Shown here: positions 1-19,197 of the stretch, in pieces
Position numbering within the stretch: position 1 is the first letter of the stretch
Layout of the letters: every line of letters starts with the position of its first letter
The notes under the pieces: generated by a model
What the model was told of the DNA's origin: nothing
Seen by the model: the letters and a program-made list of their open reading frames with translations, nothing else
Databases searched by the model: none
Virus record (IMG/VR): IMGVR_UViG_2667527789_000020
Location: 1 to 19,197 of that record
Direction: 5' to 3' (one strand)
DNA from: a virus
Taxonomy: Duplodnaviria > Heunggongvirae > Uroviricota > Caudoviricetes
Length of the DNA: 19,197 nt
Translations under genes and position numbers: made by a program

Positions 1-1020
1 CTACTTGCTGACCACAAGTGGCAAATCCAGTGTCGGCGTGATTTTTGTTTTACGATCATAAATCAACACCTGATTTTCTGTTTTATGTCCACTGAAAATC
101 TGTTTGTCGCGACTGCTTCCTTCGTAATCTGATATTCCTTTGGCTTTTATGTCATGGAAATTGCACCCAAACGGGACGCCGGATTTTTTCTCGGCTGCGT
201 GTTTAGCCTGGTTCCACCAGTTGTTTAGCGTTTTAGCTATGACCTTCCCGCCCTTGGTTGTGTTGATCACATATTCACATGTGCCTGAAGATACATTTCT
301 GGCTAACTGGATCGCGGTTCGTAATCGTGGAGACCATTCCTTGATTTGTTTGGTGCCGGTCTTGTTTTGCTCAATGTAGATTCCTTTATCCATAATATCC
401 TGCCATTTCAGCTCGAGCACATCACCGAGTCTTGCCGCACAAAGATAGGATATCTCCATTGCAATGCGTAACTGTGGTATTGCTTCCGCATATATCGCCG
501 CATACTGTTCATCTGTGATGTAAACAGTGCGGGCTTTAAGCGTAAATTTCCTGACTCCTTTGCATGGGTTATTCTTCACATATCCACGCTCATATCCCCA
601 CCCGTATACACGACTGAGACTTGCCAGTTCATGGTTTGCCTGGGTCTTGCTCTCAATCCCCCGTTTATCCATGAAAATTCTTACCTGCTCAATTTTTACA
701 TTATCAGCCAGTACTTTTCCGAAGACTGCCAGTAACGCCCTCTGATGTTGCCGATAATCTTTTTGGGTTCTGGGGGCCAGTTCTGTAAATGCGGGGGAAT
801 CCATAAACATGTGCCATAATTTAGCGACGGTCATTATGTTGTGGCGTTTTGCTTTTTCCAGTTCATAATTCTGCCAGACTTTAGCTATGCTGGTTTCCCG
901 CACTCTTCCTAGCCCTATAGTTTTTGTGCTTCCTTCGGGTTTCCATACGTAACTGTAACCATTCGATCTAACACGTGGCGGTAGTGCATTATCTTTTTTG
1001 TTTTTTCTTGGTCTTCCCAT
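1..1020 (-). CDS. int: Tyrosine recombinase, lambda-Int family phage integrase (339 aa)
   Basis: Complete ORF. N-terminus MGRPRKNKKD...PPRVRSNGYSY...GLGRVRE parallels the lambda Int arm-binding domain. C-terminal half carries the catalytic Arg (AARLGD), an HDIK box and GHKTE...VLIYDR containing the nucleophilic Tyr. Sits at the prophage end followed by an overlapping xis-like gene. Confidence 0.93.
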   Translation of the reverse strand: MGRPRKNKKDNALPPRVRSNGYSYVWKPEGSTKTIGLGRVRETSIAKVWQNYELEKAKRHNIMTVAKLWHMFMDSPAFTELAPRTQKDYRQHQRALLAVFGKVLADNVKIEQVRIFMDKRGIESKTQANHELASLSRVYGWGYERGYVKNNPCKGVRKFTLKARTVYITDEQYAAIYAEAIPQLRIAMEISYLCAARLGDVLELKWQDIMDKGIYIEQNKTGTKQIKEWSPRLRTAIQLARNVSSGTCEYVINTTKGGKVIAKTLNNWWNQAKHAAEKKSGVPFGCNFHDIKAKGISDYEGSSRDKQIFSGHKTENQVLIYDRKTKITPTLDLPLVVSK

Positions 1021-1240
1021 TGTTCAGCGCCTCAAAATCGGGGTCAGCAGAAACCAGTTCAGATACTTTCGGTATCGCAGTCAGTCCGCGCGGGACATCA
1101 CTGCGAAGAACTATTGGTTCGTTTTTAGGACCGGGTACAAATGGGATACCGTGCAACCTTAACTGTTGTTGCTGTTTTGTATACCGTTCGTATCTCGTGA
1201 TCTCTTGAATTTCTGCTGGCGATAGAGTTAATTCGTACAT
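989..1240 (-). CDS. Putative excisionase / recombination directionality factor (83 aa)
   Basis: ATG at 1240; small basic protein with a K/R-rich C-terminus whose 3' end overlaps the int start by 32 bp, the classic xis-int arrangement. No recognisable similarity to lambda Xis, so the call rests on position only. Confidence 0.45.
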   Translation of the reverse strand: MYELTLSPAEIQEITRYERYTKQQQQLRLHGIPFVPGPKNEPIVLRSDVPRGLTAIPKVSELVSADPDFEALNNGKTKKKQKR

Positions 1241-1306
1241 GTGGTCACGTGCCTTACAGCATGACCGCCGCCACTATAGCTTGTGGGCGGCGATATGGGT
1301 TGAACA

Positions 1307-3745
1307 TTAAAAATCAGCCTGATTCGGGAACAGTTTTTGCCAGATAGCTGAAACGTATTTTGCCTGGTAACGCGCATCGTGCAGGGCATTATGGCGTTCA
1401 CCCTCAAATGTGATGACACTTCGAGCATCGAAATCCATCACCAGCCCCAGGGCAACAATCGTTCTTACATCACGATCATTGGTGTAACGCCACGGGCAGG
1501 GGATCTCCTGCCGTTCATATGAACGGCGTAAAATCACGTTGTCGAAGTTGGCTCCATTTCCCCAGACCTGAACAAAAAACTCACCGGAGTTTTCGTCTAT
1601 AAATTCCCGTAATTGTAAAAGCGCATCATCAAGCGGTATTCGATCAGCTAAAATGGCGGCACGGGCTTCGCCAGAGCGTTGAAGCCACCATTCGATGGTG
1701 CTTATGTCTACAGTGCCGCCACATGTACCCATATCAATTATTTTGCTGAATTCAGGCCCCTGCTCTCCGGTTTGTGGATCGAAAAATACAGCGCCTATTG
1801 AGGCTATTGGTGCGTCAGGATTTTTGCCCATTGTTTCAAGGTCAATCATCAGATGGTGCCACAACCTGCTGGTGGATGTGATTTCACGATGACCGTTCAC
1901 CTTAATTAAGGGATTTGCTGTCTCGCCTGTTTCATTATTGCCATTGGCATGTTGATCGCCTTCGGTGCACTCCTTGTTCGGGAGTCCGGCACTTTCCATT
2001 TCCTCCGGATCTTTTTCCCGGGCTTCATCCTGGCTTTCTTCGTTGAATGTCTCCTGGTAGGTTGCGTCCCCCATCACTGCGCCACAATCAGGGCAGTTAC
2101 CACCACCAGTCTGATTGCATGCGGTACAAACTTTTTCCTCTTCCTGTTGCACTACTGGTTCAGGTTGTTTCGTTTCTGGCTCGTTTTGTAACGCATTTGG
2201 GCTGTTTTGTTCCGCTTTCTGACCGTTCTGTTCCGTTTCTTGCTGGTTCTGGTTCACAGAATCGCAGGTTTCAATCCCCTTAACCCATTTCGAATCATTC
2301 GGGTCGCTAATCCCTTCAACAAACTCACCACGAGAAGCGGCAAGCAATTTGTCGGCATCTGGTCGACTGATGTCTGCTGCCTCCATAATTTTATTTACTT
2401 CTTCAGCAGTAACTTTTACCTGTGACTTGTCATCCAGCGGCTGCGGGTCCTGATGATGTTCAACTGTATCCGCTGCCATTGTTTCAGCCGTTGCCTGTTC
2501 ATCTGCCATTGCGCCAGATGGTTGCGGGTTTTCTTCATCATTTTTTTCTTCTTCTGTTTTGCACTCAGCAGCCAGTCCGCCGTTAATTTCTTCCAGGATA
2601 TCTTTTTCCGGTGTATGCCGGGCAGCCATGAGCGTTTCAGCTGTGGGATTCTCGTGATCAGTTTCTGTCAGGTTGGCATTGATATACCCCTGAAGGCGTC
2701 CCGGGTAGTGATAAAACTCAGGGTGGGCGCTCCGGATAAGTGCAAAAATAGCTGCGCGGGAATAGTCCAGGATACCAGGGGTTGCGCGAAGTGCTGCGGA
2801 CCATTCCCTGAACGGACTTTCTTTTTTCAGGACGATTTCTTTTGCGCGACGATAAACGCTCACGGGTATTTCATAAATATTAAAATCCATCGGAAGTGTG
2901 GCTGCTGCAGCCTCCACATCCAGAGTATCGAGGGTGTGTACTAAGTCAGGATTACGATCGGTTTTATTTCCGCCACCGGCATTTGCACCGGAAGCCGTGC
3001 GGGTGATGCGAGAAACACGATTTCCTTTCATCCACTCTTTTGTCAGCAGACCTCGATCGGTATAGTCAGCGTCCAGGTATGCTTCGAAAAAAGCAGTCAT
3101 TAACCCCAGACTGGAATTAACGGGATTAGGGAAAACTTTGTCTGTGTCGCGTACCAGTTTGTGAAGGTCGCGAATCTCCAGCGGGTCGAGCAGCTTTGTG
3201 TTGTGGGAAATAGCCAGGGTAGTAACAGCCGGCAGTTCTTCAGCTCGTGCGATATGTAATGCCTGAAGTTCTTCCCGTGAAACGTGCGTTACCGGTTTTT
3301 CGCTGCCATGTTGCGCAAGCCAGCGAATGGGCAGTTCCTGACCGGAAATCGGCAGGAGCATATTATCCTCAATCTCAGCCATGTCTTCGCCATTGACGTT
3401 GGTATTGTCAGTGCTGGCTGGTTTGTCCTGAACTGAGGGGGAAGGCGCTATAAATATCATTGTGATGCCATCTTCCCCGCCTTTTTCATAGCGGTTGCAG
3501 AATTCGGTATCAAACACGCCTTCCGGTGGAAGGTCATTCACAACGGGGAAATGGACGCGGACAGGTTTTTTGAAATCATCAGCGTCGTAGCCTGCCTCGT
3601 CCATTGCAACAACGCACCGTGAGATGGCAACAGATAATTTTTTTGCTGTAGTCCAGTAAAAACCCCCTTTAATCCCAAGGCGTTTTCTGACCTTGTCATT
3701 TTTTGCTTCGCAATATAGCGAAAATTCTTCTTTATCAGTGCTCAT
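1307..3745 (-). CDS. Large prophage exonuclease (812 aa): RecE-N-terminal-like region, CxxC-x8-CxxC zinc ribbon, C-terminal DEDDh (DnaQ-like) 3'-5' exonuclease domain
   Basis: ATG at 3745 preceded by GAGG with 7-nt spacer. C-terminal domain shows Exo I (MIDLETMG), Exo II (VWGNGANFDNVIL) and Exo III (HNALHDARYQAKY) motifs. Central Cys cluster CTACNQTGGGNCPDCG. N-terminal part (NTNVNGEDM.EIE.NMLLPISGQELPIRWLAQHGSEKPVTHVSR) resembles, from memory, the dispensable N-terminal region of Rac RecE. Confidence 0.8.
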   Translation of the reverse strand: MSTDKEEFSLYCEAKNDKVRKRLGIKGGFYWTTAKKLSVAISRCVVAMDEAGYDADDFKKPVRVHFPVVNDLPPEGVFDTEFCNRYEKGGEDGITMIFIAPSPSVQDKPASTDNTNVNGEDMAEIEDNMLLPISGQELPIRWLAQHGSEKPVTHVSREELQALHIARAEELPAVTTLAISHNTKLLDPLEIRDLHKLVRDTDKVFPNPVNSSLGLMTAFFEAYLDADYTDRGLLTKEWMKGNRVSRITRTASGANAGGGNKTDRNPDLVHTLDTLDVEAAAATLPMDFNIYEIPVSVYRRAKEIVLKKESPFREWSAALRATPGILDYSRAAIFALIRSAHPEFYHYPGRLQGYINANLTETDHENPTAETLMAARHTPEKDILEEINGGLAAECKTEEEKNDEENPQPSGAMADEQATAETMAADTVEHHQDPQPLDDKSQVKVTAEEVNKIMEAADISRPDADKLLAASRGEFVEGISDPNDSKWVKGIETCDSVNQNQQETEQNGQKAEQNSPNALQNEPETKQPEPVVQQEEEKVCTACNQTGGGNCPDCGAVMGDATYQETFNEESQDEAREKDPEEMESAGLPNKECTEGDQHANGNNETGETANPLIKVNGHREITSTSRLWHHLMIDLETMGKNPDAPIASIGAVFFDPQTGEQGPEFSKIIDMGTCGGTVDISTIEWWLQRSGEARAAILADRIPLDDALLQLREFIDENSGEFFVQVWGNGANFDNVILRRSYERQEIPCPWRYTNDRDVRTIVALGLVMDFDARSVITFEGERHNALHDARYQAKYVSAIWQKLFPNQADF

Positions 3746-3837
3746 GGATAAACCTCATAACTATTTTAAGGTTGTACGAACCCCTGCCATTGCTGGCATG
3801 CTTAATCAACGGGTATGGCGTTAATATGGCTGGTGGA

Positions 3838-4026
3838 TTATCCAGCCGGTATTTCGTTATTCAGGTACAGCGATACTTTTTTTAACGGGAGGCATTCGCC
3901 AGAAATTTTTTGCTCGTCTCTTGCACGGAGGCATGATTCTTTACTGGCATAAATTCCGGTAATCACATTCTGTGGCTCACCCGTTATAAGAAAAACAGTC
4001 ATTACCAGTGCAAATGCAGAAGTCAC
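3838..4026 (-). CDS. Small hypothetical protein with a hydrophobic N-terminal segment (YdfD-like position after dicB)
   Basis: GTG at 4026 overlaps the dicB-like stop (GTGA); alternative in-frame ATG at 4002. Hydrophobic stretch FALVMTVFLITG. Same strand and tightly coupled within the leftward operon. Identity unknown. Confidence 0.35.
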   Translation of the reverse strand: MTSAFALVMTVFLITGEPQNVITGIYASKESCLRARDEQKISGECLPLKKVSLYLNNEIPAG

Positions 4027-4211
4027 TGCTGCCCCCCGAAAATACCAAGTTTAAGAAGGGCAATTCTGGAGAGTATGGAATTATCATTGAGAAGATAAGG
4101 CTCATATTTTCTCATCTTAATGGCATCTTCAGTAAACTCCCGGTTACTGAGCAGAATACCAATATCAAAACACCCTTCAGACGTATTAACGTTTGGTAAT
4201 AACGTTTCCAT
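4023..4211 (-). CDS. dicB: Cell-division inhibitor DicB homolog (62 aa)
   Basis: METLLPNVNTSEGCFDIGILLSNREFTEDAI... closely matches the N-terminal half of E. coli Qin DicB as I recall it (MKTLLPNVNTSEGCFEIG...FTEDAI), and the length is identical. ATG at 4211 preceded by GAGGA with a 7-nt spacer. Confidence 0.75.
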   Translation of the reverse strand: METLLPNVNTSEGCFDIGILLSNREFTEDAIKMRKYEPYLLNDNSILSRIALLKLGIFGGQQ

Positions 4212-4221
4212 TATCGCGTCC

Positions 4222-4806
4222 TCAACAATGAATTTTTAGTAATTGCTCCACAGTCATATTTTTAATTGCGCTCCGGTTTACAAGAGTCCAGCCTTGTTTC
4301 TCCAGATAAAACTGGAAGGTATCCAGGGTGCAGACCATTGCACCATCAGGAACGGTTTCAGTGAATTTGATATTGCCGTGTTCGTCGAGACGGATAACCA
4401 GGGTACGTCCGTCCCCGTGAATCATTTTGTCGGGAGACGGGGCGTTATTCTGGCGCAGTTCTTTCTCCATGCGATCGAACTCAGCGATGTAGGCTTCTTT
4501 AAATGCAGCGGCTTTTTTGCCGGTGAAGCCCATCACCAGGAAAACGAAGCCGTTTTTGGTGATTTGGTACATAGGGAGTTTGCGCCCGGTTGAGTCGGTA
4601 TATTCACTGGGCGAAAAATTTCGCTCAGTGAATTCTGCTGAACAGTCTAGACGTGAAATTTTTGCCAGTACATCTTTGTGTGGTTTCCGGAAATACTCGG
4701 CAACAGCTAAAGAGGATGTAACAGCACGCCCATTGGCGATAGTAATTTCAGGGTGAGAAAGGGCAGGGATAGTAGCCATGATGGCAGCCTCCATGATGAA
4801 TTTCAT
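4222..4806 (-). CDS. Rha-family phage regulatory protein (antirepressor-like)
   Basis: Core ITIANGRAVTSSLAVAEYFRKPHKDVLAKISRL...MYQITKNGFVFLVMGFTGKKAAAFKEAYIAEF is typical of the Phage_pRha domain. The six-frame ORF extends to 5073 but the first ~90 codons are compositionally non-protein-like and contain a terminator-like hairpin. Likely start is ATG at 4806 (SD-like GGTGGTGAG upstream) or ATG at 4779 (GGAGG, 8-nt spacer). Confidence 0.7.
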   Translation of the reverse strand: MKFIMEAAIMATIPALSHPEITIANGRAVTSSLAVAEYFRKPHKDVLAKISRLDCSAEFTERNFSPSEYTDSTGRKLPMYQITKNGFVFLVMGFTGKKAAAFKEAYIAEFDRMEKELRQNNAPSPDKMIHGDGRTLVIRLDEHGNIKFTETVPDGAMVCTLDTFQFYLEKQGWTLVNRSAIKNMTVEQLLKIHC

Positions 4807-4943
4807 TAACTCACCACCGGAGGTAGCAATCTCATGGGTGGTGAGACGCACAGGGTTGCTACAACCGGTCATCATGGAACCCGGCCAGCCTTGCGGCTGC
4901 CCTGCACGCCCCACCATAATCTGAATGTGGCTGTGCATTACGC

Positions 4944-4968
4944 ATAAAAAAACCGCCTGAGCGCGGTT
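4944..4968 (-). terminator. Candidate Rho-independent terminator on the minus strand
   Basis: Minus-strand RNA would form AACCGC / GCGGTT stem (6 bp, 6-nt loop) followed by a 7-U run (plus-strand A7 at 4946-4952). Lies between the DicF-like element and the Rha start. Confidence 0.4.
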
Positions 4969-5264
4969 ATGCGCCATGATGAACATCGGGGTAGCAATCC
5001 CGGCACCCGCTTTATGAGGTGCAGGTGCACTATAATTCCACCCGTTCTGGTTTTCAATAGCTACATTCAACATTTTCTCTTACCTTTCATCACCGAAGTG
5101 AACTTTGTCGATGCAGTGCCTGGTGCCTCCAGGTGACGTTAACCAGTTAACAATTAACGCCGGAATACAGAAGTATGCCCGTTACGCCCCGTAAAAGACC
5201 ACTTTACGGTTTTAACTGTTCCGCGTGCGCTTAGCCGCATTCACCGCATCACAAAATTCACTTT

Positions 5265-5322
5265 AAAAAGGGCGGACATCAGAAAGCTAATAAACTGATG
5301 CCGCCAAAGGTACCACTGCCAT
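5265..5322 (-). ncRNA. dicF: DicF-like small RNA candidate with intrinsic terminator
   Basis: Minus-strand transcript ...ACCUUUGGCGGCAUCAG-UUUAUUAGCUUU-CUGAUGUCCGCC-CUUUUU: an 11-bp GC-rich stem (one bulge), 12-nt loop and U5 tail. The UUUGGCGG.AUCAGUUU and CCGCCCUUUUU segments resemble E. coli DicF as I recall it. Lies in the same operon and upstream of the dicB homolog, as in Qin. The 5' end is not defined. Confidence 0.45.
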
Positions 5323-5590
5323 TGAAACATGGAGATGTTGTGGCGGGGTTGTCACTCAGGCATATGGTCAACCTGACAACCCGGTGTCCTCAATGAGGGG
5401 AAAAGAAATAAAAACCCCCAGCCATATTTACCGCCGCGCCATTTCGCGGATTGCCACAACCGGAAGCACACGGTCGAAGAAATCTAACGACAAGCCTTCT
5501 AAGGGAAAGAGCTTCGCCGTGCGCTTTCGTGTTATACCCTGACTTTTCAGGGTAAATTAACCAGTGGCAACCTGTTTTTACTGGTGCTAA

Positions 5591-5743
5591 TCAGTTAGTG
5601 TTTCTGGCTAACCAGCGACGCGCGCCAGCTTCGGTTTTAAACTTTTTACTTTTGGTATACGTCATCGCGGTAAACGTGCCGTCCTGGTTAGGGAACACAC
5701 CACATACCAGAGATTCGTTGTTGCCAAGATTGAGCGTATCCAT
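5591..5743 (-). CDS. Small protein (50 aa), YdfA/YdaF-like (DUF1391-like) first gene of the leftward operon
   Basis: ATG at 5743 preceded by GAGG with a 5-nt spacer (TGAGGTCAACATG). The six-frame ORF extends to 5797, but that upstream start has no RBS. Product MDTLNLGNNESLVCGVFPNQDGTFTAMTYTKSKKFKTEAGARRWLARNTN. Family assignment is from position and vague recall only. Confidence 0.5.
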   Translation of the reverse strand: MDTLNLGNNESLVCGVFPNQDGTFTAMTYTKSKKFKTEAGARRWLARNTN

Positions 5744-5923
5744 GTTGACCTCATTTCCCCTTAACGCCGGGGTAGCGGAACAAAAAACCTGCTGCATAGT
5801 TAAACGTAATCCCCGCCGTCATGTTCATACGCCTCAGGCTGGCTACTTAACCCCTGACCACTGCCGGGTAACTCGAAGTATTGCCCTGCGTTCTGTGGGG
5901 CGGGGTGGGTTTATGGATACAAT

Positions 5924-6006
5924 TTACAAATTAAAATTTAACTGGTCAACATGTTTATTATTAAATTTGTAATTGCGAGCTGTTGCATTAGTCCCAAAAT
6001 GGGACT
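5924..6006. promoter_or_regulatory. Candidate operator/promoter region (OL-like, divergent leftward promoter and higBA promoter)
   Basis: AT-rich. Inverted repeat TTACAAATT (5924-5932) / AATTTGTAA (5964-5972), and a second perfect palindrome AGTCCCA-aaa-TGGGACT (5990-6006) immediately upstream of higB. The TTACAAAT half-site recurs in the repressor/cro intergenic region. Confidence 0.4.
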
Positions 6007-6017
6007 ACTATACAGTT

Positions 6018-6320
6018 ATGAAGATTATCTCAGTTAAAACACTCAGGGATTTTTGGGCGGAGAATCCTGATGCAGAACAACCGCTAAGGGCATGGGTGGA
6101 TGAGGCGGCAAAAGCTGACTGGAAAAGCCCAGCAGACATTAAGGCACAATACCGAACGGCCAGTATATTGAAAAACCGGCGCGTGGTATTCAACATAAAA
6201 GGTAATCATTACCGTTTAATTGTTGCAATTGCGTATCAGCGAGGATGGGTATTTGTTAAATTCATCGGAAACCACAAGGAATACGATGCTATTGATGCTG
6301 ATACCATCGAACTGGAGTAA
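6018..6320 (+). CDS. higB: Type II toxin HigB (RelE/ParE superfamily mRNA interferase), 100 aa
   Basis: ...VVFNIKGNHYRLIVAIAYQRGWVFVKFIGNHKEYD parallels E. coli HigB (VFNVGGNELRVVAMV...HKEYD). Directly followed by an HTH antitoxin gene 2 bp downstream. The six-frame ORF starts at a TTG at 5973; ATG 6018 is preferred. Confidence 0.85.
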   Translation: MKIISVKTLRDFWAENPDAEQPLRAWVDEAAKADWKSPADIKAQYRTASILKNRRVVFNIKGNHYRLIVAIAYQRGWVFVKFIGNHKEYDAIDADTIELE

Positions 6321-6322
6321 GC

Positions 6323-6682
6323 ATGAACATCAAACCTATTCGTACAGAGCAAGATTATGAAGCCGCGTTGCGTGCTGTTGAACCCATGTTCGACAATGAG
6401 CCCGAAATTGACACGCCTGAGGGGGATTTTTTTGAGGTGATGTGTTTGCTAATAGAGGAATATGAAAAAAAACATTATCCCATTGAGCCACCATCCCCAA
6501 TTGAAGCTATAAGATTTCGCATGGAACAGCAGGGGCTGACTGTGAAAGATTTGGAACCCGCAATTGGGAAAAAAAATCGGGTTTATGAGGTGTTGAATGG
6601 TACCAGAAGCCTTACGTTACCAATGATTCGCCGTCTTCATAATCAATTTGGTATCCCCCTGGAAAGCCTGGTTGGATTATAA
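6323..6682 (+). CDS. higA: Antitoxin HigA (XRE-family HTH), 119 aa
   Basis: Acidic N-terminal part and C-terminal HTH (LTVKDLEPAIGKKNRVYEVLNGTRSLTLPMIRRLHNQFGIPLESLV). Toxin-first gene order with a 2-bp spacing is typical of higBA. Confidence 0.85.
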   Translation: MNIKPIRTEQDYEAALRAVEPMFDNEPEIDTPEGDFFEVMCLLIEEYEKKHYPIEPPSPIEAIRFRMEQQGLTVKDLEPAIGKKNRVYEVLNGTRSLTLPMIRRLHNQFGIPLESLVGL

Positions 6683-6697
6683 AATCTGCTAGTCATT

Positions 6698-6746
6698 TGC
6701 CTGATGCTCGTTCCAGAAAAGGAATGCATCAGGCAGTTTTGTTTTT
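6698..6746 (+). terminator. Rho-independent terminator after higA (convergent with the repressor 3' end)
   Basis: TGCCTGATGC (6698-6707) pairs with GCATCAGGCA (6726-6735), with an inner TTCC/GGAA stem, followed by GTTTTGTTTTT. Overlaps the stop codon of the minus-strand repressor gene. Confidence 0.6.
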
Positions 6747-7121
6747 CTGCCGCAGTAACTCTTCAAGTTTCCGTTTATAGAAATCGCGTTTTTGCTCCAT
6801 ATCACGAATGATCTGCTCTGCGTCGCTTTGAGGTAACTCATCTAAAAGCGATATGATTTTTCGTTGTTGTTCTGTAAGTTGCGGTTGGTTGTCATTACTG
6901 GATACAGCCATTTTATCGCCGAGAGTTTCTTCTTCCATAAAGAACCAATGGACGGGATGTTGTGAGAGCTCTGCTAATTTTTCCAGTTTATCCATTCTTG
7001 GCATCACGCCTTTCAACCAACCTTGCACGGATTGGGGTTTTACACCAAGACGTCTTCCCAGCTCTGACTGGTTTATATTCAATTCCTGCAACACCTGCTG
7101 AAGGCGTTTTACAAAGATCAT
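6729..7121 (-). CDS. DicA-like prophage repressor (N-terminal XRE HTH, C-terminal coiled-coil), 130 aa
   Basis: HTH LQQVLQELNINQSELGRRLGVKPQSVQGWLKG, then a charged helical tail (EQQRKIISLLDELPQSDAEQIIRDMEQKRDFYKRKLEELLRQ) with the same architecture as DicA. No S24 peptidase domain. ATG at 7121 preferred (GAGGGG, 5-nt spacer) over the in-frame GTG at 7127. Divergent from the cro-like gene. Confidence 0.8.
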   Translation of the reverse strand: MIFVKRLQQVLQELNINQSELGRRLGVKPQSVQGWLKGVMPRMDKLEKLAELSQHPVHWFFMEEETLGDKMAVSSNDNQPQLTEQQRKIISLLDELPQSDAEQIIRDMEQKRDFYKRKLEELLRQKNKTA

Positions 7122-7176
7122 CACCACCCCTCGTAAACTAGTTCCGCGATCCTACAGAAAAAATTGATAAGTGGCA

Positions 7177-7214
7177 TTACAAATAGAAGTTGAAATTTAA
7201 ATTTAAATTTGTAA
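7177..7214. promoter_or_regulatory. Candidate operator (OR-like) in the repressor/cro divergent promoter region
   Basis: Inverted repeat TTACAAAT (7177-7184) / ATTTGTAA (7207-7214) flanking three tandem AAATTT units. Lies in the 126-bp intergenic space between the repressor start and the ydaS-like start. Confidence 0.4.
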
Positions 7215-7247
7215 TCATCGGTGTCATCGTAAAGTTCGGAGGGAAAC

Positions 7248-7508
7248 ATGCAAAAAAGTACTCAAGTGAAAATCCTGTCAATAATGAGCCAATCAGAATT
7301 AGGGCGTCGTCTTGGTAAAACACCGCAAACCATAAGTGGGTGGTTTAAAAAACGAGTGCCAGCGGAGGAGGTTATACCAGCATGTGAGGCGCTTGACTGG
7401 GGAGTAACTCCGCATGAATTGCGCCCTGATAAATACCCTAATCCAACCGATGGTTTACCTGTTGAGTATCAGGCTAACGCACAAGCAGCGGCGGGAGTTG
7501 ATTCATGA
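7248..7508 (+). CDS. ydaS: Cro-like HTH protein, YdaS family (86 aa)
   Basis: SQSELGRRLGKTPQTISGWFKKRVPAEEVIPACEALDWGVTPHELRPDKYP matches the YdaS/Cro-like pattern (LG.TPQ..S.W...VPAE.V...E......HELRPD.YP). ATG preceded by GGAGGG. Divergent from the repressor. Confidence 0.7.
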   Translation: MQKSTQVKILSIMSQSELGRRLGKTPQTISGWFKKRVPAEEVIPACEALDWGVTPHELRPDKYPNPTDGLPVEYQANAQAAAGVDS

Positions 7509-7942
7509 AAATCAAGCATGAGCACATCCGCATGGCGATGAATGCGTGGCTGCTTTATCCGAGGGTAGGGCGCAAAAAAATCGCTGATGATATAGCGACA
7601 GCATATTTTGAGCTTGAAATGACTTATCCACCAATGCATGACACCTCTACGACAGAGGGTATTGGATTGAATATACAAAATATTTTTCGCTGGCTTGAAA
7701 AGGATACGCCTGATGCTGTTGAAAAAATTCAGGCACTAATTCCGGCTATCCTGACTGTTCTTCCGCGTGAACTGCGTTATCACCTCAGTATTTTTGACAC
7801 TGTTGAGCGCCGTGCATTACTGGCGGCGCAGGAAGCGTTGAGCACGGCAATTGATGCACATGATGATGCTGTCCAGGCCGTTTACCGGAAAGCGTATTTC
7901 AGCGACGGCGGGTCATCCGGCGAGTCTGTTGTGGTGCATTGA
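7505..7942 (+). CDS. ydaT: YdaT-family protein (CII-like regulator / putative toxin YdaT), 145 aa
   Basis: Begins MKIKHEHI; C-terminal LIPAILTVLPRELRYHLSIFDTVERRALLAAQEALSTAIDAHDDAVQAVYRKAYFSDGGSSGESVVVH matches Rac YdaT as I recall it. ATGA overlap with the ydaS-like stop. Confidence 0.7.
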   Translation: MKIKHEHIRMAMNAWLLYPRVGRKKIADDIATAYFELEMTYPPMHDTSTTEGIGLNIQNIFRWLEKDTPDAVEKIQALIPAILTVLPRELRYHLSIFDTVERRALLAAQEALSTAIDAHDDAVQAVYRKAYFSDGGSSGESVVVH

Positions 7943-8028
7943 TATTTATGCCAGCCCCCTGCTGATTCTGTTGATTGGGGAATCACAGAATATCACCAGA
8001 GGATGGTTCGTCACAAGATGAGGCAATT

Positions 8029-9039
8029 ATGGCCGCATTACCATACATGCAACTGTACATAGCTGATTACCTAGCTGACACCATGCATTTGTCCGCAGAG
8101 GAGCACGGTGCGTATTTGTTGCTGATGTTCAATTACTGGCAAACAGGGAAACCAATACCTAAAAACAGGCTGGCAAAAATTTCCCGTCTGACTAACGAGC
8201 GATGGGCTGATGTGGAACCATCCTTGCGGGAGTTTTTTTGCGATAACGGCGATGAATGGGTGCATCTTCGGATTGAGGAAGATCTGGCATCAGTCAGGGA
8301 AAAATTAACCAAAAAATCAGCCGCCGGAAAAGCATCTGTTCAGGCCAGAAGAAGCAGAAAGGAAGCATATGTTCAAACAAAACAAGAGAGAGATTTAACA
8401 GGCGTTCAAACAAATGTTGGTGTTGTGTTTGAACATGACGCAAACACAAAAGCAACTAATAAAGATACAGATCTAAAAGAATTAAACCCCACACATAACG
8501 TGCGTGAACGCGAGAGTATTCCGACCAGTGAGTCGCATGGTGCGCCGTTGCAGACAGCCGAACCTGAATACCTGGACGGCCTGAGCGAACCGATCGGGAA
8601 ATTTTCGATGACCACTGTCTGGCAGCCGTCGCCGGATTTTCGACAACGGGCAGCAGTGTGGGGTATGGCTCTGCCTGAGCCGGAATTTACACCTGCTGAG
8701 CTTGCCGCATTCCGGGATTACTGGATGGCGGAGGGGAAGGTTTTCACACAGGTTCAGTGGGAGCAGAAATTTGCCCGCCACGTGCAGCACGTCAGGGCAC
8801 AGGTAAAACCAGTCAGCAAGGGGGGAAGCCATGCAGCATCAGGTGGCACGGCATCACGGGCAATTCAGGAAATCCGGGCAGCACGCGAACAGTGGGAACG
8901 AGACAACGGATTTATCAGCAACGGAAACGGCCTGGAAGCTGTGGGAGCTTATGGGGGAGGTGTATTCGAACCGCTGGACTCAGAAGAACGGGGCCGCACC
9001 TTCGAAGCTCTGGATTGCCCAGATTGGTGCGATGACTGA
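8029..9039 (+). CDS. Replication initiation protein, YdaU-like (DUF1376 N-terminal domain, DnaT-like C-terminal region)
   Basis: ATG at 8029 preceded by GAGG with a 5-nt spacer; the six-frame ORF starts at a TTG at 7975. N-terminus YMQLYIADYLADTMHLSAEEHGAYLLLMFNYWQTG is the DUF1376 signature. C-terminal half (SMTTVWQPSPDFRQRAAVWG...FTPAELAAFRDYW) resembles DnaT-like domains. Confidence 0.7.
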   Translation: MAALPYMQLYIADYLADTMHLSAEEHGAYLLLMFNYWQTGKPIPKNRLAKISRLTNERWADVEPSLREFFCDNGDEWVHLRIEEDLASVREKLTKKSAAGKASVQARRSRKEAYVQTKQERDLTGVQTNVGVVFEHDANTKATNKDTDLKELNPTHNVRERESIPTSESHGAPLQTAEPEYLDGLSEPIGKFSMTTVWQPSPDFRQRAAVWGMALPEPEFTPAELAAFRDYWMAEGKVFTQVQWEQKFARHVQHVRAQVKPVSKGGSHAASGGTASRAIQEIRAAREQWERDNGFISNGNGLEAVGAYGGGVFEPLDSEERGRTFEALDCPDWCDD

Positions 9040-9493
9040 ACAGCAAATCCGGCAGGTCTGTCGTCAGTGCATGGACCGCTGCCGGGCGGGTGAAACGTGG
9101 CCCCCGGACCTGGCTGAGTTTGTTGCGCTGATTTCGGAGAGTGGGGCAAATCCATTTGGTCTTACGGTGGATGCCGTGATGGAAGAGTACCGGCGCTGGC
9201 GCAATGAATCCTGGCGATACGACGGGAGTGATAAATACCCGTGGCCACAGCCTGTGCTGTACCACATCTGCCTCGAAATGCGTACCAGAGGGATTGAGCG
9301 CCAGATGACGCAGGGTGAGTTAAAACGACTTGCGGAACGGCAACTGACGAAATGGGCAAAGCATGTTGGTAACGGGATGAGTGTTCCGCCAGTGCGACGA
9401 CAACTGGAAGGGGCGAAACACCCGAAAGGGCCAACGCCAATTGAATGGCTGAAACAGGAATACGAACGCCGGAAGGCAGCTGGTTTTATTTGA
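8831..9493 (+). CDS. Lambda P-like replication protein (helicase loader family)
   Basis: PPDLAEFVALISESGANPFGLTVDAVMEEYRRWRNE...DKYPWPQPVLYHICLEMRTRG...QGELKRLAERQL parallels lambda P (PSPGQFVAWCREE...GLPNVSELVDMVYEYCRKRG...ESYPWKSNAHYWL...TDAELRRKAADEL). ATG at 8831 has a strong SD (AAGGGGGGAAG) but overlaps the upstream gene by 209 bp in another frame. Alternative starts are 8951 and 9032. Confidence 0.6.
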   Translation: MQHQVARHHGQFRKSGQHANSGNETTDLSATETAWKLWELMGEVYSNRWTQKNGAAPSKLWIAQIGAMTEQQIRQVCRQCMDRCRAGETWPPDLAEFVALISESGANPFGLTVDAVMEEYRRWRNESWRYDGSDKYPWPQPVLYHICLEMRTRGIERQMTQGELKRLAERQLTKWAKHVGNGMSVPPVRRQLEGAKHPKGPTPIEWLKQEYERRKAAGFI

Positions 9494-9526
9494 ATCTGAG
9501 AAGCGATTTTGTAGGAGGAAATTTTA

Positions 9527-10288
9527 ATGGAAACCGTTTTTGACGCACTGAAAGCAATGGGAAAAGCCAGCTCTGTTGGACTGGCTGAGCGGCTTGATAT
9601 CAGTCGTGAAGAGGTTCTCAACGAACTGTGGGAACTCAAAAGAAATGGCGTTGTTGATAAAGCGGGTCACATCTGGTTTCTGGCTGGCGAAGGTGAATCC
9701 GGGGTAACCGAAGAGCAGCCAGAACAGTCTGAAGTACCGGATGTGCTGACCGGGGAGGTCGAACAAAAAGTTACCGCAGACATGATGATTGAGTTTATCG
9801 GTCAGGAGGGGGCTAAAACGTGTGAGGAACTGGCGGATAAGTTCGGTGTTAGCATTCGCAAGGTTGCTTCCACGTTGGCGGTGGTAACCGCAACGGGACG
9901 CCTGGCACGCGTAAATCAGAACGGTAAATTTCGTTACTGCATGCCGGGCGATAATTTACCAGCAGAGCCGAAAGCCGTGCCGGTAACGGAAAATGATGGT
10001 AAGGCCTTTCCTCAGCCAGCAGGTGTTGCGTTACCAGTACAGGAATCTGCAACACAGGAAGATATTAAAACAGAAACAGTGGCGGACATTGTGCAGTCGT
10101 TGCCATCGTTTACCGAAACGCAAGCAGATGAGCTGATTTTTCTGTCCCTGTGCAGGGCAAACCTGGCGCTGCGCAGGGCGAAAAGTGATGTTCAGAAGTG
10201 GGAGCGAGTCTGTGCCGCGCTGCGGGAACTGAACAAACACAGGGATATTCTCCGGGATATTACCGCCACCAGAGAGCTGCTGCGGTGA
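9527..10288 (+). CDS. Hypothetical protein with two tandem winged-helix-like modules (253 aa)
   Basis: ATG preceded by AGGAGG. Two internally similar segments ([30 protein letters not shown] and [32 protein letters not shown]) look like wHTH units. Function unknown. Confidence 0.65.
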
Positions 10289-10320
10289 GTGGCTGGAAGA
10301 AGTGGCGCTGGGCGGAAATT

Positions 10321-10602
10321 ATGATACTCCGGCAGTGTGCGGGAACGATGACAGTCGAAAGCATCGGCAGTCTGATTGGCCGTAGTGGGGCTGCCGTCAG
10401 GACGAAAGCGCGGGAACTGGGTATCTGCATGATGTTACGGGGTGATTATCACCAGTCAGCCAAATGTTCACAGCGTGATATTGAGCTGGCGCGGCAACTG
10501 CATCAGCGTGGCGTACCCCGACGGGAAATTGCCGAAAAGTTTGGGATGAAGTTGGGCGCAGTGAATAACTACGTTTATTTCGACAGGAGGGTTCAGGCGT
10601 GA
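10321..10602 (+). CDS. Small HTH-domain protein
   Basis: Two HTH-like segments (TVESIGSLIGRSGAAVRTKARELGI and VPRREIAEKFGMKLGAVNNYV). Start is uncertain: GTG 10285 overlapping the upstream stop, ATG 10321 or ATG 10342, all with weak RBS. Confidence 0.5.
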   Translation: MILRQCAGTMTVESIGSLIGRSGAAVRTKARELGICMMLRGDYHQSAKCSQRDIELARQLHQRGVPRREIAEKFGMKLGAVNNYVYFDRRVQA

Positions 10603-10904
10603 GGGTGAGAATTTATATCGCCGGTCCGATGACGGGATATGAAAATTTCAACCGTGAGGCGTTTCACAGGGCGGAAGAAGCACTGAAACGGGAAGGGCAT
10701 ACCGTTTTAAACCCGGCAGTACTTCCGGACGGACTGACACAGCCACACTACATGGATATTTGCATGGCGATGATACGCTGCGTGGATGCGATTTACATGC
10801 TGAAAGGCTGGCAGCGGTCGGCAGGCGCTAAGGCAGAACTGGCACTGGCGGAGAAACTGGGACATGCGGTTATTTTCCAGGAGGCAACCAGTGAGAAAAA
10901 TTAA
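10599..10904 (+). CDS. DUF4406-family protein (nucleoside 2-deoxyribosyltransferase-like fold), 101 aa
   Basis: GTG start overlapping the upstream stop (GTGA), preceded by AGGAGG. N-terminal MRVRIYIAGPMTGYENFNREAF is the characteristic DUF4406 signature. Confidence 0.7.
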   Translation: MRVRIYIAGPMTGYENFNREAFHRAEEALKREGHTVLNPAVLPDGLTQPHYMDICMAMIRCVDAIYMLKGWQRSAGAKAELALAEKLGHAVIFQEATSEKN

Positions 10905-11541
10905 TTATCAGACGCTACGTGAGATAGCAAAACTGGCAACCCAGGGCGAATGGGTCGCATTCATTTCGCCGGGCACTGATACATATGCGGTGCATACGCC
11001 GGGGGATGAACGTTGCGGAGACATTATCAAATGGCCTGGCTTTGATGACCAGAAAAATGCAGAGAACAACGCAGAATTTATTGCAGCTTTCAACCCTGAA
11101 GTAGTACAGGCACTGCTGGATGAACGGGAAGCCCAAAGCAAACGTATTGCAGAGCTGGAAGCTAATCTTGTGGCGCTGGCGGCGGAGAATGCACTTGCTC
11201 GTAAAGCAGTTCAGGCATTCTGCGATGTTGTTGGCGACAACACCGAGGTTATCTGCGAGGAGGTTGGGAGAGATGGCGTTCTGGTTATTTTGGAGGCCAT
11301 GAAGGCAACAGGAAATATGCCAGCCACCGATGCTTTCCTGTCTGAAGTGCGGGCGCTGGGGGTGGATGCTGCTATAGAAGCTGCAAAAAATCTGGTGGCC
11401 CAAGAATATGAGTATAAGGATTTCAAAGCGGCGCAGAGTGATTGCTGTATGCACCCTGGTTCAGACCTGATAGGGAAGGTTGAAATGACTGAGTGGTTAG
11501 TTGACTTTGCTGCCCAGCTTCGCAAAGGAGTTCAGTCATGA
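10891..11541 (+). CDS. ead/Ea22-like family protein
   Basis: GTG start (AGGAGG, 6-nt spacer) giving VRKINYQTLREIAKLATQGEW..., the Ea22-like N-terminal motif, followed by a coiled-coil segment (AQSKRIAELEANLVALAAENALARKAV). The six-frame ORF begins upstream at 10864 inside the DUF4406 gene. Confidence 0.6.
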   Translation: MRKINYQTLREIAKLATQGEWVAFISPGTDTYAVHTPGDERCGDIIKWPGFDDQKNAENNAEFIAAFNPEVVQALLDEREAQSKRIAELEANLVALAAENALARKAVQAFCDVVGDNTEVICEEVGRDGVLVILEAMKATGNMPATDAFLSEVRALGVDAAIEAAKNLVAQEYEYKDFKAAQSDCCMHPGSDLIGKVEMTEWLVDFAAQLRKGVQS

Positions 11542-11867
11542 GAGCTTCAATTAGTTATGTCGACGATTGCCACCTAAGCGTGCGTGTTGATGAAATTGTG
11601 TCATCCGTGCCAACTTTTCCGACAAAAAATGCAGCCGTTAATGCAGGCGCGCCATTCGGATGGAGGACGGCAGTTCGTATTGAGCGTCGATTCGAAAACG
11701 TTTGGGTGGTAGGTAAGAAATGCTTCCAAAGCGATCGCTCTGCGGGGCTTAATTTTGAAGCATATCGATTCCCGTTCCTCCGATGGGAGAAAGAGGGCGG
11801 GATTACAAAATGCCCGATTCTTTCCGTGCGCAGATTCAAGCAGGAGGCAACCAGTGAGCAAGATTGA
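11538..11867 (+). CDS. Hypothetical protein (109 aa)
   Basis: ATGA overlap with the upstream stop. Its C-terminus (...KQEATSEQD) is encoded by the same 18-bp junction sequence that forms the C-terminus of the DUF4406 gene (...FQEATSEKN), which suggests a genuine gene at a module joint. Confidence 0.4.
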   Translation: MRASISYVDDCHLSVRVDEIVSSVPTFPTKNAAVNAGAPFGWRTAVRIERRFENVWVVGKKCFQSDRSAGLNFEAYRFPFLRWEKEGGITKCPILSVRRFKQEATSEQD

Positions 11868-12198
11868 CTATCAGGTATTGCGTGAGGCAGCACAAAACTA
11901 TCGGTCGATGCTGGCGTGGTATCAGGAGAAACCAGACAGTCCAAACGCTGAGCAGGATTGTGATGCAGCTTTGGCTGCGTTTAAGCGTGAAATCCGTCAT
12001 CGTGAAGTGGGTATTATCGCTGATTTGCTGGATGAACTGGAGGAAGCAAAACAGCGTATCGACGAGCAGGAGTCCCGCATAGTGAAGTTACCAGAACCAT
12101 TCAAGCTGGCTAAATCATCAAGTGGATTAACGTACTACTACGCTGATGAGGTCAATGCCGCACTGACTGCTGCTGGTATTCGCATAGAAGGAGAGTGA
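11854..12198 (+). CDS. Ea22-like N-terminal-motif protein (114 aa)
   Basis: GTG start within the repeated junction. VSKIDYQVLREAAQNY parallels VRKINYQTLREIAKLA of the upstream Ea22-like gene, followed by a coiled-coil segment (LDELEEAKQRIDEQESRIVKL). Confidence 0.5.
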   Translation: MSKIDYQVLREAAQNYRSMLAWYQEKPDSPNAEQDCDAALAAFKREIRHREVGIIADLLDELEEAKQRIDEQESRIVKLPEPFKLAKSSSGLTYYYADEVNAALTAAGIRIEGE

Positions 12199-12199
12199 G

Positions 12200-12553
12200 A
12201 TGACCACTATTACCAAAGAGCGACTGCAATGGCTGGCTAACATTTCTGGCCGCGATGACATTGACGATATAGACGGCGGTGAAATTCGTGAGCTGGCGCT
12301 TATCGCGCTGGCATCGCTGGAAGCGAAGCCTGTAGCTTCATGTATTATTGAAGATGGGGGCATGTGTGTTGACGGGTTCGGTGAGTATGTTGGTCACTCG
12401 CTGCCTGATGGAACGCACCAGCTTTACGCCGCCCCGCCAGTGCCTAGTAAGTTGCCGCGTGAATACAGAAACGGTTGGCCTCTTGCATATAGTGATTATG
12501 CTGAAGGCTGGAACGACTGCCGCGAAGCCATGCTTCAGGGAGATAAATCATGA
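12200..12553 (+). CDS. Hypothetical protein (117 aa)
   Basis: ATG preceded by GGAGAG, 1 bp after the upstream stop; the downstream gene starts with an ATGA overlap. No recognisable domain. Confidence 0.55.
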   Translation: MTTITKERLQWLANISGRDDIDDIDGGEIRELALIALASLEAKPVASCIIEDGGMCVDGFGEYVGHSLPDGTHQLYAAPPVPSKLPREYRNGWPLAYSDYAEGWNDCREAMLQGDKS

Positions 12554-12912
12554 TTAATCGTATCAAGCTGGAGCACATCCTCGAATATGCCAGGCAGCAG
12601 AAGCATACTGGTCAGCATTGTAAAATTCCACCAGGGGATATGGTTGAAATCATGGAGATTGCCATGCGCAAGGCTGGCAATTCTCCGGTAACTCCGGATG
12701 GTTGGATAAGCTGTAGTGAGCGAATGCCGAATACCAAAACAGCCGTTCTTGTTGCCGTGGAGTTTGACAGGAAAGGTGACTGGCGAATGAAATGGGCTAC
12801 TTACATCCCGGGGCATCATGACGCTAATGATGGGTGGATAATTCCTGGTGCGTCGTGGAAACCGTCACACTGGATGCCGCTACCAGAACCGCCGAAGGAG
12901 GTGCGCCAATGA
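12550..12912 (+). CDS. DUF551-domain protein (120 aa)
   Basis: C-terminal DGWISCSERMPNT...VLVAV...W......W...SHWMPLPEPP is the characteristic DUF551 signature of lambdoid nin-region proteins. Confidence 0.65.
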   Translation: MINRIKLEHILEYARQQKHTGQHCKIPPGDMVEIMEIAMRKAGNSPVTPDGWISCSERMPNTKTAVLVAVEFDRKGDWRMKWATYIPGHHDANDGWIIPGASWKPSHWMPLPEPPKEVRQ

Positions 12913-13138
12913 GCTGGCCTGAGGCCTTCTCAAATGTTGGTATTGCAATGGCGCTGGTGGTGTATTCGATTTGCCGCTGGGGATAAAAACGGTTTGCGGG
13001 GAAAGAAGAGTTAAGTAGAATTGCTGCGGGTGCCTGAGGCTGTCTGCCTCAGGCATGAACACCAAAAGGCAGATAGAGAAAGCCCCAGTTAACATTACGC
13101 GTCCTGTAAGACGCTCAACATTAATCTGAGGCATATGG

Positions 13139-14263
13139 ATGCGGATGAAAGAATTAAATAAATTCAGAGTGATAGACCTCTTTTGTGGGGCAGGTGGATT
13201 ATCTTATGGTTTTCTTCATGGAGAGATGTCTGACTACTTTGAAAGTATCCTTGCTATTGATAATAATGCTGCAGCTATAAATACCTACAATGCCAATTTT
13301 GGTTTGCATGGAGTTCAGGCAAATATTGAGGAGTGGGCATCCAGCAATACTGTTCCTGAGGCTGATGTGGTCATAGGTGGCCCCCCGTGTCAGGGATTCA
13401 GTTTATTGAATAAGAATCGTTATGGTGATCACCGAAGAGCATTGTGGGAGCCTTATATGGATGTCATTGAGCGTTCAAGGGCTTGCATGTTCGTCATGGA
13501 AAATGTCCCCGGATTGCTGATAAGCGATGAGTTTGCGGACATTACGTTTAGAGCGAAATCCATGGGCTTTATTCTGCTTAATCCAATGGTGTTGAATACT
13601 GCTGACTATGGAGTACCTCAGACAAGAAAACGAACGATAGCAATCGGTATCAAACGAGAACTCTTCGATGAGCATAGTATTCCGGCGTTCCCGCCAGCAC
13701 CAACGCATCGTTCCCCTGATAAGGATGTCGCTTTGCCTGAATGGGTCTGTACGCGTGATGCAATTGGTGACTTACCTGCTCCTGTTGGAACTGATATTCG
13801 TAATGAACTTCCTCCGCTGAACTTACATTTTGGGCGTAATCCCACACCTGTTTCTCTGGAGCGATATAAAGCGGTTCCACCAGGAGGTAACCGTTTCGAT
13901 TTACAGAAAAAAAGACCTGATATAACCCCGGCGTGCTGGCTAAAAAAGAAATCTGGAGGGACCGATTTGTTTGGACGTCTGTGGTGGGACAGACCTTCAG
14001 TAACGATTCGTACTGAGTTTTTCAAACCGGAGAAAGGGCGATATTTACATCCGGAAGAGGATCGGCCAATAACTCATCGTGAGGCAGCGAGATTAATGTC
14101 TTTTCCTGATAATTTCATTTTTACCGGTTCAAAAACTGAGATTGCAAAGCAGATCGGGAATGCTGTTCCACCGCTATTTGCGGCAAAAATCGCACAATAT
14201 GTGTATGGAGTTTTGCAGGGACGGTATAAGAATAACATCAGTAAGAATAGTCAAGCAGCCTGA
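13139..14263 (+). CDS. DNA (cytosine-5)-methyltransferase, modification subunit of a Type II R-M system (374 aa)
   Basis: Motif I DLFCGAGG (FxGxGG), motif IV GGPPCQGFS (catalytic PC), motif VI ENV, motif X-like QIGNAVPPLFAAKIA. ATG preceded by GAGG with a 7-nt spacer. Visibly more AT-rich than the flanking phage genes. Confidence 0.9.
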   Translation: MRMKELNKFRVIDLFCGAGGLSYGFLHGEMSDYFESILAIDNNAAAINTYNANFGLHGVQANIEEWASSNTVPEADVVIGGPPCQGFSLLNKNRYGDHRRALWEPYMDVIERSRACMFVMENVPGLLISDEFADITFRAKSMGFILLNPMVLNTADYGVPQTRKRTIAIGIKRELFDEHSIPAFPPAPTHRSPDKDVALPEWVCTRDAIGDLPAPVGTDIRNELPPLNLHFGRNPTPVSLERYKAVPPGGNRFDLQKKRPDITPACWLKKKSGGTDLFGRLWWDRPSVTIRTEFFKPEKGRYLHPEEDRPITHREAARLMSFPDNFIFTGSKTEIAKQIGNAVPPLFAAKIAQYVYGVLQGRYKNNISKNSQAA

Positions 14264-14276
14264 AGGAAATCCAGAA

Positions 14277-15154
14277 ATGAATGGAGATTTGGTTGACAGC
14301 ATAGTTGGTTTTGCTGAAGCCAGAAAGGAGTTTCATGCCCAATTGTTACTGAATACGCTCACAATTAATACTGCCGGAGTTGTTAGTAACGCAGATAGCA
14401 GTAACAAAAACAGTAAAGCTATAGCAAGAGAAATTGCTCGCTTCTTGCAGGCTGAAACGATTGGTGAACGTGTTGCAGGGCAAACATCTGGTAATCAGTT
14501 TGAGAGTATCTGCGCAGAGTTTATAAAAAAACCTTTTTTAAACTCAGCCACTTACGCCCTGGGAAATGGAATGTATATCAGGTTTCTGGTAGAAACAGAT
14601 TAGAGATAGCTAAATATGAACAATATGCCCATCTTATAGCATTGGATAGTGCTGCAAAAAGTAATCCTCAGCTAGCTGCTGCACTGGGGAGTGATTATAC
14701 GATTTCACCAGATATTATTGTTGAAAGAGAACCTGAATGCGATCAAGTTATCAACAGTCCTGAATTACTGGTGGATGATTCTGTTACCCGCATGTCAGCT
14801 CTCAGGAGTTCGAATGGTGGGAAACCAATATTACACGCAAGTATTTCCTGCAAATGGACAATAAGAAGCGACCGGGCCCAGAATGCTCGTTCTGAGGCAT
14901 TAAATCTTATTCGCAACCGTAAGGGAAATCTCCCTCATGTAATGGTTGTTACTGCTGAGCCTACTCCAAGTCGTCTGGCGTCTATTGCTCTTGGTACTGG
15001 TGATATAGATTGCGTGTACCATTTTGCGCTTTATGAACTTATATCAGCAGTTGAAATACTGGGGCTCAGCGATGCAGCTGACATGCTTTCCGTGATGGTT
15101 AATGGTAAAAGATTAAAGGATATTTCTGATCTTCCCTTGGATCTTGCAGTCTGA
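14277..15154 (+). pseudogene. Type II restriction endonuclease, Cfr10I/NgoMIV-like, reading frame split by a 1-nt shift in a homopolymer region
   Basis: N-terminal piece 14277-14603 (frame 3) and C-terminal piece open from 14504 to 15154 (frame 2) overlap around an A7 tract (14525-14531) and a T6 tract (14534-14539). The C-terminal piece carries SPD-X46-SCK-X13-E (SPDIIVERE...HASISCKWTIRSDRAQNARSE), matching the PD-X46-55-K-X13-E active-site arrangement of the Cfr10I/NgoMIV family. Starts 14 bp after the C5-methyltransferase stop. Joined length is about 290 aa, typical for this family. Confidence 0.6.
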
Positions 15155-15226
15155 CATCTCTATGTAAATAGAGTCTGTCATATTTTAACTGTGATGGCAC
15201 GTCATTGACTTCAGTACATTTTTACT

Positions 15227-15252
15227 AACCTGCTTCGCGGGTTTTGTTTTTT
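15227..15252 (+). terminator. Rho-independent terminator downstream of the R-M cassette
   Basis: AACCTGC-ttc-GCGGGTT stem (7 bp with one G-U pair) followed by TTGTTTTTT. A weaker hairpin (GACA.CTCTA / TAGAG..TGTC) lies directly after the endonuclease stop at 15153-15179. Confidence 0.55.
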
Positions 15253-15324
15253 CCTGGCATTCTGGTTTACAATCCACACGCCAGCCTGAACAACTGGCAC
15301 CTGCTGCGCCAGCAGAGACAACCG

Positions 15325-15597
15325 ATGGCGCACAATACCAAACACCACAATTCTGATACCGACCCTGCCAGCAGGTACGGGCGGCGTTCTCACACATTCA
15401 AATCTGACTGGTTCCAGCATGACCCATGCACTGAAGAACAGGCCGAATGGCTGATCCAGTGTTACCGCAGGCGCGGATATGAGTTTGAGAAAGCCCTCAG
15501 CCTCGATTATCGTCACTGGATAATCTCTGTCAGGCTCCCTTATTCCGAACGCCCACCTCGTCCGTCCCGCACATTCCAGCAGCGCATCTGGAGGTAA
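15325..15597 (+). CDS. Hypothetical protein, translationally coupled to the DUF968 gene
   Basis: Stop at 15595-15597 lies 1 bp before the DUF968 ATG. The six-frame ORF starts at 15244 inside the terminator, so the internal ATG at 15325 (MAHNTKHH...) is preferred. RBS is weak and no domain is recognised. Confidence 0.4.
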   Translation: MAHNTKHHNSDTDPASRYGRRSHTFKSDWFQHDPCTEEQAEWLIQCYRRRGYEFEKALSLDYRHWIISVRLPYSERPPRPSRTFQQRIWR

Positions 15598-15598
15598 C

Positions 15599-16657
15599 AT
15601 GCGGGTATTACTTCGACCTGTTCTGGTACCGGAACTCGGGATGGTGGTCCTTAAGCCGGGTCGTGAATCAATGTCAGCATTCCATAACGGCAGAATATTG
15701 GTGGAGCCGGAACCGAAAAACATGCGCGGTCTGCCGTCCGGAGTCGTTCCCGCCGTTCGACAGCCGCTGGCAGAGGATAAAACATTACTGCCATTTTTCA
15801 GCAACGAACGGGTGATTCGTGCTGCGGGTGGCGCTGGTGCACTGTCTGACTGGTTATTACGTCACGTGAAATCCTGCCAGTGGCCACACGGCGATTATCA
15901 TCACAGCGAAACCGTTATTCACCGTTACGGTGCTGGCGCAATGGTGTTGTGCTGGCACTGTGACAACCAGCTGCGCGACCAGACATCAGAATCACTCGAT
16001 CAACTTGCTCAGCAGAATCTGGTTGCCTGGATGATTGACGTCATCCGTCATGCAATAAGCGGTACGCAGGAGAGGGAGTTATCGCTGGCCGAATTATCCT
16101 GGTGGGCGGCCTGCAATCAGGTGGTGGATGCACTACCTGAGGCAGTAGCGCGTCGTTCGCTGGGATTACCGGTGGAAAAAATCCGCTCCGTATACCGTGA
16201 GAGTGACATCGTACCGGGAGAACAGACAGCCATCAGCATACTGAAGCAGCGCACAAAAAATATTGCGCTGCCACTTCACGTCCACCAGCAACAGCCCCCA
16301 CCCCAGGAAAAGACGTTAGTAAGCATCGCCGTTGATCCGGAGTCTCCGGCTCAGTACCTCCAGCGCCAGAAACCACAACGGGAAGAGATGCCTGTATACA
16401 CGCGCTGGGTAAAAACGCAGAAATGCATGACGTGTGGCAATCAGGCAGATGATCCGCATCACATCATTGGTCATGGACTGGGAGGCATGGGAACAAAGGC
16501 TGACGATTTGTTTGTTATTCCGTTATGCCGTAAATGCCATAACGAACTACATGCCGGAGTAAAAGATTTTGAAGAGAAACACGGCAGTCAGCTGTTGTTG
16601 CTGATTCGTTTTTTAATGCACGCGAGAAATTCGGGTGTTCTGAAGTGGAAAGCATAA
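15599..16657 (+). CDS. DUF968-domain protein (YdfU-like) with C-terminal HNH-like Cys/His motif, 352 aa
   Basis: ATG preceded by GGAGG. C-terminus CMTCGNQADDPHHIIGHGLGG...LCRKCHNELH is an HNH/zinc-finger-like CxxC...HH...CxxH arrangement. Sits immediately upstream of rusA, as ydfU-like genes do in lambdoid prophages. Confidence 0.8.
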   Translation: MRVLLRPVLVPELGMVVLKPGRESMSAFHNGRILVEPEPKNMRGLPSGVVPAVRQPLAEDKTLLPFFSNERVIRAAGGAGALSDWLLRHVKSCQWPHGDYHHSETVIHRYGAGAMVLCWHCDNQLRDQTSESLDQLAQQNLVAWMIDVIRHAISGTQERELSLAELSWWAACNQVVDALPEAVARRSLGLPVEKIRSVYRESDIVPGEQTAISILKQRTKNIALPLHVHQQQPPPQEKTLVSIAVDPESPAQYLQRQKPQREEMPVYTRWVKTQKCMTCGNQADDPHHIIGHGLGGMGTKADDLFVIPLCRKCHNELHAGVKDFEEKHGSQLLLLIRFLMHARNSGVLKWKA

Positions 16658-17026
16658 ATGACCGAGCGCATAGAATTTGTTTTGCCTTACCCGCCGACGG
16701 TGAACACTTACTGGCGACGCCGTGGCAGCACATATTTTGTATCAAAATCCGGGGAGCGTTATCGCCGGGCAGTGGCACTTATTGTTCGCCAGCAGCAGTT
16801 GAAATTAAGCCTGTCCGGACGGCTGGCAATAAAAATTATTGCAGAACCACCGGATAAGCGCCGCCGTGACCTGGACAATATTCTGAAAGCACCGCTGGAT
16901 GCGCTGACGCACGCGGGGTTGTTAATGGACGATGAACAGTTTGATGAAATCAATATTGTACGTGGTCAGCCAGTATCTGGTGGACGGCTGGAAATAAGAA
17001 TTACAGAGGTGGGTGTGCATGAATAA
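16658..17026 (+). CDS. rusA: Holliday junction resolvase RusA (crossover junction endodeoxyribonuclease), 122 aa
   Basis: LPYPPTVNTYWRRRG...DKRRRDLDNILKAPLDALTHAGLLMDDEQ...GGRLEIRITEVG matches E. coli RusA (LPWPPSNNRYYR...[22 protein letters not shown]...GGRLELTITEMG), including the catalytic Asp cluster. Confidence 0.9.
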   Translation: MTERIEFVLPYPPTVNTYWRRRGSTYFVSKSGERYRRAVALIVRQQQLKLSLSGRLAIKIIAEPPDKRRRDLDNILKAPLDALTHAGLLMDDEQFDEINIVRGQPVSGGRLEIRITEVGVHE

Positions 17027-17708
17027 CCAGTATTTACAGTTTGTTCGTGAGCAACTCATGATTGCCACTGCAGATCTCAGTGGGTCGACAAAAGGCCAGC
17101 TGGAAGCCTGGCAGGAAAATGCCCTGTTCGATACAGGGCGTTACAGACGCAAAAAAATTCGTTACCGCGATGAGGTAACCGGAAAAATGATCACGCGGGA
17201 TAATCCCCCGATCCAGGGTAAACAATCACTGGCGAAAGGCTCATCAATTGCGCTGGTCAGTCCTGTTGAGTTTGCAACATCATCGTGGCGGCGTGCCCTT
17301 CTGGAACTGGAAGAACATCAGAAGGCGTGGTTGTTGTGGTGTTATGGCGGAAACATTTGCTGGGAGCATCAGATCGCGATAACGCAGTGGGTGTGGAGTG
17401 AATTTAAAACTCAGTCCGGCTCCAGAAAAATTGCAGTGAAAACGCTGGAGCGTGTGAAGAAGTTGATCTGGCTGGCGGCACAGGATGTCAGAGGATGGGT
17501 TACCGGGTGTGAGGTCTACCAGAGACAGGAGCTTGCCAGACTGTGTGGAGTTAAGCCTGATAACTGGAGCCATAATTATGCGAACTACTGGCGTGAGATG
17601 TGCGATATTTTTAAGCGTCTCGATAGAGAATCCTTGATTTGCTCCGTGAAAATAAGAGCGCAACAAAAAGCGACCTTTTCACGACGAGATATTGCAAAAG
17701 TCAATTAA
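17019..17708 (+). CDS. Putative late-gene antitermination protein Q (Qin/QuuQ-like), 229 aa
   Basis: ATG at 17019 overlaps the rusA stop (the six-frame ORF starts at GTG 17013). Position immediately after rusA and immediately upstream of a strong terminator is the canonical Q location. Family assignment is by position and size, not by recognised motifs. Confidence 0.55.
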   Translation: MNNQYLQFVREQLMIATADLSGSTKGQLEAWQENALFDTGRYRRKKIRYRDEVTGKMITRDNPPIQGKQSLAKGSSIALVSPVEFATSSWRRALLELEEHQKAWLLWCYGGNICWEHQIAITQWVWSEFKTQSGSRKIAVKTLERVKKLIWLAAQDVRGWVTGCEVYQRQELARLCGVKPDNWSHNYANYWREMCDIFKRLDRESLICSVKIRAQQKATFSRRDIAKVN

Positions 17709-17770
17709 ATCGCGTATGTTTCGTATAAATCTGATATTTTGCCGATTTTGTACACGATGGCAAAGTAAGA

Positions 17771-17797
17771 AAAAACCACCGCCAGGTGGTTTTTTTA
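17771..17797 (+). terminator. Rho-independent terminator (tR'-like) downstream of the putative Q gene
   Basis: AAAAA-ACCACC-gcca-GGTGGT-TTTTTTT: a 7-bp stem flanked by an A-run and a T7 run, 63 bp after the Q stop. Confidence 0.7.
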
Positions 17798-17919
17798 TGT
17801 CCGAAAATCTCGTCAGTACAGTAAACGCGCTGGTGGCGGTGAATACCGGTCTTTCAGCTTGCTGGCTTTTTTGACAAGAGTTATTGGTGTGTCACGTTAA
17901 CCGGAAAAGGGAAAAAGAC

Positions 17920-18117
17920 ATGCTGAAACAGCAGGATATGACCGAAACCGCCAGAGTGGTGTTTAATGAATTAAGCGTCACTGAACCGGCGACAGTCGGG
18001 GAGATTGCGCAGAATACTTATCTTTCACGTGAACGCTGCCAGTTAATACTGACCCAGCTTGTTATGGCGGGTCTGGCAGACTATCAGTTCGGTTGTTACA
18101 GACGCCTTCAGTCCTGA
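17920..18117 (+). CDS. Small putative winged-helix DNA-binding protein (65 aa)
   Basis: ATG at 17920 preceded by AAGGGAAAAAG; the six-frame ORF starts upstream at 17884. EPATVGEIAQNTYLSRERCQLILTQLVMAGL looks like a wHTH. Stop codon is embedded in a terminator. Confidence 0.45.
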   Translation: MLKQQDMTETARVVFNELSVTEPATVGEIAQNTYLSRERCQLILTQLVMAGLADYQFGCYRRLQS

Positions 18118-18127
18118 AGGCTTTTTT
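18104..18127 (+). terminator. Rho-independent terminator
   Basis: GCCTTCA-gtcc-TGAAGGC stem followed by TTTTTT. Overlaps the stop codon of the preceding small ORF. Confidence 0.65.
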
Positions 18128-18267
18128 ATTTGTGGTAAATGGGCGGCTGGTGGGTGTTAGGGGCACTCACCAGCCATCTGCTCATGCGTCCGGATCACAA
18201 GCAAACCTCAGGCCCACTGCTTTGCGCAAAAGCAGAATGAGCCTATCAGAGACAGGCTTAATGATCC

Positions 18268-19197
18268 ATGCTTAATACTGTAAAAATATCCAGTTGTGAG
18301 TTAATCAACGCCGACTGCCTGGAATTTATCCGGTCGTTACCCGAAAATTCTGTTGACCTGATAGTCACGGACCCGCCGTACTTTAAAGTGAAGCCTGAGG
18401 GCTGGGATAACCAGTGGAAGGGCGACGATGATTACCTGAAGTGGCTGGACCAGTGTCTTGCGCAGTTCTGGCGGGTGCTGAAACCTGCCGGAAGTCTTTA
18501 CCTGTTCTGTGGCCATCGCCTGGCATCTGATATCGAAATCATGATGCGTGAACGCTTCAGTGTGCTGAACCATATTATCTGGGCGAAGCCGTCCGGACGC
18601 TGGAACGGGTGCAACAAGGAAAGCCTGCGGGCGTATTTCCCCGCCACAGAGCGCATTCTGTTCGCGGAACATTATCAGGGGCCGTATCGTCCGAAAGATG
18701 CCGGGTATGAGGCGAAGGGCAGGGCACTGAAACAGCATGTGATGGCTCCGCTGATTGCTTACTTTCGTGATGCGCGTGCTGCCCTGGGGATAACGGCAAA
18801 ACAGATTGTGGATGCCACAGGAAAGAAAAACATGGTGTCGCACTGGTTCAGTGCCGGTCAGTGGCAGCTACCGAACGAAAGCGATTATCTGAAATTACAG
18901 GCGCTGTTTGCCCGGGTGGCAGAAGAGAAGCATCAGCGCGGTGAACTGGAAAAGCCCCACCACCAGCTGCTGGAGACGTATACTTCACTGAACCGGCAGT
19001 ATGCGGAACTGCAGAGTGAATATAAGCATCTGCGGCGGTATTTTGGCGTGACGGCGCAGGTGCCGTACACGGATGTGTGGACGCATAAACCGGTGCAGTA
19101 CTATCCCGGGAAACATCCGTGCGAAAAACCGGCAGAAATGCTGCAGCAGATAATCAGCGCGAGCAGTCGTCCGGGGGACCTGGTTGCAGATTTTTTC
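18268..19197 (+). CDS. DNA methyltransferase, beta class (N6-adenine or N4-cytosine), 3' end truncated by the window
   Basis: Open frame from ATG 18268 to the window end with no stop (so absent from the ORF track). DPPY motif (LIVTDPPYF) near the N-terminus and an AdoMet-binding-type motif beginning PGDLVADFF at the window edge; motif IV before motif I indicates the beta-class order. Confidence 0.85.
   Translation, partial: MLNTVKISSCELINADCLEFIRSLPENSVDLIVTDPPYFKVKPEGWDNQWKGDDDYLKWLDQCLAQFWRVLKPAGSLYLFCGHRLASDIEIMMRERFSVLNHIIWAKPSGRWNGCNKESLRAYFPATERILFAEHYQGPYRPKDAGYEAKGRALKQHVMAPLIAYFRDARAALGITAKQIVDATGKKNMVSHWFSAGQWQLPNESDYLKLQALFARVAEEKHQRGELEKPHHQLLETYTSLNRQYAELQSEYKHLRRYFGVTAQVPYTDVWTHKPVQYYPGKHPCEKPAEMLQQIISASSRPGDLVADFF

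Follow-up and report, generated by a model that had tools for sequence, protein, structure and literature searches.

A 19,197-nucleotide stretch of phage DNA (IMG/VR record IMGVR_UViG_2667527789_000020, positions 1 to 19,197; hereafter the window) carries, next to its excisionase-like and integrase genes, a large gene whose product begins like RecE, the exonuclease of the Rac prophage, and ends in an unrelated nuclease. This raises the question of what kind of enzyme the gene encodes, whether it acts with an annealase as RecE does with RecT, and what it might do for the phage.

Genomic setting of the exonuclease gene

The genes at this end of the window, and the ribosome binding site of the gene under study, are as follows.

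1..1020, minus strand: tyrosine integrase gene, at the prophage end and adjoining yccA in the nearest genome
989..1240, minus strand: excisionase-like gene (DUF4224; Pfam PF13986, 2e-10; locus L001, 99% identical, carries the same annotation)
1307..3745, minus strand: chimeric exonuclease gene, an intact open reading frame of 812 aa including the stop codon
3753..3756, minus strand: Shine-Dalgarno sequence GAGG, read from the sequence and lying 7 nt before the start codon (ATG) at 3745
3838..4026, minus strand: DUF1482/ydfD-like gene, directly upstream of the exonuclease gene (Pfam PF07358, 6.6e-16)
4023..4211, minus strand: dicB, upstream of the exonuclease gene in the same leftward operon (Pfam PF05358, 5.6e-36)

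The order dicB-DUF1482-exonuclease-xis-int is shared by the window and six related loci, whereas the Rac order is recE-recT-ralR-rcbA-xis-int. Both recE and the window gene are large genes in a lambdoid leftward early operon, shortly upstream of xis-int, although the window gene has no recT, ralR or rcbA downstream of it. Judged by gene order, the exonuclease gene occupies the slot that lambdoid phages use for recombination genes. We would place it as an intact early gene of a leftward, pL-type operon in a lambdoid prophage whose integration site adjoins yccA, with a product probably made on prophage induction; the timing of expression is assumed from gene order. A scan around the gene for promoters and terminators returned sites no more numerous than in shuffled sequence. 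Prophage left arms are in general highly mosaic. The synteny with dicB-ydfD-ydfE had led us to suspect that the gene is the intact form of ydfE of the K-12 Qin prophage, but no homology was found by BLASTP.

An earlier note made from the sequence of this locus had remarked that no RecT/Bet/Erf-like gene lies between the exonuclease gene and xis, and the searches agree. Only 66 bp, with no gene in them, separate the exonuclease stop codon from the xis-like gene. When the plausible genes in the 19-kb window were scanned against Pfam and PHROGs, no member of the RecT/Bet, Erf or Rad52-type families came up, and phmmer searches of all window ORFs with RecT, Bet, Erf, lambda Exo and Gam gave nothing at E≤5. 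The comparison with related prophages that the note had proposed came out likewise: no annealase lies near any of 13 loci from various species that carry the fused gene; for E. coli or phage loci the count is 0 of 7, and the six related loci have none. The pairing of an exonuclease with an annealase in one operon, as in Red, RecET and Erf-type recombinases, is therefore not found at the window locus.

The gene is maintained. Internal stops are absent from all six related copies that were compared (those of five related loci and of E. coli strain 48). In the nearest genome, strain 48, PGAP splits the copy into a RecE pseudogene and a shorter ORF, and we considered a pseudogene reading on that account; direct comparison shows that it is 99.8% identical to the window gene, with four substitutions and no internal stop, and the pseudogene annotation is an artefact. 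The intact copies, the invariance of the catalytic residues (see below) and the presence of the gene in phage-collection records, including mEp460, Tritos and HannyBb, all point to maintenance.

A RecE-type region joined to a DEDDh exonuclease domain

The encoded protein is divided as follows, all on the minus strand.

2576..3745: folded RecE-type N-terminal region, aa 1-390, with the PF06630 match inside it
1859..2575: acidic, Q/N-rich linker, aa 391-629, supported by composition, pLDDT and alignment to K-12 RecE
2084..2128: four-cysteine motif CTACNQTGGGNCPDC (C540, C543, C551, C554), conserved in K-12 RecE
1340..1858: DEDDh (DnaQ-fold) 3'-5' exonuclease domain, aa 630-802, identified by PF16473, the DexA match and Foldseek

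The RecE-N-like region proposed in the earlier note is readily recognized. Pfam PF06630 (Exonuc_VIII) matches aa 51-189 (3.5e-34), and BLASTP aligns aa 50-614 to residues 42-591 of K-12 RecE at 56% identity, with no alignment beyond. In NCBIfam, the RecE equivalog model NF007259 covers aa 1-614 with its positions 1-602 of 877; the score of 877 bits is below the 1269-bit cut-off because the final third of the model is unmatched. These alignments show homology between residues 1-614 and the N-terminal part of Rac RecE, over some 600 residues that include the acidic linker and the four cysteines.

The linker is rich in acidic residues (D+E 24–25%) and in Q+N (14–16%), and has AlphaFold2 pLDDT values mostly below 50; disorder is predicted for most of it and short helices for aa 447-471, and it is alignable to K-12 RecE as far as RecE residue 591. 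The four cysteines within it are spaced CxxC-x7-CxxC, lie in a region of low confidence (pLDDT about 40–50) and are 90–100% identical across five orthologues. The earlier note had read them as a zinc ribbon fused between the two larger parts. The motif itself is real, but its counterpart in K-12 RecE is CNACGQTGGDNCPDC in the BLASTP alignment; because it is conserved there and lies within the linker, it belongs to the RecE-type N-terminal region and is not an inserted module. With the predicted structure of low confidence at this point, the motif is a putative metal-binding site.

The C-terminal domain is of another kind. PF16473 (Rv2179c-like 3'-5' exoribonuclease) matches aa 630-802 over model positions 1-177 of 177 with 9.6e-63 and 211.5 bits, against a curated cut-off of 27 bits. 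A PDB sequence search matched the T4 exonuclease DexA (8KEL) at 2e-5, and the catalytic residues D635, E637, D735, H785 and D790 align to D7, E9, D119, H186 and D191 of DexA; this pentad is invariant among 12 aligned homologues. In the AlphaFold2 model the domain (aa 630-805) has block-mean pLDDT mostly about 90 (range 64–96), and the predicted fold is the DnaQ/RNase H-like alpha/beta fold: its best Foldseek matches in the PDB are DexA (8KEL and 8KEN, 3e-8), followed by RNase T, Orn and REXO2, with ERI also among the neighbours, and with probability 1.00 for DexA, RNase T and Orn. The fold matches were all of the DEDDh type, and no PD-(D/E)XK structure was matched in this Foldseek search of the PDB. 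The earlier proposal that a DEDDh domain stands in place of PD-(D/E)XK is accordingly borne out by Pfam, NCBIfam and Foldseek alike. The point of exchange is well defined, in that homology to K-12 RecE stops at RecE residue 591 and the DEDDh domain begins where the Rac RecE nuclease begins, the 5'-3' PD-(D/E)XK domain (K-12 residues ~564/588-866) being replaced by a 3'-5' domain.

Of the solved structures, T4 DexA is thus the nearest to the C-terminal domain, whether compared by sequence or by fold (22–25% identity); it has an identical pentad and is likewise encoded by a phage. The two differ in that DexA is a stand-alone protein of 227 aa with extra loops, from a virulent phage, whereas the window domain is of the compact ~180-aa PF16473 type, lies behind 629 residues, and lacks the aligned equivalent of DexA W152. 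We consider it highly probable that the window protein is a metal-dependent 3'-end exonuclease, with DNA as its most probable substrate.

The fused architecture is common and modular

The earlier note had called this architecture unusual, which it is not. DNA encoding the DEDDh-type domain is present in 3229 of 5426 complete E. coli genomes, at 6692 places and in up to seven copies per genome, the maximum occurring in EHEC strains; the K-12-type recE nuclease domain is present in 1730 of the complete genomes and recT in 1749. The combination of PF06630 and PF16473 is already recorded for many database proteins, PHROGs holds families for the chimera, and PGAP names the genes 'exonuclease' or '3'-5' exonuclease'. 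The architecture is therefore real, very common in E. coli and already catalogued, and as a sequence observation would not surprise a phage genomicist. No publication on the fused protein turned up in the literature searches.

Among 83 cluster representatives of at least 450 aa carrying the RecE-type N-terminal region, the C-terminus is PD-(D/E)XK in 23, PF16473 in 14 and a RecT fusion in two, with none recognizable in the rest. At least 14 clusters at 50% identity have the RecE-N/PF16473 architecture. The common 823-aa E. coli form shares only 15–32% identity with the window protein over the N-terminal 390 aa, but about 80% over the DEDDh domain.

[quoted passage not shown] The stand-alone prophage proteins (~180–240 aa; Enterobacterales, Vibrio and Aeromonas) share 55–76% identity with the C-terminal domain and have the same invariant motifs, and they too lie in prophage early regions, but they have no RecE-type N-terminus. 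Five of the roughly 67 loci, encoding ~190-aa homologues, have the exonuclease gene directly downstream of an Erf annealase gene, and an SSB gene cluster (called at L055 and L056) spans seven, typically 4 bp from the exonuclease gene; at others the neighbours are DUF2303, HD-like or RdgC-like genes. No such neighbour accompanies the fused form, and since no annealase lies near any of the fused loci counted above, the association with erf and ssb is limited to the stand-alone relatives.

Possible functions of the chimera

The reading we favour is that of a modular chimera: a folded RecE-type region of ~390 residues leads through the acidic, largely disordered linker with its four cysteines to a DexA/Rv2179c-type DEDDh domain, and the protein would, like T4 DexA, shorten nucleic acid from its 3' ends, with DNA the most probable substrate. 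The RecE-type region would probably be a carrier or targeting module able to bear either kind of nuclease. As a whole, this account of a prophage early 3'-end DNA exonuclease seems to us probable. What the enzyme does for the phage is a more tentative matter. The likeliest job would be the trimming or degradation of DNA from 3' ends in lytic growth, as the phage replicates and recombines, with host functions serving in place of a dedicated annealase, although we hold this particular role with somewhat less than even confidence. A direct pro-recombination role is not obvious, because a 3'-5' exonuclease removes the 3' tails needed for annealing and strand invasion. The suggestion in the earlier note of a different recombination or anti-defence role is a reasonable conjecture.

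Another possibility is that the protein defends the lysogen as a prophage-borne nuclease of the HREX/EcD type that selectively degrades the modified (5hmC) DNA of T-even phages when they superinfect. Like many defence genes, members of the family are very abundant in the prophages of E. coli; dicB, next to the exonuclease gene, protects against some phages; and DexA is the best PDB match of the C-terminal domain. The precedent, one of defence and not of anti-defence, is EcD, an E. coli DexA homologue reported to degrade T4 (5hmC) DNA but not unmodified DNA, and to protect against T4 (Kang et al. 2025; PMC12153337). EcD is a compact DexA-like DEDDh exonuclease that begins MIDTET, as read from the cloning primers in that study, and so opens with the MID.ET motif of the window domain; from its primers and published description it probably belongs to the PF16473 family. 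However, it is a stand-alone protein without the 600 extra residues of the fused form, it ends in ...TIPETYD where the window protein ends in ...FPNQADF, a defence role has been shown for EcD only, and the data are from plasmid over-expression in a single study. In DexA, W152 is needed for activity on T4 DNA and is one of two residues tied to 5hmC recognition, and absence of the D90 equivalent is linked to a dimer-only, host-sparing state, with Ala78 at that position in EcD (PMC12153337). The window protein keeps the equivalent of DexA D169 as D771, but it also retains D90, as D707, and where EcD keeps the Trp it has Thr755 at the W152 position, albeit in a HMMER alignment that may be a few residues off, with W752 nearby. 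Among close homologues the W152 position varies (Y in 45, T in 17, C in 16 and W in 15). The gene moreover lies deep in the leftward operon, which is under repressor control, and no promoter specific to the gene is evident. On balance we regard such a defence role as unlikely.

RNA or short oligonucleotides could instead be the substrate, given the name of the Pfam family (Rv2179c RNA exonuclease) and the fold matches to RNase T and Orn. The enzyme might then trim host or phage RNAs, or counter defences in lytic growth by destroying oligonucleotide second messengers or retron-type nucleic acids. The full-length match to the Rv2179c-like 3'-5' exoribonuclease model, the RNase T, oligoribonuclease, REXO2 and ERI structures that follow DexA among the neighbours, and co-expression with the early host-takeover genes dicB and DUF1482, which is assumed from gene order, are consistent with this. 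Rv2179c, the founder of the family, is a chromosomal stand-alone enzyme of Mycobacterium tuberculosis, described as an exoribonuclease. Yet the nearest solved relative, by both sequence and fold, degrades DNA. The domain follows an N-terminal region typical of a DNA recombination nuclease, its stand-alone relatives adjoin erf and ssb, and literature searches gave no paper tying the PF16473 family to degradation of signalling nucleotides; we think an RNA or signal substrate quite unlikely. A functionless product of illegitimate recombination in a defective prophage is very improbable. The mosaicism of prophage left arms and the PGAP call on the strain 48 copy would favour such an accident, but that call is an artefact, the six related copies are intact and the catalytic residues invariant, and the architecture is common to at least 14 clusters and to 13 loci in several enterobacterial genera, as well as being found in phage-collection records. 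Conservation, as seen in these sequences, already contradicts decay.

The chimera also bears on RecE itself, whose N-terminal two-thirds has been without an assigned function for decades, although it improves linear-linear recombineering (review PMC11611040). In E. coli the RecE-type region is more often paired with a nuclease of opposite polarity, and without RecT, an argument for regarding it as an independent functional module. A bolder version, which we put forward as rather unlikely, is that this region is an autonomous module indifferent to the nuclease it carries; its target may be, for example, the replisome, a host factor or the ends of DNA, and the DEDDh form may be an annealase-independent system for end-processing or inter-phage competition. 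If this were so, the N-terminal region would deliver a nuclease of either polarity, the 5'-3' PD-(D/E)XK type in company with RecT and the 3'-5' DEDDh type with no annealase, and the DEDDh form, the commoner of the two in E. coli, would define an annealase-independent system in the largest class of E. coli lambdoid prophages. The DEDDh chimera is in any case a natural comparison for working out the function of the RecE N-terminal region, and since the gene is among the most abundant of E. coli prophage genes, whatever it may do in prophage recombination, mosaicism or phage-phage competition would matter widely.

Genome organization

The window spans the early region of a lambdoid prophage, from the integrase through the Q antiterminator and past it, and over the first 11.5 kb it shares 99.3% identity with the yccA-adjoining prophage of E. 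coli strain 48. The exonuclease gene is a single 812-aa open reading frame with exactly the coordinates of the earlier note, and its ATG start at 3745 has GAGG upstream at a spacing of 7 nt. It lies between the DUF1482 and DUF4224 genes, and upon induction would be expressed from the leftward early operon.

Minus-strand genes in order, from repressor to integrase
6729..7127, minus strand, cI-like repressor
5591..5797, minus strand, DUF1391 gene
4222..5073, minus strand, Rha/Ash-type gene
4023..4211, minus strand, dicB
3838..4026, minus strand, DUF1482 gene
1307..3745, minus strand, exonuclease chimera gene
989..1240, minus strand, DUF4224 excisionase-like gene
1..1020, minus strand, integrase

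On the opposite strand, a HigB/HigA toxin-antitoxin pair (5973-6682, plus strand) separates the repressor gene from the leftward early genes. In its 5' portion, the 'Ash + Rha' open reading frame 4222..5073 contains Rfam matches on the minus strand to C4 antisense RNA (4834-4921, 77.9 bits) and isrK RNA (4946-5022, 64.7 bits), which suggests an immunity element of the P1/P7 c4-antirepressor type; the true Rha/antirepressor start would then lie downstream of both RNAs. A C5 cytosine DNA methylase in the nin region (13139..14263, plus strand; PF00145, 3e-54) is part of a type II restriction-modification cassette, and is followed by an NgoMIV-family restriction enzyme that is probably disrupted, being represented by two plus-strand frames, one (14142..14603) matching positions 1-72 of the model and the other (14642..15154) positions 108-275. 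The stretch 13139-15154 is missing from the otherwise 99%-identical strain 48 prophage. A sok antitoxin RNA (13028-13208, plus strand; Rfam RF01794, 61 bits, barely over the gathering score) marks a hok/sok-type locus, also in the nin region, and strain 48 has a Hok/Gef gene at the matching position.

A RecE-type N-terminal region joined to a DEDDh exonuclease

The protein had been read in the earlier note as a RecE-like N-terminus, a zinc ribbon and a DEDDh exonuclease; the two ends of that description stand, but the ribbon is not a separate module. Pfam places PF06630 (Exonuc_VIII) at aa 51-189, and direct comparison with K-12 RecE, taken from MG1655, gives 56% identity between aa 50-614 and RecE 42-591, with no similarity past these positions. 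The NCBI RecE equivalog model aligns with aa 1-614 over positions 1-602 of 877, scoring under its cut-off because the last third of the model is unmatched. Both the acidic linker and the four-cysteine motif CTACNQTGGGNCPDC fall inside the RecE alignment, the RecE counterpart being CNACGQTGGDNCPDC, and the 'zinc ribbon' is therefore native to the RecE N-terminal region. The nuclease swap point is a natural domain boundary.

Residues 630-802 match PF16473 (Rv2179c-like 3'-5' exoribonuclease) across the whole model at 9.6e-63, and the protein is a clear member of this DEDDh family. The only PDB sequence matches are to T4 exonuclease A, DexA (8KEL and 8KEN), whose structure was solved by Kang et al. 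2025 (PMC12153337); D635, E637, D735, H785 and D790 align with the catalytic residues named there, and none of the five varies when the protein is aligned with 11 stand-alone homologues. The best Foldseek match in the PDB was DexA (3e-8), and RNase T, oligoribonuclease, REXO2 and ERI came next; no PD-(D/E)XK nuclease, the fold that would have counted against the earlier note's reading, appeared among the matches. In the full-length AlphaFold2 model, confidence is high for the N-terminal region (aa 1-390) and for an alpha/beta domain (630-805), and low for the linker between them (390-625), which includes the cysteine motif. The confidently predicted DnaQ fold houses an entire DEDDh active site, and a ∼240-residue acidic linker joins it to the folded RecE-type region.

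Within the linker, aa 443-476 (window 2318-2419, minus strand) form a short helical element (helices at aa 447-456 and 464-471, pLDDT 69-80) surrounded by disorder, with a weak Pfam match to the UBA-like UBA_HYPK (E 0.014, under cut-off). The element may serve as a small module for binding proteins.

Search for an annealase

About 30 plausible genes of the window, scanned against Pfam and PHROGs, included no RecT/Bet, Erf or Rad52-type protein. All open reading frames of at least 60 aa in the window and six related loci were also searched by phmmer, the queries being K-12 RecT, P22 Erf and the lambda proteins Bet, Exo and Gam; nothing was returned even at E≤5, bearing out the absence of an adjacent annealase. 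All six loci (strain 48, EDL933, ST131 strain EC958, a chicken isolate, and phages mEp460 and vB_EcoS-640R1) have the order dicB-DUF1482-exonuclease-xis-int, with an exonuclease of 812–823 aa and no annealase. The window's other recombination-related genes are RusA and a DUF968/HNH-like gene, both in the nin region.

Abundance and annotation

The architecture had been thought unusual, which its distribution contradicts. The combination PF06630+PF16473 is catalogued, PGAP names such proteins 'exonuclease' or '3'-5' exonuclease', and PHROGs 607, 2082 and 20376 hold them; being in databases and very widespread, it is already known as an observation. In complete E. coli genomes the DEDDh form is more abundant than the classical recE form, and the classical recE-recT pair travels together.

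Occurrence among 5426 complete E. coli genomes
Whole gene, at least 80% coverage: 1221 genomes
DEDDh-domain DNA alone: 3229 genomes, 6692 places, up to 7 per genome
K-12-type recE nuclease domain: 1730 genomes, 1827 places
recT: 1749 genomes, 1842 places

The usual 823-aa E. coli form is about 80% identical to the 812-aa protein in the DEDDh domain and 15–32% identical in the first 390 residues; the gene itself is thus mosaic.

At the strain 48 locus (NZ_CP166879.1, 17142-19439; 99.8% identical), RefSeq/PGAP splits the gene into a RecE 'pseudogene, missing C-terminus' and a shorter CDS named 'exonuclease'. The frame is uninterrupted, with four substitutions and no internal stop, and we rejected this split as an annotation artefact. 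Proteins of this architecture appear to be systematically mis-annotated because of the RecE model.

Family context across species

The RecE-type N-terminal region is a narrow family: 1.84 billion cluster representatives, searched exhaustively and without a profile, yielded 213 clusters at E≤0.001. In the 83 of these whose representative is 450 aa or longer, the C-terminus is PD-(D/E)XK in 23, PF16473 in 14 and a directly fused RecT domain in two; the rest, many of them probably truncated, have no recognisable C-terminal domain. The two RecT fusions, including P0243 (703 aa; PF03837 at 1.2e-42, aa 528-678), have no nuclease domain between the parts, and represent either a deletion that brought recE and recT together or a naturally occurring third architecture.

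A survey of one genome per bacterial species yielded 80 loci with the DEDDh domain. Thirteen are fused forms, in Escherichia, Dryocola, Pluralibacter, Enterobacter, Buttiauxella, Atlantibacter, Phytobacter and Kosakonia, with a repressor about 1.5 kb upstream, xis-int directly downstream and no annealase. About 67 are stand-alone genes of 180–240 aa, in Enterobacterales, Vibrio, Aeromonas and a few others. Five of these (L031, L034, L053, L055, L056) have a same-strand Erf gene a short distance upstream, about 1.5 kb from the match, which suggests an annealase partnered with a 3'-5', not a 5'-3', exonuclease. SSB genes of one cluster occur at seven stand-alone loci, where 4 bp typically separate them from the exonuclease, and SSB is called directly between Erf and exonuclease in L055 (9444-9983) and L056 (2389-2880); upstream genes elsewhere encode a DUF2303, HD-like, ParB-like or RdgC-like protein. 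With such neighbours, the domain family belongs with the accessory genes of DNA recombination and replication in phages.

Enterobacterial-type prophage DNA with the exonuclease also occurs in records titled Veillonella parvula MAG (L010), Actinomycetes MAG (L034) and Chryseobacterium sp. (L053/L066), most likely as binning or assembly contamination rather than in true hosts.

Possible roles

The 812-aa protein would remove nucleotides from 3' ends as a metal-dependent exonuclease, with DNA its probable substrate. The position of the gene, its RecE descent, the genes beside its stand-alone relatives and the role of DexA in double-strand-break processing lead us to favour, tentatively, the processing of DNA 3' ends while the phage replicates and recombines, with no dedicated annealase. 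Inter-phage defence of the EcD type is unlikely. EcD is a stand-alone E. coli DexA homologue reported to degrade T4 5hmC DNA, to spare unmodified DNA and to protect cells from T4 (PMC12153337). EcD starts MIDTET according to its primers (PMC12153337), the motif that also starts our DEDDh domain, and DexA D169 is kept as D771. However, DexA W152 corresponds to Thr755, in an alignment that could be a few residues off there, and the D90 equivalent is present (D707) whereas EcD lacks it. The W152 position is Y, T, C or W among close homologues, W being commonest across species. Given Thr755 and D707, published criteria do not mark the protein as 5hmC-specific, and it is not demonstrably an HREX/EcD-type enzyme.

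A counter-defence role on an RNA or oligonucleotide substrate is improbable, and a dead fusion, contradicted by the conservation data, among them the intact frames of all orthologues compared, is very improbable; the remaining probability falls to roles outside these. With neither the nuclease domain type nor the RecT partner of Rac RecE, the protein does not belong to the RecE family in a functional sense. The RecE-type N-terminal region would be a carrier accepting either nuclease type, and the main value of this natural nuclease swap is as a probe of that long-unexplained region.

Follow-up and report, generated by a model that had tools for sequence, protein, structure and literature searches.

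A common dicB allele with a divergent C-terminal half in a lambdoid prophage

DicB of Escherichia coli K-12 (b1575 of NC_000913), encoded by the Qin (Kim) cryptic prophage, served as the reference for the present comparison. Its functional determinants have been mapped by mutation (Yang et al. 2016, PMC4967827): all N-terminal truncations from a 2-residue deletion onward, and also the L5A substitution, abolished lethality, K2 tolerated replacement by A, G or R, and the N-terminal ~14 residues were found to contribute to MinC binding. At the other end of the protein, lethality was intact without the last 8 residues, and C-terminal deletions of 12–20 residues weakened activity, which indicates that residues 43–54 matter. 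This is the sole mutational study that we found, and it says the opposite of a statement in the preliminary description of the gene analysed here, in which the C-terminal part of DicB was held to be implicated in partner interactions; the essential determinants are N-terminal.

Our literature search found no paper testing DicB of the type treated below (the window type, or O157 type) or describing two C-terminal classes of the protein, and the published experiments found used the K-12 allele. The dicB region of UTI89 has scored in a filamentation screen; it was rejected as evidence on the function of the window type, since it carries a K-12-type C-terminus and the screened clone also held dicF. 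Among other prophage division inhibitors, with SulA-like action on FtsZ, lambda Kil is likewise a small protein of the early-left operon that blocks Z-ring function with involvement of ZipA (PMC3961180). Kil acts on FtsZ/ZipA without MinC and has no sequence similarity to DicB, whereas DicB works by activating MinC.

The dicB gene and its operon

The window, i.e. the whole stretch of viral DNA that was analysed, is 19,197 nucleotides long. Within it, an open reading frame of 62 codons on the minus strand (4023–4211; ATG at 4209–4211, TGA at 4023–4025) encodes the protein METLLPNVNTSEGCFDIGILLSNREFTEDAIKMRKYEPYLLNDNSILSRIALLKLGIFGGQQ. A Shine-Dalgarno sequence, GAGGA, was read from the sequence 7 nt upstream of the ATG (4219–4223, minus strand), where it overlaps the TGA stop codon (4222–4224) of a Rha-family gene. 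The product matched the Pfam DicB model (PF05358) over positions 1–62 of 62 with 122.5 bits (cutoff 27, E = 5.6e-36), the curated DicB model NF049927 of NCBIfam with 109.2 bits (cutoff 100) and, end to end, PHROG 1251 with 134 bits, and its BLASTP alignment with K-12 DicB was significant, with 37 identities in 62 positions (60%), no gaps and an E value of 1e-23. It keeps M1, L5, P6, N7, N9–G13, F15 and G18, all of which are invariant across 36 family members. With full-length matches above the cutoffs of curated models, a length of ~62 amino acids (aa), an intact N-terminus and the conserved motif including L5, the gene at 4023–4211 is intact and its full-length product belongs to the narrow DicB family, and the assignment of a DicB-type protein in the preliminary description is borne out.

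Transcription on the minus strand would pass, in order, a repressor gene, a ydfA-like gene, a DicF-like RNA, isrK, C4, the Rha gene, dicB, a ydfD-like gene and the genes for an exonuclease, a DUF4224 protein and an integrase. The elements that accompany DicB in a PL-type lambdoid operon (repressor, ydfA, DicF and an overlapping ydfD) were thus all found, DicF in the form of a sub-threshold variant. The repressor gene (6729–7127, minus strand; DicA/CI-like, Pfam HTH_3 and HTH_26) has the orientation of the dicB operon, and a Cro/YdaS-like gene (7248–7508; YdaS, with YdaT also on that side) is divergent from it, which is the same relative layout as that of K-12 dicA/dicC. An inserted higBA pair occupies 5973–6682 on the plus strand. 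By its position, a promoter-like site (TTGACC-17-TAAATT, 5921–5949, minus strand; 9/12 in a consensus scan) is a tentative candidate for the counterpart of dicBp (PL-type). The operon opens, as it does in K-12, with the ydfA-like DUF1391 gene (5591–5743, minus strand; Pfam PF07151, 100.5 bits), and a 153-nt DUF1391 gene is annotated at the ydfA-like position in the near-identical strain 48.

The DicF-like small RNA (sRNA) variant was located at 5270–5318 on the minus strand (Rfam RF00039, E = 9e-07 in a local search). Its 36.4 bits are below the gathering score of 48, and canonical DicF copies beside other window-type dicB genes score 72–77 bits. The element occupies the syntenic position and shares its terminator hairpin and 3′ flank with K-12 and UTI89, but deviates from both at its 5′ end and in the loop; the fold has a GGCGG...CCGCC stem and a U-tail. 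Pairing of whole DicF RNAs with the ftsZ leader (RNAduplex), that of authentic K-12 DicF included, was no better than the pairing of shuffled sRNAs, and since such whole-sRNA duplexes were uninformative, an analysis restricted to the loop was used instead. In this restricted analysis, the variant formed 9 contiguous pairs, 2 of them G-U, with the ftsZ Shine-Dalgarno region (-14.3 kcal/mol, compared with -18.8 kcal/mol for K-12 DicF). It had been proposed that dicB and a DicF-like sRNA form a module here. A DicF-like element does lie upstream on the same strand, but it is below the Rfam threshold and ~1.06 kb away, with isrK, C4 and Rha in between; by comparison, the O157:H7 locus examined has a canonical DicF (75 bits) directly upstream of dicB and no Rha unit.

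Ahead of the intervening unit is a promoter-like site (TTGAAA-17-TATAGT, 5029–5057, minus strand; 10/12 in the consensus scan) directly upstream of the 5′ end of an isrK-type Hfq-binding sRNA (4946–5022, minus strand; Rfam RF01394, 64.7 bits, gathering score 50), which has its own terminator-like site at 4951–4968. The unit continues with a C4 antisense RNA of the P1/P7 immI type (4834–4921, minus strand; Rfam RF01695, 77.9 bits, gathering score 45) and the gene for a Rha-family regulator/antirepressor (4222–4782, minus strand; Pfam Phage_pRha 106.6 bits, TIGR02681 105.7 bits, PHROG 995 and Ant-type PHROGs). The start of the Rha gene is probably one of the in-frame ATGs near 4780–4807; the long open reading frame in the Rha frame, which reaches 5073, runs over the C4 and isrK RNA genes upstream. 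Because of the 10-nt spacing and the promoter-like site, dicB may also be read from this isrK/C4/Rha unit directly upstream, with 5029–5057 as a possible second promoter reading into Rha–dicB.

In phage P1, the immI operon has the order c4 RNA, icd, ant. The window resembles it in that a C4-type antisense RNA, an antirepressor-type gene and a small division inhibitor appear as one transcription unit, but the order here is C4, Rha/antirepressor, dicB, co-transcription is judged from the spacing, and P1 Icd is unrelated in sequence to DicB. Compared with the K-12 arrangement (ydfABC-dicF-dicB-ydfD-ydfE-intQ), the window is without ydfB and ydfC, and the isrK-C4-Rha unit is inserted between the DicF-like RNA and dicB, where K-12 has the dicF-dicB spacer.

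Downstream of dicB, the ydfD-like DUF1482 gene (3838–4026, minus strand; 62 aa, Pfam PF07358, 58.4 bits, 48% identical to K-12 YdfD) starts with a GTG that overlaps the dicB stop codon by 4 nt (GTGA), the same overlap as that of K-12 dicB–ydfD. It is followed, all on the minus strand, by a RecE/exonuclease VIII-like gene (1307–3745; Pfam Exonuc_VIII and Rv2179c-like), a DUF4224 excisionase-like gene (989–1240; Pfam DUF4224) and an integrase gene (1–1020; Pfam Phage_integrase).

Divergence between the two halves of dicB

DicB of the window and of K-12 have the same length of 62 aa, and their first 15 residues match except at position 2 (14/15, 93%), which is K in K-12 and E in the window; in the family alignment that was sampled, most sequences have E2, and K2 is a minority form. 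Over residues 1–31 the identity is 24/31 (77%), with a small variable patch at residues 16–25. The earlier statement that the first ~30 residues are near-identical therefore holds for residues 1–15 and 26–31, but not for the patch between them. The C-terminal half does differ, as had been noted, with 13/31 identities (42%) over residues 32–62. Differences from the K-12 type cluster at 36–39, 43–45, 49, 52, 54 and in the tail, those at 36, 38, 39, 43, 44, 49 and 52 being non-conservative, and K43D, M49R and R52L (K-12 to window) are among the charge changes within residues 43–54. Of the last 8 residues 5 differ, the tail reading LGIFGGQQ (glycine-rich) in the window and LMPKGCAQ in K-12.

Residues 36–62 have 11 of 27 identities in register (41%). 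BLASTP of these C-terminal 27-mers by themselves gave no alignment, the sequences being too short, so an in-register permutation test was used instead, in which the ungapped BLOSUM62 score was reached by 2 of 100,000 shuffles. AlphaFold2 models built with the 36-sequence alignment were of moderate confidence. For the window type (mean pLDDT 76), helices were predicted at residues 11–21, 24–36, 38–42 and 46–54, followed by a low-confidence tail (55–62); for the K-12 type (P0076, mean pLDDT 79), helices were predicted at 11–22, 24–36, 38–41 and 46–61. Except for how far the last helix extends, the two types thus share one predicted helix layout, and their hydrophobic positions (L40, L41, I46, L/V47, I/L50, A51, L53, L55) are retained or conservatively exchanged. 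A sequence search of the PDB with the window protein and a Foldseek search of the PDB with its AlphaFold2 model both gave no match. The in-register identities, the shuffle test and the predicted helices agree in placing the C-terminal half as homologous to that of characterised DicB, and judged from these comparisons the window-type second half is a diverged homologue of its K-12 counterpart, not an unrelated replacement.

Alignment of full-length DicB sequences revealed two main C-terminal types, that of K-12/Qin (...KRKQERELLNKICIVSMLARLRLMPKGCAQ) and that of the window (...MRKYEPYLLNDNSILSRIALLKLGIFGGQQ), with a Citrobacter-like subtype nearer the window type. When combinations of N- and C-terminal types were counted among representatives of 90%-identity clusters, 38 had both ends of the window type and 28 both of the K-12 type, a K-12-type N-terminus was joined to a window-type C-terminus in 10 (Citrobacter-like subtype included), and the reverse combination occurred in 4; the remaining classified representatives had an intermediate N type, or frameshifted or other C-termini. 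Misassembly of a multi-copy gene could account for some of the rare chimeras, but several were found in genomes of isolates. When 1.84 billion representatives (50% identity) were searched exhaustively with a profile, 42 DicB matches resulted, mostly fragments, and on this basis DicB is a very narrow family, both types falling within roughly one 50%-identity cluster. Deeper relatives that might reveal a conserved core half were sought, but the family was too narrow for this and a distant member, P0140, varies at the N-terminus instead.

At the DNA level, similarity between the window gene and K-12 dicB is lost past codon 35. The gene can be divided into a conserved 5′ segment (codons 1–35; 4107–4211, minus strand), in which nt 1–105 align to K-12-type dicB, and a divergent 3′ segment (codons 36–62 and the stop codon; 4023–4106, minus strand), which is the window-type C-terminal module. 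Identity to K-12/UTI89 is 97–100% from about 4230 to 4156 (the dicB start region), 70–83% down to about 4110, 33–57% from 4110 to 4021, and again 73–80% from 4020 to 3976 (the dicB/ydfD junction). The synonymous divergence from K-12 (pS, Nei-Gojobori) rises from 0.22 in codons 1–35 to 0.91 in codons 36–62. Such a fourfold jump inside a 189-nt gene argues for recombination of anciently separated alleles rather than fast evolution of one half. The gene is an intragenic mosaic, in which codons 1–35 are near K-12/UTI89 dicB and the sequence from codon 36 onward is that of an anciently diverged, still homologous allele; such mosaicism is of the usual lambdoid kind.

Among five window-type alleles, pN/pS was 0.18 in codons 1–35 and 0.15 in codons 36–62. 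Both halves are under purifying selection and equally constrained, and the low values in both argue against decay. An overlapping open reading frame of similar length on the plus strand (4008–4199, 63 aa) was rejected as a real feature, because the codon-level selection fits the minus-strand frame.

Distribution of the allele

The dicB product of E. coli strain 48 (WP_000449164.1) has exactly the sequence of the window protein; in this strain, a prophage near-identical to that of the window is integrated next to yccA. RefSeq names the gene dicB in near-identical genomes. The exact protein was found on at least 1000 public contigs under the names 'cell division inhibitor' or 'DicB', and a UniRef entry exists for it. 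In blastn searches with the 189-nt gene, 4267 of 5426 complete E. coli genomes gave some dicB match. At least 80% of the gene length was aligned in 1252 of the 5426 (23%), a coverage at which the match reaches the window-type second half, and O157:H7, O55:H7 and O145:H28 strains were among the matches listed with at least 80% coverage. In K-12-type genomes, only nt 1–105 of the gene aligned (84–87% identity).

The phage collection contained copies with 93.5% identity in PPompW and in records of Stx2a-converting phages, and the K-12 type in mEp460, Tritos and other phages. The DicB proteins of O157:H7 lambdoid prophages (WP_000449175.1), PPompW and Stx2a-converting phages have the same window-type C-terminal module (92–94% identity) and differ from window DicB by few substitutions (I19V, K32N, K54E, G60E, Q61R); their genes are followed by the same overlapping 62-aa DUF1482 gene. 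The window gene is therefore an already catalogued, common DicB allele, and the divergence of its second half is not special to this copy.

Function of the window-type DicB

Window DicB has L5 and the intact N-terminus, the determinants required in K-12 DicB (PMC4967827). Taking the gene, its signals and its operon together, we consider it likely that this dicB is functional as part of the early-left operon (PL-type) of a lambdoid prophage and acts by MinC-dependent inhibition of division. The steps of the mechanism are inferred from work on K-12 DicB (PMC4967827, PMC6832061, PMC8835842). By analogy, the MinC/DicB complex would be drawn to ZipA-containing septal rings (PMC6832061), where MinC would dismantle the FtsZ ring and filamentation would result. 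Also dependent on MinC would be an inhibition of ManYZ, probably leading to the exclusion of phages that use ManYZ for injection (PMC6832061), and arrest of division would block the lysis which the co-translated YdfD-like protein causes in a division-dependent manner.

It is also conceivable, though unlikely in our view, that DicB of this type has diverged in function, residues 36–62 being a module that retargets the protein and the two allele classes representing two functional classes. Examples of such retargeting would be a ZipA-independent targeting to the septum, a membrane target other than ManYZ, or a match to the protein's own YdfD-type partner. The low identity of the C-terminal half relative to the N-terminal one (42% vs 77%), the seven non-conservative changes listed above and the shorter last helix predicted for the window type (46–54 vs 46–61) are in keeping with this explanation, and so is the divergent block of DNA, which runs on into the DUF1482 gene, itself 48% identical to YdfD in the comparison of the window with K-12. 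Moreover, several residues of the 43–54 region, within which K-12 DicB is weakened by the 12–20-residue deletions, differ here, so that the allele may deviate from K-12 DicB quantitatively or in specificity. However, the last helices retain their hydrophobic positions or replace them conservatively, mapping has so far placed the determinants at the N-terminus, and chimeras exist in both directions, which suggests that the modules are interchangeable. The saturated synonymous divergence likewise argues for an old allelic divergence combined with recombination and not for a recent adaptive change.

A more specific proposal, which we consider slightly more doubtful, is that the C-terminal modules serve as specificity cassettes and that the module of the window, which in the comparison with K-12 shares one divergent block with its DUF1482/YdfD-type neighbour, redirects MinC/DicB to a septal receptor other than ZipA or an inner-membrane transporter other than ManYZ. 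If this were true, prophages of Shiga-toxin-producing E. coli (STEC) would exclude other superinfecting phages than Qin does.

It is very improbable that a defective prophage carries the gene here as an inactive relic whose C-terminal divergence reflects drift. Although cryptic prophages are where dicB is known best and many frameshifted or truncated DicB fragments are present in databases, the reading frame here is unbroken over its 62 codons and has a good Shine-Dalgarno sequence, the C-terminal half is constrained among window-type alleles (pN/pS 0.15), the identical protein recurs on the 1000 or more contigs mentioned above, the type is present in the Stx2a-converting phage records, and the prophage keeps its integrase, exonuclease, repressor/cro and replication genes. 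A chance open reading frame unrelated to DicB is refuted by the full-length matches to curated models (E = 1e-32 to 1e-39).

As a member of the DicB family, the window gene adds little as a discovery: RefSeq and UniRef already list precisely this protein as DicB, and it occurs widely in prophages of E. coli, those of Shiga-toxin-producing strains among them. In nearly a quarter of complete E. coli genomes, at least 80% of the window-type gene is aligned, yet the mechanistic studies found were made with the K-12 allele. A useful lead lies in the apparent lack of any experiment on an allele class that is common in STEC prophages. The sharp break in homology at codon 35 has given rise to natural chimeras, and these could help to map the roles of the two halves of DicB.

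The isrK-C4-Rha unit between the DicF-like RNA and dicB

Between the DicF-like RNA and dicB, we found an insertion (4222-5057, minus strand) that comprised, on the same strand, an isrK sRNA (4946-5022), a C4 antisense RNA (4834-4921) and a gene for an antirepressor of the Rha family. A promoter-like sequence, TTGAAA-17-TATAGT, directly preceded isrK, and at the other end of the unit the Shine-Dalgarno sequence of dicB overlapped with the Rha stop codon. The layout isrK-C4-Rha-dicB is reminiscent of the immI region of phage P1, in which the order is c4-icd-ant and an antirepressor and a division inhibitor are contained within one unit. The same layout was present in strain B-2207, and at least 163 complete genomes matched at least 80% of a query spanning 3700-5200, which included the Rha gene, dicB and the DUF1482 gene.

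In the RefSeq annotation, a longer ORF (4222-5073, minus strand) is given as an 852-nt "Rha family" gene, residues 14-109 of which matched the Pfam family Ash. Its 4783-5073 portion crosses both the C4 and the isrK RNA genes. The 5′ third of this ORF is probably not protein-coding, and the Ash match there may represent translated RNA genes.

The DicF-like RNA and the toxin-antitoxin loci

The DicF-like sRNA variant (5270-5318, minus strand) scored 36.4 bits, the Rfam gathering score being 48. Alignment with the K-12 element and that of UTI89, an E. coli strain with a K-12-type dicB C-terminus, revealed that the terminator stem and the 3′ flank were conserved, and that the 5′ end and the loop were unlike those of either strain. 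A 9-bp match to the Shine-Dalgarno region of ftsZ was retained, 2 of these pairs being G-U. The element lies in a 361-nt stretch (5230-5590) that constitutes a distinct allele, matched at 95% identity or higher by about 318 E. coli records and at 80-90% by about 3,950.

A pair of genes for a HigB toxin and an HTH antitoxin (5973-6682, plus strand) was inserted between the prophage repressor gene and the ydfA-like gene, on the strand opposite to the dicB operon, of which the ydfA-like gene is the first. In addition, the late-early region contains a hok/sok-type locus, identified by its sok antitoxin RNA (13028-13208, plus strand; 61 bits, gathering score 59), and a Hok/Gef gene is annotated at the corresponding place in strain 48, an E. 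coli strain with a near-identical prophage.

Genes downstream of dicB and a distant DicB relative

The DUF1482 gene downstream of dicB (3838-4026, minus strand) had just 48% identity to YdfD of K-12, a lysis protein that inhibits IspG. Comparison with K-12 DNA showed that the divergence starting at dicB codon 36 extended into this gene, the divergent segment being broken by a better-conserved stretch at the dicB/DUF1482 junction. In other genomes, dicB alleles with the same C-terminal module (codons 36-62) as the window also preceded an overlapping DUF1482 gene, of 189 nt in 4 loci and 204 nt in the fifth, whereas the K-12 gene of this type is 192 nt. Further downstream, 1307-3745 (minus strand) encoded an 812-aa exonuclease containing an exonuclease VIII (RecE) N-terminal region and a C-terminal Rv2179c-like 3′-5′ exoribonuclease domain; its equivalent in strain 48 was split and partly pseudogenised.

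Of the full-length DicB relatives found, P0140 (METVFPNTTTSEVRFEIGIITGDKKLIDDAINQRKRERDLLSDVCIVSMMARLELMQKGYWQ), a representative from public proteins, outside the window, was the most distant; it has a divergent N-terminus and a K-12-like C-terminus. Neither half of DicB is universally the conserved one.

Follow-up and report, generated by a model that had tools for sequence, protein, structure and literature searches.

The window, a stretch of 19,197 nucleotides, derives from a lambdoid, Qin/PPompW-like prophage of E. coli. An initial annotation, made from the sequence alone, had drawn attention to a small ORF directly after dicB, overlapping it by GTGA and occupying the position that ydfD has in Qin, and had proposed that it encodes a toxic or lysis peptide with a hydrophobic N terminus. 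The ORF exists as described: it lies at 3838..4026 on the minus strand, begins with GTG, and encodes a protein of 62 amino acids, MTSAFALVMTVFLITGEPQNVITGIYASKESCLRARDEQKISGECLPLKKVSLYLNNEIPAG. The features of the locus on which our analysis draws are as follows.

3838..4026, minus strand: ydfD-family CDS (DUF1482), 62 amino acids, GTG start codon and TAA stop codon
4023..4211, minus strand: dicB, the gene for a cell division inhibitor and upstream partner of ydfD, assigned by Pfam, NCBIfam, and identity to K-12
4023..4026, minus strand: GTGA start/stop overlap of dicB and ydfD, read from the sequence
4032..4037, minus strand: G run, GGGGGG, within the 3' end of dicB, a putative Shine-Dalgarno-like element noted in the sequence
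3877..3883, minus strand: A7 homopolymer within ydfD, spanning the Lys49-Lys50 codons in the sequence
3827..3848, minus strand: inverted repeat (hairpin) with arms CCGGCTGG and CCAGCC and a loop that contains the stop codon of ydfD
1307..3745, minus strand: RecE-like exonuclease gene, 812 amino acids, downstream in the same operon, with Pfam matches to Exonuc_VIII (118.9 bits) and Rv2179c-like (211.5 bits)
4222..5073, minus strand: ORF annotated by PGAP as a Rha-family regulator, 283 amino acids, with Pfam matches to Phage_pRha and Phage_ASH

The dicB-ydfD pair and its genomic setting

The upstream ORF at 4023..4211 is DicB: it matched Pfam PF05358 with 122.5 bits and the NCBIfam DicB model with 109.2 bits (cutoff, 100), and it shares 60% identity with K-12 DicB. 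The overlap reported between the two genes is real, with the GTG start codon of ydfD at 4026..4024 and the TGA stop codon of dicB at 4025..4023, and an overlap of 4 nt, as either ATGA or GTGA, is kept in all 10 related loci examined. The G6 run (4037..4032) is positioned 5 nt upstream of the ydfD GTG; GGAG- or AGGA-type motifs precede the ydfD start at a matching distance in 10 of 10 related loci. Since two relatives (L004 and L013) carry ATG at the very codon at which the window has GTG, the position of the ydfD start codon can be regarded as fixed.

The dicB-ydfD pair sits in the early-left, repressor-controlled operon of the prophage and not in a late lysis cassette. The order of genes, which runs repressor, small ORFs, either dicF or a Rha module, dicB, ydfD, RecE-like exonuclease, xis, and int, is common to Qin, E. 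coli N51, the complete phage Tritos, PPompW prophages, and other E. coli strains. A RecE-like neighbor also follows ydfD in Qin (where it is the pseudogene ydfE), Tritos, PPompW, and a Klebsiella phage. That slot of the early operon, ahead of exonuclease VIII and RecT, is occupied by a DUF1482 gene in the Klebsiella phage ST16-OXA48phi5.1 (L014, 3891-4192), where a 37-aa ORF unrelated to DicB precedes the DUF1482 gene with a 4-nt overlap. Because the partner in the Klebsiella phage is not related to DicB, the coupling of ydfD to a small upstream gene is older than its partnership with DicB.

Upstream of dicB, a P1/Gifsy-like Rha/C4/isrK module takes the place held in Qin by dicF, and the Rha ORF and dicB are separated by 10 nt. 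Rfam detected a C4 antisense RNA at 4834-4921 (minus strand, 77.9 bits) and isrK at 4946-5022 (minus strand, 64.7 bits), both of them within the 5' third of the Rha ORF; the stretch that holds them is the one that matches Phage_ASH. The isrK element is bracketed by a promoter-like site (5057..5029) and by a hairpin followed by a T run (4968..4951). It is conceivable that the "Ash" portion represents RNA genes and not protein, and that the true start of Rha may be an internal Met. Elsewhere in the prophage, a hok/sok module is indicated by a match to the sok antitoxin RNA at 13028-13208 (plus strand; 61 bits, with a gathering score of 59), and the homologous locus of E. coli N51 carries an annotated Hok/Gef gene.

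Comparison of the window (3838-4211) with loci L001 and L003 to L013 revealed two types of dicB-ydfD cassette that have co-diverged. YdfD of the Qin type is 63 amino acids long and ends ...PAGL, whereas the window type has 62 amino acids and ends ...PAG; chimeric proteins that join an N-terminal half of the latter type (type B) to a C-terminal half of the Qin type also occur (P0087 and P0091). The Pro-Ala-Gly codons form the left arm of the stop codon hairpin, which is conserved in four type-B loci (L004, L010, L011, and L013) and absent from K-12-type loci. The 68-nt stretch containing this hairpin had a folding energy of about -12 to -15 kcal/mol in RNAfold. It has no T run on the coding strand, and a terminator after ydfD was not called. 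Between ydfD and the exonuclease gene, the spacer contains a palindrome, TGCCAGCAATGGCA (3785-3798, minus strand), which is conserved, or nearly so, in both cassette types despite diverged flanks, one base of its left arm differing in L005 and L006; a function in processing or regulation is conceivable.

The A7 run within ydfD is likely a hotspot for slippage. Relatives with an extra Lys at this run were found (P0021, 139 contigs), and one ydfD copy, in E. coli JNE132847 (L012), is annotated as frameshifted. It is conceivable that slippage at this run switches a toxic gene on and off.

Family membership and evidence for a gene

The 62-aa protein matched Pfam DUF1482 (PF07358) with 58.4 bits (cutoff, 25), its residues 4 to 61 corresponding to positions 1 to 57 of the 57-position model, and PHROG 1092 with 114 bits over positions 1 to 62 of 63; no NCBIfam model matches the ORF. 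With K-12 YdfD (b1576) it aligned without gaps over 62 amino acids, at 48% identity and an E value of 3e-22. The earlier placement of the ORF at the ydfD position of Qin was thereby borne out, and the ORF is itself a ydfD homolog, which every sequence criterion that we applied assigns to the DUF1482/YdfD family. Residue conservation was judged on alignments of 19, 20, and 37 sequences. All of the residues that are invariant or nearly invariant in the family (F5, A6, L7, T10, V11, G16, C32, E38, Q39, C45, and P47) are present in the window protein, and C32 and C45 are the sole columns that are invariant in all 37 aligned sequences.

K-12 YdfD, which is annotated as a "lysis protein" of Qin, resembles the window protein in its size (63 versus 62 amino acids), DUF1482 membership, and gap-free alignment, in the FALVxTV N terminus, the G-E-P turn, the Cys pair, and the EQK and G-x-C-x-P motifs, as well as in the 4-nt overlap with dicB and the RecE-like gene downstream. 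The two proteins differ at 52% of residues, and the C-terminal part has a net charge of 0 in the window protein but -4 in K-12. The loci differ too: dicF lies upstream in K-12, in contrast to Rha/C4/isrK in the window, and the stop codon hairpin belongs to the window type only. A second relative in K-12 is YebW (b1837), a chromosomal DUF1482 paralog of similar size with a FALV start and the Cys pair, and with 30% identity over 47 residues. Unlike ydfD, yebW is found outside a prophage, in the context yebV-yebW-pphA and not beside dicB, and no phenotype has been reported for it.

Since an exhaustive phmmer search against 1.84 billion representatives of clusters at 50% identity returned just 31 with E values of 1e-3 or lower, DUF1482/YdfD is a small family. 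Nearly all of these matches are ~45 to 84 amino acids long, with three longer outliers. More distant DUF1482 members are found in Klebsiella phages. In a collection with one genome per species, scanned with two peptide patterns that are conserved in a narrow alignment of Escherichia type, six loci were confirmed, all of them from Escherichia except one on a suspect contig from a metagenome-assembled genome (MAG). This 22.9-kb contig (L006) was binned as a Veillonella parvula MAG and bears a K-12-type dicB-ydfD pair; the contig almost certainly comes from an Escherichia prophage and was mis-binned. We also noted that P0108, a 1031-aa Cys-rich repeat protein with a signal-peptide-like N terminus, matches residues 15 to 45 of YdfD six times (total E value, 2.5e-9), with the common motif TGxP...GI[FY]xSxExCL. 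The match may reflect remote homology of a hairpin-helix unit, or else a score inflated by the repeats.

The size of the ORF is no proof of a gene, since 91 ORFs of 55 or more amino acids are present in the window; what lifts it above chance is the combination of homology (Pfam), purifying selection, and conserved synteny. Nei-Gojobori dN/dS values for the window ydfD against four members of its subfamily were 0.15 to 0.29, and those for dicB were similar. Against the K-12 type the values were 0.3 to 0.4 with dS saturated, and the dicB range matched. Variable sites in ydfD were distributed 8/8/18 over codon positions 1, 2, and 3. Overlapping plus-strand ORFs at 3703..3885, 3815..3952, and 4008..4199 were rejected, as selection acts in the minus-strand frame. 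An identical CDS is present in E. coli N51 (WP_000199478.1, annotated as a "DUF1482 family protein"), in which the 601-bp dicB-ydfD region (window 3700..4300) is 99.8% identical.

The initial annotation had named a lack of conservation in related prophages as counting against its proposal; the gene is, however, conserved. The 601-bp region was matched in 4285 of 5426 complete E. coli genomes, with at least 80% coverage in 1146 of the 5426, and relatives of the window protein form 104 clusters at 90% identity, some of them present on hundreds of contigs; dN/dS lies well below 1. That the ORF might be a chance reading frame or a dead remnant, as the 91 ORFs in the window and the frameshifting of some copies elsewhere at the A run could suggest, has practically no probability in view of the Pfam and PHROG matches, dN/dS values of 0.15 to 0.3 with an excess of third-position changes, the conserved start, Shine-Dalgarno-like motif, and overlap, and the carriage of the gene by viable phages. 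The ORF represents a genuine and conserved gene of the prophage, under purifying selection and with its synteny kept. Because purifying selection acts on the 62-aa ...PAG subfamily, this subfamily must do something.

Function of YdfD in K-12 and in the window

Over-expression of ydfD from K-12 lyses almost all cells, and co-expression of DicB or SulA prevents this, indicating that lysis depends on cell division (PMC8835842). K-12 YdfD pulls down IspG and binds it with a Kd of 18 uM, and cells expressing YdfD are rescued by over-expression of ispG or by HMBPP (PMC8835842). Deletion of 1, 2, or 5 residues from either end, as well as the N1A and L63A changes, abolished lethality on plates; lysis requires the C-terminal domain, and binding to IspG is retained in Cys mutants (PMC8835842). 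The IspG mechanism comes from one laboratory and is based on a modest Kd, with no enzyme inhibition assay (PMC8835842), whereas the toxicity of YdfD has been confirmed independently (PMC9782134). The original report of lysis is that of Masuda et al. 2016, as cited in PMC8835842, PMC10448788, and PMC9782134. In K-12, ydfD is carried on the DicA-repressed ydfABC-dicF-dicB-ydfD transcript (PMC10448788).

The proposal of a candidate lysis peptide is supported because the ORF is a homolog of K-12 YdfD, an experimentally shown lysis protein (PMC8835842); the membrane mechanism that had been attached to the proposal is not supported by the analysis of the N terminus given below. By analogy, we infer that the window allele, at 48% identity, would be toxic and would act like K-12 YdfD with respect to both lysis and IspG. 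This extrapolation is weakened by the level of identity and by the termini. The window allele, which also differs in its GTG start, has Thr2 where K-12 has Asn2, and it ends at Gly62 with no terminal Leu and hence no equivalent of Leu63. The ...PAG ending is found in ~60 of ~73 full-length matches (at least 60 amino acids), and the requirement for intact termini in K-12 is a functional determinant of one allele and no criterion of family membership.

We think it probable that the gene is the ydfD of a Qin/PPompW-like prophage, the second cistron of a coupled dicB-ydfD pair, and that its product acts as a host enzyme binder and lysis protein masked by DicB. When made in dividing cells that do not contain enough DicB, the product would, in this model, probably bind a cytoplasmic host enzyme. 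By analogy with the report for K-12, this enzyme would probably be IspG, of the MEP isoprenoid pathway. With IspG bound, the lipid carrier for wall synthesis would run short, leading to lysis at division, and co-translated DicB, by blocking division, would mask the lytic effect.

A different reading, which we regard as possible but doubtful, is that ydfD is an early accessory gene whose natural role is not lysis, the latter being an artefact of over-expression; it could serve in host takeover, for example by throttling isoprenoid or envelope synthesis, or act on some other target. The location of the gene in the early-left operon, beside recombination genes and away from a late lysis cassette, is consistent with this possibility, as are the abolition of YdfD lysis by DicB co-expression and the fact that all lysis data come from ectopic over-expression. 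Furthermore, phage Tritos carries dicB-ydfD in addition to its own S holin, endolysin, and spanin-like gene downstream of Q. Judged on this related phage, ydfD is not the sole lysis function; the window itself ends at the Q antiterminator gene (17013..17708). Because DicB is always co-translated and related phages possess a separate holin/endolysin cassette, the natural job of YdfD may be in early host takeover. On the other hand, no alternative function has been demonstrated, and deletion of ydfD had a minimal effect on dicBF-mediated resistance to lambda (PMC6832061). A match in PADLOC, which has no model for YdfD or DicB, is likewise lacking.

Two groups of known phage proteins invite comparison with a DicB-masked lysis protein. 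Lambda Kil and Rac KilR share its niche, being small proteins encoded in a repressor-controlled early-left operon beside recombination genes and toxic when de-repressed. The targets of Kil and KilR, FtsZ and cell division, correspond to a DicB-like role and not to an action on isoprenoid synthesis, and we detected no homology between them and window YdfD. The single-gene lysis "protein antibiotics" (phiX174 E/MraY, Qbeta A2/MurA, and LysM/MurJ) cause division-dependent lysis via a blocked wall synthesis enzyme and without degrading the wall, as has been proposed for K-12 YdfD (PMC8835842). However, these proteins are expressed for lysis and are the sole lysis device of tiny ssDNA or ssRNA phages, whereas ydfD belongs to an early operon, and the lambdoid phages that carry it are also equipped with a holin and an endolysin. 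A profile search of PDB sequences and Foldseek revealed no sequence or fold relationship between the single-gene lysis proteins and window YdfD.

The N terminus and the predicted fold

The N terminus of the window protein is indeed hydrophobic, as had been noted: none of its first 16 residues is charged or strongly polar, and the 11-residue Kyte-Doolittle maximum is 2.8. Over 19 residues, the Kyte-Doolittle maximum of the protein is 1.39. The hydrophobic run extends for just 15 to 16 residues, less than the ~19 of a membrane-spanning helix, and is followed by the conserved G-E-P. Its conservation goes beyond hydrophobicity, since it is kept in sequence (FALVxTV). A Hessa-scale sum, a crude method that uses no position weighting, gave a best 19-residue value of +7.35 kcal/mol, compared with -4.70 kcal/mol for K-12 HokD under the same scoring.

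Two AlphaFold2 runs, with the 19- and 37-sequence alignments, yielded models of the isolated monomer with pLDDT values of 81.4 and 82.9 and pTM values of 0.64 and 0.65, respectively, the C-terminal 15 residues being of low confidence. In both models, a strand at residues 5 to 12 and a strand at 18 to 26 are followed by a helix at 29 to 39, a strand from 43 or 44 to 47, and a poorly defined tail. The protein is thus modeled as a beta-beta-alpha-beta mini-fold whose first strand is the hydrophobic N terminus, paired with residues 18 to 26. No PDB sequence was matched by a profile search at an E value of 1 or lower, and Foldseek identified no significant neighbor in the PDB (best E value, 0.96). 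Against the BFVD viral models, the best E value was 0.04, and all of the matches were uncharacterized small proteins, one of them labeled DUF1482.

Judging from these models, the conserved N terminus is most likely the first strand in a core composed of a beta-hairpin, an alpha-helix, and a beta-strand, and not a membrane-spanning helix. We consider a transmembrane helix of canonical form unlikely, whereas this segment may associate peripherally with the membrane or take part in an oligomer or target interface. The idea of a small membrane peptide is not supported, as the hydrophobic stretch falls short of the length of a canonical transmembrane helix, is conserved in sequence, and is modeled as a beta-strand. 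The mechanism published for K-12 YdfD, moreover, is inhibition of an enzyme and not damage to the membrane.

The same evidence makes it very unlikely that YdfD is a membrane-damaging toxin comparable to Hok, holins, or TisB, in which the N terminus, as a transmembrane helix, would depolarize or permeabilize the inner membrane. The uncharged, hydrophobic first 16 residues could be taken in this sense, and YdfD has been termed a "membrane lysis protein" (PMC9782134). Yet the run is short and abuts the conserved G-E-P, its Hessa-scale sum is +7.4 kcal/mol against -4.7 kcal/mol for HokD, specific residues within it (F5, A6, L7, T10, and V11) are conserved, unlike in a generic anchor, and both AlphaFold2 runs place it in a beta-strand. 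Moreover, lysis by K-12 YdfD needs the C-terminal domain, and a cytoplasmic enzyme or its product rescues the cells.

Still less credit, amounting to only the slightest chance, can be given to an exported periplasmic mini-protein held by a Cys32-Cys45 disulfide, with the N terminus serving as an uncleaved signal anchor. Such an arrangement would accommodate the observation that Cys32 and Cys45 are the only invariant columns across 37 sequences, and the weak, repeated match to the Cys-rich P0108 with its signal-peptide-like N terminus points in the same direction. However, the N terminus has neither a positively charged n-region nor a cleavage motif, its hydrophobic core is short and conserved in sequence, Cys mutants of K-12 YdfD still bind IspG, and the reported target is cytoplasmic.

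Returning to YdfD as a DicB-masked binder of a host enzyme, one can go further and picture the family as soluble beta-beta-alpha-beta mini-inhibitors whose first strand would be the protein-binding surface. The two co-diverged dicB-ydfD types would then be matched killer/masker pairs, and the ...PAG type may hit a target other than IspG or act differently. We offer this as a speculation that is rather unlikely to be correct.

RefSeq already contains this exact sequence, and the founding member of the family has been characterized. The correct label for the ORF is a YdfD-family (DUF1482), putative prophage lysis or host enzyme inhibitor protein, translationally coupled to DicB. YdfD is commonly described as a "membrane protein"; sequence conservation and structure prediction both speak against this. 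Finally, the widespread 62-aa allele differs exactly where K-12 YdfD is most sensitive, and it therefore constitutes a natural test of the IspG model.

Follow-up and report, generated by a model that had tools for sequence, protein, structure and literature searches.

The window analysed here is the whole stretch of 19,197 nucleotides from the virus record IMGVR_UViG_2667527789_000020, and it includes the leftward early operon of a prophage, read from the minus strand. Within this operon, the initial annotation had described a coding-poor interval between the 50-aa early gene and the start of Rha. The genes and regions delimiting and filling it were the following:

5743→5591, minus strand: ydfA (DUF1391), the 50-aa early gene, upstream boundary (Pfam DUF1391, 101.8 bits)
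5099..5555, minus strand: homologous to the ydfC-dicF-dicB region, a long untranslated part of the Qin dicBF operon in K-12 (blastn, 80% identity)
5346..5382, minus strand: hairpin with 9-bp perfect arms (repeat I4), 28 nt ahead of the 5′ end of the DicF-like RNA (inverted repeat, fold z = −1.4)
5318→5265 (allele 5318→5270), minus strand: divergent DicF-like sRNA with terminator hairpin and U-run (RF00039, 36.4 bits)
5111..5249, minus strand: dicF-dicB spacer with a weak STnc100-like match, split here by the cassette insertion (RF02076, 29.1 bits vs. gathering score 47)
4239..5098, minus strand: cassette of about 860 bp, absent from K-12, between dicF and dicB (blastn breakpoints and junction sequences)
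4222..4779, minus strand: rha, Rha-family regulatory protein of 185 aa with revised start ATG 4779 (Pfam Phage_pRha, 106.6 bits)
4023..4211, minus strand: dicB, the next gene of the operon, downstream context (Pfam DicB, 122.5 bits)

The upstream gene was 87% identical to K-12 ydfA, and a DUF1391 CDS is annotated there by RefSeq in a 99.4%-identical genome. At the other end, Rha had been taken to start at ATG 4806, which was not conserved among the homologues and was abandoned in favour of ATG 4779, so that the non-coding stretch became 4780–5590. The gap proved to be real, as this stretch held no gene under protein-level selection and the 283-aa mechanical ORF found there lacked a coding substitution pattern. 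Moreover, all the features that had been listed in it were recovered where they had been placed. It is highly probable that 4780–5590 represents two minus-strand RNA parts within the leftward early operon of the prophage, namely the dicF region and an inserted cassette.

The first of these parts, 5555→5099, was aligned by blastn to K-12 positions 1649154–1649591 with 80% identity and long identical blocks, K-12's ydfB and ydfC being missing here between 5600 and 5555. In K-12, the dicF region is a long untranslated stretch of the dicBF operon, and the 5′ end of DicF is produced by RNase E (PMC5069750). The DicF-like RNA lay at the position of K-12 dicF in the alignment, between the ydf genes and dicB, and its hairpin and T-run were present at 5305→5265 as previously proposed, with a fold of −17.5 kcal/mol (z = −3.5) followed by UUUUU. 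Its match to RF00039 (36.4 bits, E = 6e−6) fell below the gathering score of 48, compared with 76.7 bits for K-12 and 71.5 bits for the homologous locus L009, and it diverged from K-12 DicF in the 5′ arm and the loop. In particular, the K-12 loop UUUUACUCCGUGACUG (which pairs with ftsZ, 3′ region) was replaced here by UUUAUUAGCUUUCUG. In a crude energy test, the duplex predicted with the K-12 ftsZ start was no better than those of shuffled sequences (−32.5 vs. a shuffled mean of −29.4, sd 4.6), while K-12 DicF reached −38.5 vs. −30.8 in the same test. The full-length allele was rare, appearing in 5 of 5426 E. coli genomes.

Other elements of the dicF region were also considered. The 9-bp perfect inverted repeat reported at 5346–5354 and 5374–5382 was present, with the same arms in the pre-dicF leader of K-12; since the arms were identical in K-12, phage Tritos and L009, there was no covariation to score. 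A further conserved hairpin appeared at 5554→5535. The plus-strand hairpin also exists (5189–5209, with TTTT), being weak (fold z = −1.4), missing from K-12 and facing no evident convergent transcript, so that it was rejected as a terminator and is probably insignificant. The identity of the spacer with STnc100 was likewise discarded, the sub-threshold match corresponding to the ordinary dicF-dicB spacer, as the K-12 spacer also matches RF02076 (34.4 bits). Regarding small ORFs, ten of 21–52 aa on both strands of 5099–5590 were checked and gave no Pfam match, and none was preserved in all of K-12, Tritos and L009. Nine were rejected because the start or frame was lost or stops were gained in K-12, Tritos or L009, and the best one, a 39-aa ORF with a GTG start (5471→5352), because of an in-frame stop in L009 and the lack of an SD.

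The second part is the cassette, which lies between the two copies of an imperfect direct repeat of 10 nt, ACAAAGTTCA at 5108→5099 and TAAAAATTCA at 4238→4229. Its order is promoter, IsrK, C4, C4 target sites and Rha-family gene, and the elements ahead of the gene were as follows:

5057–5029, minus strand: sigma-70 promoter-like site, TTGAAA, 17-nt spacer and TATAGT (10 of 12 consensus matches)
5022→4946, minus strand: IsrK sRNA, the a1/b1 leader (RF01394, 64.7 bits vs. gathering score 50)
4997→4991, minus strand: site a1, UUGCUAC, in the loop of IsrK hairpin 2 (7-nt exact complement of a′)
4982→4974, minus strand: site b1, UCAUCAUGG, after a1 in IsrK (9-nt exact complement of b′)
4968→4951 (stem) and 4952→4946 (U7), minus strand: IsrK intrinsic terminator (terminator-like pattern and Rfam match)
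4921→4834, minus strand: C4 antisense RNA (RF01695, 77.9 bits vs. gathering score 45, full-length model 1–87)
4878→4869, minus strand: segment b′, UCCAUGAUGA, in the loop of C4 hairpin B (exact complements b1 and b2)
4862→4856, minus strand: segment a′, GUAGCAA, single-stranded in C4 (exact complements a1 and a2)
4829→4823, minus strand: target site a2, UUGCUAC, inverted repeat I1, 4 nt past the C4 match (7-nt exact complement of a′)
4818→4810, minus strand: GGUGGUGAG, complement of CUCACCACC at 4845→4837, the 3′ strand of the stem that closes C4 (inverted repeat I3, 9 nt, 100% complementary)
4799→4790, minus strand: target site b2, UCAUCAUGGA, overlapping the rha SD GGAGG at 4792→4788 (10-nt exact complement of b′)

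The cassette was found in 3050 of the 5426 E. coli genomes (matching places per genome: median 2, maximum 9) and in 221 phage records, viable phages included. The same arrangement, with the cassette between dicF and dicB, appeared over at least 80% of 4200–5800 in 317 of these genomes. The additional small RNAs that had been suspected in the gap were borne out by an Rfam scan, as IsrK and the C4 antisense RNA, both above their gathering scores, were found beside the DicF-like RNA. The IsrK match spanned model positions 1–77, and its MFE structure showed three hairpins, the last being the terminator with its U-run, which is the second minus-strand terminator of the initial annotation. Moreover, RF03163 (c4-a1b1) overlapped the 5′ half of IsrK, with 19.6 bits here and scores above threshold in L013, P1 and Gifsy-1. 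In all of the 14 homologous loci retrieved, IsrK was followed by C4 about 25 nt on.

From the promoter-like site, which lies exactly upstream of the 5′ end of IsrK, transcription is predicted to start at about 5022. It should be noted that matches to the terminator and promoter patterns were not more numerous than expected by chance (2 found vs. 1.9 expected), so that their meaning rests on homology. In this respect, the promoter position was shared by the hexamers of 15 homologous cassettes, the annotated P1c4 of phage P1 and the TTGCCT/TATAGT of P4.

The MFE structure of C4 coincided with the Rfam structure, with a long closing stem and two hairpins (−46.3 kcal/mol, z = −3.5). Its ends were kept as in P1 (5′ AUUAU/GGUGGGG and the 3′ tail CACCACC), and maturation of C4 from a longer transcript, as in P1, is plausible, in which case the mature RNA would span about 4915→4837. 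Such RNAs are matured by RNase P in P1 and P4. Of the antitermination or processing signals formerly suggested for the gap, processing stands as plausible by homology, while antitermination does not, no boxA-like site being present in the region. Downstream of C4, GGUGGUGAG might provide another way of pairing before the transcript is processed; across 15 aligned cassettes, GGTG (4815→4812) was invariant and T 4816 nearly so.

Covariation was examined in a set of 15 cassettes from phages, chromosomes and one plasmid. The 27 pairs in the three stems of C4 were 100% paired in the 15 sequences, and 11 of them had changed on both sides. Pairing between partners was also maintained, with 98% for a1:a′ (6 of 7 pairs compensatory) and 97% for b1:b′ (8 of 9); 0 of 500 shuffles attained the values observed, and slid controls were 38–45% paired. 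For b′:b2, 90% was paired (8 of 9 compensatory). Although its sequence changed, the cognate a′/a2 match persisted throughout the 15 cassettes as well as in P1 and P4, and each C4 fitted its own targets far better than it fitted the targets of other loci (30.0 vs. 16.8 in summed match length). Overall, the C4 segments, the IsrK sites and the rha-side sites covaried three ways across the 15 cassettes, P1 and P4.

With respect to the cargo, the SD GGAGG (4792–4788) precedes ATG 4779, and this SD-ATG pair was kept by P4 and by 13 of the 15 cassettes aligned. Furthermore, GGAGGCUGCCAUCAUGGCUAC was conserved in P4 and in cassettes whose cargo genes differ, where it precedes the gene, and the third-position divergence excess started only downstream of ATG 4779. 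Other cassettes carried Rha, P4-epsilon-type Derepression (PF25738), Icd-like or ORF6N genes as cargo. Here, Rha is presumed to be an anti-repressor. Gifsy-1 AnrP was considered as its orthologue and rejected, the similarity being C-terminal only and weak (E = 0.007), with no homology over the Rha domain or the N-terminus.

Taken as a whole, these results are very probably best explained by a self-contained RNA immunity system of the type of P1 immI, P4 immunity and Gifsy-1 isrK, in which IsrK would act as a decoy leader. The DicF allele would end upstream of the cassette in its own intrinsic terminator, and the site at 5057–5029, which we infer to be a constitutive promoter, would start transcription at about 5022. 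Most transcripts would presumably end at the IsrK terminator, giving the 77-nt IsrK, while those reading through would reach C4 and rha. Folded C4, with its long closing stem and two hairpins, would expose b′ in a hairpin loop as well as a′; a′ could then pair with a2 just past C4 and b′ with b2 over the rha SD, leaving Rha untranslated. With identical copies of the targets (a1 and b1), IsrK would compete for C4, so that a rise of IsrK relative to C4 is predicted to turn Rha translation on. In this scheme, the direction of the regulation, C4 processing and the role of Rha as an anti-repressor are drawn from P1, P4 and Gifsy-1.

A mechanical ORF of 283 aa (4222–5073, minus strand) covers 4780–5073, and its aa 14–109 (5034→4747) matched PF10554 Phage_ASH with 67.4 bits vs. 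a cutoff of 26. In a genome 99.4% identical, this ORF is what RefSeq calls as the CDS of Rha. Despite both the Pfam match and the CDS, no conserved protein gene was established in the stretch, and the 283-aa 'Rha' ORF and the 'Ash' domain are very probably translations of these RNA genes. Nevertheless, the cargo frame was stop-free in 11 of 12 lambdoid-type cassettes, with 1 stop vs. 11.8 expected from a column-shuffle null (0 of 2000 shuffles were as low), and this depletion makes some translation through the RNAs possible. A tentative and rather unlikely reading is a dual use, in which the lambdoid cargo frame would be kept stop-free through two sRNA genes, a promoter and a terminator, the peptide itself not being conserved. 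Under it, ribosomes may load upstream on early-operon transcripts, as at ATG 5073 or in the upstream-gene overlaps of ST64B and mEp460, and read-through translation would melt IsrK and C4 and bypass the RNA immunity. Lytic growth might then yield an N-terminally extended anti-repressor, whereas in a lysogen the internal promoter would produce transcripts that give only the RNAs and remain repressed. As a corollary, the many orthogonal a/b specificities could form an RNA network of cross-talk or insulation between co-resident prophages.

Less probable still is that 4780–5073 is truly coding and Rha a two-domain protein of 283 aa (N-terminal 'Ash' plus Rha), the RNA matches being incidental or secondary; this low estimate also covers its softer version, in which the frame would be translated from upstream operon transcripts with an irrelevant peptide sequence. 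Besides the RefSeq calls in near-identical genomes, the PF10554 score and the shortage of stops, such a protein is favoured by the AAGAG preceding ATG 5073 and by Gifsy-1, in which orf45, occupying the same interval as C4, is translated and needed for anrP (PMC4825925). However, divergence per codon position was flat in the cassette (0.319/0.345/0.327), unlike in the adjacent Rha domain (0.282/0.270/0.548), and a strong intrinsic terminator lies within the interval, together with a promoter whose position is conserved. Changes were concentrated in the RNA loops, and they were compensated in the stems and between RNA partners. Moreover, the frame was closed or shifted in P1, two P2-like prophages and one plasmid copy (P1, L015, L016 and L017), all of which kept both RNAs, while in L007 and L014 the upstream part of the long ORF overlaps a DUF4222 gene in another frame. 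In P4, the phage that gave the family its name, what PF10554 matched was the old 137-aa 'cI' ORF over the C4-family match, an ORF which presumably overlies the CI RNA gene, the immunity factor of P4 being an RNA; the real P4 epsilon, annotated as 'helper derepression protein', belongs to PF25738 and not to PF10554.

It is very improbable that the region is a decayed, functionless remnant of a cryptic prophage, with ydfB and ydfC lost and the sequence pseudogenised. The absence of these two genes relative to K-12, the divergent and rare DicF allele and the frequently cryptic nature of Qin-type prophages agree with decay, but the structures and intermolecular pairings are upheld by compensatory change across divergent loci, the cassette is widespread in E. 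coli genomes and phage records, viable phages among them, and the dicF leader is 80% conserved with K-12 in long identical blocks. Equally hard to credit are nut- or put-like antitermination signals letting early-left transcripts pass the DicF and IsrK terminators: two intrinsic terminators in series between ydfA and rha/dicB do imply that dicB expression needs some read-through mechanism, and conserved hairpins lie at 5382→5346 and 5554→5535, but no boxA-like sequence was found in 4780–5800 at up to 2 mismatches (the sole match in the window, at 1613, is no more than chance), no Rfam family of such a kind was matched even at E ≤ 10, and read-through of the DicF terminator is known in K-12 with no nut site described (PMC5069750).

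The RNA immunity cassette has consequences for annotation, since the RefSeq calls (the 283-aa Rha and, elsewhere, 'ash family' or 'Icd-like') and PF10554 extend over two RNA genes. This Pfam domain has served as a marker of P4 epsilon (bioRxiv 10.1101/2021.03.30.437493) and has been described as an Ash domain of Rha proteins (PMC8951638); in both uses it seems to detect the RNA cassette instead. The kind of element is already known, an Rfam search accounts for the gap, and P1, P4 and Gifsy-1 have already provided the mechanism. In broader terms, the cassette constitutes a portable switch that exists in many orthogonal specificities and precedes varied anti-repressor-type genes. Being present in more than half of the complete E. 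coli genomes, it is relevant to prophage induction, Stx phages included.

Compared with the Qin dicBF operon of K-12, the order ydfA ... dicF ... dicB was the same, and the pre-dicF hairpin and the dicF-dicB spacer were shared. K-12 Qin has ydfB and ydfC and lacks the IsrK-C4-rha cassette, while the reverse was found here, with the cassette just before dicB.

In P4, the same order and Rfam families were found, with the IsrK model at 8692→8615 (60.8 bits) and C4 at 8507→8420 (74.9 bits), and the immunity region comprises a leader with seqA, the CI RNA with seqB, seqC and then the first gene of the left operon. Sites a1/b1, a′/b′ and a2/b2 were arranged identically, b2 was followed by the same GGAGGCUGCCAUCAUGGCUAC, the N-terminus of the cargo was shared (MAT..SHPE), and an ORF matching PF10554 lay over the RNA as it does here. 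In contrast, the a/b specificity sequences differed, the gap between leader and C4 was longer (about 110 nt vs. 24 nt here), and the genes downstream were a small ORF and then epsilon instead of Rha. Furthermore, immunity in P4 is described as premature termination of transcription that depends on CI, and not as a translational block.

For the immI region of P1/P7 (c4, a1 b1 / a2 b2, icd, ant1/ant2), the mechanism considered here is based on the curated P1 record and the general background on this phage. The order in this record is promoter, a1, b1, c4, a2, b2 at the SD and first gene, with the same geometry from the start site (some 25 nt to a1 and some 40 nt to b1) and an identical scheme of cognate complementarity. 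P1 C4 scored 68.8 bits and c4-a1b1 51 bits, while the IsrK model matched the leader, terminator-like hairpin included, with 35 bits, which is below its gathering score. In the record, c4 is annotated as a processed 77-nt RNA, and b2, at the equivalent position, as 'repression of icd ant translation', the cargo being an anti-repressor. On the other hand, the first cargo gene in P1 is icd, translationally coupled to ant, whereas b2 directly precedes rha here; no reading frame is open across c4 in P1, unlike here; and a second promoter of P1 is under C1 control and has an operator, no operator having been identified here.

Finally, in Gifsy-1 (isrK-orf45-anrP), IsrK (79.3 bits) had a C4 match (69 bits) directly after it and a putative anti-repressor gene next, the published 'orf45' interval between isrK and anrP being the C4 match. 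In this system, IsrK shows partial termination, binds Hfq and activates in trans the translation of the downstream gene, that of anrP rising about 140-fold, and the RNA STnc1160 is processed from 'orf45' (PMC4825925). The pairs G28:C162 and G31:C159, verified with the compensatory mutants G28A/C162U and G31A/C159U (PMC4825925), fall in the a1:a′ helix mapped here. These experiments are consistent with the mechanism proposed for the cassette. However, the authors' account involves orf45 translation, which was detectable and required for anrP expression, together with alternative cis structures, and not a processed trans-acting C4 (PMC4825925). That text contains neither 'phage P1' nor 'RNase P' and apparently does not draw on the P1 c4 system. 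There, the C4 interval is regarded as a small ORF, with a stop that overlaps the start of anrP (PMC4825925), whereas here the same frame is fused to rha, and the Gifsy-1 cassette lies beside antQ in the late region instead of in the early-left operon. IsrK, the a1/b1 leader of P1 and the seqA leader of P4 are one homologous element and Gifsy-1 'orf45' is a C4 RNA, and this shared identity of leader and C4 provides a single framework for three mechanisms that had been described separately.

The window is a lambdoid, Qin-like Escherichia coli prophage, whose region 4200-5800 is present in a deer isolate with 99.4% identity and, over at least 80% of its length, in 317 of 5426 complete E. coli genomes. 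Its leftward (minus-strand) early operon reads, 5' to 3', ydfA/DUF1391, a coding-poor stretch, rha, dicB, a DUF1482 gene, a RecE-type exonuclease and an integrase. The coding-poor stretch combines two known things, namely the untranslated region of dicF and a C4 RNA immunity cassette of the P1/P4/Gifsy-1 type guarding a Rha-family gene. The locus was previously unannotated, the kind of element being already known. The suggestion of the initial annotation that additional small RNAs might be encoded there was right, as an Rfam scan yielded IsrK and C4 above their gathering scores. The main features are as follows:

5743->5591, minus strand: ydfA/DUF1391
5057-5029, minus strand: promoter-like site, TTGAAA-17-TATAGT
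5022->4946, minus strand: IsrK match, 64.7 bits against a gathering score of 50, beginning 7 nt past the -10 hexamer
4921->4834, minus strand: C4 antisense RNA match, 77.9 bits against a gathering score of 45
4878->4869, minus strand: b', UCCAUGAUGA, in the loop of C4 hairpin B
4862->4856, minus strand: a', GUAGCAA, single-stranded, after C4 hairpin B
4211->4023, minus strand: dicB

Beyond this operon, the RefSeq annotation of a near-identical genome places a HigB-family toxin and HTH antitoxin pair on the plus strand (5973-6682), flanked on one side by the early-left operon and on the other by the cI-like repressor gene (6729-7127, minus strand). A match to the Rfam sok antitoxin at 13028-13208 on the plus strand (61 bits, gathering score 59) points to a hok/sok-type toxin-antitoxin locus there.

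Comparison with K-12 Qin by blastn assigned 5781->5600 to ydfA, 5555->5099 to the K-12 sequence that starts 113 nt past ydfC, spans dicF and stops shortly before dicB (80% identity), and 4236->4107 to the start of dicB. Both ydfB and ydfC of K-12 are absent from the window; these genes (about 500 bp in K-12) are replaced by about 45 nt at 5555-5600 carrying a CCAGU...ACUGG hairpin. Furthermore, about 860 bp are inserted relative to K-12 directly before the dicB ribosome-binding site (about 5098->4239), flanked exactly at the K-12 breakpoints by an imperfect 10-nt direct repeat, ACAAAGTTCA / TAAAAATTCA (5099-5108 / 4229-4238), the final five rha codons lying within sequence common to the K-12 pre-dicB region. 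The inserted cassette comprises, in this order, the promoter-like site, IsrK, C4 and rha.

In K-12, RNase E generates the 5' end of DicF, and either termination or RNase III the 3' end (PMC5069750). The homologue in the window (5318->5270, minus strand) scored 36.4 bits, below the gathering score of 48; it retains the UUUGGCGG.AUCAG core, and its terminator hairpin is stronger still (-17.5 kcal/mol, z = -3.5), the hairpin and T-run previously reported being found at 5305->5265. It is called DicF-like rather than DicF because of this low score, a 5' arm and loop unlike those of K-12, the rarity of the full allele (5 of 5426 genomes) and, in a crude duplex-energy test, a pairing with the start region of ftsZ predicted to be no better than for shuffled sequence. 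The other signals noted initially were likewise confirmed at the positions given for them: a perfect 9-bp inverted repeat (5346-5354 / 5374-5382), which lies in the dicF leader 28 nt upstream of the DicF-like RNA and has identical arms in K-12, phage Tritos and another E. coli; a plus-strand hairpin with a T-run (5189-5209); and the minus-strand terminator (stem 4968->4951, then seven T's). Consensus scans by themselves were not above chance (2 sites vs. 1.9 expected). A weak STnc100 match at 5249->5111 was taken as the ordinary dicF-dicB spacer, since the K-12 spacer gives the same match.

The C4 minimum-energy fold reproduces the Rfam consensus, with a 17-bp closing stem around two hairpins (z = -3.5). 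Following the site names of the curated P1 record, b' exactly complements UCAUCAUGG in IsrK (b1, 4982->4974) and UCAUCAUGGA at 4799->4790 (b2), which overlaps a GGAGG (4792-4788) placed 8 nt ahead of ATG 4779. Likewise, a' complements UUGCUAC both in the loop of IsrK hairpin 2 (a1, 4997->4991) and four nt past C4 (a2, 4829->4823). Moreover, the b specificity of this cassette (UCAUCAUGG) coincides with the near-invariant CAUCAUGG around the rha start codon (4776-4783), so a third 8-nt C4 target lies directly on the AUG, a target absent from the other specificity types in the sample. In addition, GGUGGUGAG (4818->4810), whose GGTG core is invariant in all 15 cassettes, perfectly complements the closing stem of C4 on its 3' strand (4837-4845), suggesting that the mRNA may fold differently before processing, an idea also put forward for Gifsy-1.

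The cassette sequence (4770-5065) matched 3050 of 5426 E. coli genomes, the number of places per genome having a median of 2 and a maximum of 9. It also matched 221 phage records, among them Stx phages, ST64B and mEp460. A total of 14 homologous loci (67-88% identity) were fetched, all of them with IsrK followed by C4 about 25 nt further on, and the downstream cargo gene varied between Rha, 'ash family', Icd-like, P4-epsilon-type derepression protein and ORF6N. The promoter hexamers and GGAGGCUGCCAUCAUGGCUAC (SD, spacer and start codon) are positionally conserved before these different genes. The Rha start is therefore ATG 4779 and not 4806 as initially proposed, an ATG that is not conserved in the homologous loci, and the coding-poor stretch becomes 4780-5590.

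In an alignment of 15 sequences, the C4 stems were 100% paired with many compensatory changes, and the pairing reached 98% for a1:a' (both partners changed in 6 of 7 pairs), 97% for b1:b' (8 of 9) and 90% for b':b2 (8 of 9). None of 500 shuffles reached the observed values, and slid controls gave 38-45% pairing. The IsrK terminator helix reached only 69%, owing to the misalignment of two terminator types. What the analysis itself shows are the RNA structures and family memberships, the complementarities with their three-way covariation, and a conserved promoter/SD/ATG geometry. The summed match length of C4 was 30.0 against its own four targets vs. 16.8 against those of other loci, and the a-types, at least seven in number, combine freely with the b-types, of which there are about a dozen. 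One locus, from E. coli AREA_504, carries two complete IsrK-C4 cassettes in tandem (258-446 and 914-1102 of that locus), differing in both a and b specificities and each preceding its own anti-repressor-type gene, so that co-resident cassettes look orthogonal.

By analogy with P1, P4 and Gifsy-1, C4 would be excised from the read-through transcript, its conserved 5' junction AUUAU|GGUGGGG and 3' tail CACCACC resembling P1, and would mask the ribosome-binding site of rha by means of b' and a'. The short IsrK would titrate C4 and thereby switch on translation of Rha, a putative anti-repressor.

The initial claim that no credible ORF exists held for the ten small ORFs of 5099-5590, none of which had a Pfam match; nine were not kept in the three relatives compared, and the tenth (39 aa, GTG start) has a stop in one of them. 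It needs one correction, a mechanical 283-aa ORF (4222-5073, minus strand) that covers 4780-5073 and that RefSeq annotates as the Rha CDS. A real protein domain in 4780-5073 could be read from the Pfam match of PF10554 'Phage_ASH' to amino acids 14-109 of this ORF (67.4 bits), but the match (5034->4747, minus strand) coincides exactly with IsrK, C4, the target sites and the opening 11 codons of Rha, and with the same elements in four other loci. Codon-position divergence argues against such a domain, being flat in the cassette (0.319/0.345/0.327) with a third-position excess in the Rha domain (0.282/0.270/0.548). Moreover, the frame is closed in P1, two P2-like prophages and one plasmid copy, all of which keep both RNAs, and in two phage-type loci the upstream part of the long ORF overlaps a DUF4222 gene in another frame. 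In P4 (NC_001609, 8168-8584), PF10554 matches the old 137-aa 'cI' ORF over a C4-family match, while P4 epsilon ('helper derepression protein') belongs to PF25738. PF10554 appears to be a conceptual translation of the IsrK-C4 RNA cassette. The same RNA genes underlie the RefSeq entries named 'ash family protein' or 'Icd-like protein' and the 'Rha' CDSs that are called too long.

Nevertheless, the cargo frame is stop-free through the cassette in 11 of 12 lambdoid-type cassettes (window 4780-5073 and 11 homologues, alignment A1), with 1 stop observed vs. 11.8 expected and none of 2000 shuffles as low, a significance that is overstated because the column-shuffle null ignores phylogeny. The other two frames fit the null (49 and 31 stops vs. 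50.7 and 30.8 expected). This depletion may reflect a need for ribosome read-through and would fit Gifsy-1, where anrP expression requires translation through 'orf45' (PMC4825925). Thus, a dual use of the RNA cassette is retained, in which the cargo frame may be translated with the peptide itself irrelevant.

The same arrangement recurs in the known systems. The curated P1 record lists promoter P1c4, a1, b1, c4 (77 nt), a2, b2, icd and ant1/2, with b2 annotated as 'repression of icd ant translation', and the P1 leader scores 51 bits with c4-a1b1 and also 35 bits with the IsrK model, the latter match including a terminator-like hairpin. In P4, the leader matches IsrK (60.8 bits), and the element that follows, the P4 CI RNA, matches C4 (74.9 bits). 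The a and b sites of P4 follow the same scheme as those of the window, and its b2 precedes the very same GGAGGCUGCCAUCAUGGCUAC, with an N-terminus MATTLTPSHPEF vs. MATIPALSHPEI in the window. Gifsy-1 presents isrK (79.3 bits), a C4 match (69 bits) exactly at the published 'orf45', from which the processed RNA STnc1160 derives (PMC4825925), and then anrP. Its IsrK arises by partial termination and raises anrP translation in trans about 140-fold, and the compensatory pairs G28:C162 and G31:C159 map to the a1:a' helix as assigned here (PMC4825925). That article appears not to draw on the P1 c4 system, since neither 'phage P1' nor 'RNase P' was found in its full text, and a 2025 review gives IsrK and c4 as separate entries. 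Useful by-products of the analysis are the annotation error in the RefSeq CDS and PF10554, the stop-codon depletion and a unified view of IsrK and the C4 leader: we infer that IsrK is homologous to the leaders of P1 (a1/b1) and P4, all three being a single element that acts on C4 by mimicking its targets.

Follow-up and report, generated by a model that had tools for sequence, protein, structure and literature searches.

A minus-strand hairpin followed by a U-run, in the 19,197-nucleotide stretch of viral DNA analysed here (the window), is probably a rare allele of the prophage slot that holds DicF in Qin and KilS in Rac, and it would serve as both an Hfq-type small RNA and a terminator, with changed targets. 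This reading was drawn from a full-length match to the DicF model, Qin-like flanks, a stem identical to that of KilS, and the fact that both studied alleles of the slot are real small RNAs. It was also drawn from the occurrence of the same hairpin and loop in a second background, E. coli A8, in which kil lies downstream and the nearby leader is different.

Operon, hairpin and leader structures

The prophage of E. coli strain 48 (NZ_CP166879.1; locus L001) showed 99.4% identity to window bases 3800-5900, and at least 80% of these bases were present in 236 of 5426 complete E. coli genomes. The minus-strand gene order was obtained from the PGAP annotation of this prophage together with Pfam and Rfam matches, and the features are listed in Table 1. 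The operon is the early-left operon of a Qin-like lambdoid prophage. Its ydfA-like gene stands alone, as ydfB and ydfC are missing, unlike the ydfA(BC) arrangement of Qin. The DicB homolog that the preliminary description of this DNA had placed at 4023-4211, in the same leftward operon as the small RNA candidate, was confirmed by a full-length Pfam match.

Table 1. Positions of the hairpin and its neighbouring features in the window, listed in the direction of the minus strand
Feature	Position	Strand	Basis
cI-like repressor gene	7127..6729	-	PGAP/Pfam/Rfam gene order
higBA toxin-antitoxin pair	5973-6682	+ (opposite to operon)	
Region of promoter and operator-like half-sites	5921..5973	-	Promoter scan; 13-mer common with cI–cro region
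Promoter-like TTGACC-17-TAAATT, upstream of ydfA-like gene	5949..5921	-	Promoter scan
ydfA-like gene (DUF1391), early-left operon gene 1	5746..5591	-	Pfam PF07151, 101.7 bits; PGAP on strain 48 prophage
Leader of 260 nt between ydfA-like gene and hairpin		-	
Upstream hairpin GGGUUGUCA...UGACAACCC in the ydfA–sRNA leader	5346..5383	-	Single fold and 5-locus consensus fold; 78-87% column conservation
Candidate small RNA of the DicF/KilS slot, ~56-62 nt	5326..5265	-	Sub-threshold Rfam DicF match; Qin DicF/Rac KilS alignment
Terminator hairpin	5305..5271	-	Sequence; fold, -17.5 kcal/mol
U5 run (UUUUU), intrinsic terminator	5269..5265	-	Nearly invariant in multi-allele alignment
Conserved structured leader after terminator	5100..5264	-	Folds; near-100% conserved helix strands
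283-aa "Rha family" ORF	4222..5073	-	Pfam Phage_pRha, 106.6 bits; Phage_ASH, 67.4 bits
Promoter-like site of the cassette	5057..5029	-	Promoter scan, 10/12 matches; ends 7 nt before isrK 5' end
isrK-type RNA	4946..5022	-	Rfam RF01394, 64.7 bits, above gathering score
C4-type antisense RNA (phage P1/P7 immI type)	4834..4921	-	Rfam RF01695, 77.9 bits, above gathering score
dicB, cell division inhibitor gene	4211..4023	-	Pfam PF05358, 122.5 bits, profile 1-62/62
DUF1482 gene, then RecE-like exonuclease gene, after dicB		-	

Upstream of the ydfA-like gene, the promoter-like site probably corresponds to dicBp and serves as the early-left promoter under control of the repressor. The half-sites ATTACAAAT/ATTTGTAAT flank this promoter near 5921-5973 and are also found in the cI–cro intergenic region (7160-7215), and the 13-mer TTAAATTTGTAAT occurs at both 5961 and 7203; such common operator half-sites would suit an early-left promoter under immunity control, as dicBp is. 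In the stretch from the ydfA-like gene to the hairpin (5590-5330) the promoter scan showed no promoter-like site, unlike the 98-nt KilS, which possibly has its own promoter and is catalogued as the kilR 5' UTR (PMC8175672). Two toxin-antitoxin features were also observed. An inserted higB/higA-type pair separates the repressor gene of the prophage from its early-left promoter, and the strain 48 prophage and a further locus (L002) carry the same insertion. A match to the sok antitoxin RNA at 13028-13208 on the plus strand (RF01794, 61.0 bits against a gathering score of 59) suggests a hok/sok-type locus in the same prophage.

Rereading of the sequence and folding both bore out the minus-strand intrinsic terminator stem and U5 run previously described at 5265-5322. 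The hairpin has a 5' arm GGCGGCAUCAG (5305..5295), a 12-nt loop UUUAUUAGCUUU (5294..5283) and a 3' arm CUGAUGUCCGCC (5282..5271) with a single bulged U, and one C stands between the 3' arm and the U-run. The predicted fold is an 11-bp hairpin with a z-score of only -2.1 against shuffles of the 69-nt stretch, so that folding energy alone is weak evidence; that the hairpin is not a chance fold follows from homology, namely the full-length DicF model alignment and the Qin-matching flanks. It was absent from the terminator scan of the window because its 12-nt loop exceeds the 8-nt loop limit of that scan.

The U5 run is the likely Hfq-binding 3' tail, and the 3' end of the candidate small RNA was placed at this run. 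DicF itself is bound by Hfq and is cut by RNase E from the operon transcript at its 5' end, and its 3' end is formed at the terminator or by RNase III cleavage of read-through RNA (PMC5069750, PMC10448788). The DicF RNase E site AAU/UUUC was not conserved at the aligned position of the window, and the 5' end of the candidate may be 5320, the aligned DicF 5' end, or 5326, a GU/UUC RNase E-like site. Just upstream of this presumed 5' end, the motif CCACAACAUCUCC was observed at 5334-5345 on the minus strand. It includes CACAACA, which resembles the consensus target motif of the GcvB seed, and it would be relevant only if the RNA starts further upstream than proposed here.

Downstream of the terminator, the leader at 5100-5264 was the most conserved part of the locus, with counterparts in Rac (L127 2725-2905) and Qin (L128 3936-4100), and it was common to Qin, Rac and other prophages irrespective of whether the next gene was dicB, kilR or the isrK–C4–antirepressor (ant) cassette. 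An 18-bp long-range helix (~5258-5241 with 5118-5100) closes the leader around two inner hairpins, and both of its strands were almost invariant in Qin, Rac, E. coli A8 and an IMG/VR contig (L041). By analogy with the Qin data cited in PMC5069750, this helix is probably the place of the RNase III cleavage from which the longer isoform of DicF arises. The STnc100 model (RF02076) matched the leader only in part (model 30-148/206, window 5249..5111) at 29.1 bits, below its threshold of 47; matches in related loci scored 29.5-40.4 bits, and several of them overlapped the 3' arm of the DicF-like hairpin.

The Rha-family gene noted earlier between the small RNA candidate and dicB is present as a Phage_pRha gene; it is not a lone gene, as it is part of an isrK–C4–antirepressor cassette that has a promoter-like site of its own and starts right after the 18-bp long-range helix. 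The arrangement is like the C4/IsrK module (phage P1/P7 immI; Gifsy-1 IsrK), with isrK and C4 upstream of a Rha-domain antirepressor-like gene. The Rha domain covers residues 119-204 only of the 283-aa ORF, and the Phage_ASH match (residues 14-109) covers exactly the isrK and C4 DNA. Since the N-terminal third of the ORF overlaps isrK and C4, the true start is probably further downstream; the annotated start is probably over-extended, with candidate ATGs near 4806 and 4779. Sub-threshold "c4-a1b1" matches overlapped isrK in related loci. The cassette is a neighbour of the small RNA element and a separate insertion that assorts independently of it, and it was also found beside canonical DicF in two loci (L056, L067).

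Comparison with DicF and KilS

DicF (Rfam RF00039) is encoded by dicF (b1574) in the Qin prophage of E. coli K-12 (L128 3883-3935). At the gathering threshold, the Rfam search showed no DicF match in the window. In E-value mode, the DicF covariance model aligned over its full length (1-52/52) to window positions 5318..5270 with 36.4 bits (E = 2.5e-6, 571 nt searched), which is below the Rfam gathering score of 48 bits and places the element outside the DicF family by Rfam's rule. As positive controls, canonical DicF from phage Tritos scored 72.5 bits and the L002 allele, with a compensated GGUGG/CCACC stem, scored 61.1 bits, while all remaining allele classes scored 28.6-42.9 bits. The sequence points clearly to a relationship with DicF even below the Rfam gathering score. 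The earlier proposal of a DicF-like small RNA thus held in so far as the minus strand carries a positional and sequence homologue of dicF with a full-length, sub-threshold model match; it has to be amended in that the gathering score was not reached and the stem equals the KilS stem, not the DicF stem.

An alignment of the window with Qin K-12 (dicF), Rac K-12, E. coli A8 and the IMG/VR contig L041 showed near-identical sequence flanking a variable core on both sides. Between window and Qin, the identity was 86% in the upstream flank, 63% in the 5' single-stranded segment, 67% in the loop and inner 3' arm, 12/12 in the terminator base CCGCCCUUUUUA and 85% in the downstream 150 nt. The statement that the sequence around the hairpin resembles DicF therefore agrees with these flanks and this terminator base. 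The window element and DicF occupy the same slot, after ydfA(BC) and before the conserved leader and dicB in a repressor-controlled leftward operon, and both have the identical GGCGG...CCGCCCUUUUU terminator base and a 3' stem-loop followed by a U-run, of the Rho-independent terminator type. They differ in the stem, which is a perfect CAUCAG/CUGAUG helix in the window and is interrupted in DicF, and in both pairing regions, as the loop and 3' arm that pair with ftsZ and the 5' seed that pairs with xylR have been replaced. Unlike in Qin, the isrK–C4–ant cassette lies between the window element and dicB. Faubladier and Bouché are said to have described dicF-related sequences in Rac and other genomes in 1994, and four dicF copies were reportedly found in EHEC by Melson and Kendall in 2019; given the 1994 report, the general idea of dicF relatives is old.

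At this position in Rac, K-12 has the annotated ncRNA kilS (b4833) at 1418405-1418502 (L127 2906-3003), whose end falls on the U5 run found in the window too. Hfq RIL-seq data led to the prediction of KilS, and a northern blot confirmed it (Bar et al. 2021, PMC8175672). There is no covariance model of KilS, and the comparison was made by sequence identity. The stem GGCGGCAUCAG/CUGAUGUCCGCC and the U5 are identical in the window and KilS, and the terminator base is identical (12/12) to that of both DicF and KilS. Both elements are in the same slot with the same downstream leader, in the leader of a prophage division-inhibitor gene and directly upstream of the conserved structured leader. However, the window loop UUUAUUAGCUUU has 12 nt where the KilS loop UUUUUUUCUUGAAGUUCGG has 19 nt, the 5' segment is unrelated (~50% identity), and the loop and inner 3' arm are 64% identical to Rac. 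By sequence identity to the whole 98-nt KilS, the window element is not a KilS copy, as stem and terminator alone are common to the two. Its upstream flank is also Qin-like and not Rac-like (86% against 50%).

Between K-12 Qin and K-12 Rac, DicF and KilS share the syntenic slot, the terminator base and the downstream leader, and to judge from these sequences they look like alleles of one locus. In the literature searched, no paper was found that named both KilS and DicF, and PMC8175672 carries no mention of DicF.

Variation of the slot among prophages

A scan of IMG/VR with the invariant downstream flank gave at least 120 loci. In every locus among the matches listed (at least 120), a hairpin and U-run stood just upstream of the flank, and at least 49 distinct sequences were present. 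All 49 listed alleles folded to a hairpin, with energies of -10 to -24 kcal/mol, and a double compensatory change at the stem base (C-G to U-A; GGCGG/CCGCC to GGUGG/CCACC) was present in 4 of the 49. The 5' segments were of at least four types and the hairpin tops of at least six, in differing combinations, and these parts recombine across the listed alleles: a KilS-type 5' segment was joined to a DicF-type hairpin in L074 and L089, and the window-type hairpin was joined to three different 5' segments in L029, L064 and L108. The next gene after the slot was dicB, the isrK–C4–ant cassette or kilR, and it varied independently of the allele. A column-conservation profile of 92 loci showed no sharp valley, the abundant canonical allele being dominant, and pairwise segment identities were more useful. 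Published surveys of dicF compared copies that were more than 99% identical (PMC5069750).

The canonical DicF allele was present in 3948 of 5426 complete E. coli genomes. By megablast, the KilS class was present in 1427 and the window allele in 5 of the same 5426 genomes, and the window allele was found once each in IMG/VR and in a metagenome collection. Among its carriers are E. coli strains 48, FHI_NMBU_10, 04-00955 and 2015C-3121. With one exception, its copies come from the same prophage lineage (at least 99% identity over 2.1 kb), and with a near-single lineage conservation says little about selection on the sequence of this allele. The exception, E. coli A8, has the identical hairpin and loop, three changes in the 5' segment, kil downstream and a different variable leader segment. 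Several unnamed slot alleles in IMG/VR (for example L041, L064, L122 and L029) resemble the window allele in having the common stem and related loops (UUUAAUUGCUGG, UUUCAUUGCUGG), and L041 also has the 5' segment CUCCAUGUUGAUUGGUACCUUU and, as in the window, a downstream isrK–C4–ant cassette. Compared with these alleles, the window has a 10-nt insertion (UCAAUGGCAG) in the 5' segment and 3-4 changes in the loop. Among species-representative genomes, the KilS-type stem was restricted to Escherichia and Shigella, except for two metagenome-assembled genomes labelled Proteobacteria bacterium and Candidatus Nanosynbacter.

This pattern bears on whether the element is an RNA with targets at all. It could be a plain intrinsic terminator or attenuator that limits read-through into ant and dicB, with an inert released RNA and allele differences due to neutral drift. 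The stem base and U-run alone are nearly invariant across the 49 listed alleles, the L018 allele has a minimal 6-bp hairpin, the non-canonical alleles all score under the DicF gathering score and the window has no complementary cis target of at least 12 nt, all of which fit such a terminator. We nevertheless consider it less likely, as both alleles with published studies, DicF and KilS, give RNAs that accumulate, associate with Hfq and act on targets (PMC5069750, PMC8175672). The alleles also form discrete conserved classes, with 1295 of the 1427 KilS-class genomes at least 99% identical to the query, and the window hairpin and loop are unchanged in E. coli A8 despite the different adjacent leader.

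A second alternative, which appears improbable, is a cis-acting processing or stability platform made up of the upstream hairpin, the terminator hairpin and the long-range helix, which would set the level or translation of the downstream mRNA and have no trans targets. The whole 300-nt leader is indeed strongly structured (z = -3.6; 0 of 100 shuffles folded as well), the flanking helices are better conserved than the small RNA core, and a 5' UTR is how KilS has been catalogued (PMC8175672). On the other hand, the downstream module is interchangeable (dicB, kil or isrK–C4–ant) independently of the allele, and the next genes of the window have their own promoter-like site (5057..5029), which together weaken the case for an allele-specific cis role.

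Pairing segments, predicted targets and proposed mechanism

According to mutational analysis, DicF uses its 3' region to pair with the ribosome-binding site of ftsZ and its 5' end to pair with xylR (PMC5069750). The preliminary description had reported a difference from DicF in the 5' region and had taken that region to target ftsZ; the 5' region does differ, but ftsZ pairing lies in the 3' part and the 5' end pairs with xylR (PMC5069750), and the 3' part differs too. In the window allele, the ftsZ-pairing segment ACUCCGUGACUGCUCUGCC of DicF is changed to UAGCUUUCUGAUGUCC and the DicF 5' segment UUUCUGGUGACGUUU is changed to GGCAGUGGUACCUUU.

Targets were scanned with RNAduplex hybrid energies combined with opening energies from unpaired probabilities, a crude method, and 37 start regions of the ftsZ neighbourhood served as a small background. 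This accessibility-corrected scan replaced plain RNAduplex against ftsZ, which gave long loopy duplexes for every allele. For ftsZ, DicF reached -8.2 kcal/mol (nt 31-53 on -28..-7) and the window allele -2.9 to -3.4 kcal/mol; for xylR, the values were -14.1 kcal/mol (nt 4-15 on +8..+20) and -6.8 kcal/mol, and for pykA -12.1 kcal/mol (-18..0) and -8.0 kcal/mol, respectively. Among the 37 start regions, ftsZ ranked 6 for DicF and 37 (last) for the window allele. The DicF sites found by the scan on ftsZ and xylR agree with those in PMC5069750. For the window allele, the published DicF sites on ftsZ, xylR and pykA were not recovered by the duplex scan, and the best sites were at unrelated positions. 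The direction of this result is clear, and the modelled energies indicate that the known DicF target sites are not retained in the window allele.

It is therefore highly improbable that the element still works as a DicF orthologue, with repression of ftsZ translation and filamentation of the cell, as implied earlier: it shares the DicF slot and the full-length sub-threshold model match, its base CCGCC is able to pair with the GGCG at position -28 of ftsZ and pairing of UUUCU with AGAAA right before the start codon is conceivable, but the segment ACUCCGUGACUGCUCUGCC that pairs with the ftsZ ribosome-binding site (PMC5069750) is replaced by UAGCUUUCUGAUGUCC, and its best ftsZ energy was the worst of the 37, whereas DicF reached its value at the published site.

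Under the preferred reading of a rare DicF/KilS-slot allele that acts as a small RNA and terminator, lifting of the repressor would lead to transcription from the operator-flanked promoter (~5949..5921) through the ydfA-like gene, as the half-sites suggest. Part of this transcription would stop at the hairpin and U5 (5305..5265), which would limit read-through into the toxic genes. By homology with DicF, an RNase E cut near 5326-5320 would release an RNA of ~56-62 nt, and the 18-bp long-range helix that follows would be the cleavage site in transcripts that read through. Like DicF and KilS, the RNA may bind Hfq via its terminator hairpin and U tail, and it could pair with host mRNAs via the single-stranded 5' segment GGCAGUGGUACCUUU and the loop UUUAUUAGCUUUCUGA. 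As both pairing segments have changed and the DicF sites were not matched, the computed energies point to a different target set with direct ftsZ repression probably lost, and division inhibition would then rest on DicB.

Three further candidates were considered and rejected. A site upstream of yacM, with an 11-bp match to the 5' segment and -18 kcal/mol, was at about chance level for the amount of sequence scanned and antisense to coaE. For a C4-like cis target in the prophage itself, the window contained no complementary run of at least 12 nt and chance 10-11-mers alone, and the downstream modules assort independently. Identity with a Pas small RNA (PasA-D) was set aside as those RNAs are in the late region near Q, esterase, holin or structural genes; the Pas paper mentions neither DicF nor dicB.

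DicF is a textbook prophage small RNA that is usually treated as one conserved sequence, and the slot described here holds many classes, only one of which is recognised by the Rfam DicF model. Tentatively, and with somewhat less confidence than would favour it outright, the slot may be viewed as a modular hypervariable small RNA cassette with a fixed terminator base and flanks, in which Qin- and Rac-type prophages exchange 5' segments and hairpin tops, so that each would deliver a different host-targeting small RNA. On this view the window allele would be functional and re-targeted away from ftsZ, DicF and KilS would be alleles of one locus, and Rfam annotation would be missing most of the classes. 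If the alleles are active, E. coli strains would differ in the host mRNAs that can be silenced by derepressed resident prophages, and the presence of a dicB operon would not imply repression of ftsZ by an RNA. The consequence for the window itself is small, as it carries a rare allele of a known locus; the broader pattern, in which DicF and KilS would be alleles of a single modular cassette that recombines and is mostly missed by Rfam annotation, may deserve a survey.

One further IMG/VR allele (L018 2817-2886) combines the 5' seed of canonical DicF, UUUUCUGGUGA, with a hairpin of minimal size, GGCGGAAAUGGAUAUCCGCC, without the whole ftsZ-pairing loop and 3' arm, and is in this respect a natural "xylR-only" DicF.

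Follow-up and report, generated by a model that had tools for sequence, protein, structure and literature searches.

Probable back-to-back control modules, a PL-like early promoter and a higBA promoter with a putative HigA operator, in a Qin/Rac-like prophage of Escherichia coli

For the higBA operon of E. coli K-12 (ygjNM), the transcription start has been mapped, inverted repeats have been proposed as binding sites and autoregulation by HigA has been reported; the published map also marks a putative Shine-Dalgarno sequence (PMC2814082). In the Qin prophage, DicA represses dicBp through operators that are common to the dicA-dicC region (PMC10448788). CP-933P carries paaA2-parE2 as cargo together with the leaderless gene paaR2, which was confirmed by 5' RACE and joins the few leaderless genes known in E. 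coli (PMC8630535). [quoted passage not shown]

The DNA analyzed here (hereafter, the window) is the whole stretch of 19,197 nucleotides, which represents the early region of a Qin/Rac-like lambdoid prophage of E. coli with an integration site adjoining yccA. Encoded on the minus strand are a Rha/Ash-type gene (4222-5073), a DUF1391/YdfA-like gene (5591-5797, with the annotated start at 5743) and a short prophage repressor of the DicA/Gifsy type (6729-7121; 130 aa, containing an HTH_3 domain and lacking a peptidase domain). The plus strand carries the toxin gene higB (6018-6320), the antitoxin gene higA (6323-6682), a YdaS/Cro-like gene (7248-7508) and ydaT (7505-7942). HigB matches the PF09907 profile over its full length (E 4.8e-33) and is 28% identical to K-12 HigB, and HigA, which is 33% identical to its K-12 counterpart, contains HTH_3 at residues 63-115. 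The higA gene starts 2 nt past the higB stop and encodes a protein of 119 aa, with the dimerisation and toxin-binding part at the N-terminus and the HTH_3 domain at the C-terminus; the closest solved structures, 5IFG and 5YCL, are both HigA. The convergent repressor gene follows 46 bp after higA. No named NCBIfam family was assigned to HigB, HigA or Cro, and the repressor matches the NCBIfam DicA model weakly, at 49.9 bits, below the cut-off of 101; it is 32-40% identical to the repressors of Gifsy-1, Gifsy-2 and SPN3UB. The neighbors that the first-pass annotation of this DNA had assumed on the two sides of the interval, a leftward early gene and higB, are borne out by these assignments, as is the antitoxin gene beyond higB.

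The gene order of the window is Qin-like, with a cro-like gene, a short non-cleavable repressor, a PL-like promoter and ydfA, and, as in Qin, the same boxes occur in the PL-like and PR-like regions, according to the OL/OR logic of lambda. The operator sequence and the repressor differ from those of Qin, which makes this a different immunity type. Two boxes per region are evident in the window, whereas three are described in Qin and lambda, those of lambda being tandem, dyad-symmetric and about 17 bp long, and, unlike Qin, the window has a higBA cassette between PL and the repressor gene. The same slot accommodates accessory genes elsewhere: paaR2-paaA2-parE2 in CP-933P, relBE in the ST95-32 immunity type of E. 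coli and rexAB in lambda; in an O157 prophage, there is nothing in this position. In CP-933P, ST95-32 and lambda, the cargo has the orientation of the repressor gene and is transcribed together with it (this orientation was found for relBE of ST95-32), whereas higBA of the window is encoded on the opposite strand, convergent to the repressor gene, with a predicted promoter and operator of its own. The window provides one more example of toxin-antitoxin cargo in this slot of lambdoid prophages.

Both proteins encoded by higBA are also related to components of PD-lambda-2 (Vassallo et al. 2022). HigB matches PD-Lambda-2_A (E 1.1e-40), and HigA, 119 residues long, matches only positions 1-119 of the 402-position PD-Lambda-2_B profile (E 1.7e-42). 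The proteins of this HigBA subfamily are close to the core of that anti-phage system. Membership of the locus in PD-lambda-2 itself was considered and rejected: HigA is devoid of the peptidase part, and there is no third gene, the convergent repressor gene following higA.

We consider it likely that the interval between the ydfA-like gene and higB comprises two independent modules arranged back to back, namely, a PL-like promoter with operators of the prophage repressor and a higBA promoter with a HigA operator. All conclusions are computational, and the control elements are of well-known kinds. The comparisons described below show the motifs, their positions, their co-inheritance and a promoter-like architecture, and from these, we infer protein binding, transcription starts, leaderless translation and the argument on the toxin/antitoxin ratio. 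The left module (5912-5973) would be the leftward early promoter, PL-like or dicBp-like, of a lambdoid prophage of the Qin/Rac type, bracketed by inverted ATTTGTAA(T) boxes. The right module (5983-6017) would be the higBA promoter, consisting of TTGCAT, a 17-bp palindromic spacer and TACTAT. The stretch between them, 5974-5982, forms the junction of phage control DNA and the higBA cassette and is the most variable among variants of the region (about 5973-5984), whereas the boxes, the -35 hexamers and the palindrome core are conserved among the prophage-region variants.

The first-pass annotation had proposed that the leftward early promoter lies within the same approximately 120 bp as the repeats, and a predicted promoter and a homology boundary now support this placement. 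A consensus scan of the minus strand predicts a -35 hexamer TTGACC (5944-5949), a 17-bp spacer and a -10 hexamer TAAATT (5921-5926), with the transcription start predicted near 5914; the -35 hexamer is kept in all variants of the immunity type, and the -10 hexamer has TAGATT variants. Downstream, the minus-strand leader of the PL-like early operon (5798-5911), which precedes the ydfA-like gene, is common to many immunity types. More than 3000 E. coli genomes contain matches to 5808-5911, and this homology ends at approximately 5911/5912, which means that the immunity-specific DNA begins at the predicted PL start. In an alignment with two other immunity types, identity extends through GGGGCGGGGTGGG and is followed by immediate divergence, and the other immunity types contain AT-rich, -10-like hexamers at an equal distance from the boundary.

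A near-identity search of phage records with 5560-6720 gave matches on the ydfA side alone, as far as approximately 5911, and no phage with this immunity region was found. In K-12, only about 45 nt before ydfA of the Qin dicA-ydfA region could be aligned, so that the position of the PL start in the window cannot be derived from the K-12 promoter. The RNA of the PL leader has no unusual structure, being no more stable than shuffled sequences (z = +1.35).

The shared repeat noticed earlier, TTACAAATT/AATTTGTAA, is present as described, at 5924-5932 on the plus strand and at 5964-5972 on the minus strand, and is indeed shared, with further copies of TTACAAATT in the repressor-cro intergenic region, an exact one at 7206-7214 (minus strand) and one with a single mismatch at 7177-7185 (plus strand). 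Three exact copies are found in the window, where 0.30 would be expected. The copies resemble each other beyond these 9 bp: for the 13-mer TTAAATTTGTAAT, the window contains four matches with at most two mismatches (0.74 expected), and none of 200 shuffled sequences reached four. These four matches form two inverted pairs that are confined to the two control regions. At the left, box L1 (TTTAATTTGTAAA, 5923-5935, minus strand) contains the TTACAAATT copy at 5924-5932 and overlaps the -10 hexamer and spacer of the predicted PL; a stretch of 14-19 nt at L1 matches the PR-proximal box in OR, and the core of L1, TACAAATT, is conserved in the variants. Its inverted partner, box L2 (TTAAATTTGTAAT, 5961-5973, plus strand), is an exact copy of the 13-mer at 7203-7215; it precedes the PL -35 by 11 nt and the higB -35 by 9 nt. 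The right pair consists of box R1 (TTCTATTTGTAAT, 7176-7188, minus strand) in the repressor-cro intergenic region and box R2 (TTAAATTTGTAAT, 7203-7215, plus strand), which overlaps the -10 of a rightward promoter before cro that was predicted by consensus scan on the plus strand (TTGAAA at 7190-7195, 17 bp, AATCAT at 7213-7218).

Each of the two predicted early promoters has one ATTTGTAA box over the -10 and a partner just upstream of, or abutting, the -35. Measured from center to center, the boxes are 40 bp apart in the left pair and 29 bp apart in the right pair, a difference of about one helical turn. Single boxes are only weakly dyad-symmetric, and two boxes were found per region. The motif has three attributes expected of immunity operators: it occurs at both early promoters, overlaps the predicted -10 hexamers and is specific to the immunity type, and the ST95-32 type has an inverted pair of its own, AACAGTTTTTAATTG, at PL and again at OR. 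Searches of viral contigs for relatives of the repressor yielded 22 matches, all at least 93% identical, and the relatives in phage records are at most 40% identical; with variants this similar, there is little covariation between the boxes and the repressor to be read. We assign the TTACAAATT repeat, which had previously been left without a regulator, most likely to the DicA-like prophage repressor (6729-7121) and not to HigA; the ATTTGTAA(T) boxes are probably operators of Cro as well. Bound at the promoter-proximal box of the left module, the repressor would block RNA polymerase at the -10; a similar inverted pair, at 7176-7215, brackets the -35 of the predicted rightward cro promoter.

The second repeat of the interval, the perfect palindrome reported immediately before the higB start, is likewise present and slightly longer than first described. 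It consists of TAGTCCCA (5989-5996) and TGGGACTA (6000-6007) separated by the 3-nt spacer aaa, with arms of 8 bp (the 7-bp version noted earlier corresponds to 5990-6006), and the ATG of higB (6018) is 11 nt past its end. Taken alone, this palindrome is not statistically remarkable. A match with up to three mismatches is found in 77 of 200 shuffled sequences, and about 12 distinct perfect palindromes with arms of at least 7 bp are found in the 19-kb window. Its significance accordingly comes from conservation and not from rarity within the window.

Conservation was assessed in 80 loci that were retrieved through HigA homologs (53-91% identity) from contigs representing one genome per species; higB could be located in 70 of these. 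The strict core TCCCA-N3-TGGGA is present in 23 of the 70 regions of up to 120 bp upstream of higB and is absent from the other 381,206 bp of these loci; for a relaxed core, the counts are 29 of 70 upstream regions and 12 background matches. The modal offset of the core from the higB ATG in the 70-locus set is -26, equal to that in the window. Altogether, 33 distinct sequences have (A)GTCCCA-N3-TGGGAC(T) at a matching offset before higB; they come from Enterobacterales (including Kosakonia, Enterobacter, Klebsiella, Leclercia, Trabulsiella, Lelliottia, Providencia, a Serratia plasmid, Citrobacter and Phytobacter), Betaproteobacteria (Polynucleobacter, Paraburkholderia and Uliginosibacterium) and unrelated viral contigs. 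The flanks of these motif-bearing higBA loci are otherwise unalignable, and the similarity of the window to higBA loci of other genera stops at the -35, with none further to the left. Within 3 kb, the loci found through HigA homologs encode no homolog of the repressor, cro, ydfA, ydaT or rha of the window. The recurrence of the palindrome with higBA in loci without these phage genes indicates that it belongs to the higBA cassette and not to the phage.

A blind scan of viral contigs for AGTCCCANNNTGGGACTA led to the same genes. In 24 of the 80 loci recovered, the motif is followed after 10-13 nt by the start of a higB homolog in the right orientation; the repressor of the window prophage is missing from 11 of these 24. 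The 56 matches without higB were considered as additional HigA targets and rejected, given that they belong to unrelated sequence families, which, together with the number of bases that the motif specifies, is consistent with chance. One locus among the 56 (L138) is an exception in that it is cut off just after a higB-like start.

These results bear on two other explanations of the repeats. Under the first, all the repeats, including the AGTCCCA palindrome, would be operators of the prophage repressor or Cro, and higBA would be under immunity control instead of regulating itself. The palindrome lies just 16 bp from box L2, and in complete E. coli genomes, higBA is always found together with this immunity type: the repressor and OR region is present in 148 genomes and the whole 5800-7260 segment in 148 as well, so that, in the genome collection, this immunity type appears always to include higBA. 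Against this explanation, the palindrome has no second copy at up to three mismatches, either between the repressor and cro genes or in the rest of the window. Moreover, higBA is preceded by the palindrome also in genomes and viral contigs without the repressor of the window, and the ATTTGTAAT boxes are absent from those palindrome-bearing higBA loci without the prophage repressor. We regard common ownership of all the repeats by the repressor or Cro as extremely unlikely.

The second explanation, that the palindromes are functionless chance features of an AT-rich intergenic region, has in its favor that a single perfect palindrome of 7-8 bp is not rare in 19 kb and that TTACAAATT is not enriched across the window when one mismatch is allowed (5 found, 7.1 expected). 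Chance would explain neither the conservation of the palindrome in different orders at a constant distance from higB (23 of 70 upstream regions, with no occurrence in the other 381 kb) nor the recovery of higB by a blind motif scan. The same applies to the 13-mer box, whose four matches (0.74 expected) all lie at the two promoters, and to the conservation of the boxes and the palindrome on either side of a variable junction. The probability of this explanation appears close to nil.

The two-module reading, then, takes the palindrome (5989-6007, conserved core 5990-6006, conserved offset before higB) to be a HigA operator, TAGTCCCA-AAA-TGGGACTA. The suggestion of the first-pass annotation that 5990-6006 could be a site of HigA autoregulation is strengthened by the fixed offset at which the palindrome travels with higBA in unrelated genomes and by its position inside the predicted core promoter. 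The locus combines four features of a type II toxin-antitoxin operator: a HigB-family gene downstream, an HTH antitoxin in the operon, a repeat that overlaps the predicted promoter, and co-inheritance. The data support a putative HigA operator that is inherited with the toxin-antitoxin genes whatever the genomic context. HigA, or the HigBA complex, bound between the -35 and the -10, would repress its own operon, which would amount to classical type II toxin-antitoxin autoregulation.

Comparison with other HigBA systems fits this assignment. Like the window, K-12 higBA encodes a PF09907 toxin first and then an antitoxin with a C-terminal HTH of the Xre type, and the region upstream of it contains CCGTTGCCA-atc-TGGCAACGG and a second, imperfect copy, with a CCA-N3-TGG core and a 3-nt spacer, overlapping the core promoter. 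The operator flanks differ, AGTCCCA in the window versus GTTGCCA in K-12. The arrangement differs as well: K-12 has two sites, the second one between a TATCAT -10-like hexamer and the ATG, whereas the window has one site inside the promoter spacer and no room for a leader. Alphaproteobacterial relatives have GAGACCA-N3-TGGTCTC at the same place, and their recognition helix is NRVADVLNRKR compared to NRVYEILNGTR. The operator type changes together with the recognition helix of HigA, a link that is confounded by phylogeny and counts here as supporting evidence only. Of the papers on SehAB, the primary one of 2013 is marked as retracted and was left aside, and that of 2020 contains no operator sequence. 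The window, alphaproteobacterial and K-12 types all share the CCA-N3-TGG core with 10 bp between the half-site centers, a spacing that fits a dimer of an HTH antitoxin, such as HigA.

The assignment of the repeats to two different regulators allows binding and 5'-end mapping experiments to be designed correctly. For a HigBA subfamily that is widespread, it also yields (A)GTCCCA-N3-TGGGAC(T) as the candidate consensus of the operator, together with a promoter layout. When the 33 sequences are aligned on the palindrome, the layout reads TTGnnn / nAGTCCCAnnnTGGGAC / TAnnnT / 5-9 nt / start codon. In the window, the predicted plus-strand hexamers are TTGCAT (-35, 5983-5988; with TTGAAT variants) and TACTAT (-10, 6006-6011), and the palindrome fills the 17-bp spacer (5989-6005), its last two bases being the first two of the -10. 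Among the 33 related promoters, the -35 begins with TTG in 20 and with TT in 27, and the -10 conforms to TAnnnT in 31. TTGCAT matches the consensus at three of six positions, which is below the threshold of the scanner, and the higB promoter was not called by the consensus scan. A rightward TATTAT at 5956-5961 is a possible alternative -10, which would place the palindrome in a 5' leader.

From the end of the -10 to the ATG of higB, there are 6 nt (ACAGTT) in the window. Of the 33 relatives, 21 also have a gap of 6 nt, 7 have one of 7 nt and 3 have one of 8 nt; gaps of 9 nt and 5 nt occur once each. No Shine-Dalgarno sequence precedes higB in the window, and none is found in 31 of the 33 relatives, an SD-like tetramer being present in only 2. 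The short gap together with the lack of a Shine-Dalgarno sequence suggests that the higB mRNA is leaderless, like that of paaR2 and the cI mRNA made from PRM in lambda, the A of the ATG (6018) probably occupying the canonical +1 position. Given that the K-12 map marks a putative Shine-Dalgarno sequence, leaderlessness would be a feature of this subfamily. A Shine-Dalgarno sequence of higA, GGAG, is located at 6314-6317 on the plus strand, inside the end of higB, and has an equivalent in 17 of 21 relatives. If the toxin is translated weakly from a leaderless mRNA and the antitoxin after it from a Shine-Dalgarno sequence, less toxin than antitoxin would be made.

An alternative use of the palindrome, as an RNA hairpin in the 5' leader of higB that blocks the start region and controls translation, follows from the earlier suggestion of a structure occluding the higB ribosome-binding site. 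A transcript that starts upstream of 5978 would indeed fold into the 8-bp hairpin extended by an outer helix, AGCUGU/ACAGUU, up to the last base in front of the AUG; the fold energy of such a leader is -19.6 kcal/mol (z = -2.5), and TATTAT at 5956-5961 could serve as the -10 of the transcript. However, no rightward promoter was detected upstream of the palindrome by the consensus scan, and the conserved TTGnnn and TAnnnT hexamers on either side of the palindrome have the spacing of a promoter, so that the palindrome would precede the predicted start. Nor is there a Shine-Dalgarno sequence to be occluded between the hairpin and the AUG, either in the window or in 31 of the 33 relatives, and the outer AGCUGU arm falls within the hypervariable junction. 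Finally, conservation applies to the sequence of the palindrome and not to pairing alone: all 15 variant sites are changed in one arm, with no compensated change, and 7 of these changes would break an RNA pair. A translational hairpin is very unlikely, and, of the earlier interpretation, the HigA site and the leftward promoter hold up as predictions, whereas the occluding structure does not. A terminator role for the palindrome was rejected too: no T-run follows it on either strand, and no terminator-like site was detected in 5700-7350.

The two-module reading can be extended to one in which the toxin cistron is natively leaderless across the HigBA subfamily and the cassette is wired into the immunity switch through the distal box at 5961-5973; we consider this combined extension possible but unlikely. 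If leaderlessness held across the subfamily, it would be a built-in throttle on the translation of the toxin relative to the Shine-Dalgarno-driven antitoxin, and, if confirmed, it would explain an excess of antitoxin in a toxin-first operon. A family-wide leaderless toxin cistron is the only point of the analysis that is mildly unexpected. If the coupling through L2 were real, higBA expression could be modulated by whether the prophage repressor is bound, as in lysogeny, or not, as upon induction or superinfection, and the role of the toxin-antitoxin pair would be in prophage maintenance or abortive infection. In many enterobacterial relatives, a second HigA site is located about 30 bp upstream of the first. 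The window has only the proximal one, so that repression may differ here, and box L2 stands where the distal site would be.

The leader of the leftward operon (5808-5911), which runs from the predicted early promoter PL toward the ydfA-like gene, is conserved across immunity types, that is, prophage classes each defined by its own repressor and operators: of 5426 complete E. coli genomes, more than 3000 carry it, with identities of 90-98%. Examples of other types carrying this leader are the prophages of E. coli ST95-32 (locus L225, 1616-2687) and O157:H7 H2495 (L226). Folding of the leader RNA revealed no unusual stability (z = +1.35). The cargo located between PL and the repressor gene differs among the immunity types that share the leader: the ST95-32 prophage encodes relBE in this position, in the same orientation as its repressor gene, and the H2495 prophage lacks cargo altogether. 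The ST95-32 prophage also has its own inverted pair, AACAGTTTTTAATTG, which is present at PL and again in the repressor-cro region. In the repressor-cro region of the window, a perfect 18-bp palindrome, AAATTTAAATTTAAATTT (7193-7210), lies between the two operator boxes; when the flanking bases are included, imperfect symmetry extends over about 25 bp centered near 7202, and this near-palindrome may be the true binding unit in that region.

Two RNA families were matched on the minus strand at the Rfam gathering level, C4 antisense RNA (4834-4921, 77.9 bits) and isrK (4946-5022, 64.7 bits). Both matches fall toward the 5' end of the Rha/Ash ORF, within its annotated 283-aa reading frame. These matches suggest that the PL operon holds a P1/Gifsy-like antirepressor module under antisense-RNA control, and therefore the annotated start of the Rha/Ash ORF may be too far upstream.

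The prophage higBA cargo and the betaproteobacterial copies each contain a single HigA-type palindrome, whereas most of the enterobacterial chromosomal relatives (loci L002-L015, for example, L005 and L006) have a second, distal one, at about -56 from higB and approximately 30 bp upstream of the proximal palindrome. Examination of the gene pair (6018-6682) against PADLOC profiles showed that HigB matches PD-Lambda-2_A (E = 1.1e-40) and that HigA matches PD-Lambda-2_B (E = 1.7e-42), with the match confined to positions 1-119 of this 402-position profile. The PD-Lambda-2 defence system, however, includes a peptidase domain and a third gene, both of which are missing at the higBA locus of the window.

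Downstream of higA, a long hairpin can be read from the sequence, in which TGCCTGATGC (6698-6707) pairs with GCATCAGGCA (6726-6735), directly followed by a T-rich run (6736-6749). This structure (6698-6749) looks like the higBA terminator, and the stop codon of the repressor gene, which converges on higA, lies within it. The terminator scan made no call for this hairpin because its loop is longer than 8 nt.

Follow-up and report, generated by a model that had tools for sequence, protein, structure and literature searches.

What is a toxin–antitoxin (TA) operon doing between the immunity repressor gene of a prophage and its leftward early promoter, and how closely is it tied to the switch in which it sits? 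The question is raised by a 19,197-nt stretch of DNA (IMG/VR record IMGVR_UViG_2667527789_000020; hereafter the window) whose host element is an E. coli lambda-like (lambdoid) prophage with a higBA pair in its immunity region. A sequence-only reading had described a higBA module between a DicA-like repressor gene and the leftward early promoter region, on the opposite strand, and the open reading frames are found in that place (Table 1). The observation as a whole is confirmed and its first reading is supported: higBA is very probably a canonical, functional two-gene type II TA system of the K-12 YgjN/YgjM (PF09907) type, carried as an independently transcribed moron, for which we infer a toxic HigB and a biological role in abortive infection or prophage addiction.

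A toxin-first operon and its predicted terminator

On the plus strand, higBA is bounded by the leftward promoter and operator region (5921–5972) and by the 3′ end of the repressor gene. The repressor, which matches Pfam HTH_3 and scores 49.9 bits against the NCBIfam DicA subfamily (below the cut-off of 101), is transcribed divergently from the cro/YdaS- and cII/YdaT-like genes. The operon is toxin-first: the higB stop codon (6318–6320) is followed by 2 nt and then by the higA ATG at 6323, with GGAG at 6314–6317 as the Shine-Dalgarno sequence of higA, while no Shine-Dalgarno sequence was found 5′ of higB. A longer, 115-aa reading frame from TTG 5973 (5973–6320) would take in the operator palindrome, and was rejected as the real toxin gene because all homologues are 100 aa long and RefSeq starts higB at ATG 6018 in a 99.5%-identical locus, where the toxin already bears its name. 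The stop codons of higA (6682) and the repressor gene (6729) are 46 nt apart, without an open reading frame in the gap.

Table 1. Coordinates of genes and of predicted regulatory sites in the immunity region of the window.
Feature	Position	Strand	Description
DUF1391/ydfA-like gene	5743–5591	−	Target of PL-like promoter
PL-like leftward early promoter, predicted	5921–5949	−	−35 TTGACC 5949–5944, 17-nt spacer, −10 TAAATT 5926–5921
Operator OL1, putative	5924–5941	+	TTACAAATTAAAATTTAA; overlaps −10 and spacer of PL-like promoter
Operator OL2, putative	5955–5972	−	Minus-strand sequence TTACAAATTTAATAATAA; between −35 elements of PL-like and higBA promoters
higBA promoter, predicted	5983–6011	+	−35 TTGCAT 5983–5988, 17-nt spacer, −10 TACTAT 6006–6011
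HigA operator, probable	5990–6006		Perfect palindrome AGTCCCA-AAA-TGGGACT in higBA promoter spacer
higB	6018–6320	+	100 aa; RelE-superfamily toxin, Pfam PF09907 HigB_toxin
higA	6323–6682	+	119-aa antitoxin; HigB-binding-type N-terminal region, C-terminal XRE helix-turn-helix
Intrinsic terminator of higBA, predicted	6697–6746	+	16-bp bulged hairpin 6697–6736, U-tract 6737–6746 (TTTTGTTTTT)
Immunity repressor gene	7121–6729	−	130 aa; DicA-like HTH protein without peptidase domain
OR-type operators, putative, inverted pair	7177–7194 and 7197–7214		Between repressor and cro-like genes; overlap predicted divergent promoters
cro-like gene (YdaS family)	7248–7508	+	Right edge of immunity switch
cII-like YdaT gene	7505–7942		3′ of cro-like gene

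Domain searches were positive for both proteins. HigB spans positions 1–74 of the 74-position Pfam HigB_toxin profile (4.8e-33, 113.7 bits, cut-off 27), matches the PADLOC PD-Lambda-2_A model (1.1e-40), and by sequence matches the solved HigB of E. coli K-12 (E 3e-7) and that of Shigella. Its AlphaFold2 model, in the order strand, three helices, three strands, is of moderate confidence (mean pLDDT 67); the seven best PDB matches of this model (TM 0.65–0.70) are without exception HigB chains, taken from HigBA complexes of E. coli or Shigella, and YoeB, ParE and RelE come next, and the RelE-fold similarity on which the claim of a toxin depended is thus present. Among 24 homologues R66, K81, H86, Y89 and D90 are invariant, as are, strictly or nearly so, the motif FN-x2-GN and the full run H86-K-E-Y89-D90; HKEYD is common to this HigB and that of K-12. 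HigA matches the solved K-12 HigA (5IFG_B; E 3e-9, residues 6–112) and Pfam HTH_3 (27.1 bits, cut-off 23), and Pfam detects no peptidase domain within its 119 aa. NCBIfam returned no match for HigB or HigA; Pfam, PHROGs and PADLOC did.

The K-12 pair (YgjN/YgjM; PDB 5IFG, 6KML; PF09907) is one of the closest known systems: its toxin and antitoxin families are those of higBA, as judged from sequence and predicted fold, and it likewise has a toxin-first operon, a C-terminal XRE helix-turn-helix in HigA and palindromic operator(s), here a probable one, in the promoter (PMC2814082). Experiments have established K-12 HigBA as a translation-dependent mRNA interferase system that is autoregulated by HigA and activated by Lon (PMC2814082; PMC11980606). 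However, K-12 HigB is only ∼28% identical to the window HigB, which therefore represents a distinct subfamily, common to plasmids and other Enterobacterales, and the K-12 pair occupies a chromosomal locus whereas the pair described here lies in a prophage immunity region and has one operator palindrome.

The long hairpin terminator that had been proposed to overlap the repressor stop codon is where it was described, its predicted span taking in TGA 6731–6729 and the proposed end of the module, 6746, coinciding with the end of the U-tract. Folding of the plus strand gives the hairpin a ΔG of −23.5 kcal/mol (z −3.6), a stability that none of 200 shuffled sequences attains. The repressor TGA falls in its right arm, and the last repressor codons are overlapped too. 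On the minus strand no U-tract follows the hairpin (6697–6736), which is therefore best regarded as a one-way terminator for higBA; a bidirectional terminator was rejected on this ground. A simple terminator scan reported no sites, its loop-size rule being broken by an outer loop of 18 nt that contains an inner stem. The hairpin is kept in E. coli variants; it was rejected as a part of the mobile cassette, not being conserved in other contexts.

Putative phage operators beside a predicted cassette promoter

The sequence-only reading had further held that the palindromes of the higBA promoter region are shared with the candidate repressor operators, and this is true of one set and not of the other. 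The 18-nt motif TTACAAATTWAAATTTAA occurs at 5924–5941 (+), 5955–5972 (−), 7189–7206 (+) and 7197–7214 (−) and is absent elsewhere in the window, giving four matches where 0.04 would be expected, so that the 5924–5972 motif does recur in the repressor–cro region; OL1 is identical at 17 of 18 positions to the inverted copy at 7197–7214 and has been retained by E. coli variants as well as by Salmonella. The palindrome within the higBA promoter, in contrast, is not shared: AGTCCCAAAATGGGACT at 5990–6006 is unique in the window (0.07 expected). A TCCC-N5-GGGA palindrome lies 26–27 nt 5′ of the ATG in all 17 of the cassette copies examined, in unrelated contexts. As far as sequence can tell, 5924–5972 is thus a pair of OL-type phage operators that flank the leftward promoter, outside the higBA promoter core, and the 5990–6006 palindrome belongs to the cassette, with HigA as its probable binder.

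The two predicted promoters stand back-to-back, their −35 elements 33 nt apart with OL2 between them. The PL-like promoter scores 9/12 in a consensus scan and is equivalent in position to lambda PL. The higBA promoter reaches only 7/12 and hence was unreported by the promoter scan, and copies on plasmids, on chromosomes and in phages have the same elements equally far from the ATG, those on plasmids reading TTGCAT-17-TATTAT. The predicted higBA start near 6018 would give a leaderless or nearly leaderless mRNA.

OL2 sits where other cassettes carry a distal HigA palindrome. All five immunity-linked copies examined (the window, three E. coli variants and Salmonella) have a single HigA palindrome and a phage operator ∼10 nt upstream of the −35 element, whereas every other copy, from seven independent contexts and from BP-4795, has two HigA palindromes, at ∼−26 and ∼−55. 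It may be asked, then, whether OL2 functionally replaces the distal HigA operator, such that the repressor and/or Cro set higBA expression and convergent antisense control is added. HigB activity would in that event signal the immunity state or enforce it; higBA might, for instance, be expressed only with repressor bound and released upon collapse of immunity or loss of the prophage. The position of OL2 between the two promoters is consistent with such wiring, as is the repressor transcript, which meets no U-tract past the hairpin and may run antisense into higA, and there is a precedent in the TA system of CP-933P, which is under demonstrated control of CI-, Cro- and CII-like regulators (PMC8630535). 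Nevertheless, loss of the distal palindrome may only mark a recombination junction that one lineage inherited once, in which case the five copies record one evolutionary event and not five independent ones, and the centre of OL2, near −54 of the predicted start, fits no established geometry of activation or repression. We consider control by the phage switch rather unlikely. OL-type operators were also sought beyond the cargo in TA-less Salmonella relatives, where the sequences are too divergent for confident comparison.

A mobile cassette in a variable slot

In lambda, the slot that separates the repressor gene from OL/PL is occupied by rexAB. The corresponding slot of phage Tritos is empty, the DUF1391 gene adjoining cI and the cassette being absent, and repressors 71–74% identical to that of the window precede other cargo, either a PaaA2-like gene with RmrT/RmrA or a PLD-family protein with PIN/Phd. 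BP-4795 and H-19B carry a HigB–HigA–SecB-like trio after cI. With a predicted promoter and terminator of its own, a position between conserved phage genes, and absence from related phages, higBA is a self-contained cargo unit (moron) in the variable repressor-proximal (rex) slot. The earlier description of the module as inserted therefore holds relative to Tritos; it does not extend to the same immunity type, of which no TA-less version was found among complete E. coli genomes. TA or defence cargo in this slot has already been published in the form of RexAB, paaR2-paaA2-parE2 and HigBAC, and literature searches on the RefSeq accession and on higBA in O26/STEC prophages returned nothing specific to this module.

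[quoted passage not shown] The linkage is kept in Salmonella at 74–88% protein identity. (A scan for the repressor in one-genome-per-species contigs gave no match, and homologues were taken from the protein database.) The shared block ends at ∼5600 and ∼7740, and the TA pair therefore moves with the immunity genes among different phage backbones. The cassette itself is also mobile, with homology limits at ∼5983 and ∼6685: pairs 80–89% identical occur in IncFII-like and conjugative plasmids, on chromosomes of Klebsiella and other Enterobacteriaceae, and in a second phage-like region, and close relatives lie in plasmid maintenance and leading regions beside ParA, Hok/Gef, H-NS and PsiA.

This distribution bears on whether higBA is chiefly an addiction module, stabilizing the prophage or its immunity cassette by post-segregational killing, and not a defence against phages. 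Linkage to the repressor in all 148 E. coli genomes and in Salmonella, joint movement between backbones and the company of plasmid maintenance genes all argue for such a role, and an immunity-region TA system, paaR2-paaA2-parE2 of the cryptic prophage CP-933P, does stabilize a mini-F plasmid (PMC8630535). Yet the same slot in relatives also holds cargo of defence-model or nuclease type (RmrT/RmrA, the PLD-family protein, HigBAC), the tight linkage could arise if a successful immunity module had spread from a recent common ancestor, and the roles of defence and addiction are not mutually exclusive. We regard a chiefly addictive function as a real possibility, though at somewhat less than even chance.

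A third reading takes higBA for the remnant of a TA pair, decayed or silent and without current activity, a passenger kept only because it hitch-hikes with the repressor gene; the weak predicted promoter, the lack of a Shine-Dalgarno sequence for higB and the loss of one autoregulatory palindrome are what would be expected of it. The coding sequences say otherwise. Neither frame is broken in any copy examined or in any of 40 evenly sampled annotated matches, the conserved motif residues of HigB are retained, and dN/dS among the E. coli variants is well below 0.1 (0–0.08 for higB, 0.02–0.06 for higA). In the Salmonella copy both genes are intact and the proteins are 80–88% identical to those of E. 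coli, at a distance at which synonymous sites are saturated. higB and higA are under strong purifying selection, and a passenger of this kind is very improbable.

Relation to known systems and probable role

One known occupant of immunity regions is HigBAC, which lies downstream of cI in a lambdoid prophage of E. coli NT1F31 and protects against lambda-vir (bioRxiv 10.1101/2024.02.24.581848). From its architecture, the BP-4795 trio appears to be this published system. In the BP-4795/H-19B arrangement the PF09907 HigB is 42% identical to that of the window, and HigA 43% identical over residues 6–117, and the genes likewise lie next to the immunity repressor, in the variable slot that corresponds to the position of lambda rexAB. 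HigBAC is, however, co-oriented with cI, whereas the window higBA is convergent with its repressor gene and has its own terminator. The HigA of HigBAC also bears a ∼100-aa extension (218 aa in BP-4795 against 119 aa here). Downstream of it comes a gene for a SecB-like chaperone, which in BP-4795 matches PADLOC PD-T4-9_C (3e-11). With no third gene and no chaperone-addiction extension on its HigA, the window module was rejected as a member of the TAC (HigBAC) class.

The paaR2-paaA2-parE2 system is likewise a type II TA inside a lambdoid immunity region; there, too, the switch is of the YdaS(Cro)/YdaT(CII) type and the repressor has no peptidase domain. It differs in having a ParE toxin and an antitoxin without a DNA-binding domain, and in being transcribed together with the repressor and placed under its control, whereas the window pair has its own HTH antitoxin and its own predicted operator, promoter and terminator. 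Membership of this type was rejected as well, since the toxin and antitoxin families differ and the operon lies opposite to the repressor strand. PD-lambda-2, an abortive-infection system validated by experiment, has a HigB-like component A and a component B whose N-terminal third resembles HigA; the toxic component is B and not the HigB-like A, and gene C is needed for defence (Vassallo et al. 2022, PMC9519451). Component B fuses its HigA-like HTH to a C-terminal peptidase domain that the window HigA does not have, the latter matching just positions 1–119 of the 402-position PADLOC profile, and assignment to PD-lambda-2 was rejected because both the peptidase fusion and gene C are absent from the locus.

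Defence activity is not simply transferable from these precedents to higBA, because they add a chaperone, or a peptidase fusion and a third gene. Other parallels are lambda rexAB and BTP1 bstA, accessory genes that are expressed in lysogeny beside the repressor gene and exclude other phages; their proteins and mechanisms are unrelated to higBA, and rexAB is co-transcribed with cI. For many HigBA pairs of chromosomes, no phenotype is known to have been demonstrated.

By homology, HigB would be a ribosome-dependent mRNA endonuclease, and HigA would bind and neutralize it while repressing the operon through the 5990–6006 palindrome. Because higBA has its own predicted promoter, the lysogen would be expected to express it, although the weakness of that promoter (7/12) and the lack of a Shine-Dalgarno sequence for higB count against this. 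Should HigA no longer be replenished, either because a superinfecting phage has shut off the host or because the prophage has been lost, free HigB would stop translation, with abortive infection and/or the death of cured cells as the result.

If active, higBA would be one more TA pair among the defence and addiction cargo beside lambdoid repressor genes, and since it is widespread in non-O157 STEC it could influence superinfection, including by Stx phages, and prophage stability in these strains. The sole point that goes past routine annotation is the promoter architecture, in which a phage operator stands at the site of the second antitoxin operator of relatives and the transcription units converge and overlap. 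That architecture may offer a simple case of how a mobile TA cassette gets wired into the regulatory switch of its host element.

The immunity region and its gene order

The window spans the early region of an E. coli lambdoid prophage and is 99.2-99.5 per cent identical, across ∼11.5 kb, to a prophage adjoining yccA in E. coli strain 48. Its layout is that of lambdoid immunity regions of the Rac/Qin/CP-933P kind (PMC8630535). A sequence-only reading had placed a higBA toxin-antitoxin (TA) module here, convergent with the repressor gene; the module is real and was correctly read, and all of the features noted were found again.

Genes, control regions and RNA matches of the prophage early region
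Feature	Position	Strand	Remarks
Rha/Ash-type regulator	5073-4222	-	
C4 antisense RNA	4834-4921	-	Rfam, 77.9 bits
isrK RNA	4946-5022	-	Rfam, 64.7 bits
DUF1391/ydfA-like gene	5743-5591	-	
AT-rich control region	5920-6017		
higB	6018-6320	+	100 aa, ATG 6018
higA	6323-6682	+	
DicA-like HTH repressor	7121-6729	-	130 aa
Second control region	7122-7247		
YdaS/Cro-like gene	7248-7508	+	
YdaT/CII-like gene	7505-7942	+	
O-like replication gene	7975-9039	+	
sok antitoxin RNA	13028-13208	+	Rfam, 61 bits (gathering score 59)

The C4 and isrK matches both lie in the 5' portion of mechanical ORF 4222-5073, which encodes a protein with Phage_ASH and Phage_pRha domains, and the pair resembles the RNA control of an antirepressor-type gene by P1/P7 immI and Gifsy IsrK. 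Such an RNA-controlled gene would fit a 130-aa repressor that lacks a self-cleaving peptidase domain. A near-identical prophage has a Hok/Gef gene annotated at the place matching sok, which would be a second TA locus, of type I, in the same prophage.

The toxin, the antitoxin and their relatives

The TTG at 5973 is only a mechanical ORF start, and the 100-aa HigB begins at the ATG; higA follows after 2 nt with its own Shine-Dalgarno sequence. Domain searches were positive for both proteins. HigB matches Pfam HigB_toxin over its full length (PF09907, 4.8e-33) and aligns end to end with the solved E. coli K-12 and Shigella HigB (E 3e-7), while the best seven PDB matches of a moderate-confidence AlphaFold2 model (pLDDT 67) are all HigB chains from E. 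coli or Shigella HigBA complexes (TM 0.65-0.70), with YoeB, ParE and RelE toxins next. The earlier reading named a lack of HigB/RelE-fold similarity in the 100-aa protein as one refuting result; these sequence and predicted-fold matches show the opposite. HigA has an XRE helix-turn-helix, and its residues 6-112 align with K-12 HigA (E 3e-9). In K-12, HigB has been found by experiment to be a translation-dependent mRNA interferase that HigA neutralises, with HigA autoregulating the module and Lon activating it (PMC2814082; PMC11980606). Across 24 HigB homologues FN-x2-GN, R66, K81 and H86-K-E-Y89-D90 show little or no variation, and HKEYD is common to the window and K-12 proteins. Strong purifying selection acts on both genes: among E. 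coli variants dN/dS ranges from 0 to 0.08 (higB) and from 0.02 to 0.06 (higA), and in a Salmonella copy synonymous sites are saturated, yet protein identity is 80 per cent (HigB) and 88 per cent (HigA).

PADLOC assigns HigB to PD-Lambda-2_A (1.1e-40), but HigA spans only the first 119 of the 402 positions of PD-lambda-2 component B. Neither a peptidase domain, a third gene nor a chaperone was found in the window module, and membership was therefore rejected both for PD-lambda-2 and for the toxin-antitoxin-chaperone (TAC) systems, of which a SecB-like chaperone is part. Beside these systems, higBA is a plain two-gene relative.

Pairs of 80-89 per cent identical HigB and 119-121-aa HigA are found in unrelated surroundings of several kinds: plasmids (IncFII-like and conjugative), where they adjoin ParA, H-NS, Hok/Gef or PsiA; the Klebsiella pneumoniae chromosome, amid metabolic genes; the ybaB-recR interval of other Enterobacteriaceae; and another phage-like early region of E. 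coli. These comparisons indicate a mobile cassette. Flank alignment places its homology from ∼5983 to right after the higA stop, which rules out the terminator hairpin as part of it.

Predicted operators, promoter and terminator

The 18-nt motif TTACAAATTWAAATTTAA has four copies in the window (0.04 expected). Two of them, an inverted pair (5924-5941 and 5955-5972), flank a predicted leftward promoter (-35 5949-5944, -10 5926-5921); the other two, likewise inverted (7189-7206 and 7197-7214), overlie predicted divergent promoters in the gap separating the repressor gene from the cro-like gene. The pairs are best read as putative OL- and OR-type operators of the phage switch, respectively; Salmonella and the diverged E. 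coli copies have this core at the two sites as well. In three E. coli variants the repressor is 98-100 per cent identical to that of the window, but the neighboring Cro-like protein (90 aa vs 86 aa in the window) is only 84-86 per cent identical, which points to a recombination breakpoint, or to faster evolution, immediately right of the operators.

The perfect palindrome AGTCCCA-AAA-TGGGACT (5990-6006) occurs once in the window. It is likely the HigA operator, because its TCCC-N5-GGGA form lies 26-27 nt before the ATG in 17/17 cassette copies examined, whatever the context, and because it sits within the spacer of a conserved predicted promoter, TTGCAT-17-TAnTAT (5983-6011). Transcription is predicted to start at or next to the ATG, and we infer that the mRNA would be leaderless or nearly so. 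The suggestion that this region shares palindromes with the repressor operators thus holds for the 18-nt motif, common to 5924-5972 and the repressor-cro region, but not for the 5990-6006 palindrome, which is the cassette's own.

Seven independent non-immunity contexts and phage BP-4795 have two HigA-type palindromes, at ∼-26 and ∼-55. Each of the five immunity-linked copies (one in Salmonella, three in diverged E. coli variants and that of the window) has the proximal one only, with the 5955-5972 operator copy, OL2, in the distal position, ∼10 nt upstream of the -35. This operator swap lends comparative support to the regulatory coupling hinted at earlier, though the replacement could just as well be a recombination junction, inherited once and without regulatory meaning, and coupling of higBA to the phage switch, via OL2 or convergent transcription, seems unlikely.

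Downstream of higA a bulged 16-bp hairpin (6697-6736; dG -23.5 kcal/mol, z -3.6) is directly followed on the plus strand by the U-tract TTTTGTTTTT (6737-6746). The repressor TGA (6731-6729) lies within the right arm, and the U-tract complements the repressor's last, Lys/Asn-rich codons. Since no U-tract follows the hairpin on the minus strand, the structure is predicted to be a one-way terminator serving higBA, in which case the 3' ends of the higBA and repressor transcription units necessarily overlap. Diverged E. coli copies keep the hairpin. In a Salmonella copy (L015, 4500-4550) the higA stop is directly followed by four copies, the last imperfect, of the tandem repeat GAAGACCC and then by a different hairpin-plus-T-run terminator, the spacer to the repressor gene being 148 nt vs 46 nt in the window.

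The variable slot and the role of the module

The slot beside the repressor is classically that of lambda rexAB, and TA or defence cargo in it is established. In the CP-933P immunity region, paaR2-paaA2-parE2 is under the control of the regulators of the switch and makes plasmids more stable (PMC8630535). The slot is empty in phage Tritos, where the DUF1391 gene directly adjoins cI, and holds other cargo in Salmonella relatives with 71-72 per cent identical repressors: in S. Javiana and S. diarizonae (L017 4454-7256 and L022 4506-8353), respectively, a 63-aa PaaA2-like gene (no ParE partner called), a TM2-domain gene and a pair matching PADLOC RmrT/RmrA (8.5e-54, 3.7e-141), and a 424-aa PLD-family protein with a PIN/PhdYeFM pair further along. 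BP-4795, H-19B and many Stx1a phages carry, after cI and in its orientation, a 42 per cent identical HigB (95 aa), a 218-aa HigA (43 per cent identical over residues 6-117) and a SecB-like protein, an architecture that matches the published HigBAC defence system. This trio lies at 3501-4842 in BP-4795, downstream of cI, and in the same region of H-19B, unannotated there; its SecB-like gene matches PADLOC PD-T4-9_C (3e-11), and in most Stx1a phage records its genes are unannotated or 'hypothetical'.

Three separate searches of 5,426 complete E. coli genomes found the higBA segment alone in 148 genomes (149 places), the repressor-plus-operator segment alone in 148 genomes (149 places) and the 1.8-kb span across both in 148 genomes. 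Many of these are O26, O103 and O111 strains that produce Shiga toxin, and the searches turned up no instance of this immunity type without the TA. Variants with otherwise different backbones share a block from ∼5600 to 7740, corresponding to the classical immunity region. A Salmonella prophage whose repressor is 74 per cent identical shares both the convergent higBA and the OL arrangement.

There is good reason to think that this is an active HigBA module, predicted to be expressed in the lysogen from its own promoter, in which HigB would be released once HigA is no longer replenished. The selected benefit may be abortive infection, for which the neighboring slot cargo and HigBAC count, or addiction to the prophage or immunity cassette, for which the absolute linkage with immunity type and the plasmid relatives count, or both. 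The slot position has published precedents, and in RefSeq the toxin already bears the name 'type II toxin-antitoxin system HigB family toxin'; what is added is modest, namely the replaced operator and the convergent, overlapping layout.

Follow-up and report, generated by a model that had tools for sequence, protein, structure and literature searches.

Candidate repressor and Cro operators in the OR-like and OL-like regions of a lambdoid prophage

The DNA analysed in this study (the window, the whole stretch of 19,197 bp) is a lambdoid prophage of the Rac/Qin/CP-933P type, as judged from its gene content and from Pfam and PHROG assignments. Its immunity region contains an HTH_3 repressor gene on the minus strand (6729-7121, 130 aa) and, 126 bp away, a divergent Cro-like gene of the YdaS family on the plus strand (7248-7508). 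The latter is followed by the YdaT gene (7505-7942, plus strand), with a DnaT-like replication gene to the right of it. On the other side of the repressor gene, the gene list places higB (6018-6320) and higA (6323-6682) on the plus strand. The higBA genes are convergent with the repressor gene on the opposite strand, and the three-gene toxin-antitoxin-repressor operon arrangement is not present. Farther left, a ydfA-like DUF1391 gene ending at 5797, a Rha/Ash gene (4222-5073) and the RecE gene (1307-3745) are all on the minus strand.

The repressor has an N-terminal HTH_3 domain (Pfam) and a helical C-terminal part, and PHROG assigned it to transcriptional regulator or repressor families. The RecA-cleavable S24 peptidase domain was not found in it by Pfam. 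It was 31% identical to PaaR2 of CP-933P (E 2e-21), 22% identical to DicA and 23% identical to RacR. A protein search of sequenced phages found no repressor more than 40% identical in that collection, and a PDB sequence search returned a weak HTH match to 2kpj alone and no structural template. The Cro-like protein matched Pfam YdaS_toxin and HTH_3, was 51% identical to YdaS of CP-933P (E 1e-29) and had a weak, sub-threshold Pfam match to Phage_CI_repr (17.9 vs 22 bits). The HTH regions of the repressor and Cro were identical at 15 of 26 positions, both reading QSELGRRLG..PQ(S/T)(V/I).GW, and the Cro motif was conserved across the Cro proteins of relatives. Such near-identity is expected if both proteins read the same operators. 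The recognition helix PQSVQGW was invariant in 19 repressor homologues, and there was therefore no protein-DNA co-variation to exploit. YdaT carried the Pfam YdaT_toxin domain and was CII-like in PHROG. A perfect YdaT box, TTGATT-N6-AATCAA, was found at 7498-7515, at the ydaS/ydaT junction, and it is the only one in the window.

Two regulatory regions of the window contain inverted pairs of the same 8-mer, TTACAAAT. In the repressor/cro intergenic region, one copy is on the plus strand at 7177-7184 and a second is on the minus strand at 7207-7214, where the plus strand reads ATTTGTAA. The original prediction, that inverted repeats here flank three tandem AAATTT units, was borne out, with the units at 7193-7210 between the TTACAAAT and ATTTGTAA arms as read from the sequence. 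It had also claimed that the half-sites recur at 5924-5972, upstream of the leftward operon, and they do so as TTACAAATT at 5924-5932 (left arm of the second pair) and AATTTGTAA at 5964-5972 (right arm). A motif search across the whole window found TTACAAAT four times only, as two inverted pairs (7177/7207 and 5924/5965), all in these two regions. Dinucleotide shuffling gave a mean of 0.91 copies per window and at least four copies in 2 of 200 shuffles. We also used a local AT-rich model, a first-order Markov model trained on both motif regions (194 bp, 31% GC). This model gave 0.048 copies on average, and four copies were not attained once in 200,000 simulations (P(>=4) < 5e-6). About ten other AT-rich stretches of the window (100-bp windows, <38% GC) contained no copy of TTACAAAT. 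The four copies are far beyond chance, even by the AT-rich local model. The likeness also extended beyond the 8-mer, as 5924-5941 and the reverse complement of 7197-7214 have 17 of 18 positions in common (an 18-nt repeat with 94% identity). Rfam gave no match in either regulatory region.

We compared ten related prophages from E. coli, Salmonella, Serratia, Sodalis and Arsenophonus, with repressors 49-96% identical to that of the window; all of them had the layout seen here. The loci came from E. coli (L001, L004 and L005, repressor 96-89% identical), Salmonella (L006, 74%; L008, 71%; L010, 72%), metagenomes (L032, 74%; L029, 64%), Sodalis (L026, 71%), Serratia (L030, 58%), and Arsenophonus and Phlomobacter (L012-L016, 49-54%). 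In all collected loci the repressor gene was divergent from ydaS-ydaT. An 8-nt half-site matrix was trained on the OR operators of relatives with a repressor identity of at most 74%, with the window and its close kin excluded. When the window was scanned for 17-mers with this matrix, scores of 18.2 bits were obtained at 7197 and 5925, 15.8 bits at 7178, 13.1 bits at 7153 and 11.8 bits at 5955, and the first three were the best 17-mers in the window. An unrelated site at 1058 (13.9 bits) outranked 7153, and an overlapping OR register at 7191 (13.1 bits) tied with it. The four top half-sites of the matrix in the window were exactly the four sites of the original prediction. Matches of at least 18.2 bits are expected by chance 0.013 times per random window, with P = 0.0008 per 74 bp under the local AT-rich model.

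The candidate binding unit is likely a 17-bp pseudo-palindrome, T(A/G)CA-N9-TG(T/C)A (TRCA-N9-TGYA), with three sites in OR and two in OL. O-c (OR1-like, TTAAATTTAAATTTGTA) occupies 7197-7213 and scored 18.2 bits; its strong right half is the ATTTGTAA copy at 7207-7214, and its weak AT-rich left half lies inside the AAATTT repeats. O-b (OR2-like, TACAAATAGAAGTTGAA) occupies 7178-7194 with 15.8 bits and takes its strong left half from the TTACAAAT copy at 7177-7184. O-a (OR3-like, TACAGAAAAAATTGATA; 7153-7169, 13.1 bits) lies outside the motif first described. It has a canonical left half, and in E. coli and Salmonella members its right half has decayed to TTGATA. The centres of the three sites are spaced by 25 and 19 bp.

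Fourteen OR regions were aligned, and four invariant blocks were found: TACA at 7153-7156, CA.T.CAA.T at 7175-7184, TTG at 7190-7192 and AT.TG.AAT at 7207-7215. The sequence around these blocks diverges; the aligned regions are orthologous, and part of the conservation is shared ancestry. At O-c, ATnTGTAAT was nearly invariant across the 14 loci, and the full palindrome TACAAATTAAATATGTA was present in L029. At O-b, CAyTrCAAwT and TTG were invariant or almost so, and the full TGCA-N9-TGCA was present in L006, L026 and L032. The TACA of O-a was invariant in the 14 loci; its site was a near-perfect palindrome in L026, L029 and L032 and a perfect 17-bp palindrome, TACAGAAATTTTCTGTA, in Serratia L030. 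For every OR operator, at least one relative thus carries the full TRCA-N9-TGYA palindrome. In the window itself all five 17-mers are incomplete as palindromes: one half is canonical, and the other is weak, AT-rich or diverged. A search for TACA-N9-TGTA with at most one mismatch retrieved O-b as the sole operator.

The long palindromes of the original prediction are likely the strong outer half-sites of neighbouring 17-bp operators, and the AAATTT repeats are likely the weak inner half of the PR-proximal operator together with the PR spacer. In relatives, the stretch homologous to the AAATTT units was AT-rich with no strict repeat (TTTAAAATTAAAT, TTTATGTTTTTAT). The operator-like character predicted for the region was supported in this way, and the likely unit became a 17-bp dyad, palindromic in relatives, in place of a long palindrome of 38 or 49 bp. 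A 21-bp operator model, ATTRCAAAT-N3-ATTTGYAAT, describes the same dyad with longer arms and was dropped for the 17-bp unit because its outer bases vary. We also considered whether TTGATA, conserved at 7164-7169, could be half of a YdaT site, which was unconvincing, as the partner half matched at 3 of 6 positions.

A consensus scan placed a putative promoter for cro/ydaS, PR, at 7190-7218 on the plus strand. Its -35 is TTGAAA (7190-7195), in which TTG is invariant across relatives, and its -10 is either TAATCA at 7212-7217 with a 16-nt spacer or AATCAT at 7213-7218 with a 17-nt spacer; its predicted start is near 7224. O-c lies within the PR spacer and covers the first two bases of the -10, and the right half of O-b occupies the same place as the PR -35. 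A putative PRM-like repressor promoter was read directly from the sequence at 7149-7177 on the minus strand, with the -10 TAGGAT (7154-7149) and the weak -35 ATGCCA (7177-7172); at 8 of 12 consensus positions it was below the scan threshold. TAGTAT, TAGAAT or TAGGAT stands at its -10 position in relatives. O-a covers this putative -10, and the centre of O-b is ~44 bp upstream of the predicted repressor-promoter start, near 7142. The repressor ATG is preceded by the Shine-Dalgarno sequence GAGGGG and the predicted start is ~20 nt upstream; the repressor mRNA is probably leadered.

The second pair of sites accompanies a putative leftward promoter, PL, at 5921-5949 on the minus strand, with the -35 TTGACC (5949-5944), a 17-nt spacer and the -10 TAAATT (5926-5921) by consensus scan. 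OL1 (TACAAATTAAAATTTAA, 5925-5941) scored 18.2 bits, joint best with O-c, and agrees with O-c, taken as its reverse complement, at 16 of 17 positions. Placed within the PL spacer, it covers the first two bases of the PL -10 and is conserved as TTAAATTTTAATTTGTA in seven lineages. OL2 (TTATTATTAAATTTGTA, 5955-5971) scored 11.8 bits as a 17-mer. Its strong half, AATTTGTAA at 5964-5972, scored 11.9 bits, the equal best half-site in the window. Distances of 5 and 12 bp separate OL2 from the -35 elements of PL and higB, respectively, both of which lie downstream of it, and AATTACAAAT is kept at its position in relatives without higBA. In relatives with a long enough flank, the best matches outside OR were the same pair of sites downstream of the repressor gene. 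The layout there was AATTACAAAT, ~21 bp, TTGAC(C/A/T), a 17-nt spacer with TTAAATTTTAATTTG, and TA(G/A)ATT. The pattern TTGACn-17-TAGATT/TAAATT was conserved in all relatives where OL was recovered, and the site pair flanking TTGACn-17-TA(G/A)ATT was found in seven lineages, most of them without higBA. This layout is that of a good sigma-70 promoter toward the leftward operon, with one operator in the spacer/-10 and another just upstream of the -35. OL was not recovered within the 4-kb flank of Salmonella L008 and L010; the best matches there, at 7573 and 8339, had no PL architecture. These matches look like the operator of another element, and OL presumably lies beyond the 4-kb flank. The claim that the OR-like and OL-like regions have a half-site in common was therefore supported by the matrix from distant relatives, by the pairs at PL in seven lineages and by the homologous position of PL933P in CP-933P.

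We consider it quite probable that these motifs are the repressor/Cro operators of OR and OL in a lambda-like prophage. A functional unit of another kind would be a long inverted repeat, in which each strong half-site is contacted by one domain of a tetramer or octamer and the AT-rich DNA is bent or wrapped. This is unlikely, although several features agree with it. Only the outer halves are canonical in the window, the arms are separated by 22 bp at OR and by 33 bp at OL (a difference of 11 bp, about one helical turn), and the intervening DNA is AT-rich with a conserved composition. PaaR2 also forms octamers in solution, and the DNA that it protects runs unbroken for ~78 bp (PMC8630535). However, the inner halves of relatives are canonical in the exact 17-bp register (O-c in L029; O-b in L006, L026 and L032), and O-a stands free as a perfect 17-bp palindrome in L030. 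Dyads of 17 bp are also the usual geometry for dimeric HTH_3 repressors. For the operator reading with 17-bp units, the strong half-sites of a pair measure 36 bp from outer edge to outer edge at OR and 47-49 bp at OL; the difference of about one helical turn fits cooperative binding of two dimers on one DNA face. It is also conceivable, though rather doubtful, that the design with one strong half and the helical phasing arise because a repressor oligomer of higher order wraps the DNA.

In all three promoters, the TA of a TGTA half-site forms the first two bases of the -10: ATTTG|TAAATT at PL, ATTTG|TAATCA at PR and TTCTG|TAGGAT at the repressor promoter. Any protein that occupies OL1, O-c or O-a would thus keep RNA polymerase off the promoter. 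This overlap at three of the five sites, together with the AT-rich composition of the regions (31-36% GC), could also mean that the motifs are promoter or architectural DNA conserved with the promoters, such as -10-like elements, curved AT-rich DNA or targets of H-NS, IHF, Fis or YdaT. In Rac, the racR-ydaS intergenic region is a YdaT target too (PMC11879457), and TATCAATTTTTTC on the minus strand at 7157-7169 resembles an IHF site in our own reading. We find this account very unlikely, as the invariant positions are the G/C-containing TACA/TGTA cores and not A/T tracts, and other AT-rich stretches of the window are without the motif. O-b (S3) and OL2 overlap no predicted -10, and their conservation is thus not explicable by RNA polymerase contacts. 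The YdaT sequence TTGATT-N6-AATCAA is different and has its single copy elsewhere. The conserved TGTAAT was considered as an extended -10 and rejected, since its TG directly abuts the hexamer, which is out of register, and the two sites just named have no -10 overlap.

The region 5924-5972 had been described as upstream of both the leftward operon and higB. In our reading it serves PL, and higB has a separate putative rightward promoter, read from the sequence, with TTGCAT at 5984, a 17-nt spacer and TACTAT at 6006-6011. The spacer of this promoter is filled by another palindrome, TAGTCCCAAAATGGGACTA / TAGTCCCAaaaTGGGACTA at 5990-6008, of the form GTCCCA-N3/4-TGGGAC. This palindrome was common to all higBA copies compared and is likely the HigA operator. 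A reading of the pair at 5924-5972 as the higBA site for HigA/HigBA, including as a HigA autoregulatory operator, with its likeness to OR due to chance, is scarcely credible and was rejected: the pair lies ~45-95 bp upstream of the higB start, 12 bp lie between its right arm and the higB -35, and type II antitoxins usually autoregulate through palindromes, but it is present at PL in eight loci without higBA (L012, L013, L015, L016, L026, L029, L030 and L032), TTACAAAT was not found upstream of plasmid higBA homologues (74-81% DNA identity), and the higBA copies have their other palindrome in the promoter. Since relatives have the pair without higBA and plasmids have higBA without the pair, we assign 5924-5972 to the phage immunity module and regard higBA as inserted cargo. 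The slot between the repressor gene and OL was occupied in relatives by a PLD-family gene, by paaA2 and a TM2 gene, by paaA2-parE2 or by nothing. This slot is thus a place for interchangeable cargo, which may be higBA, paaA2-parE2, a PLD-family gene or nothing.

The prophage switch and higBA may nevertheless be wired together through shared DNA, an idea that we hold only tentatively and regard as rather doubtful. PL and the higB promoter are back-to-back, ~100 bp apart. The centre of OL2 is at ~-55 from the predicted higB start, near 6018, and the spacing between OL2 and the higB -35 is kept in a Salmonella relative. Because of this proximity, the repressor at OL could modulate higBA transcription, or HigA on its site 18 bp away could influence PL. 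If so, toxin-antitoxin expression would be tied to the lysogenic state, unlike the co-transcription in CP-933P.

For the operator reading, we propose that the repressor and the YdaS-family Cro would both recognise 5'-T(A/G)CA(A/G)A(T/A)(T/A)-3' half-sites in 17-bp pseudo-palindromes. O-c would lie in the PR spacer/-10, O-b over the PR -35 and abutting the weak repressor-promoter -35, and O-a over the repressor-promoter -10, with OL1 and OL2 on either side of the PL -35. The prophage would be silenced by repressor that covers PR from O-c/O-b and PL from OL1/OL2. The repressor promoter may be stimulated when O-b, at ~-44, is filled; lambda CI activates PRM from OR2 with the same geometry. A protein on O-a would switch the repressor promoter off, and Cro would use the same sites in another order of preference. 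The analysis shows the sites with their statistics, their conservation and their placement relative to consensus promoters, whereas the identity of the binding protein, the 17-bp unit, cooperativity and activation are what we infer from the DNA and protein sequences. The model provides a testable operator consensus and a promoter map (PR, PRM-like and PL) for an uncharacterised immunity type. It adds to a well-known type of system and is conceptually nothing new for lambdoid phages.

The closest characterised system, by sequence, is PaaR2/YdaS/YdaT of CP-933P and not DicA. In CP-933P of E. coli O157:H7, PaaR2 is the CI analogue, YdaS the Cro analogue and YdaT the CII analogue (Jurenas et al. 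2021, PMC8630535; Prolic-Kalinsek et al. 2023, PMC9986795). Its promoters are PRM933P/PR933P and PL933P; the footprints of PaaR2 and of YdaS extend over the whole intergenic region of 97 bp, both proteins repress PR933P and PL933P, and PRM933P is activated by low PaaR2 levels (PMC8630535). The two prophages have in common a homologous repressor (31%) and Cro (51%) that share their HTH, a YdaT gene with the published box, and one order of genes, in which toxin-antitoxin genes separate the repressor gene from PL and a ydfA-like leftward operon comes next. PL933P is at a position homologous to PL, directly after the conserved GTGGGGCGGGGTGGG leader block. On the CP-933P locus, the two best matches of our matrix were TACAGTTTTTTATTGTA in its OR and TACAATAAAAAACTGTT at PL933P, and its OR and PL carry TACA-N9-TGT(A/T) 17-mers. 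The authors assigned the footprint to four 18-bp repeats with another consensus, GTTTAGTAA (PMC8630535). These results suggest that a 17-bp TACA-N9-TGTA geometry may be common to CP-933P and the family of the window, and this shared geometry could help to re-read the CP-933P footprints.

The operators of the two systems differ in their inner sequence (TACAGTTTT / TACAATAAA vs TACAAATT), and for this reason their immunity specificities are presumably different. The higBA genes of the window are on the opposite strand with their own promoter and operator, whereas CP-933P has a repressor-antitoxin-toxin operon. The repressor mRNA is leaderless there, and GAGGGG and probably a short leader are present here. 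The comparison extends the experimentally studied PaaR2/YdaS/YdaT switch to a sister family.

The original prediction had called the repressor DicA-like. This description fits its architecture and does not fit its specificity, as the identity to DicA is 22% against 31% to PaaR2 and the Qin palindromes, TGTTAG....CTAACA, are unrelated to TACAAAT; operators of the DicA type were rejected on the same grounds. The matrix gave no match at the Qin or Rac operators, and DicC is not a YdaS homologue of the Cro of the window. The likeness to Qin and Rac lies in the N-terminal HTH and C-terminal helix with an LPxS(D/E) motif, in a repressor gene divergent from a cro-like gene and in the ydfA/ydaF-type leftward operon downstream. 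In our own reading, Qin also has a promoter downstream of dicA with an operator-like palindrome in its TTGACC-17-TAATCT spacer.

As in lambda (434 and P22 are similar), the genes are divergent, three related dyad operators lie over PR and the repressor promoter, and the operator type recurs at PL; the function is assigned by analogy. The OR-OL distance is 2.3 kb in lambda and ~1.25 kb here, and the accessory genes between the repressor gene and OL are rexAB there and higBA here. The system differs from lambda in a repressor without the RecA-cleavable S24 domain, in two evident operators at OL, in OR spacings of 25 and 19 bp vs 23-24 bp and in a repressor and Cro that belong to general HTH families (Pfam). 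The 434 operator is ACAA-N6-TTGT; the half-site here also contains ACA, and there is one extra central base pair.

A nucleotide search of sequenced phages matched the conserved PL leader (5808-5911) alone. The DNA to the left of 5912 was common to ~3000 E. coli genomes and several phages, and the DNA to the right of 5912 was present in 148. From this we place the left end of the immunity-specific DNA at 5912, a little way inside the second motif pair. The predicted PL start at ~5914 coincides with this mosaic boundary at 5911/5912. The full repressor-higBA-OL block was found in 148 of 5426 complete E. coli genomes. A scan of species-representative genomes returned relatives in Arsenophonus and Phlomobacter only, together with spurious Bacteroides HTH matches. 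The immunity type is found in prophages of E. coli, Salmonella, Serratia, Sodalis and Arsenophonus, and its carriers include many enterohaemorrhagic-type strains, for example O103:H2 12009 and O111:H11.

The slot between the 3′ end of the repressor gene and the putative leftward operators (OL) is a cargo hotspot, both in the window (6683-6728) and in its relatives L004-L011 and L033. It is occupied by higBA in the window and in L004-L007, by a PLDc_2 gene in the Salmonella locus L008, by paaA2 and a TM2-domain gene in L010, also from Salmonella, and by paaA2-parE2 in the E. coli O157:H7 prophage CP-933P. The slot is empty in the Arsenophonus and Sodalis loci and in the metagenomic locus L029.

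In the window, higBA carries a promoter-like element of its own, TTGCAT-17-TACTAT (5984-6020), and we found that the spacer of this element is filled by a perfect palindrome, TAGTCCCAaaaTGGGACTA (5990-6008), which is kept upstream of the plasmid higBA homologues L002 and L003. Since the predicted transcription start lies on or adjoining the higB ATG (6018), the higB mRNA of the window may be leaderless, whereas a leader is present in the plasmid copies. At 6698-6746, TGCCTGATGC...GCATCAGGCA form an imperfect hairpin whose inner stem is TTCC/GGAA and which is followed by GTTTTGTTTTT. This hairpin is placed between the higA and repressor genes, where the two converge, and overlaps the stop codon of the latter; it probably serves as the terminator of higBA. 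Its long loop is the reason that the terminator scan did not report it.

In the repressor-cro intergenic region, the E. coli and Salmonella members carry a conserved AATTGATA(A/G) in place of the right half of the putative OR3-like operator O-a (7161-7171 in the window), whereas more distant relatives retain the canonical TTCTGTA there. Possible readings of the diverged half are an OR3-like site that has been weakened, an IHF-like TATCAA (minus strand) and a site for some other factor. In the Arsenophonus/Phlomobacter loci (L012-L016), neither the repressor gene nor the OL pair is disrupted. Among them, L013 and L016 carry in-frame stop codons in the cro-like gene, and in L012 and L015 a deletion has removed 7 bp from within operator O-c. 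These loci look like decaying prophages that retain the repressor.

A YdaT-type box, TTGATTCATGAAAATCAA (7498-7515), was assigned on the basis of a perfect match to the published TTGATT-N6-AATCAA, and a search of the window for this motif gave no other match with fewer than two mismatches. The box lies where ydaS stops and ydaT starts, and the ydaT ATG (7505) falls inside its spacer, an arrangement identical to that described for the Rac prophage. The box is probably a CII-like PRE control site.

The predicted leader of the putative leftward promoter PL (5808-5911), about 100 bp long and containing GTGGGGCGGGGTGGG, showed 90-98% conservation across some 3000 E. coli genomes and also in several phages with different immunity regions. 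The conserved block ends exactly at the predicted PL start. An Rfam search of the leader gave no match; a nut-like site and a regulatory leader are both possibilities. Further along the leftward operon, two Rfam matches on the minus strand, to C4 antisense RNA (4834-4921, 77.9 bits) and isrK (4946-5022, 64.7 bits), overlap the Rha/Ash gene in its 5′ part. A sub-threshold DicF-like element on the same strand (5270-5318, 36.4 versus 48 bits) lies just upstream of this part. The region 4834-5318 may constitute a control module of the antirepressor type, similar to Gifsy-1 isrK or P1 immI.

Follow-up and report, generated by a model that had tools for sequence, protein, structure and literature searches.

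The question raised by this locus is whether two neighbouring phage replication genes share some two hundred nucleotides in different reading frames, or whether the second gene begins later than its open frame suggests. The window analysed here is a viral sequence of 19,197 nt (IMGVR_UViG_2667527789_000020), in which the frame of a replication initiator stays open to a TGA at 9037–9039, as the initial annotation had stated, and that of a lambda-P-like helicase loader can be read in the +1 frame from an ATG at 8831. That annotation proposed a possible 209-bp out-of-frame overlap and offered three readings of it: truly overlapping genes, a later start of the P-like gene (8951 or 9032), and an indel within the 3′ end of the initiator. 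The list of ORFs and the sequence itself confirm that both frames are open throughout 8831–9039, and the first reading is the best supported of the three, both frames being open in 35 related loci. On comparative sequence evidence, we consider it probable that this interval is a maintained dual-coding segment of a Rac-like module in which the loader is translated independently from ATG 8831. The features on which the question turns are the following.

8029–9039, plus strand: coding sequence of the initiator/replisome organizer, 336 aa; the frame is open from 7975 and ends in TGA at 9037–9039
8831–9493, plus strand: coding sequence of the lambda-P-like helicase loader, long form of 220 aa, proposed here as the true gene (Pfam, AF2 and 35 loci)
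8831–9039, plus strand: dual-coding overlap of 209 nt; frame 0 encodes the initiator, frame +1 the P-like gene
8951–8953, plus strand: internal ATG of the loader frame, Met41; Met in 36 of 37 loci, Leu in L021
9032–9034, plus strand: internal ATG of the loader frame, Met68, within ATGACTGA; the RefSeq/GenBank start in E. coli

The early region is Rac-like, with a repressor, a cro-like gene, a YdaT-like gene, the initiator, the loader and a DUF1627 (ydaW-like) gene in that order, and the module of the window is a common E. coli locus, present in 1253 of 5426 complete genomes. As a comparative set, 37 species-level loci were fetched from across the Enterobacterales and indexed on the invariant motif WPPDLAEF. 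A DnaT-domain initiator overlaps the loader in the identical relative frame in 35 of the 37, by 149–224 nt if the long ATG is used; these 35 comprise 14 independent lineages below 70% nucleotide identity and 23 below 80%, and the same two-frame arrangement was found in 80 viral contigs. Orphan loader genes without an initiator occur in two Erwinia loci (L030 and L038) and were examined as overlap-free controls. The loader genes of L037 and L040 are disrupted.

The extent of the upstream gene agrees with existing annotation, the same 1011-nt coding sequence (ATG 8029) being annotated by RefSeq in a 99.9% identical E. coli locus. Its protein is composed of two recognizable domains and a 76-aa lineage-specific C-terminal extension after the second of them.

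8041–8289, plus strand: DUF1376 domain, residues 5–87 (Pfam, 90.5 bits against a threshold of 30.1)
8602–8802, plus strand: DnaT-like ssDNA-binding domain (PF17948), residues 192–258 (Pfam, 62.6 bits against 25)
8809–8853, plus strand: Gly/Ser-rich disordered linker of the initiator, which holds the SD and ATG of the loader (residues 77–91 of the AF2 model of the C-terminal part, pLDDT <50)
8851–8904, plus strand: initiator helix RAIQEIRAAREQWER (AF2 pLDDT ~58)
8908–9036, plus strand: disordered, Gly-rich and acidic initiator tail (AF2 pLDDT ~40)
9037–9039, plus strand: initiator stop TGA, identical in position in 20 of 35 loci

Passing both Pfam thresholds places the protein in the DUF1376/DnaT-like 'phage replisome organizer' class. 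The label 'O-like initiator' given to it earlier holds as a functional analogy and fails as a family assignment: no match to Phage_rep_O (PF04492) was found in the initiator at E ≤ 0.01, and lambda O itself scores 123 bits against the same profile. Since it lacks the lambda-O domain, the initiator is best placed outside the O family, as a replisome organizer of the Rac ydaU type that is analogous to O in function. It is likewise a carrier of a DnaT domain rather than a DnaT orthologue, because it scores 94.1 bits against a cut-off of 201 with the NCBIfam DnaT equivalog model NF002770 and matches only positions 81–156 of the 179 in that profile.

An AF2 model of the C-terminal 152 residues of the initiator reached a pLDDT of 66 from a shallow alignment; both its confidence and the alignment depth are limited because the search for C-terminal homologues returned mostly partial proteins. 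Within it the DnaT domain is confident. The helix and tail that follow this domain appear to belong with the P-like loader, as seen from three comparisons: K-12-type YdaU (described below), more distant DnaT-domain proteins (P0173, P0177 and P0179), which stop shortly after the domain, and loci L002 and L003, in which unrelated N-terminal domains sit on the same cassette of DnaT domain, tail and P-like gene. The helix and tail thus travel with the P-like loader, and this co-occurrence is compatible with a role of the two elements in loader recruitment.

The downstream gene product can be assigned to the Phage_lambda_P family by profile as well as by fold; binding and loading of host DnaB and contact with the cognate initiator are predicted activities. 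The Pfam match (PF06992) scores 59.8 bits against a gathering score of 26 and covers residues 57–187, or positions 30–161 of the 162 in a profile that spans residues 38–198 in lambda P itself. The earlier suggestion that similarity to lambda P sets in before 9032 is borne out, as the match begins at residue 57 of the 220-aa ORF (nt 8999); it starts at profile position 30, and position 1 therefore extrapolates to residue ~28 (nt ~8912). BLASTP against lambda P aligned 113 positions at 25% identity, covering only residues 85–192, so that the N-terminus is not placeable by sequence alone and Pfam coordinates and a fold search were used instead. An NCBIfam search with the loader gave no match, and hence no curated model that would define its start.

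The AF2 model of the 220-aa loader (pLDDT 77) consists of a disordered stretch, residues 1–25 (pLDDT <50), followed by nine helices, the first confident one of which comprises residues 24–45 and spans Met41. The best Foldseek hits were the lambda P chains of 9oa1, a DnaB–lambda P complex (probability 1.0, with 219 columns aligned against chain Z, whose 230 residues are fully resolved), and the crystal structure of lambda P domain III (8v9s) was also recovered with a TM of 0.85. Lambda P is laid out as a disordered domain I (residues 1–29, the 'N-terminal lasso'), domain II (~30–119), domain III (~120–192) and domain IV (193–233) (PMC12661323). The long form is co-linear with this 233-aa protein at an offset of about 10, its first residue corresponding to about lambda P residue 11, and as modelled it reproduces the lambda P fold and domain order, including the C-terminal lasso helix. 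An alignment of 38 loader homologues (43–91% identity) revealed a core that is conserved from A36/W37 onwards (AW.LWE.MGEIYSNRW..KNG), which places its beginning ahead of Met41 (8951) and far ahead of Met68 (9032). Homologues are thus conserved well upstream of the methionine equivalent to 9032, which is itself absent in 10 of 37 loci, and the overlap withstands this comparison of P-protein starts.

It also withstands a comparison of initiator ends. Every initiator linked to a P-like gene ends 3′ of the codon equivalent to 8951, and across the loci with a P-like gene the initiator terminates 22–94 nt before the WPPDLAEF anchor; since it always ends 3′ of the Met41 equivalent, even a start at 8951 would leave the genes overlapping by 56–125 nt. 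In the 35 loci the loader frame is open for at least 80 codons upstream of the anchor, and the long ATG lies 80–91 codons upstream of it, often with an in-frame stop directly 5′. Inside the overlap, either coding frame contains 0 stops in 2388 codons, whereas the density is 0.051 stops per codon in the third frame (121 in 2353) and 0.043 and 0.054 in the same two frames where they are non-coding. This contrast between zero stops in both frames and the control frames argues that the overlap is more than chance. For the loader frame considered separately, a stop-free leader of 40 codons would arise by chance with a probability of about 0.17 per lineage across 14 lineages below 70% nucleotide identity, a figure that is approximate in that the loci are phylogenetically related. 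For the initiator frame, positions at which a T would be synonymous in the loader and a stop in the initiator are informative: T was observed in 0 of 197 such contexts within the overlap, compared with 28.5% (286 of 1003) in the loader-only region, and with 56 premature stops expected and 0 observed the openness of the initiator tail is under selection.

A further ORF in the third frame (8757–9035, 92 aa) is open in the window. Its frame carries 0–6 stops within the overlap in the 35 loci, and the rate of 0.051 stops per codon across these loci indicates that it is open in the window by chance, in a T-poor stretch. Repeats within the overlap were limited to short two-copy chance matches.

Which frame the DNA is constrained by was inferred from N/S counts for each frame, obtained from 60 unique sequences of at least 60% identity by Fitch parsimony on a neighbour-joining tree.

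8678–8830 (initiator only; loader frame non-coding): N/S loader 335/84, initiator 217/202
8834–8899: N/S loader 125/31, initiator 75/81
8921–8950: N/S loader 25/44, initiator 55/14
8951–9031: N/S loader 52/93, initiator 125/20
9040–9490 (loader only; initiator frame non-coding): N/S loader 327/708, initiator 927/108

Each frame is constrained over one part of the overlap, the initiator over 8834–8899 (75/81) and the P-like gene over 8921–9031 (77/137), and over its remaining half each resembles a non-coding frame in which openness alone is kept. Loader residues 1–23 accordingly show no amino-acid constraint, their N/S of 125/31 being equal to that of the non-coding frame upstream (335/84), and the sequence of the initiator tail is barely constrained (55/14 and 125/20, against 927/108 where its frame is non-coding). 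The change from one regime to the other is sharp. Substitutions peak at the third codon position of the initiator up to ~8900 and at that of the loader from ~8915, and sliding windows of seven codons are initiator-like up to 8891–8911, mixed at 8900–8920 and P-like from 8909–8929 onwards. The overlap can accordingly be divided into three parts.

8831–8899, plus strand: 5′ part of the overlap, under selection in the initiator frame; initiator linker and helix RAIQEIRAAREQWER over residues 1–23 of the P leader
8900–8920, plus strand: zone in which codon periodicity is handed over from the initiator to the P-like gene (sliding 7-codon windows)
8921–9036, plus strand: 3′ part of the overlap, under selection in the P frame; first domain II helices of the P-like protein (AWKLWELMGEVYSNRWTQKNG...LWIAQIG)

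Set against the structural models, this partition is such that each predicted protein is disordered where the other is constrained: the initiator helix shares its DNA with the P leader, and domain II of the P-like protein shares its DNA with the initiator tail.

The initiation signals at the head of the loader frame are consistent with a start at 8831. The initial annotation described the SD there as strong, and the calculated duplex energies agree.

8818–8825, plus strand: Shine-Dalgarno sequence AAGGGGGG of the P-like gene, with 5 nt between it and ATG 8831 (anti-SD duplex -11.0 kcal/mol, against a background median of -3.0)

Across the 37 loci the median SD energy before the long ATG is -10.2 kcal/mol, also against the background median of -3.0, and in 73% of them it lies beyond the 5th percentile of the background. 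Most lineages carry GGAGG(T) at the equivalent site, where the initiator reads Gly-Gly (GGA-GGT). The base preceding the long ATG varies (c, a, t or g), so that the initiator has His, Asn, Tyr or Asp there, and A-T-G itself is kept. Upstream of 8921, the P frame of the window offers two canonical start codons and no others, ATG 8831 and GTG 8843; the latter, which is limited to the E. coli clade, is unsuitable because the SD lies 18 nt upstream of it, too great a distance for initiation. No RNA structure that would sequester the ribosome-binding site was found at 8780–8880, where the minimum free energy of -20.3 kcal/mol compares with a mean of -23.4 for shuffled sequences (z = +1.31). A conserved SD and ATG together with an unstructured start region thus provide the loader, on sequence evidence, with an independent initiation signal within the initiator ORF.

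The explanation that competes best with a start at 8831 is that the loader begins at ATG 8951 (Met41), yielding a protein of 180 aa and an overlap of 89 nt, with the ORF upstream being fortuitous. Of the 37 loci, 36 have Met41, with an SD-like GGGAG ahead of it in about half (median -5.5 kcal/mol), many database entries are ~180 aa long, and the 23 codons after ATG 8831 are free of amino-acid constraint. The stretch immediately upstream of Met41 speaks against this start. Periodicity of the P frame and purifying selection in it are already evident in 8921–8950, and because the N/S of 25/44 there resembles that of the P-only region we take the loader frame to be translated upstream of ATG 8951. 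The AW.LW motif in the same stretch is kept down to 43% identity, and the orphan loaders, which have no initiator to impose a second frame, retain W.LW upstream of the Met41 equivalent; the orphans are weak evidence only, as their own starts are poorly supported (SD -2.8 kcal/mol in L030 and -5.6 in L038). Initiation at 8951 would also cost the protein the greater part of the first domain II helix, since Met41 lies within the confident helix 24–45, and it would offer no explanation for the open frame that is conserved upstream, nor for the ATG and strong SD found 40 codons before Met41; in L021 the residue at this position is Leu. We consider 8951 unlikely as the start of the gene. In the modelled fold Met41 most likely belongs to the core of helix 1, and it is possibly a secondary start.

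A start at ATG 9032 (Met68) would reduce the loader to 153 aa and the overlap to 8 nt, with translation coupled to initiator termination through ATGACTGA. This is the classic arrangement for such coupling, it is how the gene is annotated in E. coli, and the motif is present in a clade of Escherichia, Citrobacter, Enterobacter and Klebsiella. However, 10 of the 37 loci lack an ATG at the corresponding codon (one has TTG), and the SD energy before it, -3.1 kcal/mol, is that of the background. Both the Pfam match and strong conservation of the P frame set in well before this codon, the latter at least 110 nt upstream of it, and roughly half of the lambda P domain II equivalent would be deleted. 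On the upstream conservation, the missing ATG and the background-level SD we reject 9032 as the main start and regard it as highly improbable. The later starts offered by the initial annotation are thus both disfavoured by P-frame conservation and purifying selection that are already present upstream of them.

Equally improbable is a programmed +1 ribosomal frameshift near 8900–8920 that would produce an initiator–loader fusion with no separate initiation. The loader is indeed in the +1 frame in all loci, and selection is handed over at just this point, but the conserved ATG, SD and open leader would then be unnecessary, orphan loader genes exist without any initiator to be fused to, and inspection of the aligned translations at 8900–8920 (GFISNG, GLDGDG, GAVSDG) revealed no conserved slippery motif or in-frame stop. 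Finally, the overlap could be an artefact, either of an indel extending the initiator ORF, as the initial annotation allowed, or of a module decaying to a pseudogene as cryptic prophages often do (the loaders of L037 and L040 are disrupted), a reading that is effectively refuted by the persistence of the two-frame arrangement in 35 species loci, 80 viral contigs and 1253 of the 5426 complete E. coli genomes and by purifying selection and stop avoidance in both frames.

We thus return to independent initiation at ATG 8831 within a maintained overlap. Under this explanation the initiator would be translated to its TGA at 9037–9039 and the loader separately from the same mRNA, in the +1 frame, from ATG 8831 by means of the SD at 8818–8825, so that the ribosome-binding site of the loader would be embedded in the disordered Gly/Ser linker of the initiator. 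From 8831 to ~8900 the DNA would be constrained by the initiator helix, and the P frame would read through it as a disordered, freely evolving leader, co-linear with the disordered domain I of lambda P. From ~8915 to 9036 the constraint would come from the domain II helices of the loader, with the initiator reading a disordered tail of which the openness, not the sequence, is conserved. The comparative data suggest that ATG 8831 is used in vivo and that both products are functional; the location of the loader ribosome-binding site inside the initiator ORF may in addition tie loader synthesis to initiator translation. Translation of the first ~23 loader codons is suggested by the open frame, the ATG and the SD. 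An additional short isoform, initiated at Met41 or produced from Met68 by termination–reinitiation at ATGACTGA, might conceivably be made alongside the long form.

Existing annotation of the loader varies, with shorter forms in RefSeq PGAP and in most phage records. In E. coli, RefSeq, GenBank and phage records place the loader start at the ATG equivalent to 9032, giving a 462-nt coding sequence of 153 aa and an 8-nt overlap at ATGACTGA, and some records start it later still (423 nt). PGAP annotates a ~180-aa 'replication protein P' from Met41 in Salmonella, Citrobacter, Klebsiella, Pectobacterium and others, and a 221-aa form already exists in some GenBank entries (P0002 and P0003). With protein database calls at about 220, 180, 153 and 140 aa, records of this one gene disagree on its start. 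The comparative evidence indicates that RefSeq very probably misplaces the start of 'replication protein P', by 67 codons in E. coli and ~40 in other genera. Reference loader proteins would then be missing 40–67 residues, the first helices equivalent to domain II among them, which would mislead structural and functional work. A literature search of incomplete coverage found no paper on the overlap or on the module, and no Ribo-seq or proteomics data on the two products.

Beyond annotation, a dual-coding region of ~150–220 nt that recurs across the Enterobacterales with a sharp hand-over of selection offers a test case for methods of overlapping-gene detection. The joining of an initiator to its own helicase loader likewise raises a testable idea of coupled expression or coupled specificity in mosaic prophage modules. 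A bolder version, which we put forward tentatively and think rather unlikely, is that the shared DNA encodes the elements by which initiator and loader recognize each other. The C-terminal helix and tail of the initiator are confined to initiators that have a P-like loader as partner, and the leader and first domain II helices of the loader correspond to the part of lambda P outside domains III and IV, which grip DnaB. If this were true, the overlap would lock initiator–loader specificity into a recombination-proof unit within a mosaic module, and the ribosome-binding site inside the initiator ORF would also set the stoichiometry of the two proteins. In a variant of this proposal, the internal starts at Met41 and Met68 may give rise to truncated loader isoforms with regulatory roles.

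Among known systems, the closest functional parallel is lambda O–P, in which an initiator with an origin-binding or organizing role likewise directly precedes a DnaB helicase loader of the P family. The lambda genes overlap by 4 nt (O at 38686–39585, P at 39582–40283), compared with 209 nt here, and O belongs to its own family (PF04492), the initiator of the window being built instead from DUF1376 and DnaT-like domains. The N-terminal part of lambda O binds ori and its C-terminal part binds P, a division that matches the modularity of the window's initiator, with a swappable N-terminal domain and a C-terminal part that travels with the loader.

The closest relative in gene order is the Rac ydaU–ydaV region of the E. 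coli K-12 type, which shares the succession of a dicA/racR-like gene, a ydaS/cro-like gene, ydaT, a DUF1376 initiator, a loader and ydaW. K-12-type YdaU has 73% overall identity to the initiator across the N-terminal ~150 aa, the first 145 residues being nearly the same in both, but the C-terminal halves differ, and a gap of 6 nt separates K-12-type YdaU from a loader that is DnaC-like. The DnaT-like domain, tail and P-like loader of the window thus form an alternative cassette to that of the K-12 Rac type. E. coli DnaT shares the ssDNA-binding domain with the initiator and lacks both its DUF1376 N-terminal domain and its 76-aa extension.

Long same-strand, out-of-frame overlaps are well known from phages, including A/B/K and D/E of phiX174 and Rz/Rz1 of lambda, and in overprinted genes the constrained part of one protein is commonly matched, in the other, by a part that is disordered or under weak constraint. 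The present locus resembles these cases in that one stretch of DNA is read in two frames with the constraint partitioned between them. It differs in that the overlap is a terminal one between neighbours rather than an embedded gene, that each gene is constrained over a different half of it, and that the two products are partners in one replication machine. Judged from sequence comparison, we regard it as a fresh and well-supported case of known same-strand overlapping genes, combined with a widespread misannotation of the loader start.

By sequence comparison, the initiator, the protein carrying DUF1376 and a DnaT-like domain, is a mosaic, with its recombination joint placed near window 8470-8560. 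The comparison involves three initiator genes from related loci:

L002 903-2081, initiator with another N-terminal domain, on the common cassette
L003 946-2061, initiator with another N-terminal domain, on the common cassette
L122 757-1614, K-12 Rac-type YdaU, the DUF1376 protein of the Rac ydaU-ydaV module

L002 and L003 have unrelated N-terminal domains joined to the same cassette of DnaT domain, disordered C-terminal tail and P-like loader, while the K-12 Rac-type YdaU retains the DUF1376 N-terminus but differs in its C-terminal half and is paired with a DnaC-like loader. L002 (PP818812.1), recorded as Actinobacillus phage vB_Apl-pPE4, is 87% identical in DNA to the E. coli prophage module of the window, which is unexpected for a phage of Pasteurellaceae; an enterobacterial prophage, present as a contaminant or by induction, may be the source.

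At the initiator's 3' end, a reading frame opened by the ATG of the loader-internal Met68 would overlap the initiator by 8 nt, through its stop (ATGACTGA, window 9032-9039), a sequence layout classic for termination-reinitiation. This layout is confined to the clade of Escherichia, Citrobacter, Enterobacter and Klebsiella, where Met68 could be the start of a shorter loader isoform of 153 aa that lacks the N-terminal part.

The window is open in all three forward frames across the initiator-loader overlap, and antisense ORFs also occur:

8757-9035, + strand, third-frame ORF of 92 aa, spanning the overlap
8482-8832, - strand, antisense ORF of 116 aa, opposite the initiator gene
8915-9265, - strand, antisense ORF of 116 aa, opposite the loader gene

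The 92-aa ORF was rejected as a gene, its openness in this purine-rich, T-poor stretch being due to chance, as the third frame carries 0-6 stops per locus within the overlap (0.051 per codon) in the 35 related loci. Equivalents of both antisense ORFs are open in L001-L003; these are most likely shadow ORFs arising from codon bias.

P-like loader genes also occur as orphans on Erwinia chromosomes:

L030 2492-3118, orphan P-like loader gene
L038 2507-3076, orphan P-like loader gene

Their neighbours are host genes, one ttcA-like and one for a PTS transporter, with no initiator or obvious prophage context within 2.5 kb; these loader genes may be relics or have been domesticated. In the protein database, the P domain is joined to DUF1376 in P0106 (333 aa) and to DUF1627 in P0032 (291 aa), each a single-member entry. 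Frameshifts or assembly errors at the gene junctions probably account for both, although P0106 could be a natural initiator-loader fusion.

A second overlap, of 41 nt (window 10864-10904), lies in the same operon:

10599-10904, ORF of 101 aa
10864-11541, ORF of 225 aa

The equivalent pair in the Rac-SA53 annotation overlaps by 14 nt, and this may be another question of start choice.

Between its DUF1376 and DnaT domains, the initiator gene contains an AT-rich dip (GC 0.38 at window 8340-8520 versus ~0.58 in the flanks) with two inverted repeats:

8369-8384 / 8421-8436, inverted repeat ATGTTCAAACAAAACA / TGTTGTGTTTGAACAT
8416-8431 / 8441-8456, second inverted repeat

We regard window 8340-8520 as a candidate replication origin; its position inside the initiator gene resembles that of ori-lambda, which is located within lambda gene O.

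Follow-up and report, generated by a model that had tools for sequence, protein, structure and literature searches.

The locus considered here raises the question of why the same 18 nucleotides, CAGGAGGCAACCAGTGAG, stand at two gene junctions, 10878-10895 and 11841-11858, both on the + strand, of the window (the whole stretch of 19,197 nucleotides analysed, part of an E. coli prophage), and whether this sequence takes part in the exchange of the genes that it joins. The original prediction had read the repeat as a linker for cassette exchange among nin-region morons. The exact repeat itself is confirmed: 0.01 matches are expected by chance, two copies were reached in none of 200 shuffles, and a third site is absent from the window even when up to three mismatches are allowed. 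A chance coincidence of two 18-mers is thus vanishingly improbable, being refuted by the shuffles and by hundreds of homologous junctions elsewhere.

Anatomy of the two junctions

The 18 matching nucleotides open a longer direct repeat of 55 nt (family D1; 10878-10932 versus 11841-11895) whose members are 78% identical, in agreement with the claim that related but diverged sequence follows the 18-mer. The features of the region are as follows.

10599 to 10904, + strand: DUF4406 gene, nucleoside 2-deoxyribosyltransferase-like; Pfam domain at residues 4-93
10878 to 10895, + strand: linker copy 1; final in-domain codons, for the QEATSE of the DUF4406 tail, AGGAGG Shine-Dalgarno, 6-nt spacer, GTG start at 10891
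10878 to 10932, + strand: conserved head 1; linker and initial ~13 codons for the 216-aa Ea22-like protein
10878 to 11840, + strand: unit between the linker copies, 963 bp; the 216-aa Ea22-like gene plus ORF109; missing from E. coli 2018-166 (L192)
10891 to 11541, + strand: Ead/Ea22-like gene, 216 aa; Pfam Ead_Ea22 (PF13935), E 2e-26, 93.5 bits against a cut-off of 27
11525 to 11542, + strand: degenerate third junction, AAGGAGTTCAGTCATGAG; 11/18 matches to the linker; joins the ORF109 cassette on its left side, where stop and start overlap as ATGA
11531 to 11846, + strand: single-gene cassette, 316 bp; ORF109 body plus the next AGGAG, with AGGAG at either edge; missing from the relative L067
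11538 to 11867, + strand: ORF109; phrog_16670 (unknown function)
11841 to 11858, + strand: linker copy 2; ORF109 tail (QEATSE), AGGAGG, spacer, GTG start at 11854
11841 to 11895, + strand: conserved head 2; linker and initial ~13 codons for the 114-aa Ea22-like protein
11854 to 12198, + strand: Ead/Ea22-like gene, 114 aa; Pfam Ead_Ea22 (PF13935), E 5e-7, 30.7 bits against a cut-off of 27

As had been proposed, both upstream ORFs take a C-terminal QEATSE from the repeat. The ORFs at 10599-10904 (...FQEATSEKN) and 11538-11867 (...FKQEATSEQD) are unrelated except for this tail, and the last eight residues encoded by the DUF4406 gene (QEATSEKN) come from linker and head together; a Pfam search with ORF109 gave no match. 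The stop codons likewise lie within the heads, as TAA (10902-10904) is made from the ATT-AAT (Ile-Asn) codons of head 1 and TGA (11865-11867) from the ATT-GAC (Ile-Asp) codons of head 2, and at both sites the upstream ORF overlaps the downstream gene by 14 nt. The predicted ribosome-binding site and GTG start of an Ea22-like gene also held at both junctions, with AGGAGG 6 nt 5' of each start, Pfam scores above cut-off, and the same two GTG starts annotated by RefSeq/PGAP in a 100% identical E. coli chromosome, where both genes are named ead/Ea22-like.

The 18-mer is a translation-initiation region (AGGAGG, 6-nt spacer, GTG) superimposed on the 3' end of the gene before it. Such a layout suggests that translation of the downstream gene is coupled to that of whichever gene precedes the linker. 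The junctions in this respect resemble coupled overlapping junctions of the ATGA/GTGA type, as the Shine-Dalgarno sequence falls within the upstream coding sequence, the start lies within or overlaps the end of the upstream ORF, and the upstream gene stops either 8 nt past the start or in a GTGA overlap. However, an ordinary coupled junction concerns one gene pair, whereas here the same sequence is reused among many unrelated pairs.

Both downstream genes are members of the Ead/Ea22-like family (PF13935), to which lambda Ea22 and P22 Ead belong. Their proteins are 27% identical overall and have in common the N-terminus M-x-K-I-[ND]-Y-Q-x-L-R-E. The 216-aa protein is itself mosaic, with piecewise matches to 13 PHROG families, and its C-terminus (...FAAQLRKGVQS) is similar to the ...QLRKGGNQ tails of EaE/gp37-type proteins. 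Ea22 has been described as highly diverse in sequence and as built of three domain parts, with a short domain at the N-terminus (PMC7093339, PMC10834534). Those studies concern Ea22 as a protein and the pro-lysogenic effect that it has in the exo-xis region, whereas the genes considered here lie in the nin region and the interest is in the junction at the nucleotide level.

Distribution and natural variants

A search of related phages, as the original prediction had advised, found the linker at many gene boundaries rather than absent from them: the exact 18-mer lies at boundaries in at least 110 viral contigs, and the head is matched by at least 324 phage records. The samples are mostly redundant E. 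coli prophage contigs, and these counts, like those below, are among the matches listed. With upstream and downstream classes set by ungapped identity thresholds, the exact 18-mer contexts combine 10 upstream classes with 29 downstream classes, and the 16-nt core GGAGGCAACCAGTGAG, at up to one mismatch, occurs in at least 220 distinct contexts with 30 upstream classes defined in the same way. Of these, 148 have a head of the Ea22 type, and the remaining 72 precede genes of at least 10 other families. The possibility that the 18-mer is merely the 5' end of Ea22 was therefore rejected as a full account, as one third of the contexts head other families. A scan of a 596-Gb genome collection with the 16-nt core returned unrelated taxa (Paraburkholderia, assorted MAGs) among the matches listed and is uninformative on taxonomic range, since ~280 chance matches are expected in a collection of that size.

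The placement of the linker in the nin region was correct for this prophage, but the linker is not confined there: it or a near variant occurs in the early-left operon of HK97, HK620 and P22-like phages, including a copy with one mismatch at the HK620 hkaH|hkaG junction, and it is also found in Gally and Stx phages. In a sample not chosen by the 18-mer, 52 of 68 distinct Ea22-type starts carry the linker at up to three mismatches (among the matches listed) and the other 16 have unrelated leaders; phage SE1 has a variant with four mismatches and an ATG start. On these grounds the linker is common but not obligatory.

The reading frame in which upstream genes enter the linker was surveyed over classes set by the same ungapped thresholds. 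Upstream ORFs reading it in frame 1 end in ...[Q/K/A]EATSE with a stop 8 nt past the start codon, and comprise at least 10 unrelated families; those reading it in frame 3 form a GTGA overlap and comprise a large family ending in ...QLRKGGNQ together with one ending in ...AMWRKGGNQ. The frame that would fuse the two genes is never used at the linker, and in every class but one, an intergenic case, the upstream ORF continues directly into the linker. A bias of upstream genes to a single frame, seen in a first sample, was rejected, as the wider classification (frame 1, frame 3 and the intergenic case) gave no significant bias.

Natural variants exist that differ at these same junctions. In E. coli 2018-166 (L192), the DUF4406 gene is joined via the linker straight to the 114-aa Ea22-like gene. 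Upstream, L192 matches the copy-1 context at 93% identity, and downstream that of copy 2 at 94%; the change-over lies within the linker plus ~25 nt, and the L192 head is itself chimeric. Compared with the window, L192 is thus either a recombinant or a deletion variant, with the arrangement to be expected from removal of the 963-bp unit. The relative L067 corresponds to the window minus the 316-bp ORF109 cassette, such that its 216-aa Ea22-like gene is followed directly by an Ea22 gene of the 114-aa type, and at the place of the degenerate third junction it carries the full variant AAGGAGGCAACCAGTGAG. In a further relative (L193), five other genes lie between the two linkers. The 2.3-kb arrangement as a whole is kept at 80% or above in only 4 of 5,426 E. 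coli genomes, with pieces of it in 2,122.

Homology at the linker and its possible origin

Among 14,878 pairs of contexts, homology ends 0 nt to the left of the 18-mer in 80%, whereas on the right it decays over ~10-60 nt; alignments among named phages mostly start at base 2 of the 18-mer. In a sample not chosen by the 18-mer, homology to the window breaks off between 10883 and 10932 at 32 of 34 distinct DUF4406 3' junctions (among the matches listed), and at ten of these directly after CAGGAG(G). Linkage follows the same course. Scored against classes set by the ungapped thresholds, sites to the left of the linker follow the upstream class (AMI 0.5-0.65), those with balanced polymorphisms between +20 and +31 follow neither flank (about 0.1-0.2), and association with the downstream body climbs to ~0.5 by +56 to +88. 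Within the head, polymorphisms thus vary independently of either flank, which is the pattern to be expected from crossovers in this stretch.

The anatomy, the distribution, the abrupt end of homology on the left, the natural recombinants and indels and the decay of linkage in the head together allow a model to be proposed. It is somewhat probable that the 18-mer is a shared gene-junction module of small accessory genes in enterobacterial lambdoid phages, forming a homology patch for exchange. The core, usually with ~40 nt of conserved Ea22 N-terminal codons behind it, is near-identical among many phages and at several places per phage, and by this model would so provide a short patch of homology in which recombinases of the Red-beta, RecT or Erf type, or RecA, could cross over, such that the genes to the left and right reassort. 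A crossover between two copies would lead to the gain or loss of cassettes; in the window, the two copies 963 bp apart bracket one such unit, and the ORF109 cassette lies at the Shine-Dalgarno hexamer of a junction that is a third linker copy in a relative. The linker would then be a cause of exchange and not a mere marker of where exchange is tolerated, and the pattern would be a product of homologous recombination within the patch and not of selection on random joints. The claim of cassette exchange in the original prediction is supported by the combinatorial partners, by the recombinant or deletion form L192 and by the absence of the ORF109 cassette from L067.

Rad52-like phage recombinases form mosaics at short or diverged homology (PMC3945230), and RecET is able to use 5-13 bp, although the minimal efficient homology for Red and RecA is quoted as ~30 bp (PMC2327257). 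Joints that share the 18-mer alone fall below this minimum and would therefore need rare events. The ~40-nt conserved Ea22 N-terminal coding stretch follows the linker at ~2/3 of its sites, however, so that the usable homology is often ~60 nt rather than 18. A single crossover in addition needs the linker to be present already in both partners, so that its first arrival behind ~30 different genes is left unexplained by homologous recombination. As to the recombinase, the window contains a RecE-like gene that has no RecT gene beside it and lies only 287 nt before the integrase; because no RecT gene accompanies it, the prophage's own recombinase is not claimed to act at the linker.

Of the competing explanations, the most serious, although somewhat unlikely, is that illegitimate joints arise at random and selection keeps those with intact initiation regions, leaving the 18-mer as a passive marker without a role in recombination. 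The classical alternative model takes this form (PMC3233612, PMC3945230), and selection on expression alone can explain conservation of the Shine-Dalgarno sequence, spacer and start. It is consistent with a shared block that starts exactly at the Shine-Dalgarno sequence, where such selection would set the edge, with the Ea22 starts that lack the linker, and with a length that is short for homologous recombination (PMC2327257). However, the spacer GCAACCA, for which initiation has no obvious need, is kept before at least 10 unrelated gene families, and intergenic remnants of differing length are almost absent, with upstream ORFs entering the linker directly in all but one class. The distance-dependent uncoupling of head polymorphisms from the body and the chimeric head of L192 point rather to crossovers inside homology.

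A local tandem duplication, in which an ancestral gene and its Ea22 unit doubled in the prophage and then diverged to leave the 18-mer as a residue, would fit direct copies 963 bp apart that are each followed by an Ea22-family gene. It is nevertheless extremely improbable and was rejected: the two copies are preceded by unrelated genes, identity is 27% between the Ea22 bodies against 78-100% between the heads, and other phages contain far closer relatives of each half, differently arranged, as L192 and L067 illustrate. It is also very unlikely that the linker is a dedicated signal, be it the site of a site-specific recombinase (as with integron attC) or the binding site of an RNA or protein regulator, even though it recurs at cassette boundaries in arrays and its spacer is conserved beyond apparent initiation need. 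Inspection of the 18-mer reveals no evident self-complementarity, the window encodes no integrase other than that of the prophage (1-1020), ~10 kb away, and crossover points are spread over ~60 nt instead of one position. A structured RNA or known RNA family was likewise rejected, as local folds (RNA parameters only) are no more stable than those of shuffles (z +1.2 to -0.8) and the site matches no Rfam family.

Relation to known systems and significance

The modular-evolution model (Susskind and Botstein, 1978) and the boundary sequences of HK620 (Clark et al., 2001), as these are summarised in PMC3233612 and PMC2327257, provide the closest precedent. Lambdoid boundary sequences are short, lie at gene boundaries, are common to a subset of related phages, have unrelated genes on either side, and have been proposed as sites of homologous exchange. 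The linker lies at a gene boundary at both window sites and all related loci, is flanked by non-homologous genes among related phages (30 threshold-defined upstream classes and at least 11 downstream families in at least 220 distinct contexts), and has crossovers mapping within it, as seen in the L192 switch, the L067 difference at AGGAG and the linkage gradient of the head. It thus belongs to this known kind and is not a new kind of element. What differs is that the linker is resolved as ribosome site, spacer and start, and is documented over hundreds of contigs, two operons and at least 11 gene families downstream, with a linkage gradient. The exact linker sequence is absent from the searchable literature, a search that did not reach the boundary list of Clark et al. 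(2001).

The description of the exchanged genes as morons was not supported. Morons are said, in the usage of Juhala et al. (2000) and Hendrix, to be extra genes inserted between genes that are adjacent in related phages, and they are defined by a promoter and terminator of their own. ORF109 is an extra gene relative to L067. However, a simple consensus scan of 9400-13300, which may miss weak signals, found three promoter-like sites against 4.1 expected from shuffles and four terminator-like sites against 3.4 expected, with no plausible pair flanking the cassettes. Moreover, the start of ORF109 overlaps the preceding stop (ATGA) and its stop lies beyond the start of the next gene, such that it is fused into the operon. 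In view of this lack of promoter or terminator excess and the start-to-stop overlaps, the linker genes are operon-embedded cassettes. Arrays of small promoter-less exchangeable cassettes with a recurring short separator are also a feature of integrons, although the likeness is in outcome only: the linker is not an imperfect palindrome like attC, an integron integrase is missing from the window, and the crossovers are distributed throughout the homology instead of lying at a fixed point.

It is conceivable, if rather unlikely, that the 16-18-nt sequence is more than a conserved ribosome site, being a selected, standardised universal adaptor between accessory cassettes of the early-left and nin operons of lambdoid phages, kept for the in-register shuffling, gain and loss of cassettes by single-strand-annealing recombinases, always with a working ribosome site and start. 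If true, such an adaptor would serve as a functional counterpart of the integron that relies on homology and is recombinase-agnostic.

Whether mosaic phages arise by exchange targeted to short boundary sequences or by random breaks filtered by selection is disputed (PMC3233612, PMC3945230, PMC2327257). Read as a shared junction module, the linker would represent an unusually clean and abundant case for the targeted-exchange model, with a 16-18-nt core, hundreds of occurrences, dozens of partners per side, natural variants by deletion and insertion and a measurable decay of linkage across the patch, and a ready substrate for direct recombination assays. It would account for the QEATSE-type C-terminal tail on unrelated small phage proteins and for the strong variability of Ea22-family genes, and should be considered in the annotation of, and in phylogeny from, such regions.

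The repeat and its prophage setting

The 18-mer CAGGAGGCAACCAGTGAG (the linker) occurs exactly twice in the window, both times on the plus strand (copy 1, 10878-10895; copy 2, 11841-11858), and no further site with three or fewer mismatches is found there. A chance origin of the pair is excluded by 200 dinucleotide-preserving shuffles, which gave 0.01 matches on average and of which none reached two. As originally predicted, both copies are exact, and reading of the sequence confirms that each encodes the QEATSE tail of one gene and supplies the AGGAGG ribosome site and GTG start of the next:

10599-10904, plus strand: DUF4406 ORF, C-terminus ...AVIFQEATSEKN, then stop
10891-11541, plus strand: 216-codon Ea22-like ORF, GTG start at 10891, AGGAGG 6 nt before
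11538-11867, plus strand: ORF109, C-terminus ...RRFKQEATSEQD, then stop; phrog_16670, function unknown
From 11854, plus strand: 114-codon Ea22-like ORF, GTG start, AGGAGG 6 nt before

The two upstream proteins (DUF4406 and phrog_16670) have nothing in common but an eight-residue tail, and this linker-encoded tail is not part of the Pfam DUF4406 domain, which stops at residue 93 of 101. That both GTGs open Ea22-like genes is borne out by Pfam Ead_Ea22, above its curated cut-off in both products (E 2e-26 for 216 aa, 5e-7 for 114 aa), and by RefSeq, which annotates exactly these starts in the 100% identical stretch of E. coli FHI_NMBU_11. The predicted diverged but related sequence after each copy takes the form of a 55-nt direct repeat (10878-10932 versus 11841-11895, 78% identity) whose exact head is the 18-mer, and of two proteins 27% identical overall with a common N-terminus, M-x-K-I-[N/D]-Y-Q-x-L-R-E. 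Ea22-family proteins are internally mosaic: the N-terminal head is conserved and a coiled-coil motif, ...NPATVLALLDE[LR]E..., recurs, whereas the middle and the C-termini vary. The 216-aa protein (10891-11541) is matched piecewise by 13 PHROG families, and its C-terminus (FAAQLRKG...) resembles EaE/gp37 tails. Published work on Ea22 describes high diversity and a short N-terminal domain, and the passages searched in those papers do not discuss the linker junction (PMC7093339, PMC10834534).

By gene content the window is a Rac-like lambdoid prophage, ordered as follows:

1-1020, minus strand: integrase
1307-3745, minus strand: RecE-like exonuclease
Next in order: Rha/Ash regulator, repressor-type HTH protein, YdaT, DUF1376/DnaT-type replication protein, P-like replication protein
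Then: DUF1627, small HTH protein, DUF4406, Ea22-like, ORF109, Ea22-like, ORF117, DUF551
Last: C5-methyltransferase with split NgoMIV-type endonuclease, DUF968, RusA, antiterminator Q

Both linker sites lie between the replication genes and Q, and therefore in the nin region. The surroundings are strongly mosaic: the 2.3-kb arrangement is kept at 80% or more in only 4 of 5,426 complete E. coli genomes, with pieces in 2,122.

Several other features accompany this setting. The 812-aa RecE-like protein (1307-3745, minus) combines an Exonuc_VIII N-terminal region with a C-terminal Rv2179c-like 3'-5' exoribonuclease domain, and no RecT gene lies between its gene and the integrase (1-1020). The stretch 13139-15154 begins with an intact C5 cytosine methyltransferase (13139-14263), after which an NgoMIV-type restriction endonuclease is split over two ORFs (14142-14603, Pfam profile positions 1-72; 14642-15154, positions 108-275) and looks like a pseudogene adjoining a surviving methylase. 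An Rfam sok antitoxin RNA match (13028-13208, plus; 61 bits against a gathering score of 59) lies upstream of and overlaps the methyltransferase start, directly after a short hydrophobic ORF, MSWPEAFSNVGIAMALVVYSICRWG (about 12910-12986), and the two may form a hok/sok-like toxin-antitoxin module. Matches to the C4 antisense RNA (4834-4921, minus; 77.9 bits) and the isrK Hfq-binding RNA (4946-5022, minus; 64.7 bits) both fall inside the 5' part of the Ash/Rha-type regulator ORF (4222-5073, minus), and these predicted elements make up a P1/P7-type immunity arrangement in a lambdoid prophage. A 19-nt near-repeat, 89% identical (ATCAAGCATGAGCACATCC, 7511-7529; ATCAAGCTGGAGCACATCC, 12562-12580), near the starts of the YdaT-like (7505) and DUF551 (12550) ORFs could be due to chance.

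Reuse of the linker between unrelated genes

In a scan of viral contigs the exact 18-mer was found in 110, where the sequences to its left fall into unrelated classes that differ exactly from its first one or two bases, while about 40 nt to its right are usually similar (codons S-K-I-[D/N]-Y-Q-A-L-R-E-A-A-E) before complete divergence. By a simple classification of these contigs, many combinations of 10 upstream and 29 downstream body classes are realised, the DUF4406 class alone being paired with 12 downstream classes, and the downstream proteins comprise 75 distinct sequences, themselves patchworks. Because this sample was selected on the exact 18-mer, two more were anchored on proteins. Among 68 distinct Ea22-type starts recovered with the Ea22 N-terminal peptide, 52 carry the linker with at most three mismatches (30 as AAGGAGGCAACCAGTGAG, 3 exact), around a stable core GGAGGCAACCAGTGAG, and 16 have unrelated leaders. 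With the DUF4406 protein minus its tail as anchor, 34 distinct junction contexts were obtained, of which 32 lose their homology to the window somewhere from 10883 to 10932. Ten contexts break directly after CAGGAG(G), followed by another leader and gene, with the tails FQEEVQ, FQEVGSEY or FQEKTQ before the stop; the DUF4406 module therefore ends, and the downstream module begins, with the Shine-Dalgarno hexamer, which is their overlap.

Pooled viral loci within one mismatch of the 16-nt core gave 220 distinct contexts in 30 upstream classes. Ea22-type heads follow in 148; the remaining 72 lead into at least 10 further N-termini that are unrelated to one another (among them MSNSARLQ..., MSESKCQI..., MSNQWRPD..., MSGKRMTN... 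and MSQQTRIS...), most of them behind several different upstream classes, and at these joints the linker is the sole common sequence. Over all pairs of 173 distinct contexts, homology is lost 0 nt left of the 18-mer in 80%, and on the right over roughly 10-60 nt. Frame 1 (...[Q/K/A]EATSE..) is used through the linker by at least 10 unrelated upstream families, its stops (TGA or TAA) arising where the downstream gene encodes Ile-Asp (ATT GAY) or Ile-Asn (ATT AAY); frame 3, with a GTGA-overlap stop, is used by the large EaE/gp37/Ea22 C-terminus family (...QLRKGGNQ, then stop) and one other (...AMWRKGGNQ, then stop). One upstream class is intergenic, and the frame that would fuse both proteins is used by none of those classified. 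A frame-1 bias apparent in the first sample was gone in the wider classification.

Among named phages the head (linker plus the first 13 or so codons) matches 324 records, including Stx phages, HK97, mEp213, HK75, N7, Gally, P22-like Salmonella phages and a Shigella phage, the majority of the alignments beginning at base 2 of the 18-mer (query base 13). Over these records and the 110 contigs, the repeat is thus present at gene boundaries in related phages. HK97 carries AAGGAGGCAACCAGTGAG after gp37 (...FADQLRKGGNQ, then stop), followed by an unannotated decayed Ea22 head running into a putative terminator before xis; Gally has the linker between EaE and EaD, SE1 has in the same place a variant with four mismatches and an ATG start, and in HK620 a 1-mismatch copy forms the hkaH|hkaG junction. 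These junctions belong to the early-left operon, so the linker is no nin-region speciality, and the nin-region placement originally given holds for the sites in the window. Stubs with the look of decayed Ea22 heads occur in HK97 (AF069529, about 900-1050, VSKIDYQALREIAKHQ... between gp37 and the putative terminator) and in many viral contigs (e.g., L001, L004 and L009), with a 16-codon stub, MSEINYQELRQVKEKA and stop, after DUF4406 in at least 15; exchanges just beyond the head may have left them as scars. In HK97 and locus L316, over about 30 nt around the linker, the predicted RNA fold after the upstream end ...CAGCTTCGCA pairs GCUUC with the GGAGG of the ribosome site, which would hide that site unless the upstream gene were being translated; this pairing is absent from both window contexts and has no statistical support where predicted.

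Natural rearrangements and the probable position of crossovers

In E. coli 2018-166, DUF4406 is followed directly by a 114-aa Ea22-like gene. Its linker is preceded by 150 nt that match the copy-1 context at 93% identity (copy 2, 22%) and followed by 200 nt that match copy 2 at 94% (copy 1, 33%); the head begins in agreement with copy 1 (ATTAATTATCAG) and continues in agreement with copy 2. A crossover between the copies, removing or adding the 963-bp unit 10878-11840, would be expected to give just such an arrangement, although the locus is no direct descendant of the window. A second related locus (L067) matches the window except that the 216-aa-type gene is joined through AAGGAGGCAACCAGTGAG directly to the 114-aa-type gene; the 316 bases that the window has in addition (11531-11846) consist of ORF109 and the following CAGGAG and stand between AAGGAG and GCAACCAGTGAG, and ORF109 is therefore a cassette bounded by AGGAG on both sides. 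A third (L193) has five other small genes between two linkers.

Linkage was measured in 128 distinct Ea22-headed contexts as the adjusted mutual information between polymorphic sites and upstream or downstream body class. Polymorphic sites immediately to the left of the linker follow the upstream class (0.47-0.65) and the downstream class only weakly. From +20 to +31, polymorphisms that are well balanced predict neither flank (0.1-0.25). Further right, the values for the downstream body climb steadily, reaching 0.25-0.35 between +43 and +55 and 0.45-0.57 between +56 and +88. Had every joint formed once, at the block edge, the head would link to the body as tightly as the body to itself. The gradient is the pattern expected of repeated crossovers or conversion within the head, and is taken as supporting evidence rather than proof because it depends on clustering thresholds and a redundant sample.

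Proposed exchange at the linker and its alternatives

The linker is best described as a shared gene-junction module, in which ribosome site, spacer and GTG start overlap the 3' end of the gene before. It recurs between many gene pairs and would serve as a short homology patch for cassette reassortment; the cassette-exchange reading first proposed is supported by the combinatorial junctions and natural rearrangements, and from these we infer a causal role. Local duplication as the source of the two copies is ruled out: the genes upstream are unrelated, the bodies are 27% identical and closer relatives exist elsewhere. The serious rival is that the linker passively marks joints made illegitimately at random, of which selection keeps those where ribosome site and start are intact. 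This explains the homology edge at the Shine-Dalgarno sequence and agrees with 18 nt being shorter than the minimal homology quoted for efficient exchange, ~30 bp (PMC2327257). It fits less well with the conserved spacer ahead of unrelated genes, the near absence of intergenic remnants and the linkage gradient in the head. A structured or dedicated site has no support, as the local RNA folds do not surpass those of shuffled sequences (z +0.35, +1.2, -0.8, -0.5), no Rfam family is matched at the linker, the 18-mer has no self-complementarity and the sole integrase in the window is the prophage's own.

Exchange through the linker as a homology patch gains mechanistic plausibility from work on Red and other Rad52-like recombinases (PMC2327257, PMC3945230), and RecET has been reported to use 5-13 bp at low frequency (PMC2327257). 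Homologous exchange does not explain the first arrival of the linker behind about 30 different genes; new joints may start from microhomology at the Shine-Dalgarno hexamer, as suggested by the AGGAG-bounded ORF109 cassette and the breaks right after CAGGAG.

The linker module is an instance of the conserved boundary sequence of modular phage evolution, an idea credited to Susskind and Botstein (1978) and Clark et al. (2001) (PMC3233612, PMC2327257). Its sequence was found in no searchable paper, although it may already be on the list of Clark et al. (2001), since HK620 carries the junction. The cassettes resemble those of integrons in outcome only, and the original term "morons" does not hold in the strict sense, promoter- and terminator-like sites across 9400-13300 being no commoner than in shuffles. 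With these corrections on "moron" and "nin region", the linker constitutes a well-documented new case of the known boundary-sequence idea.
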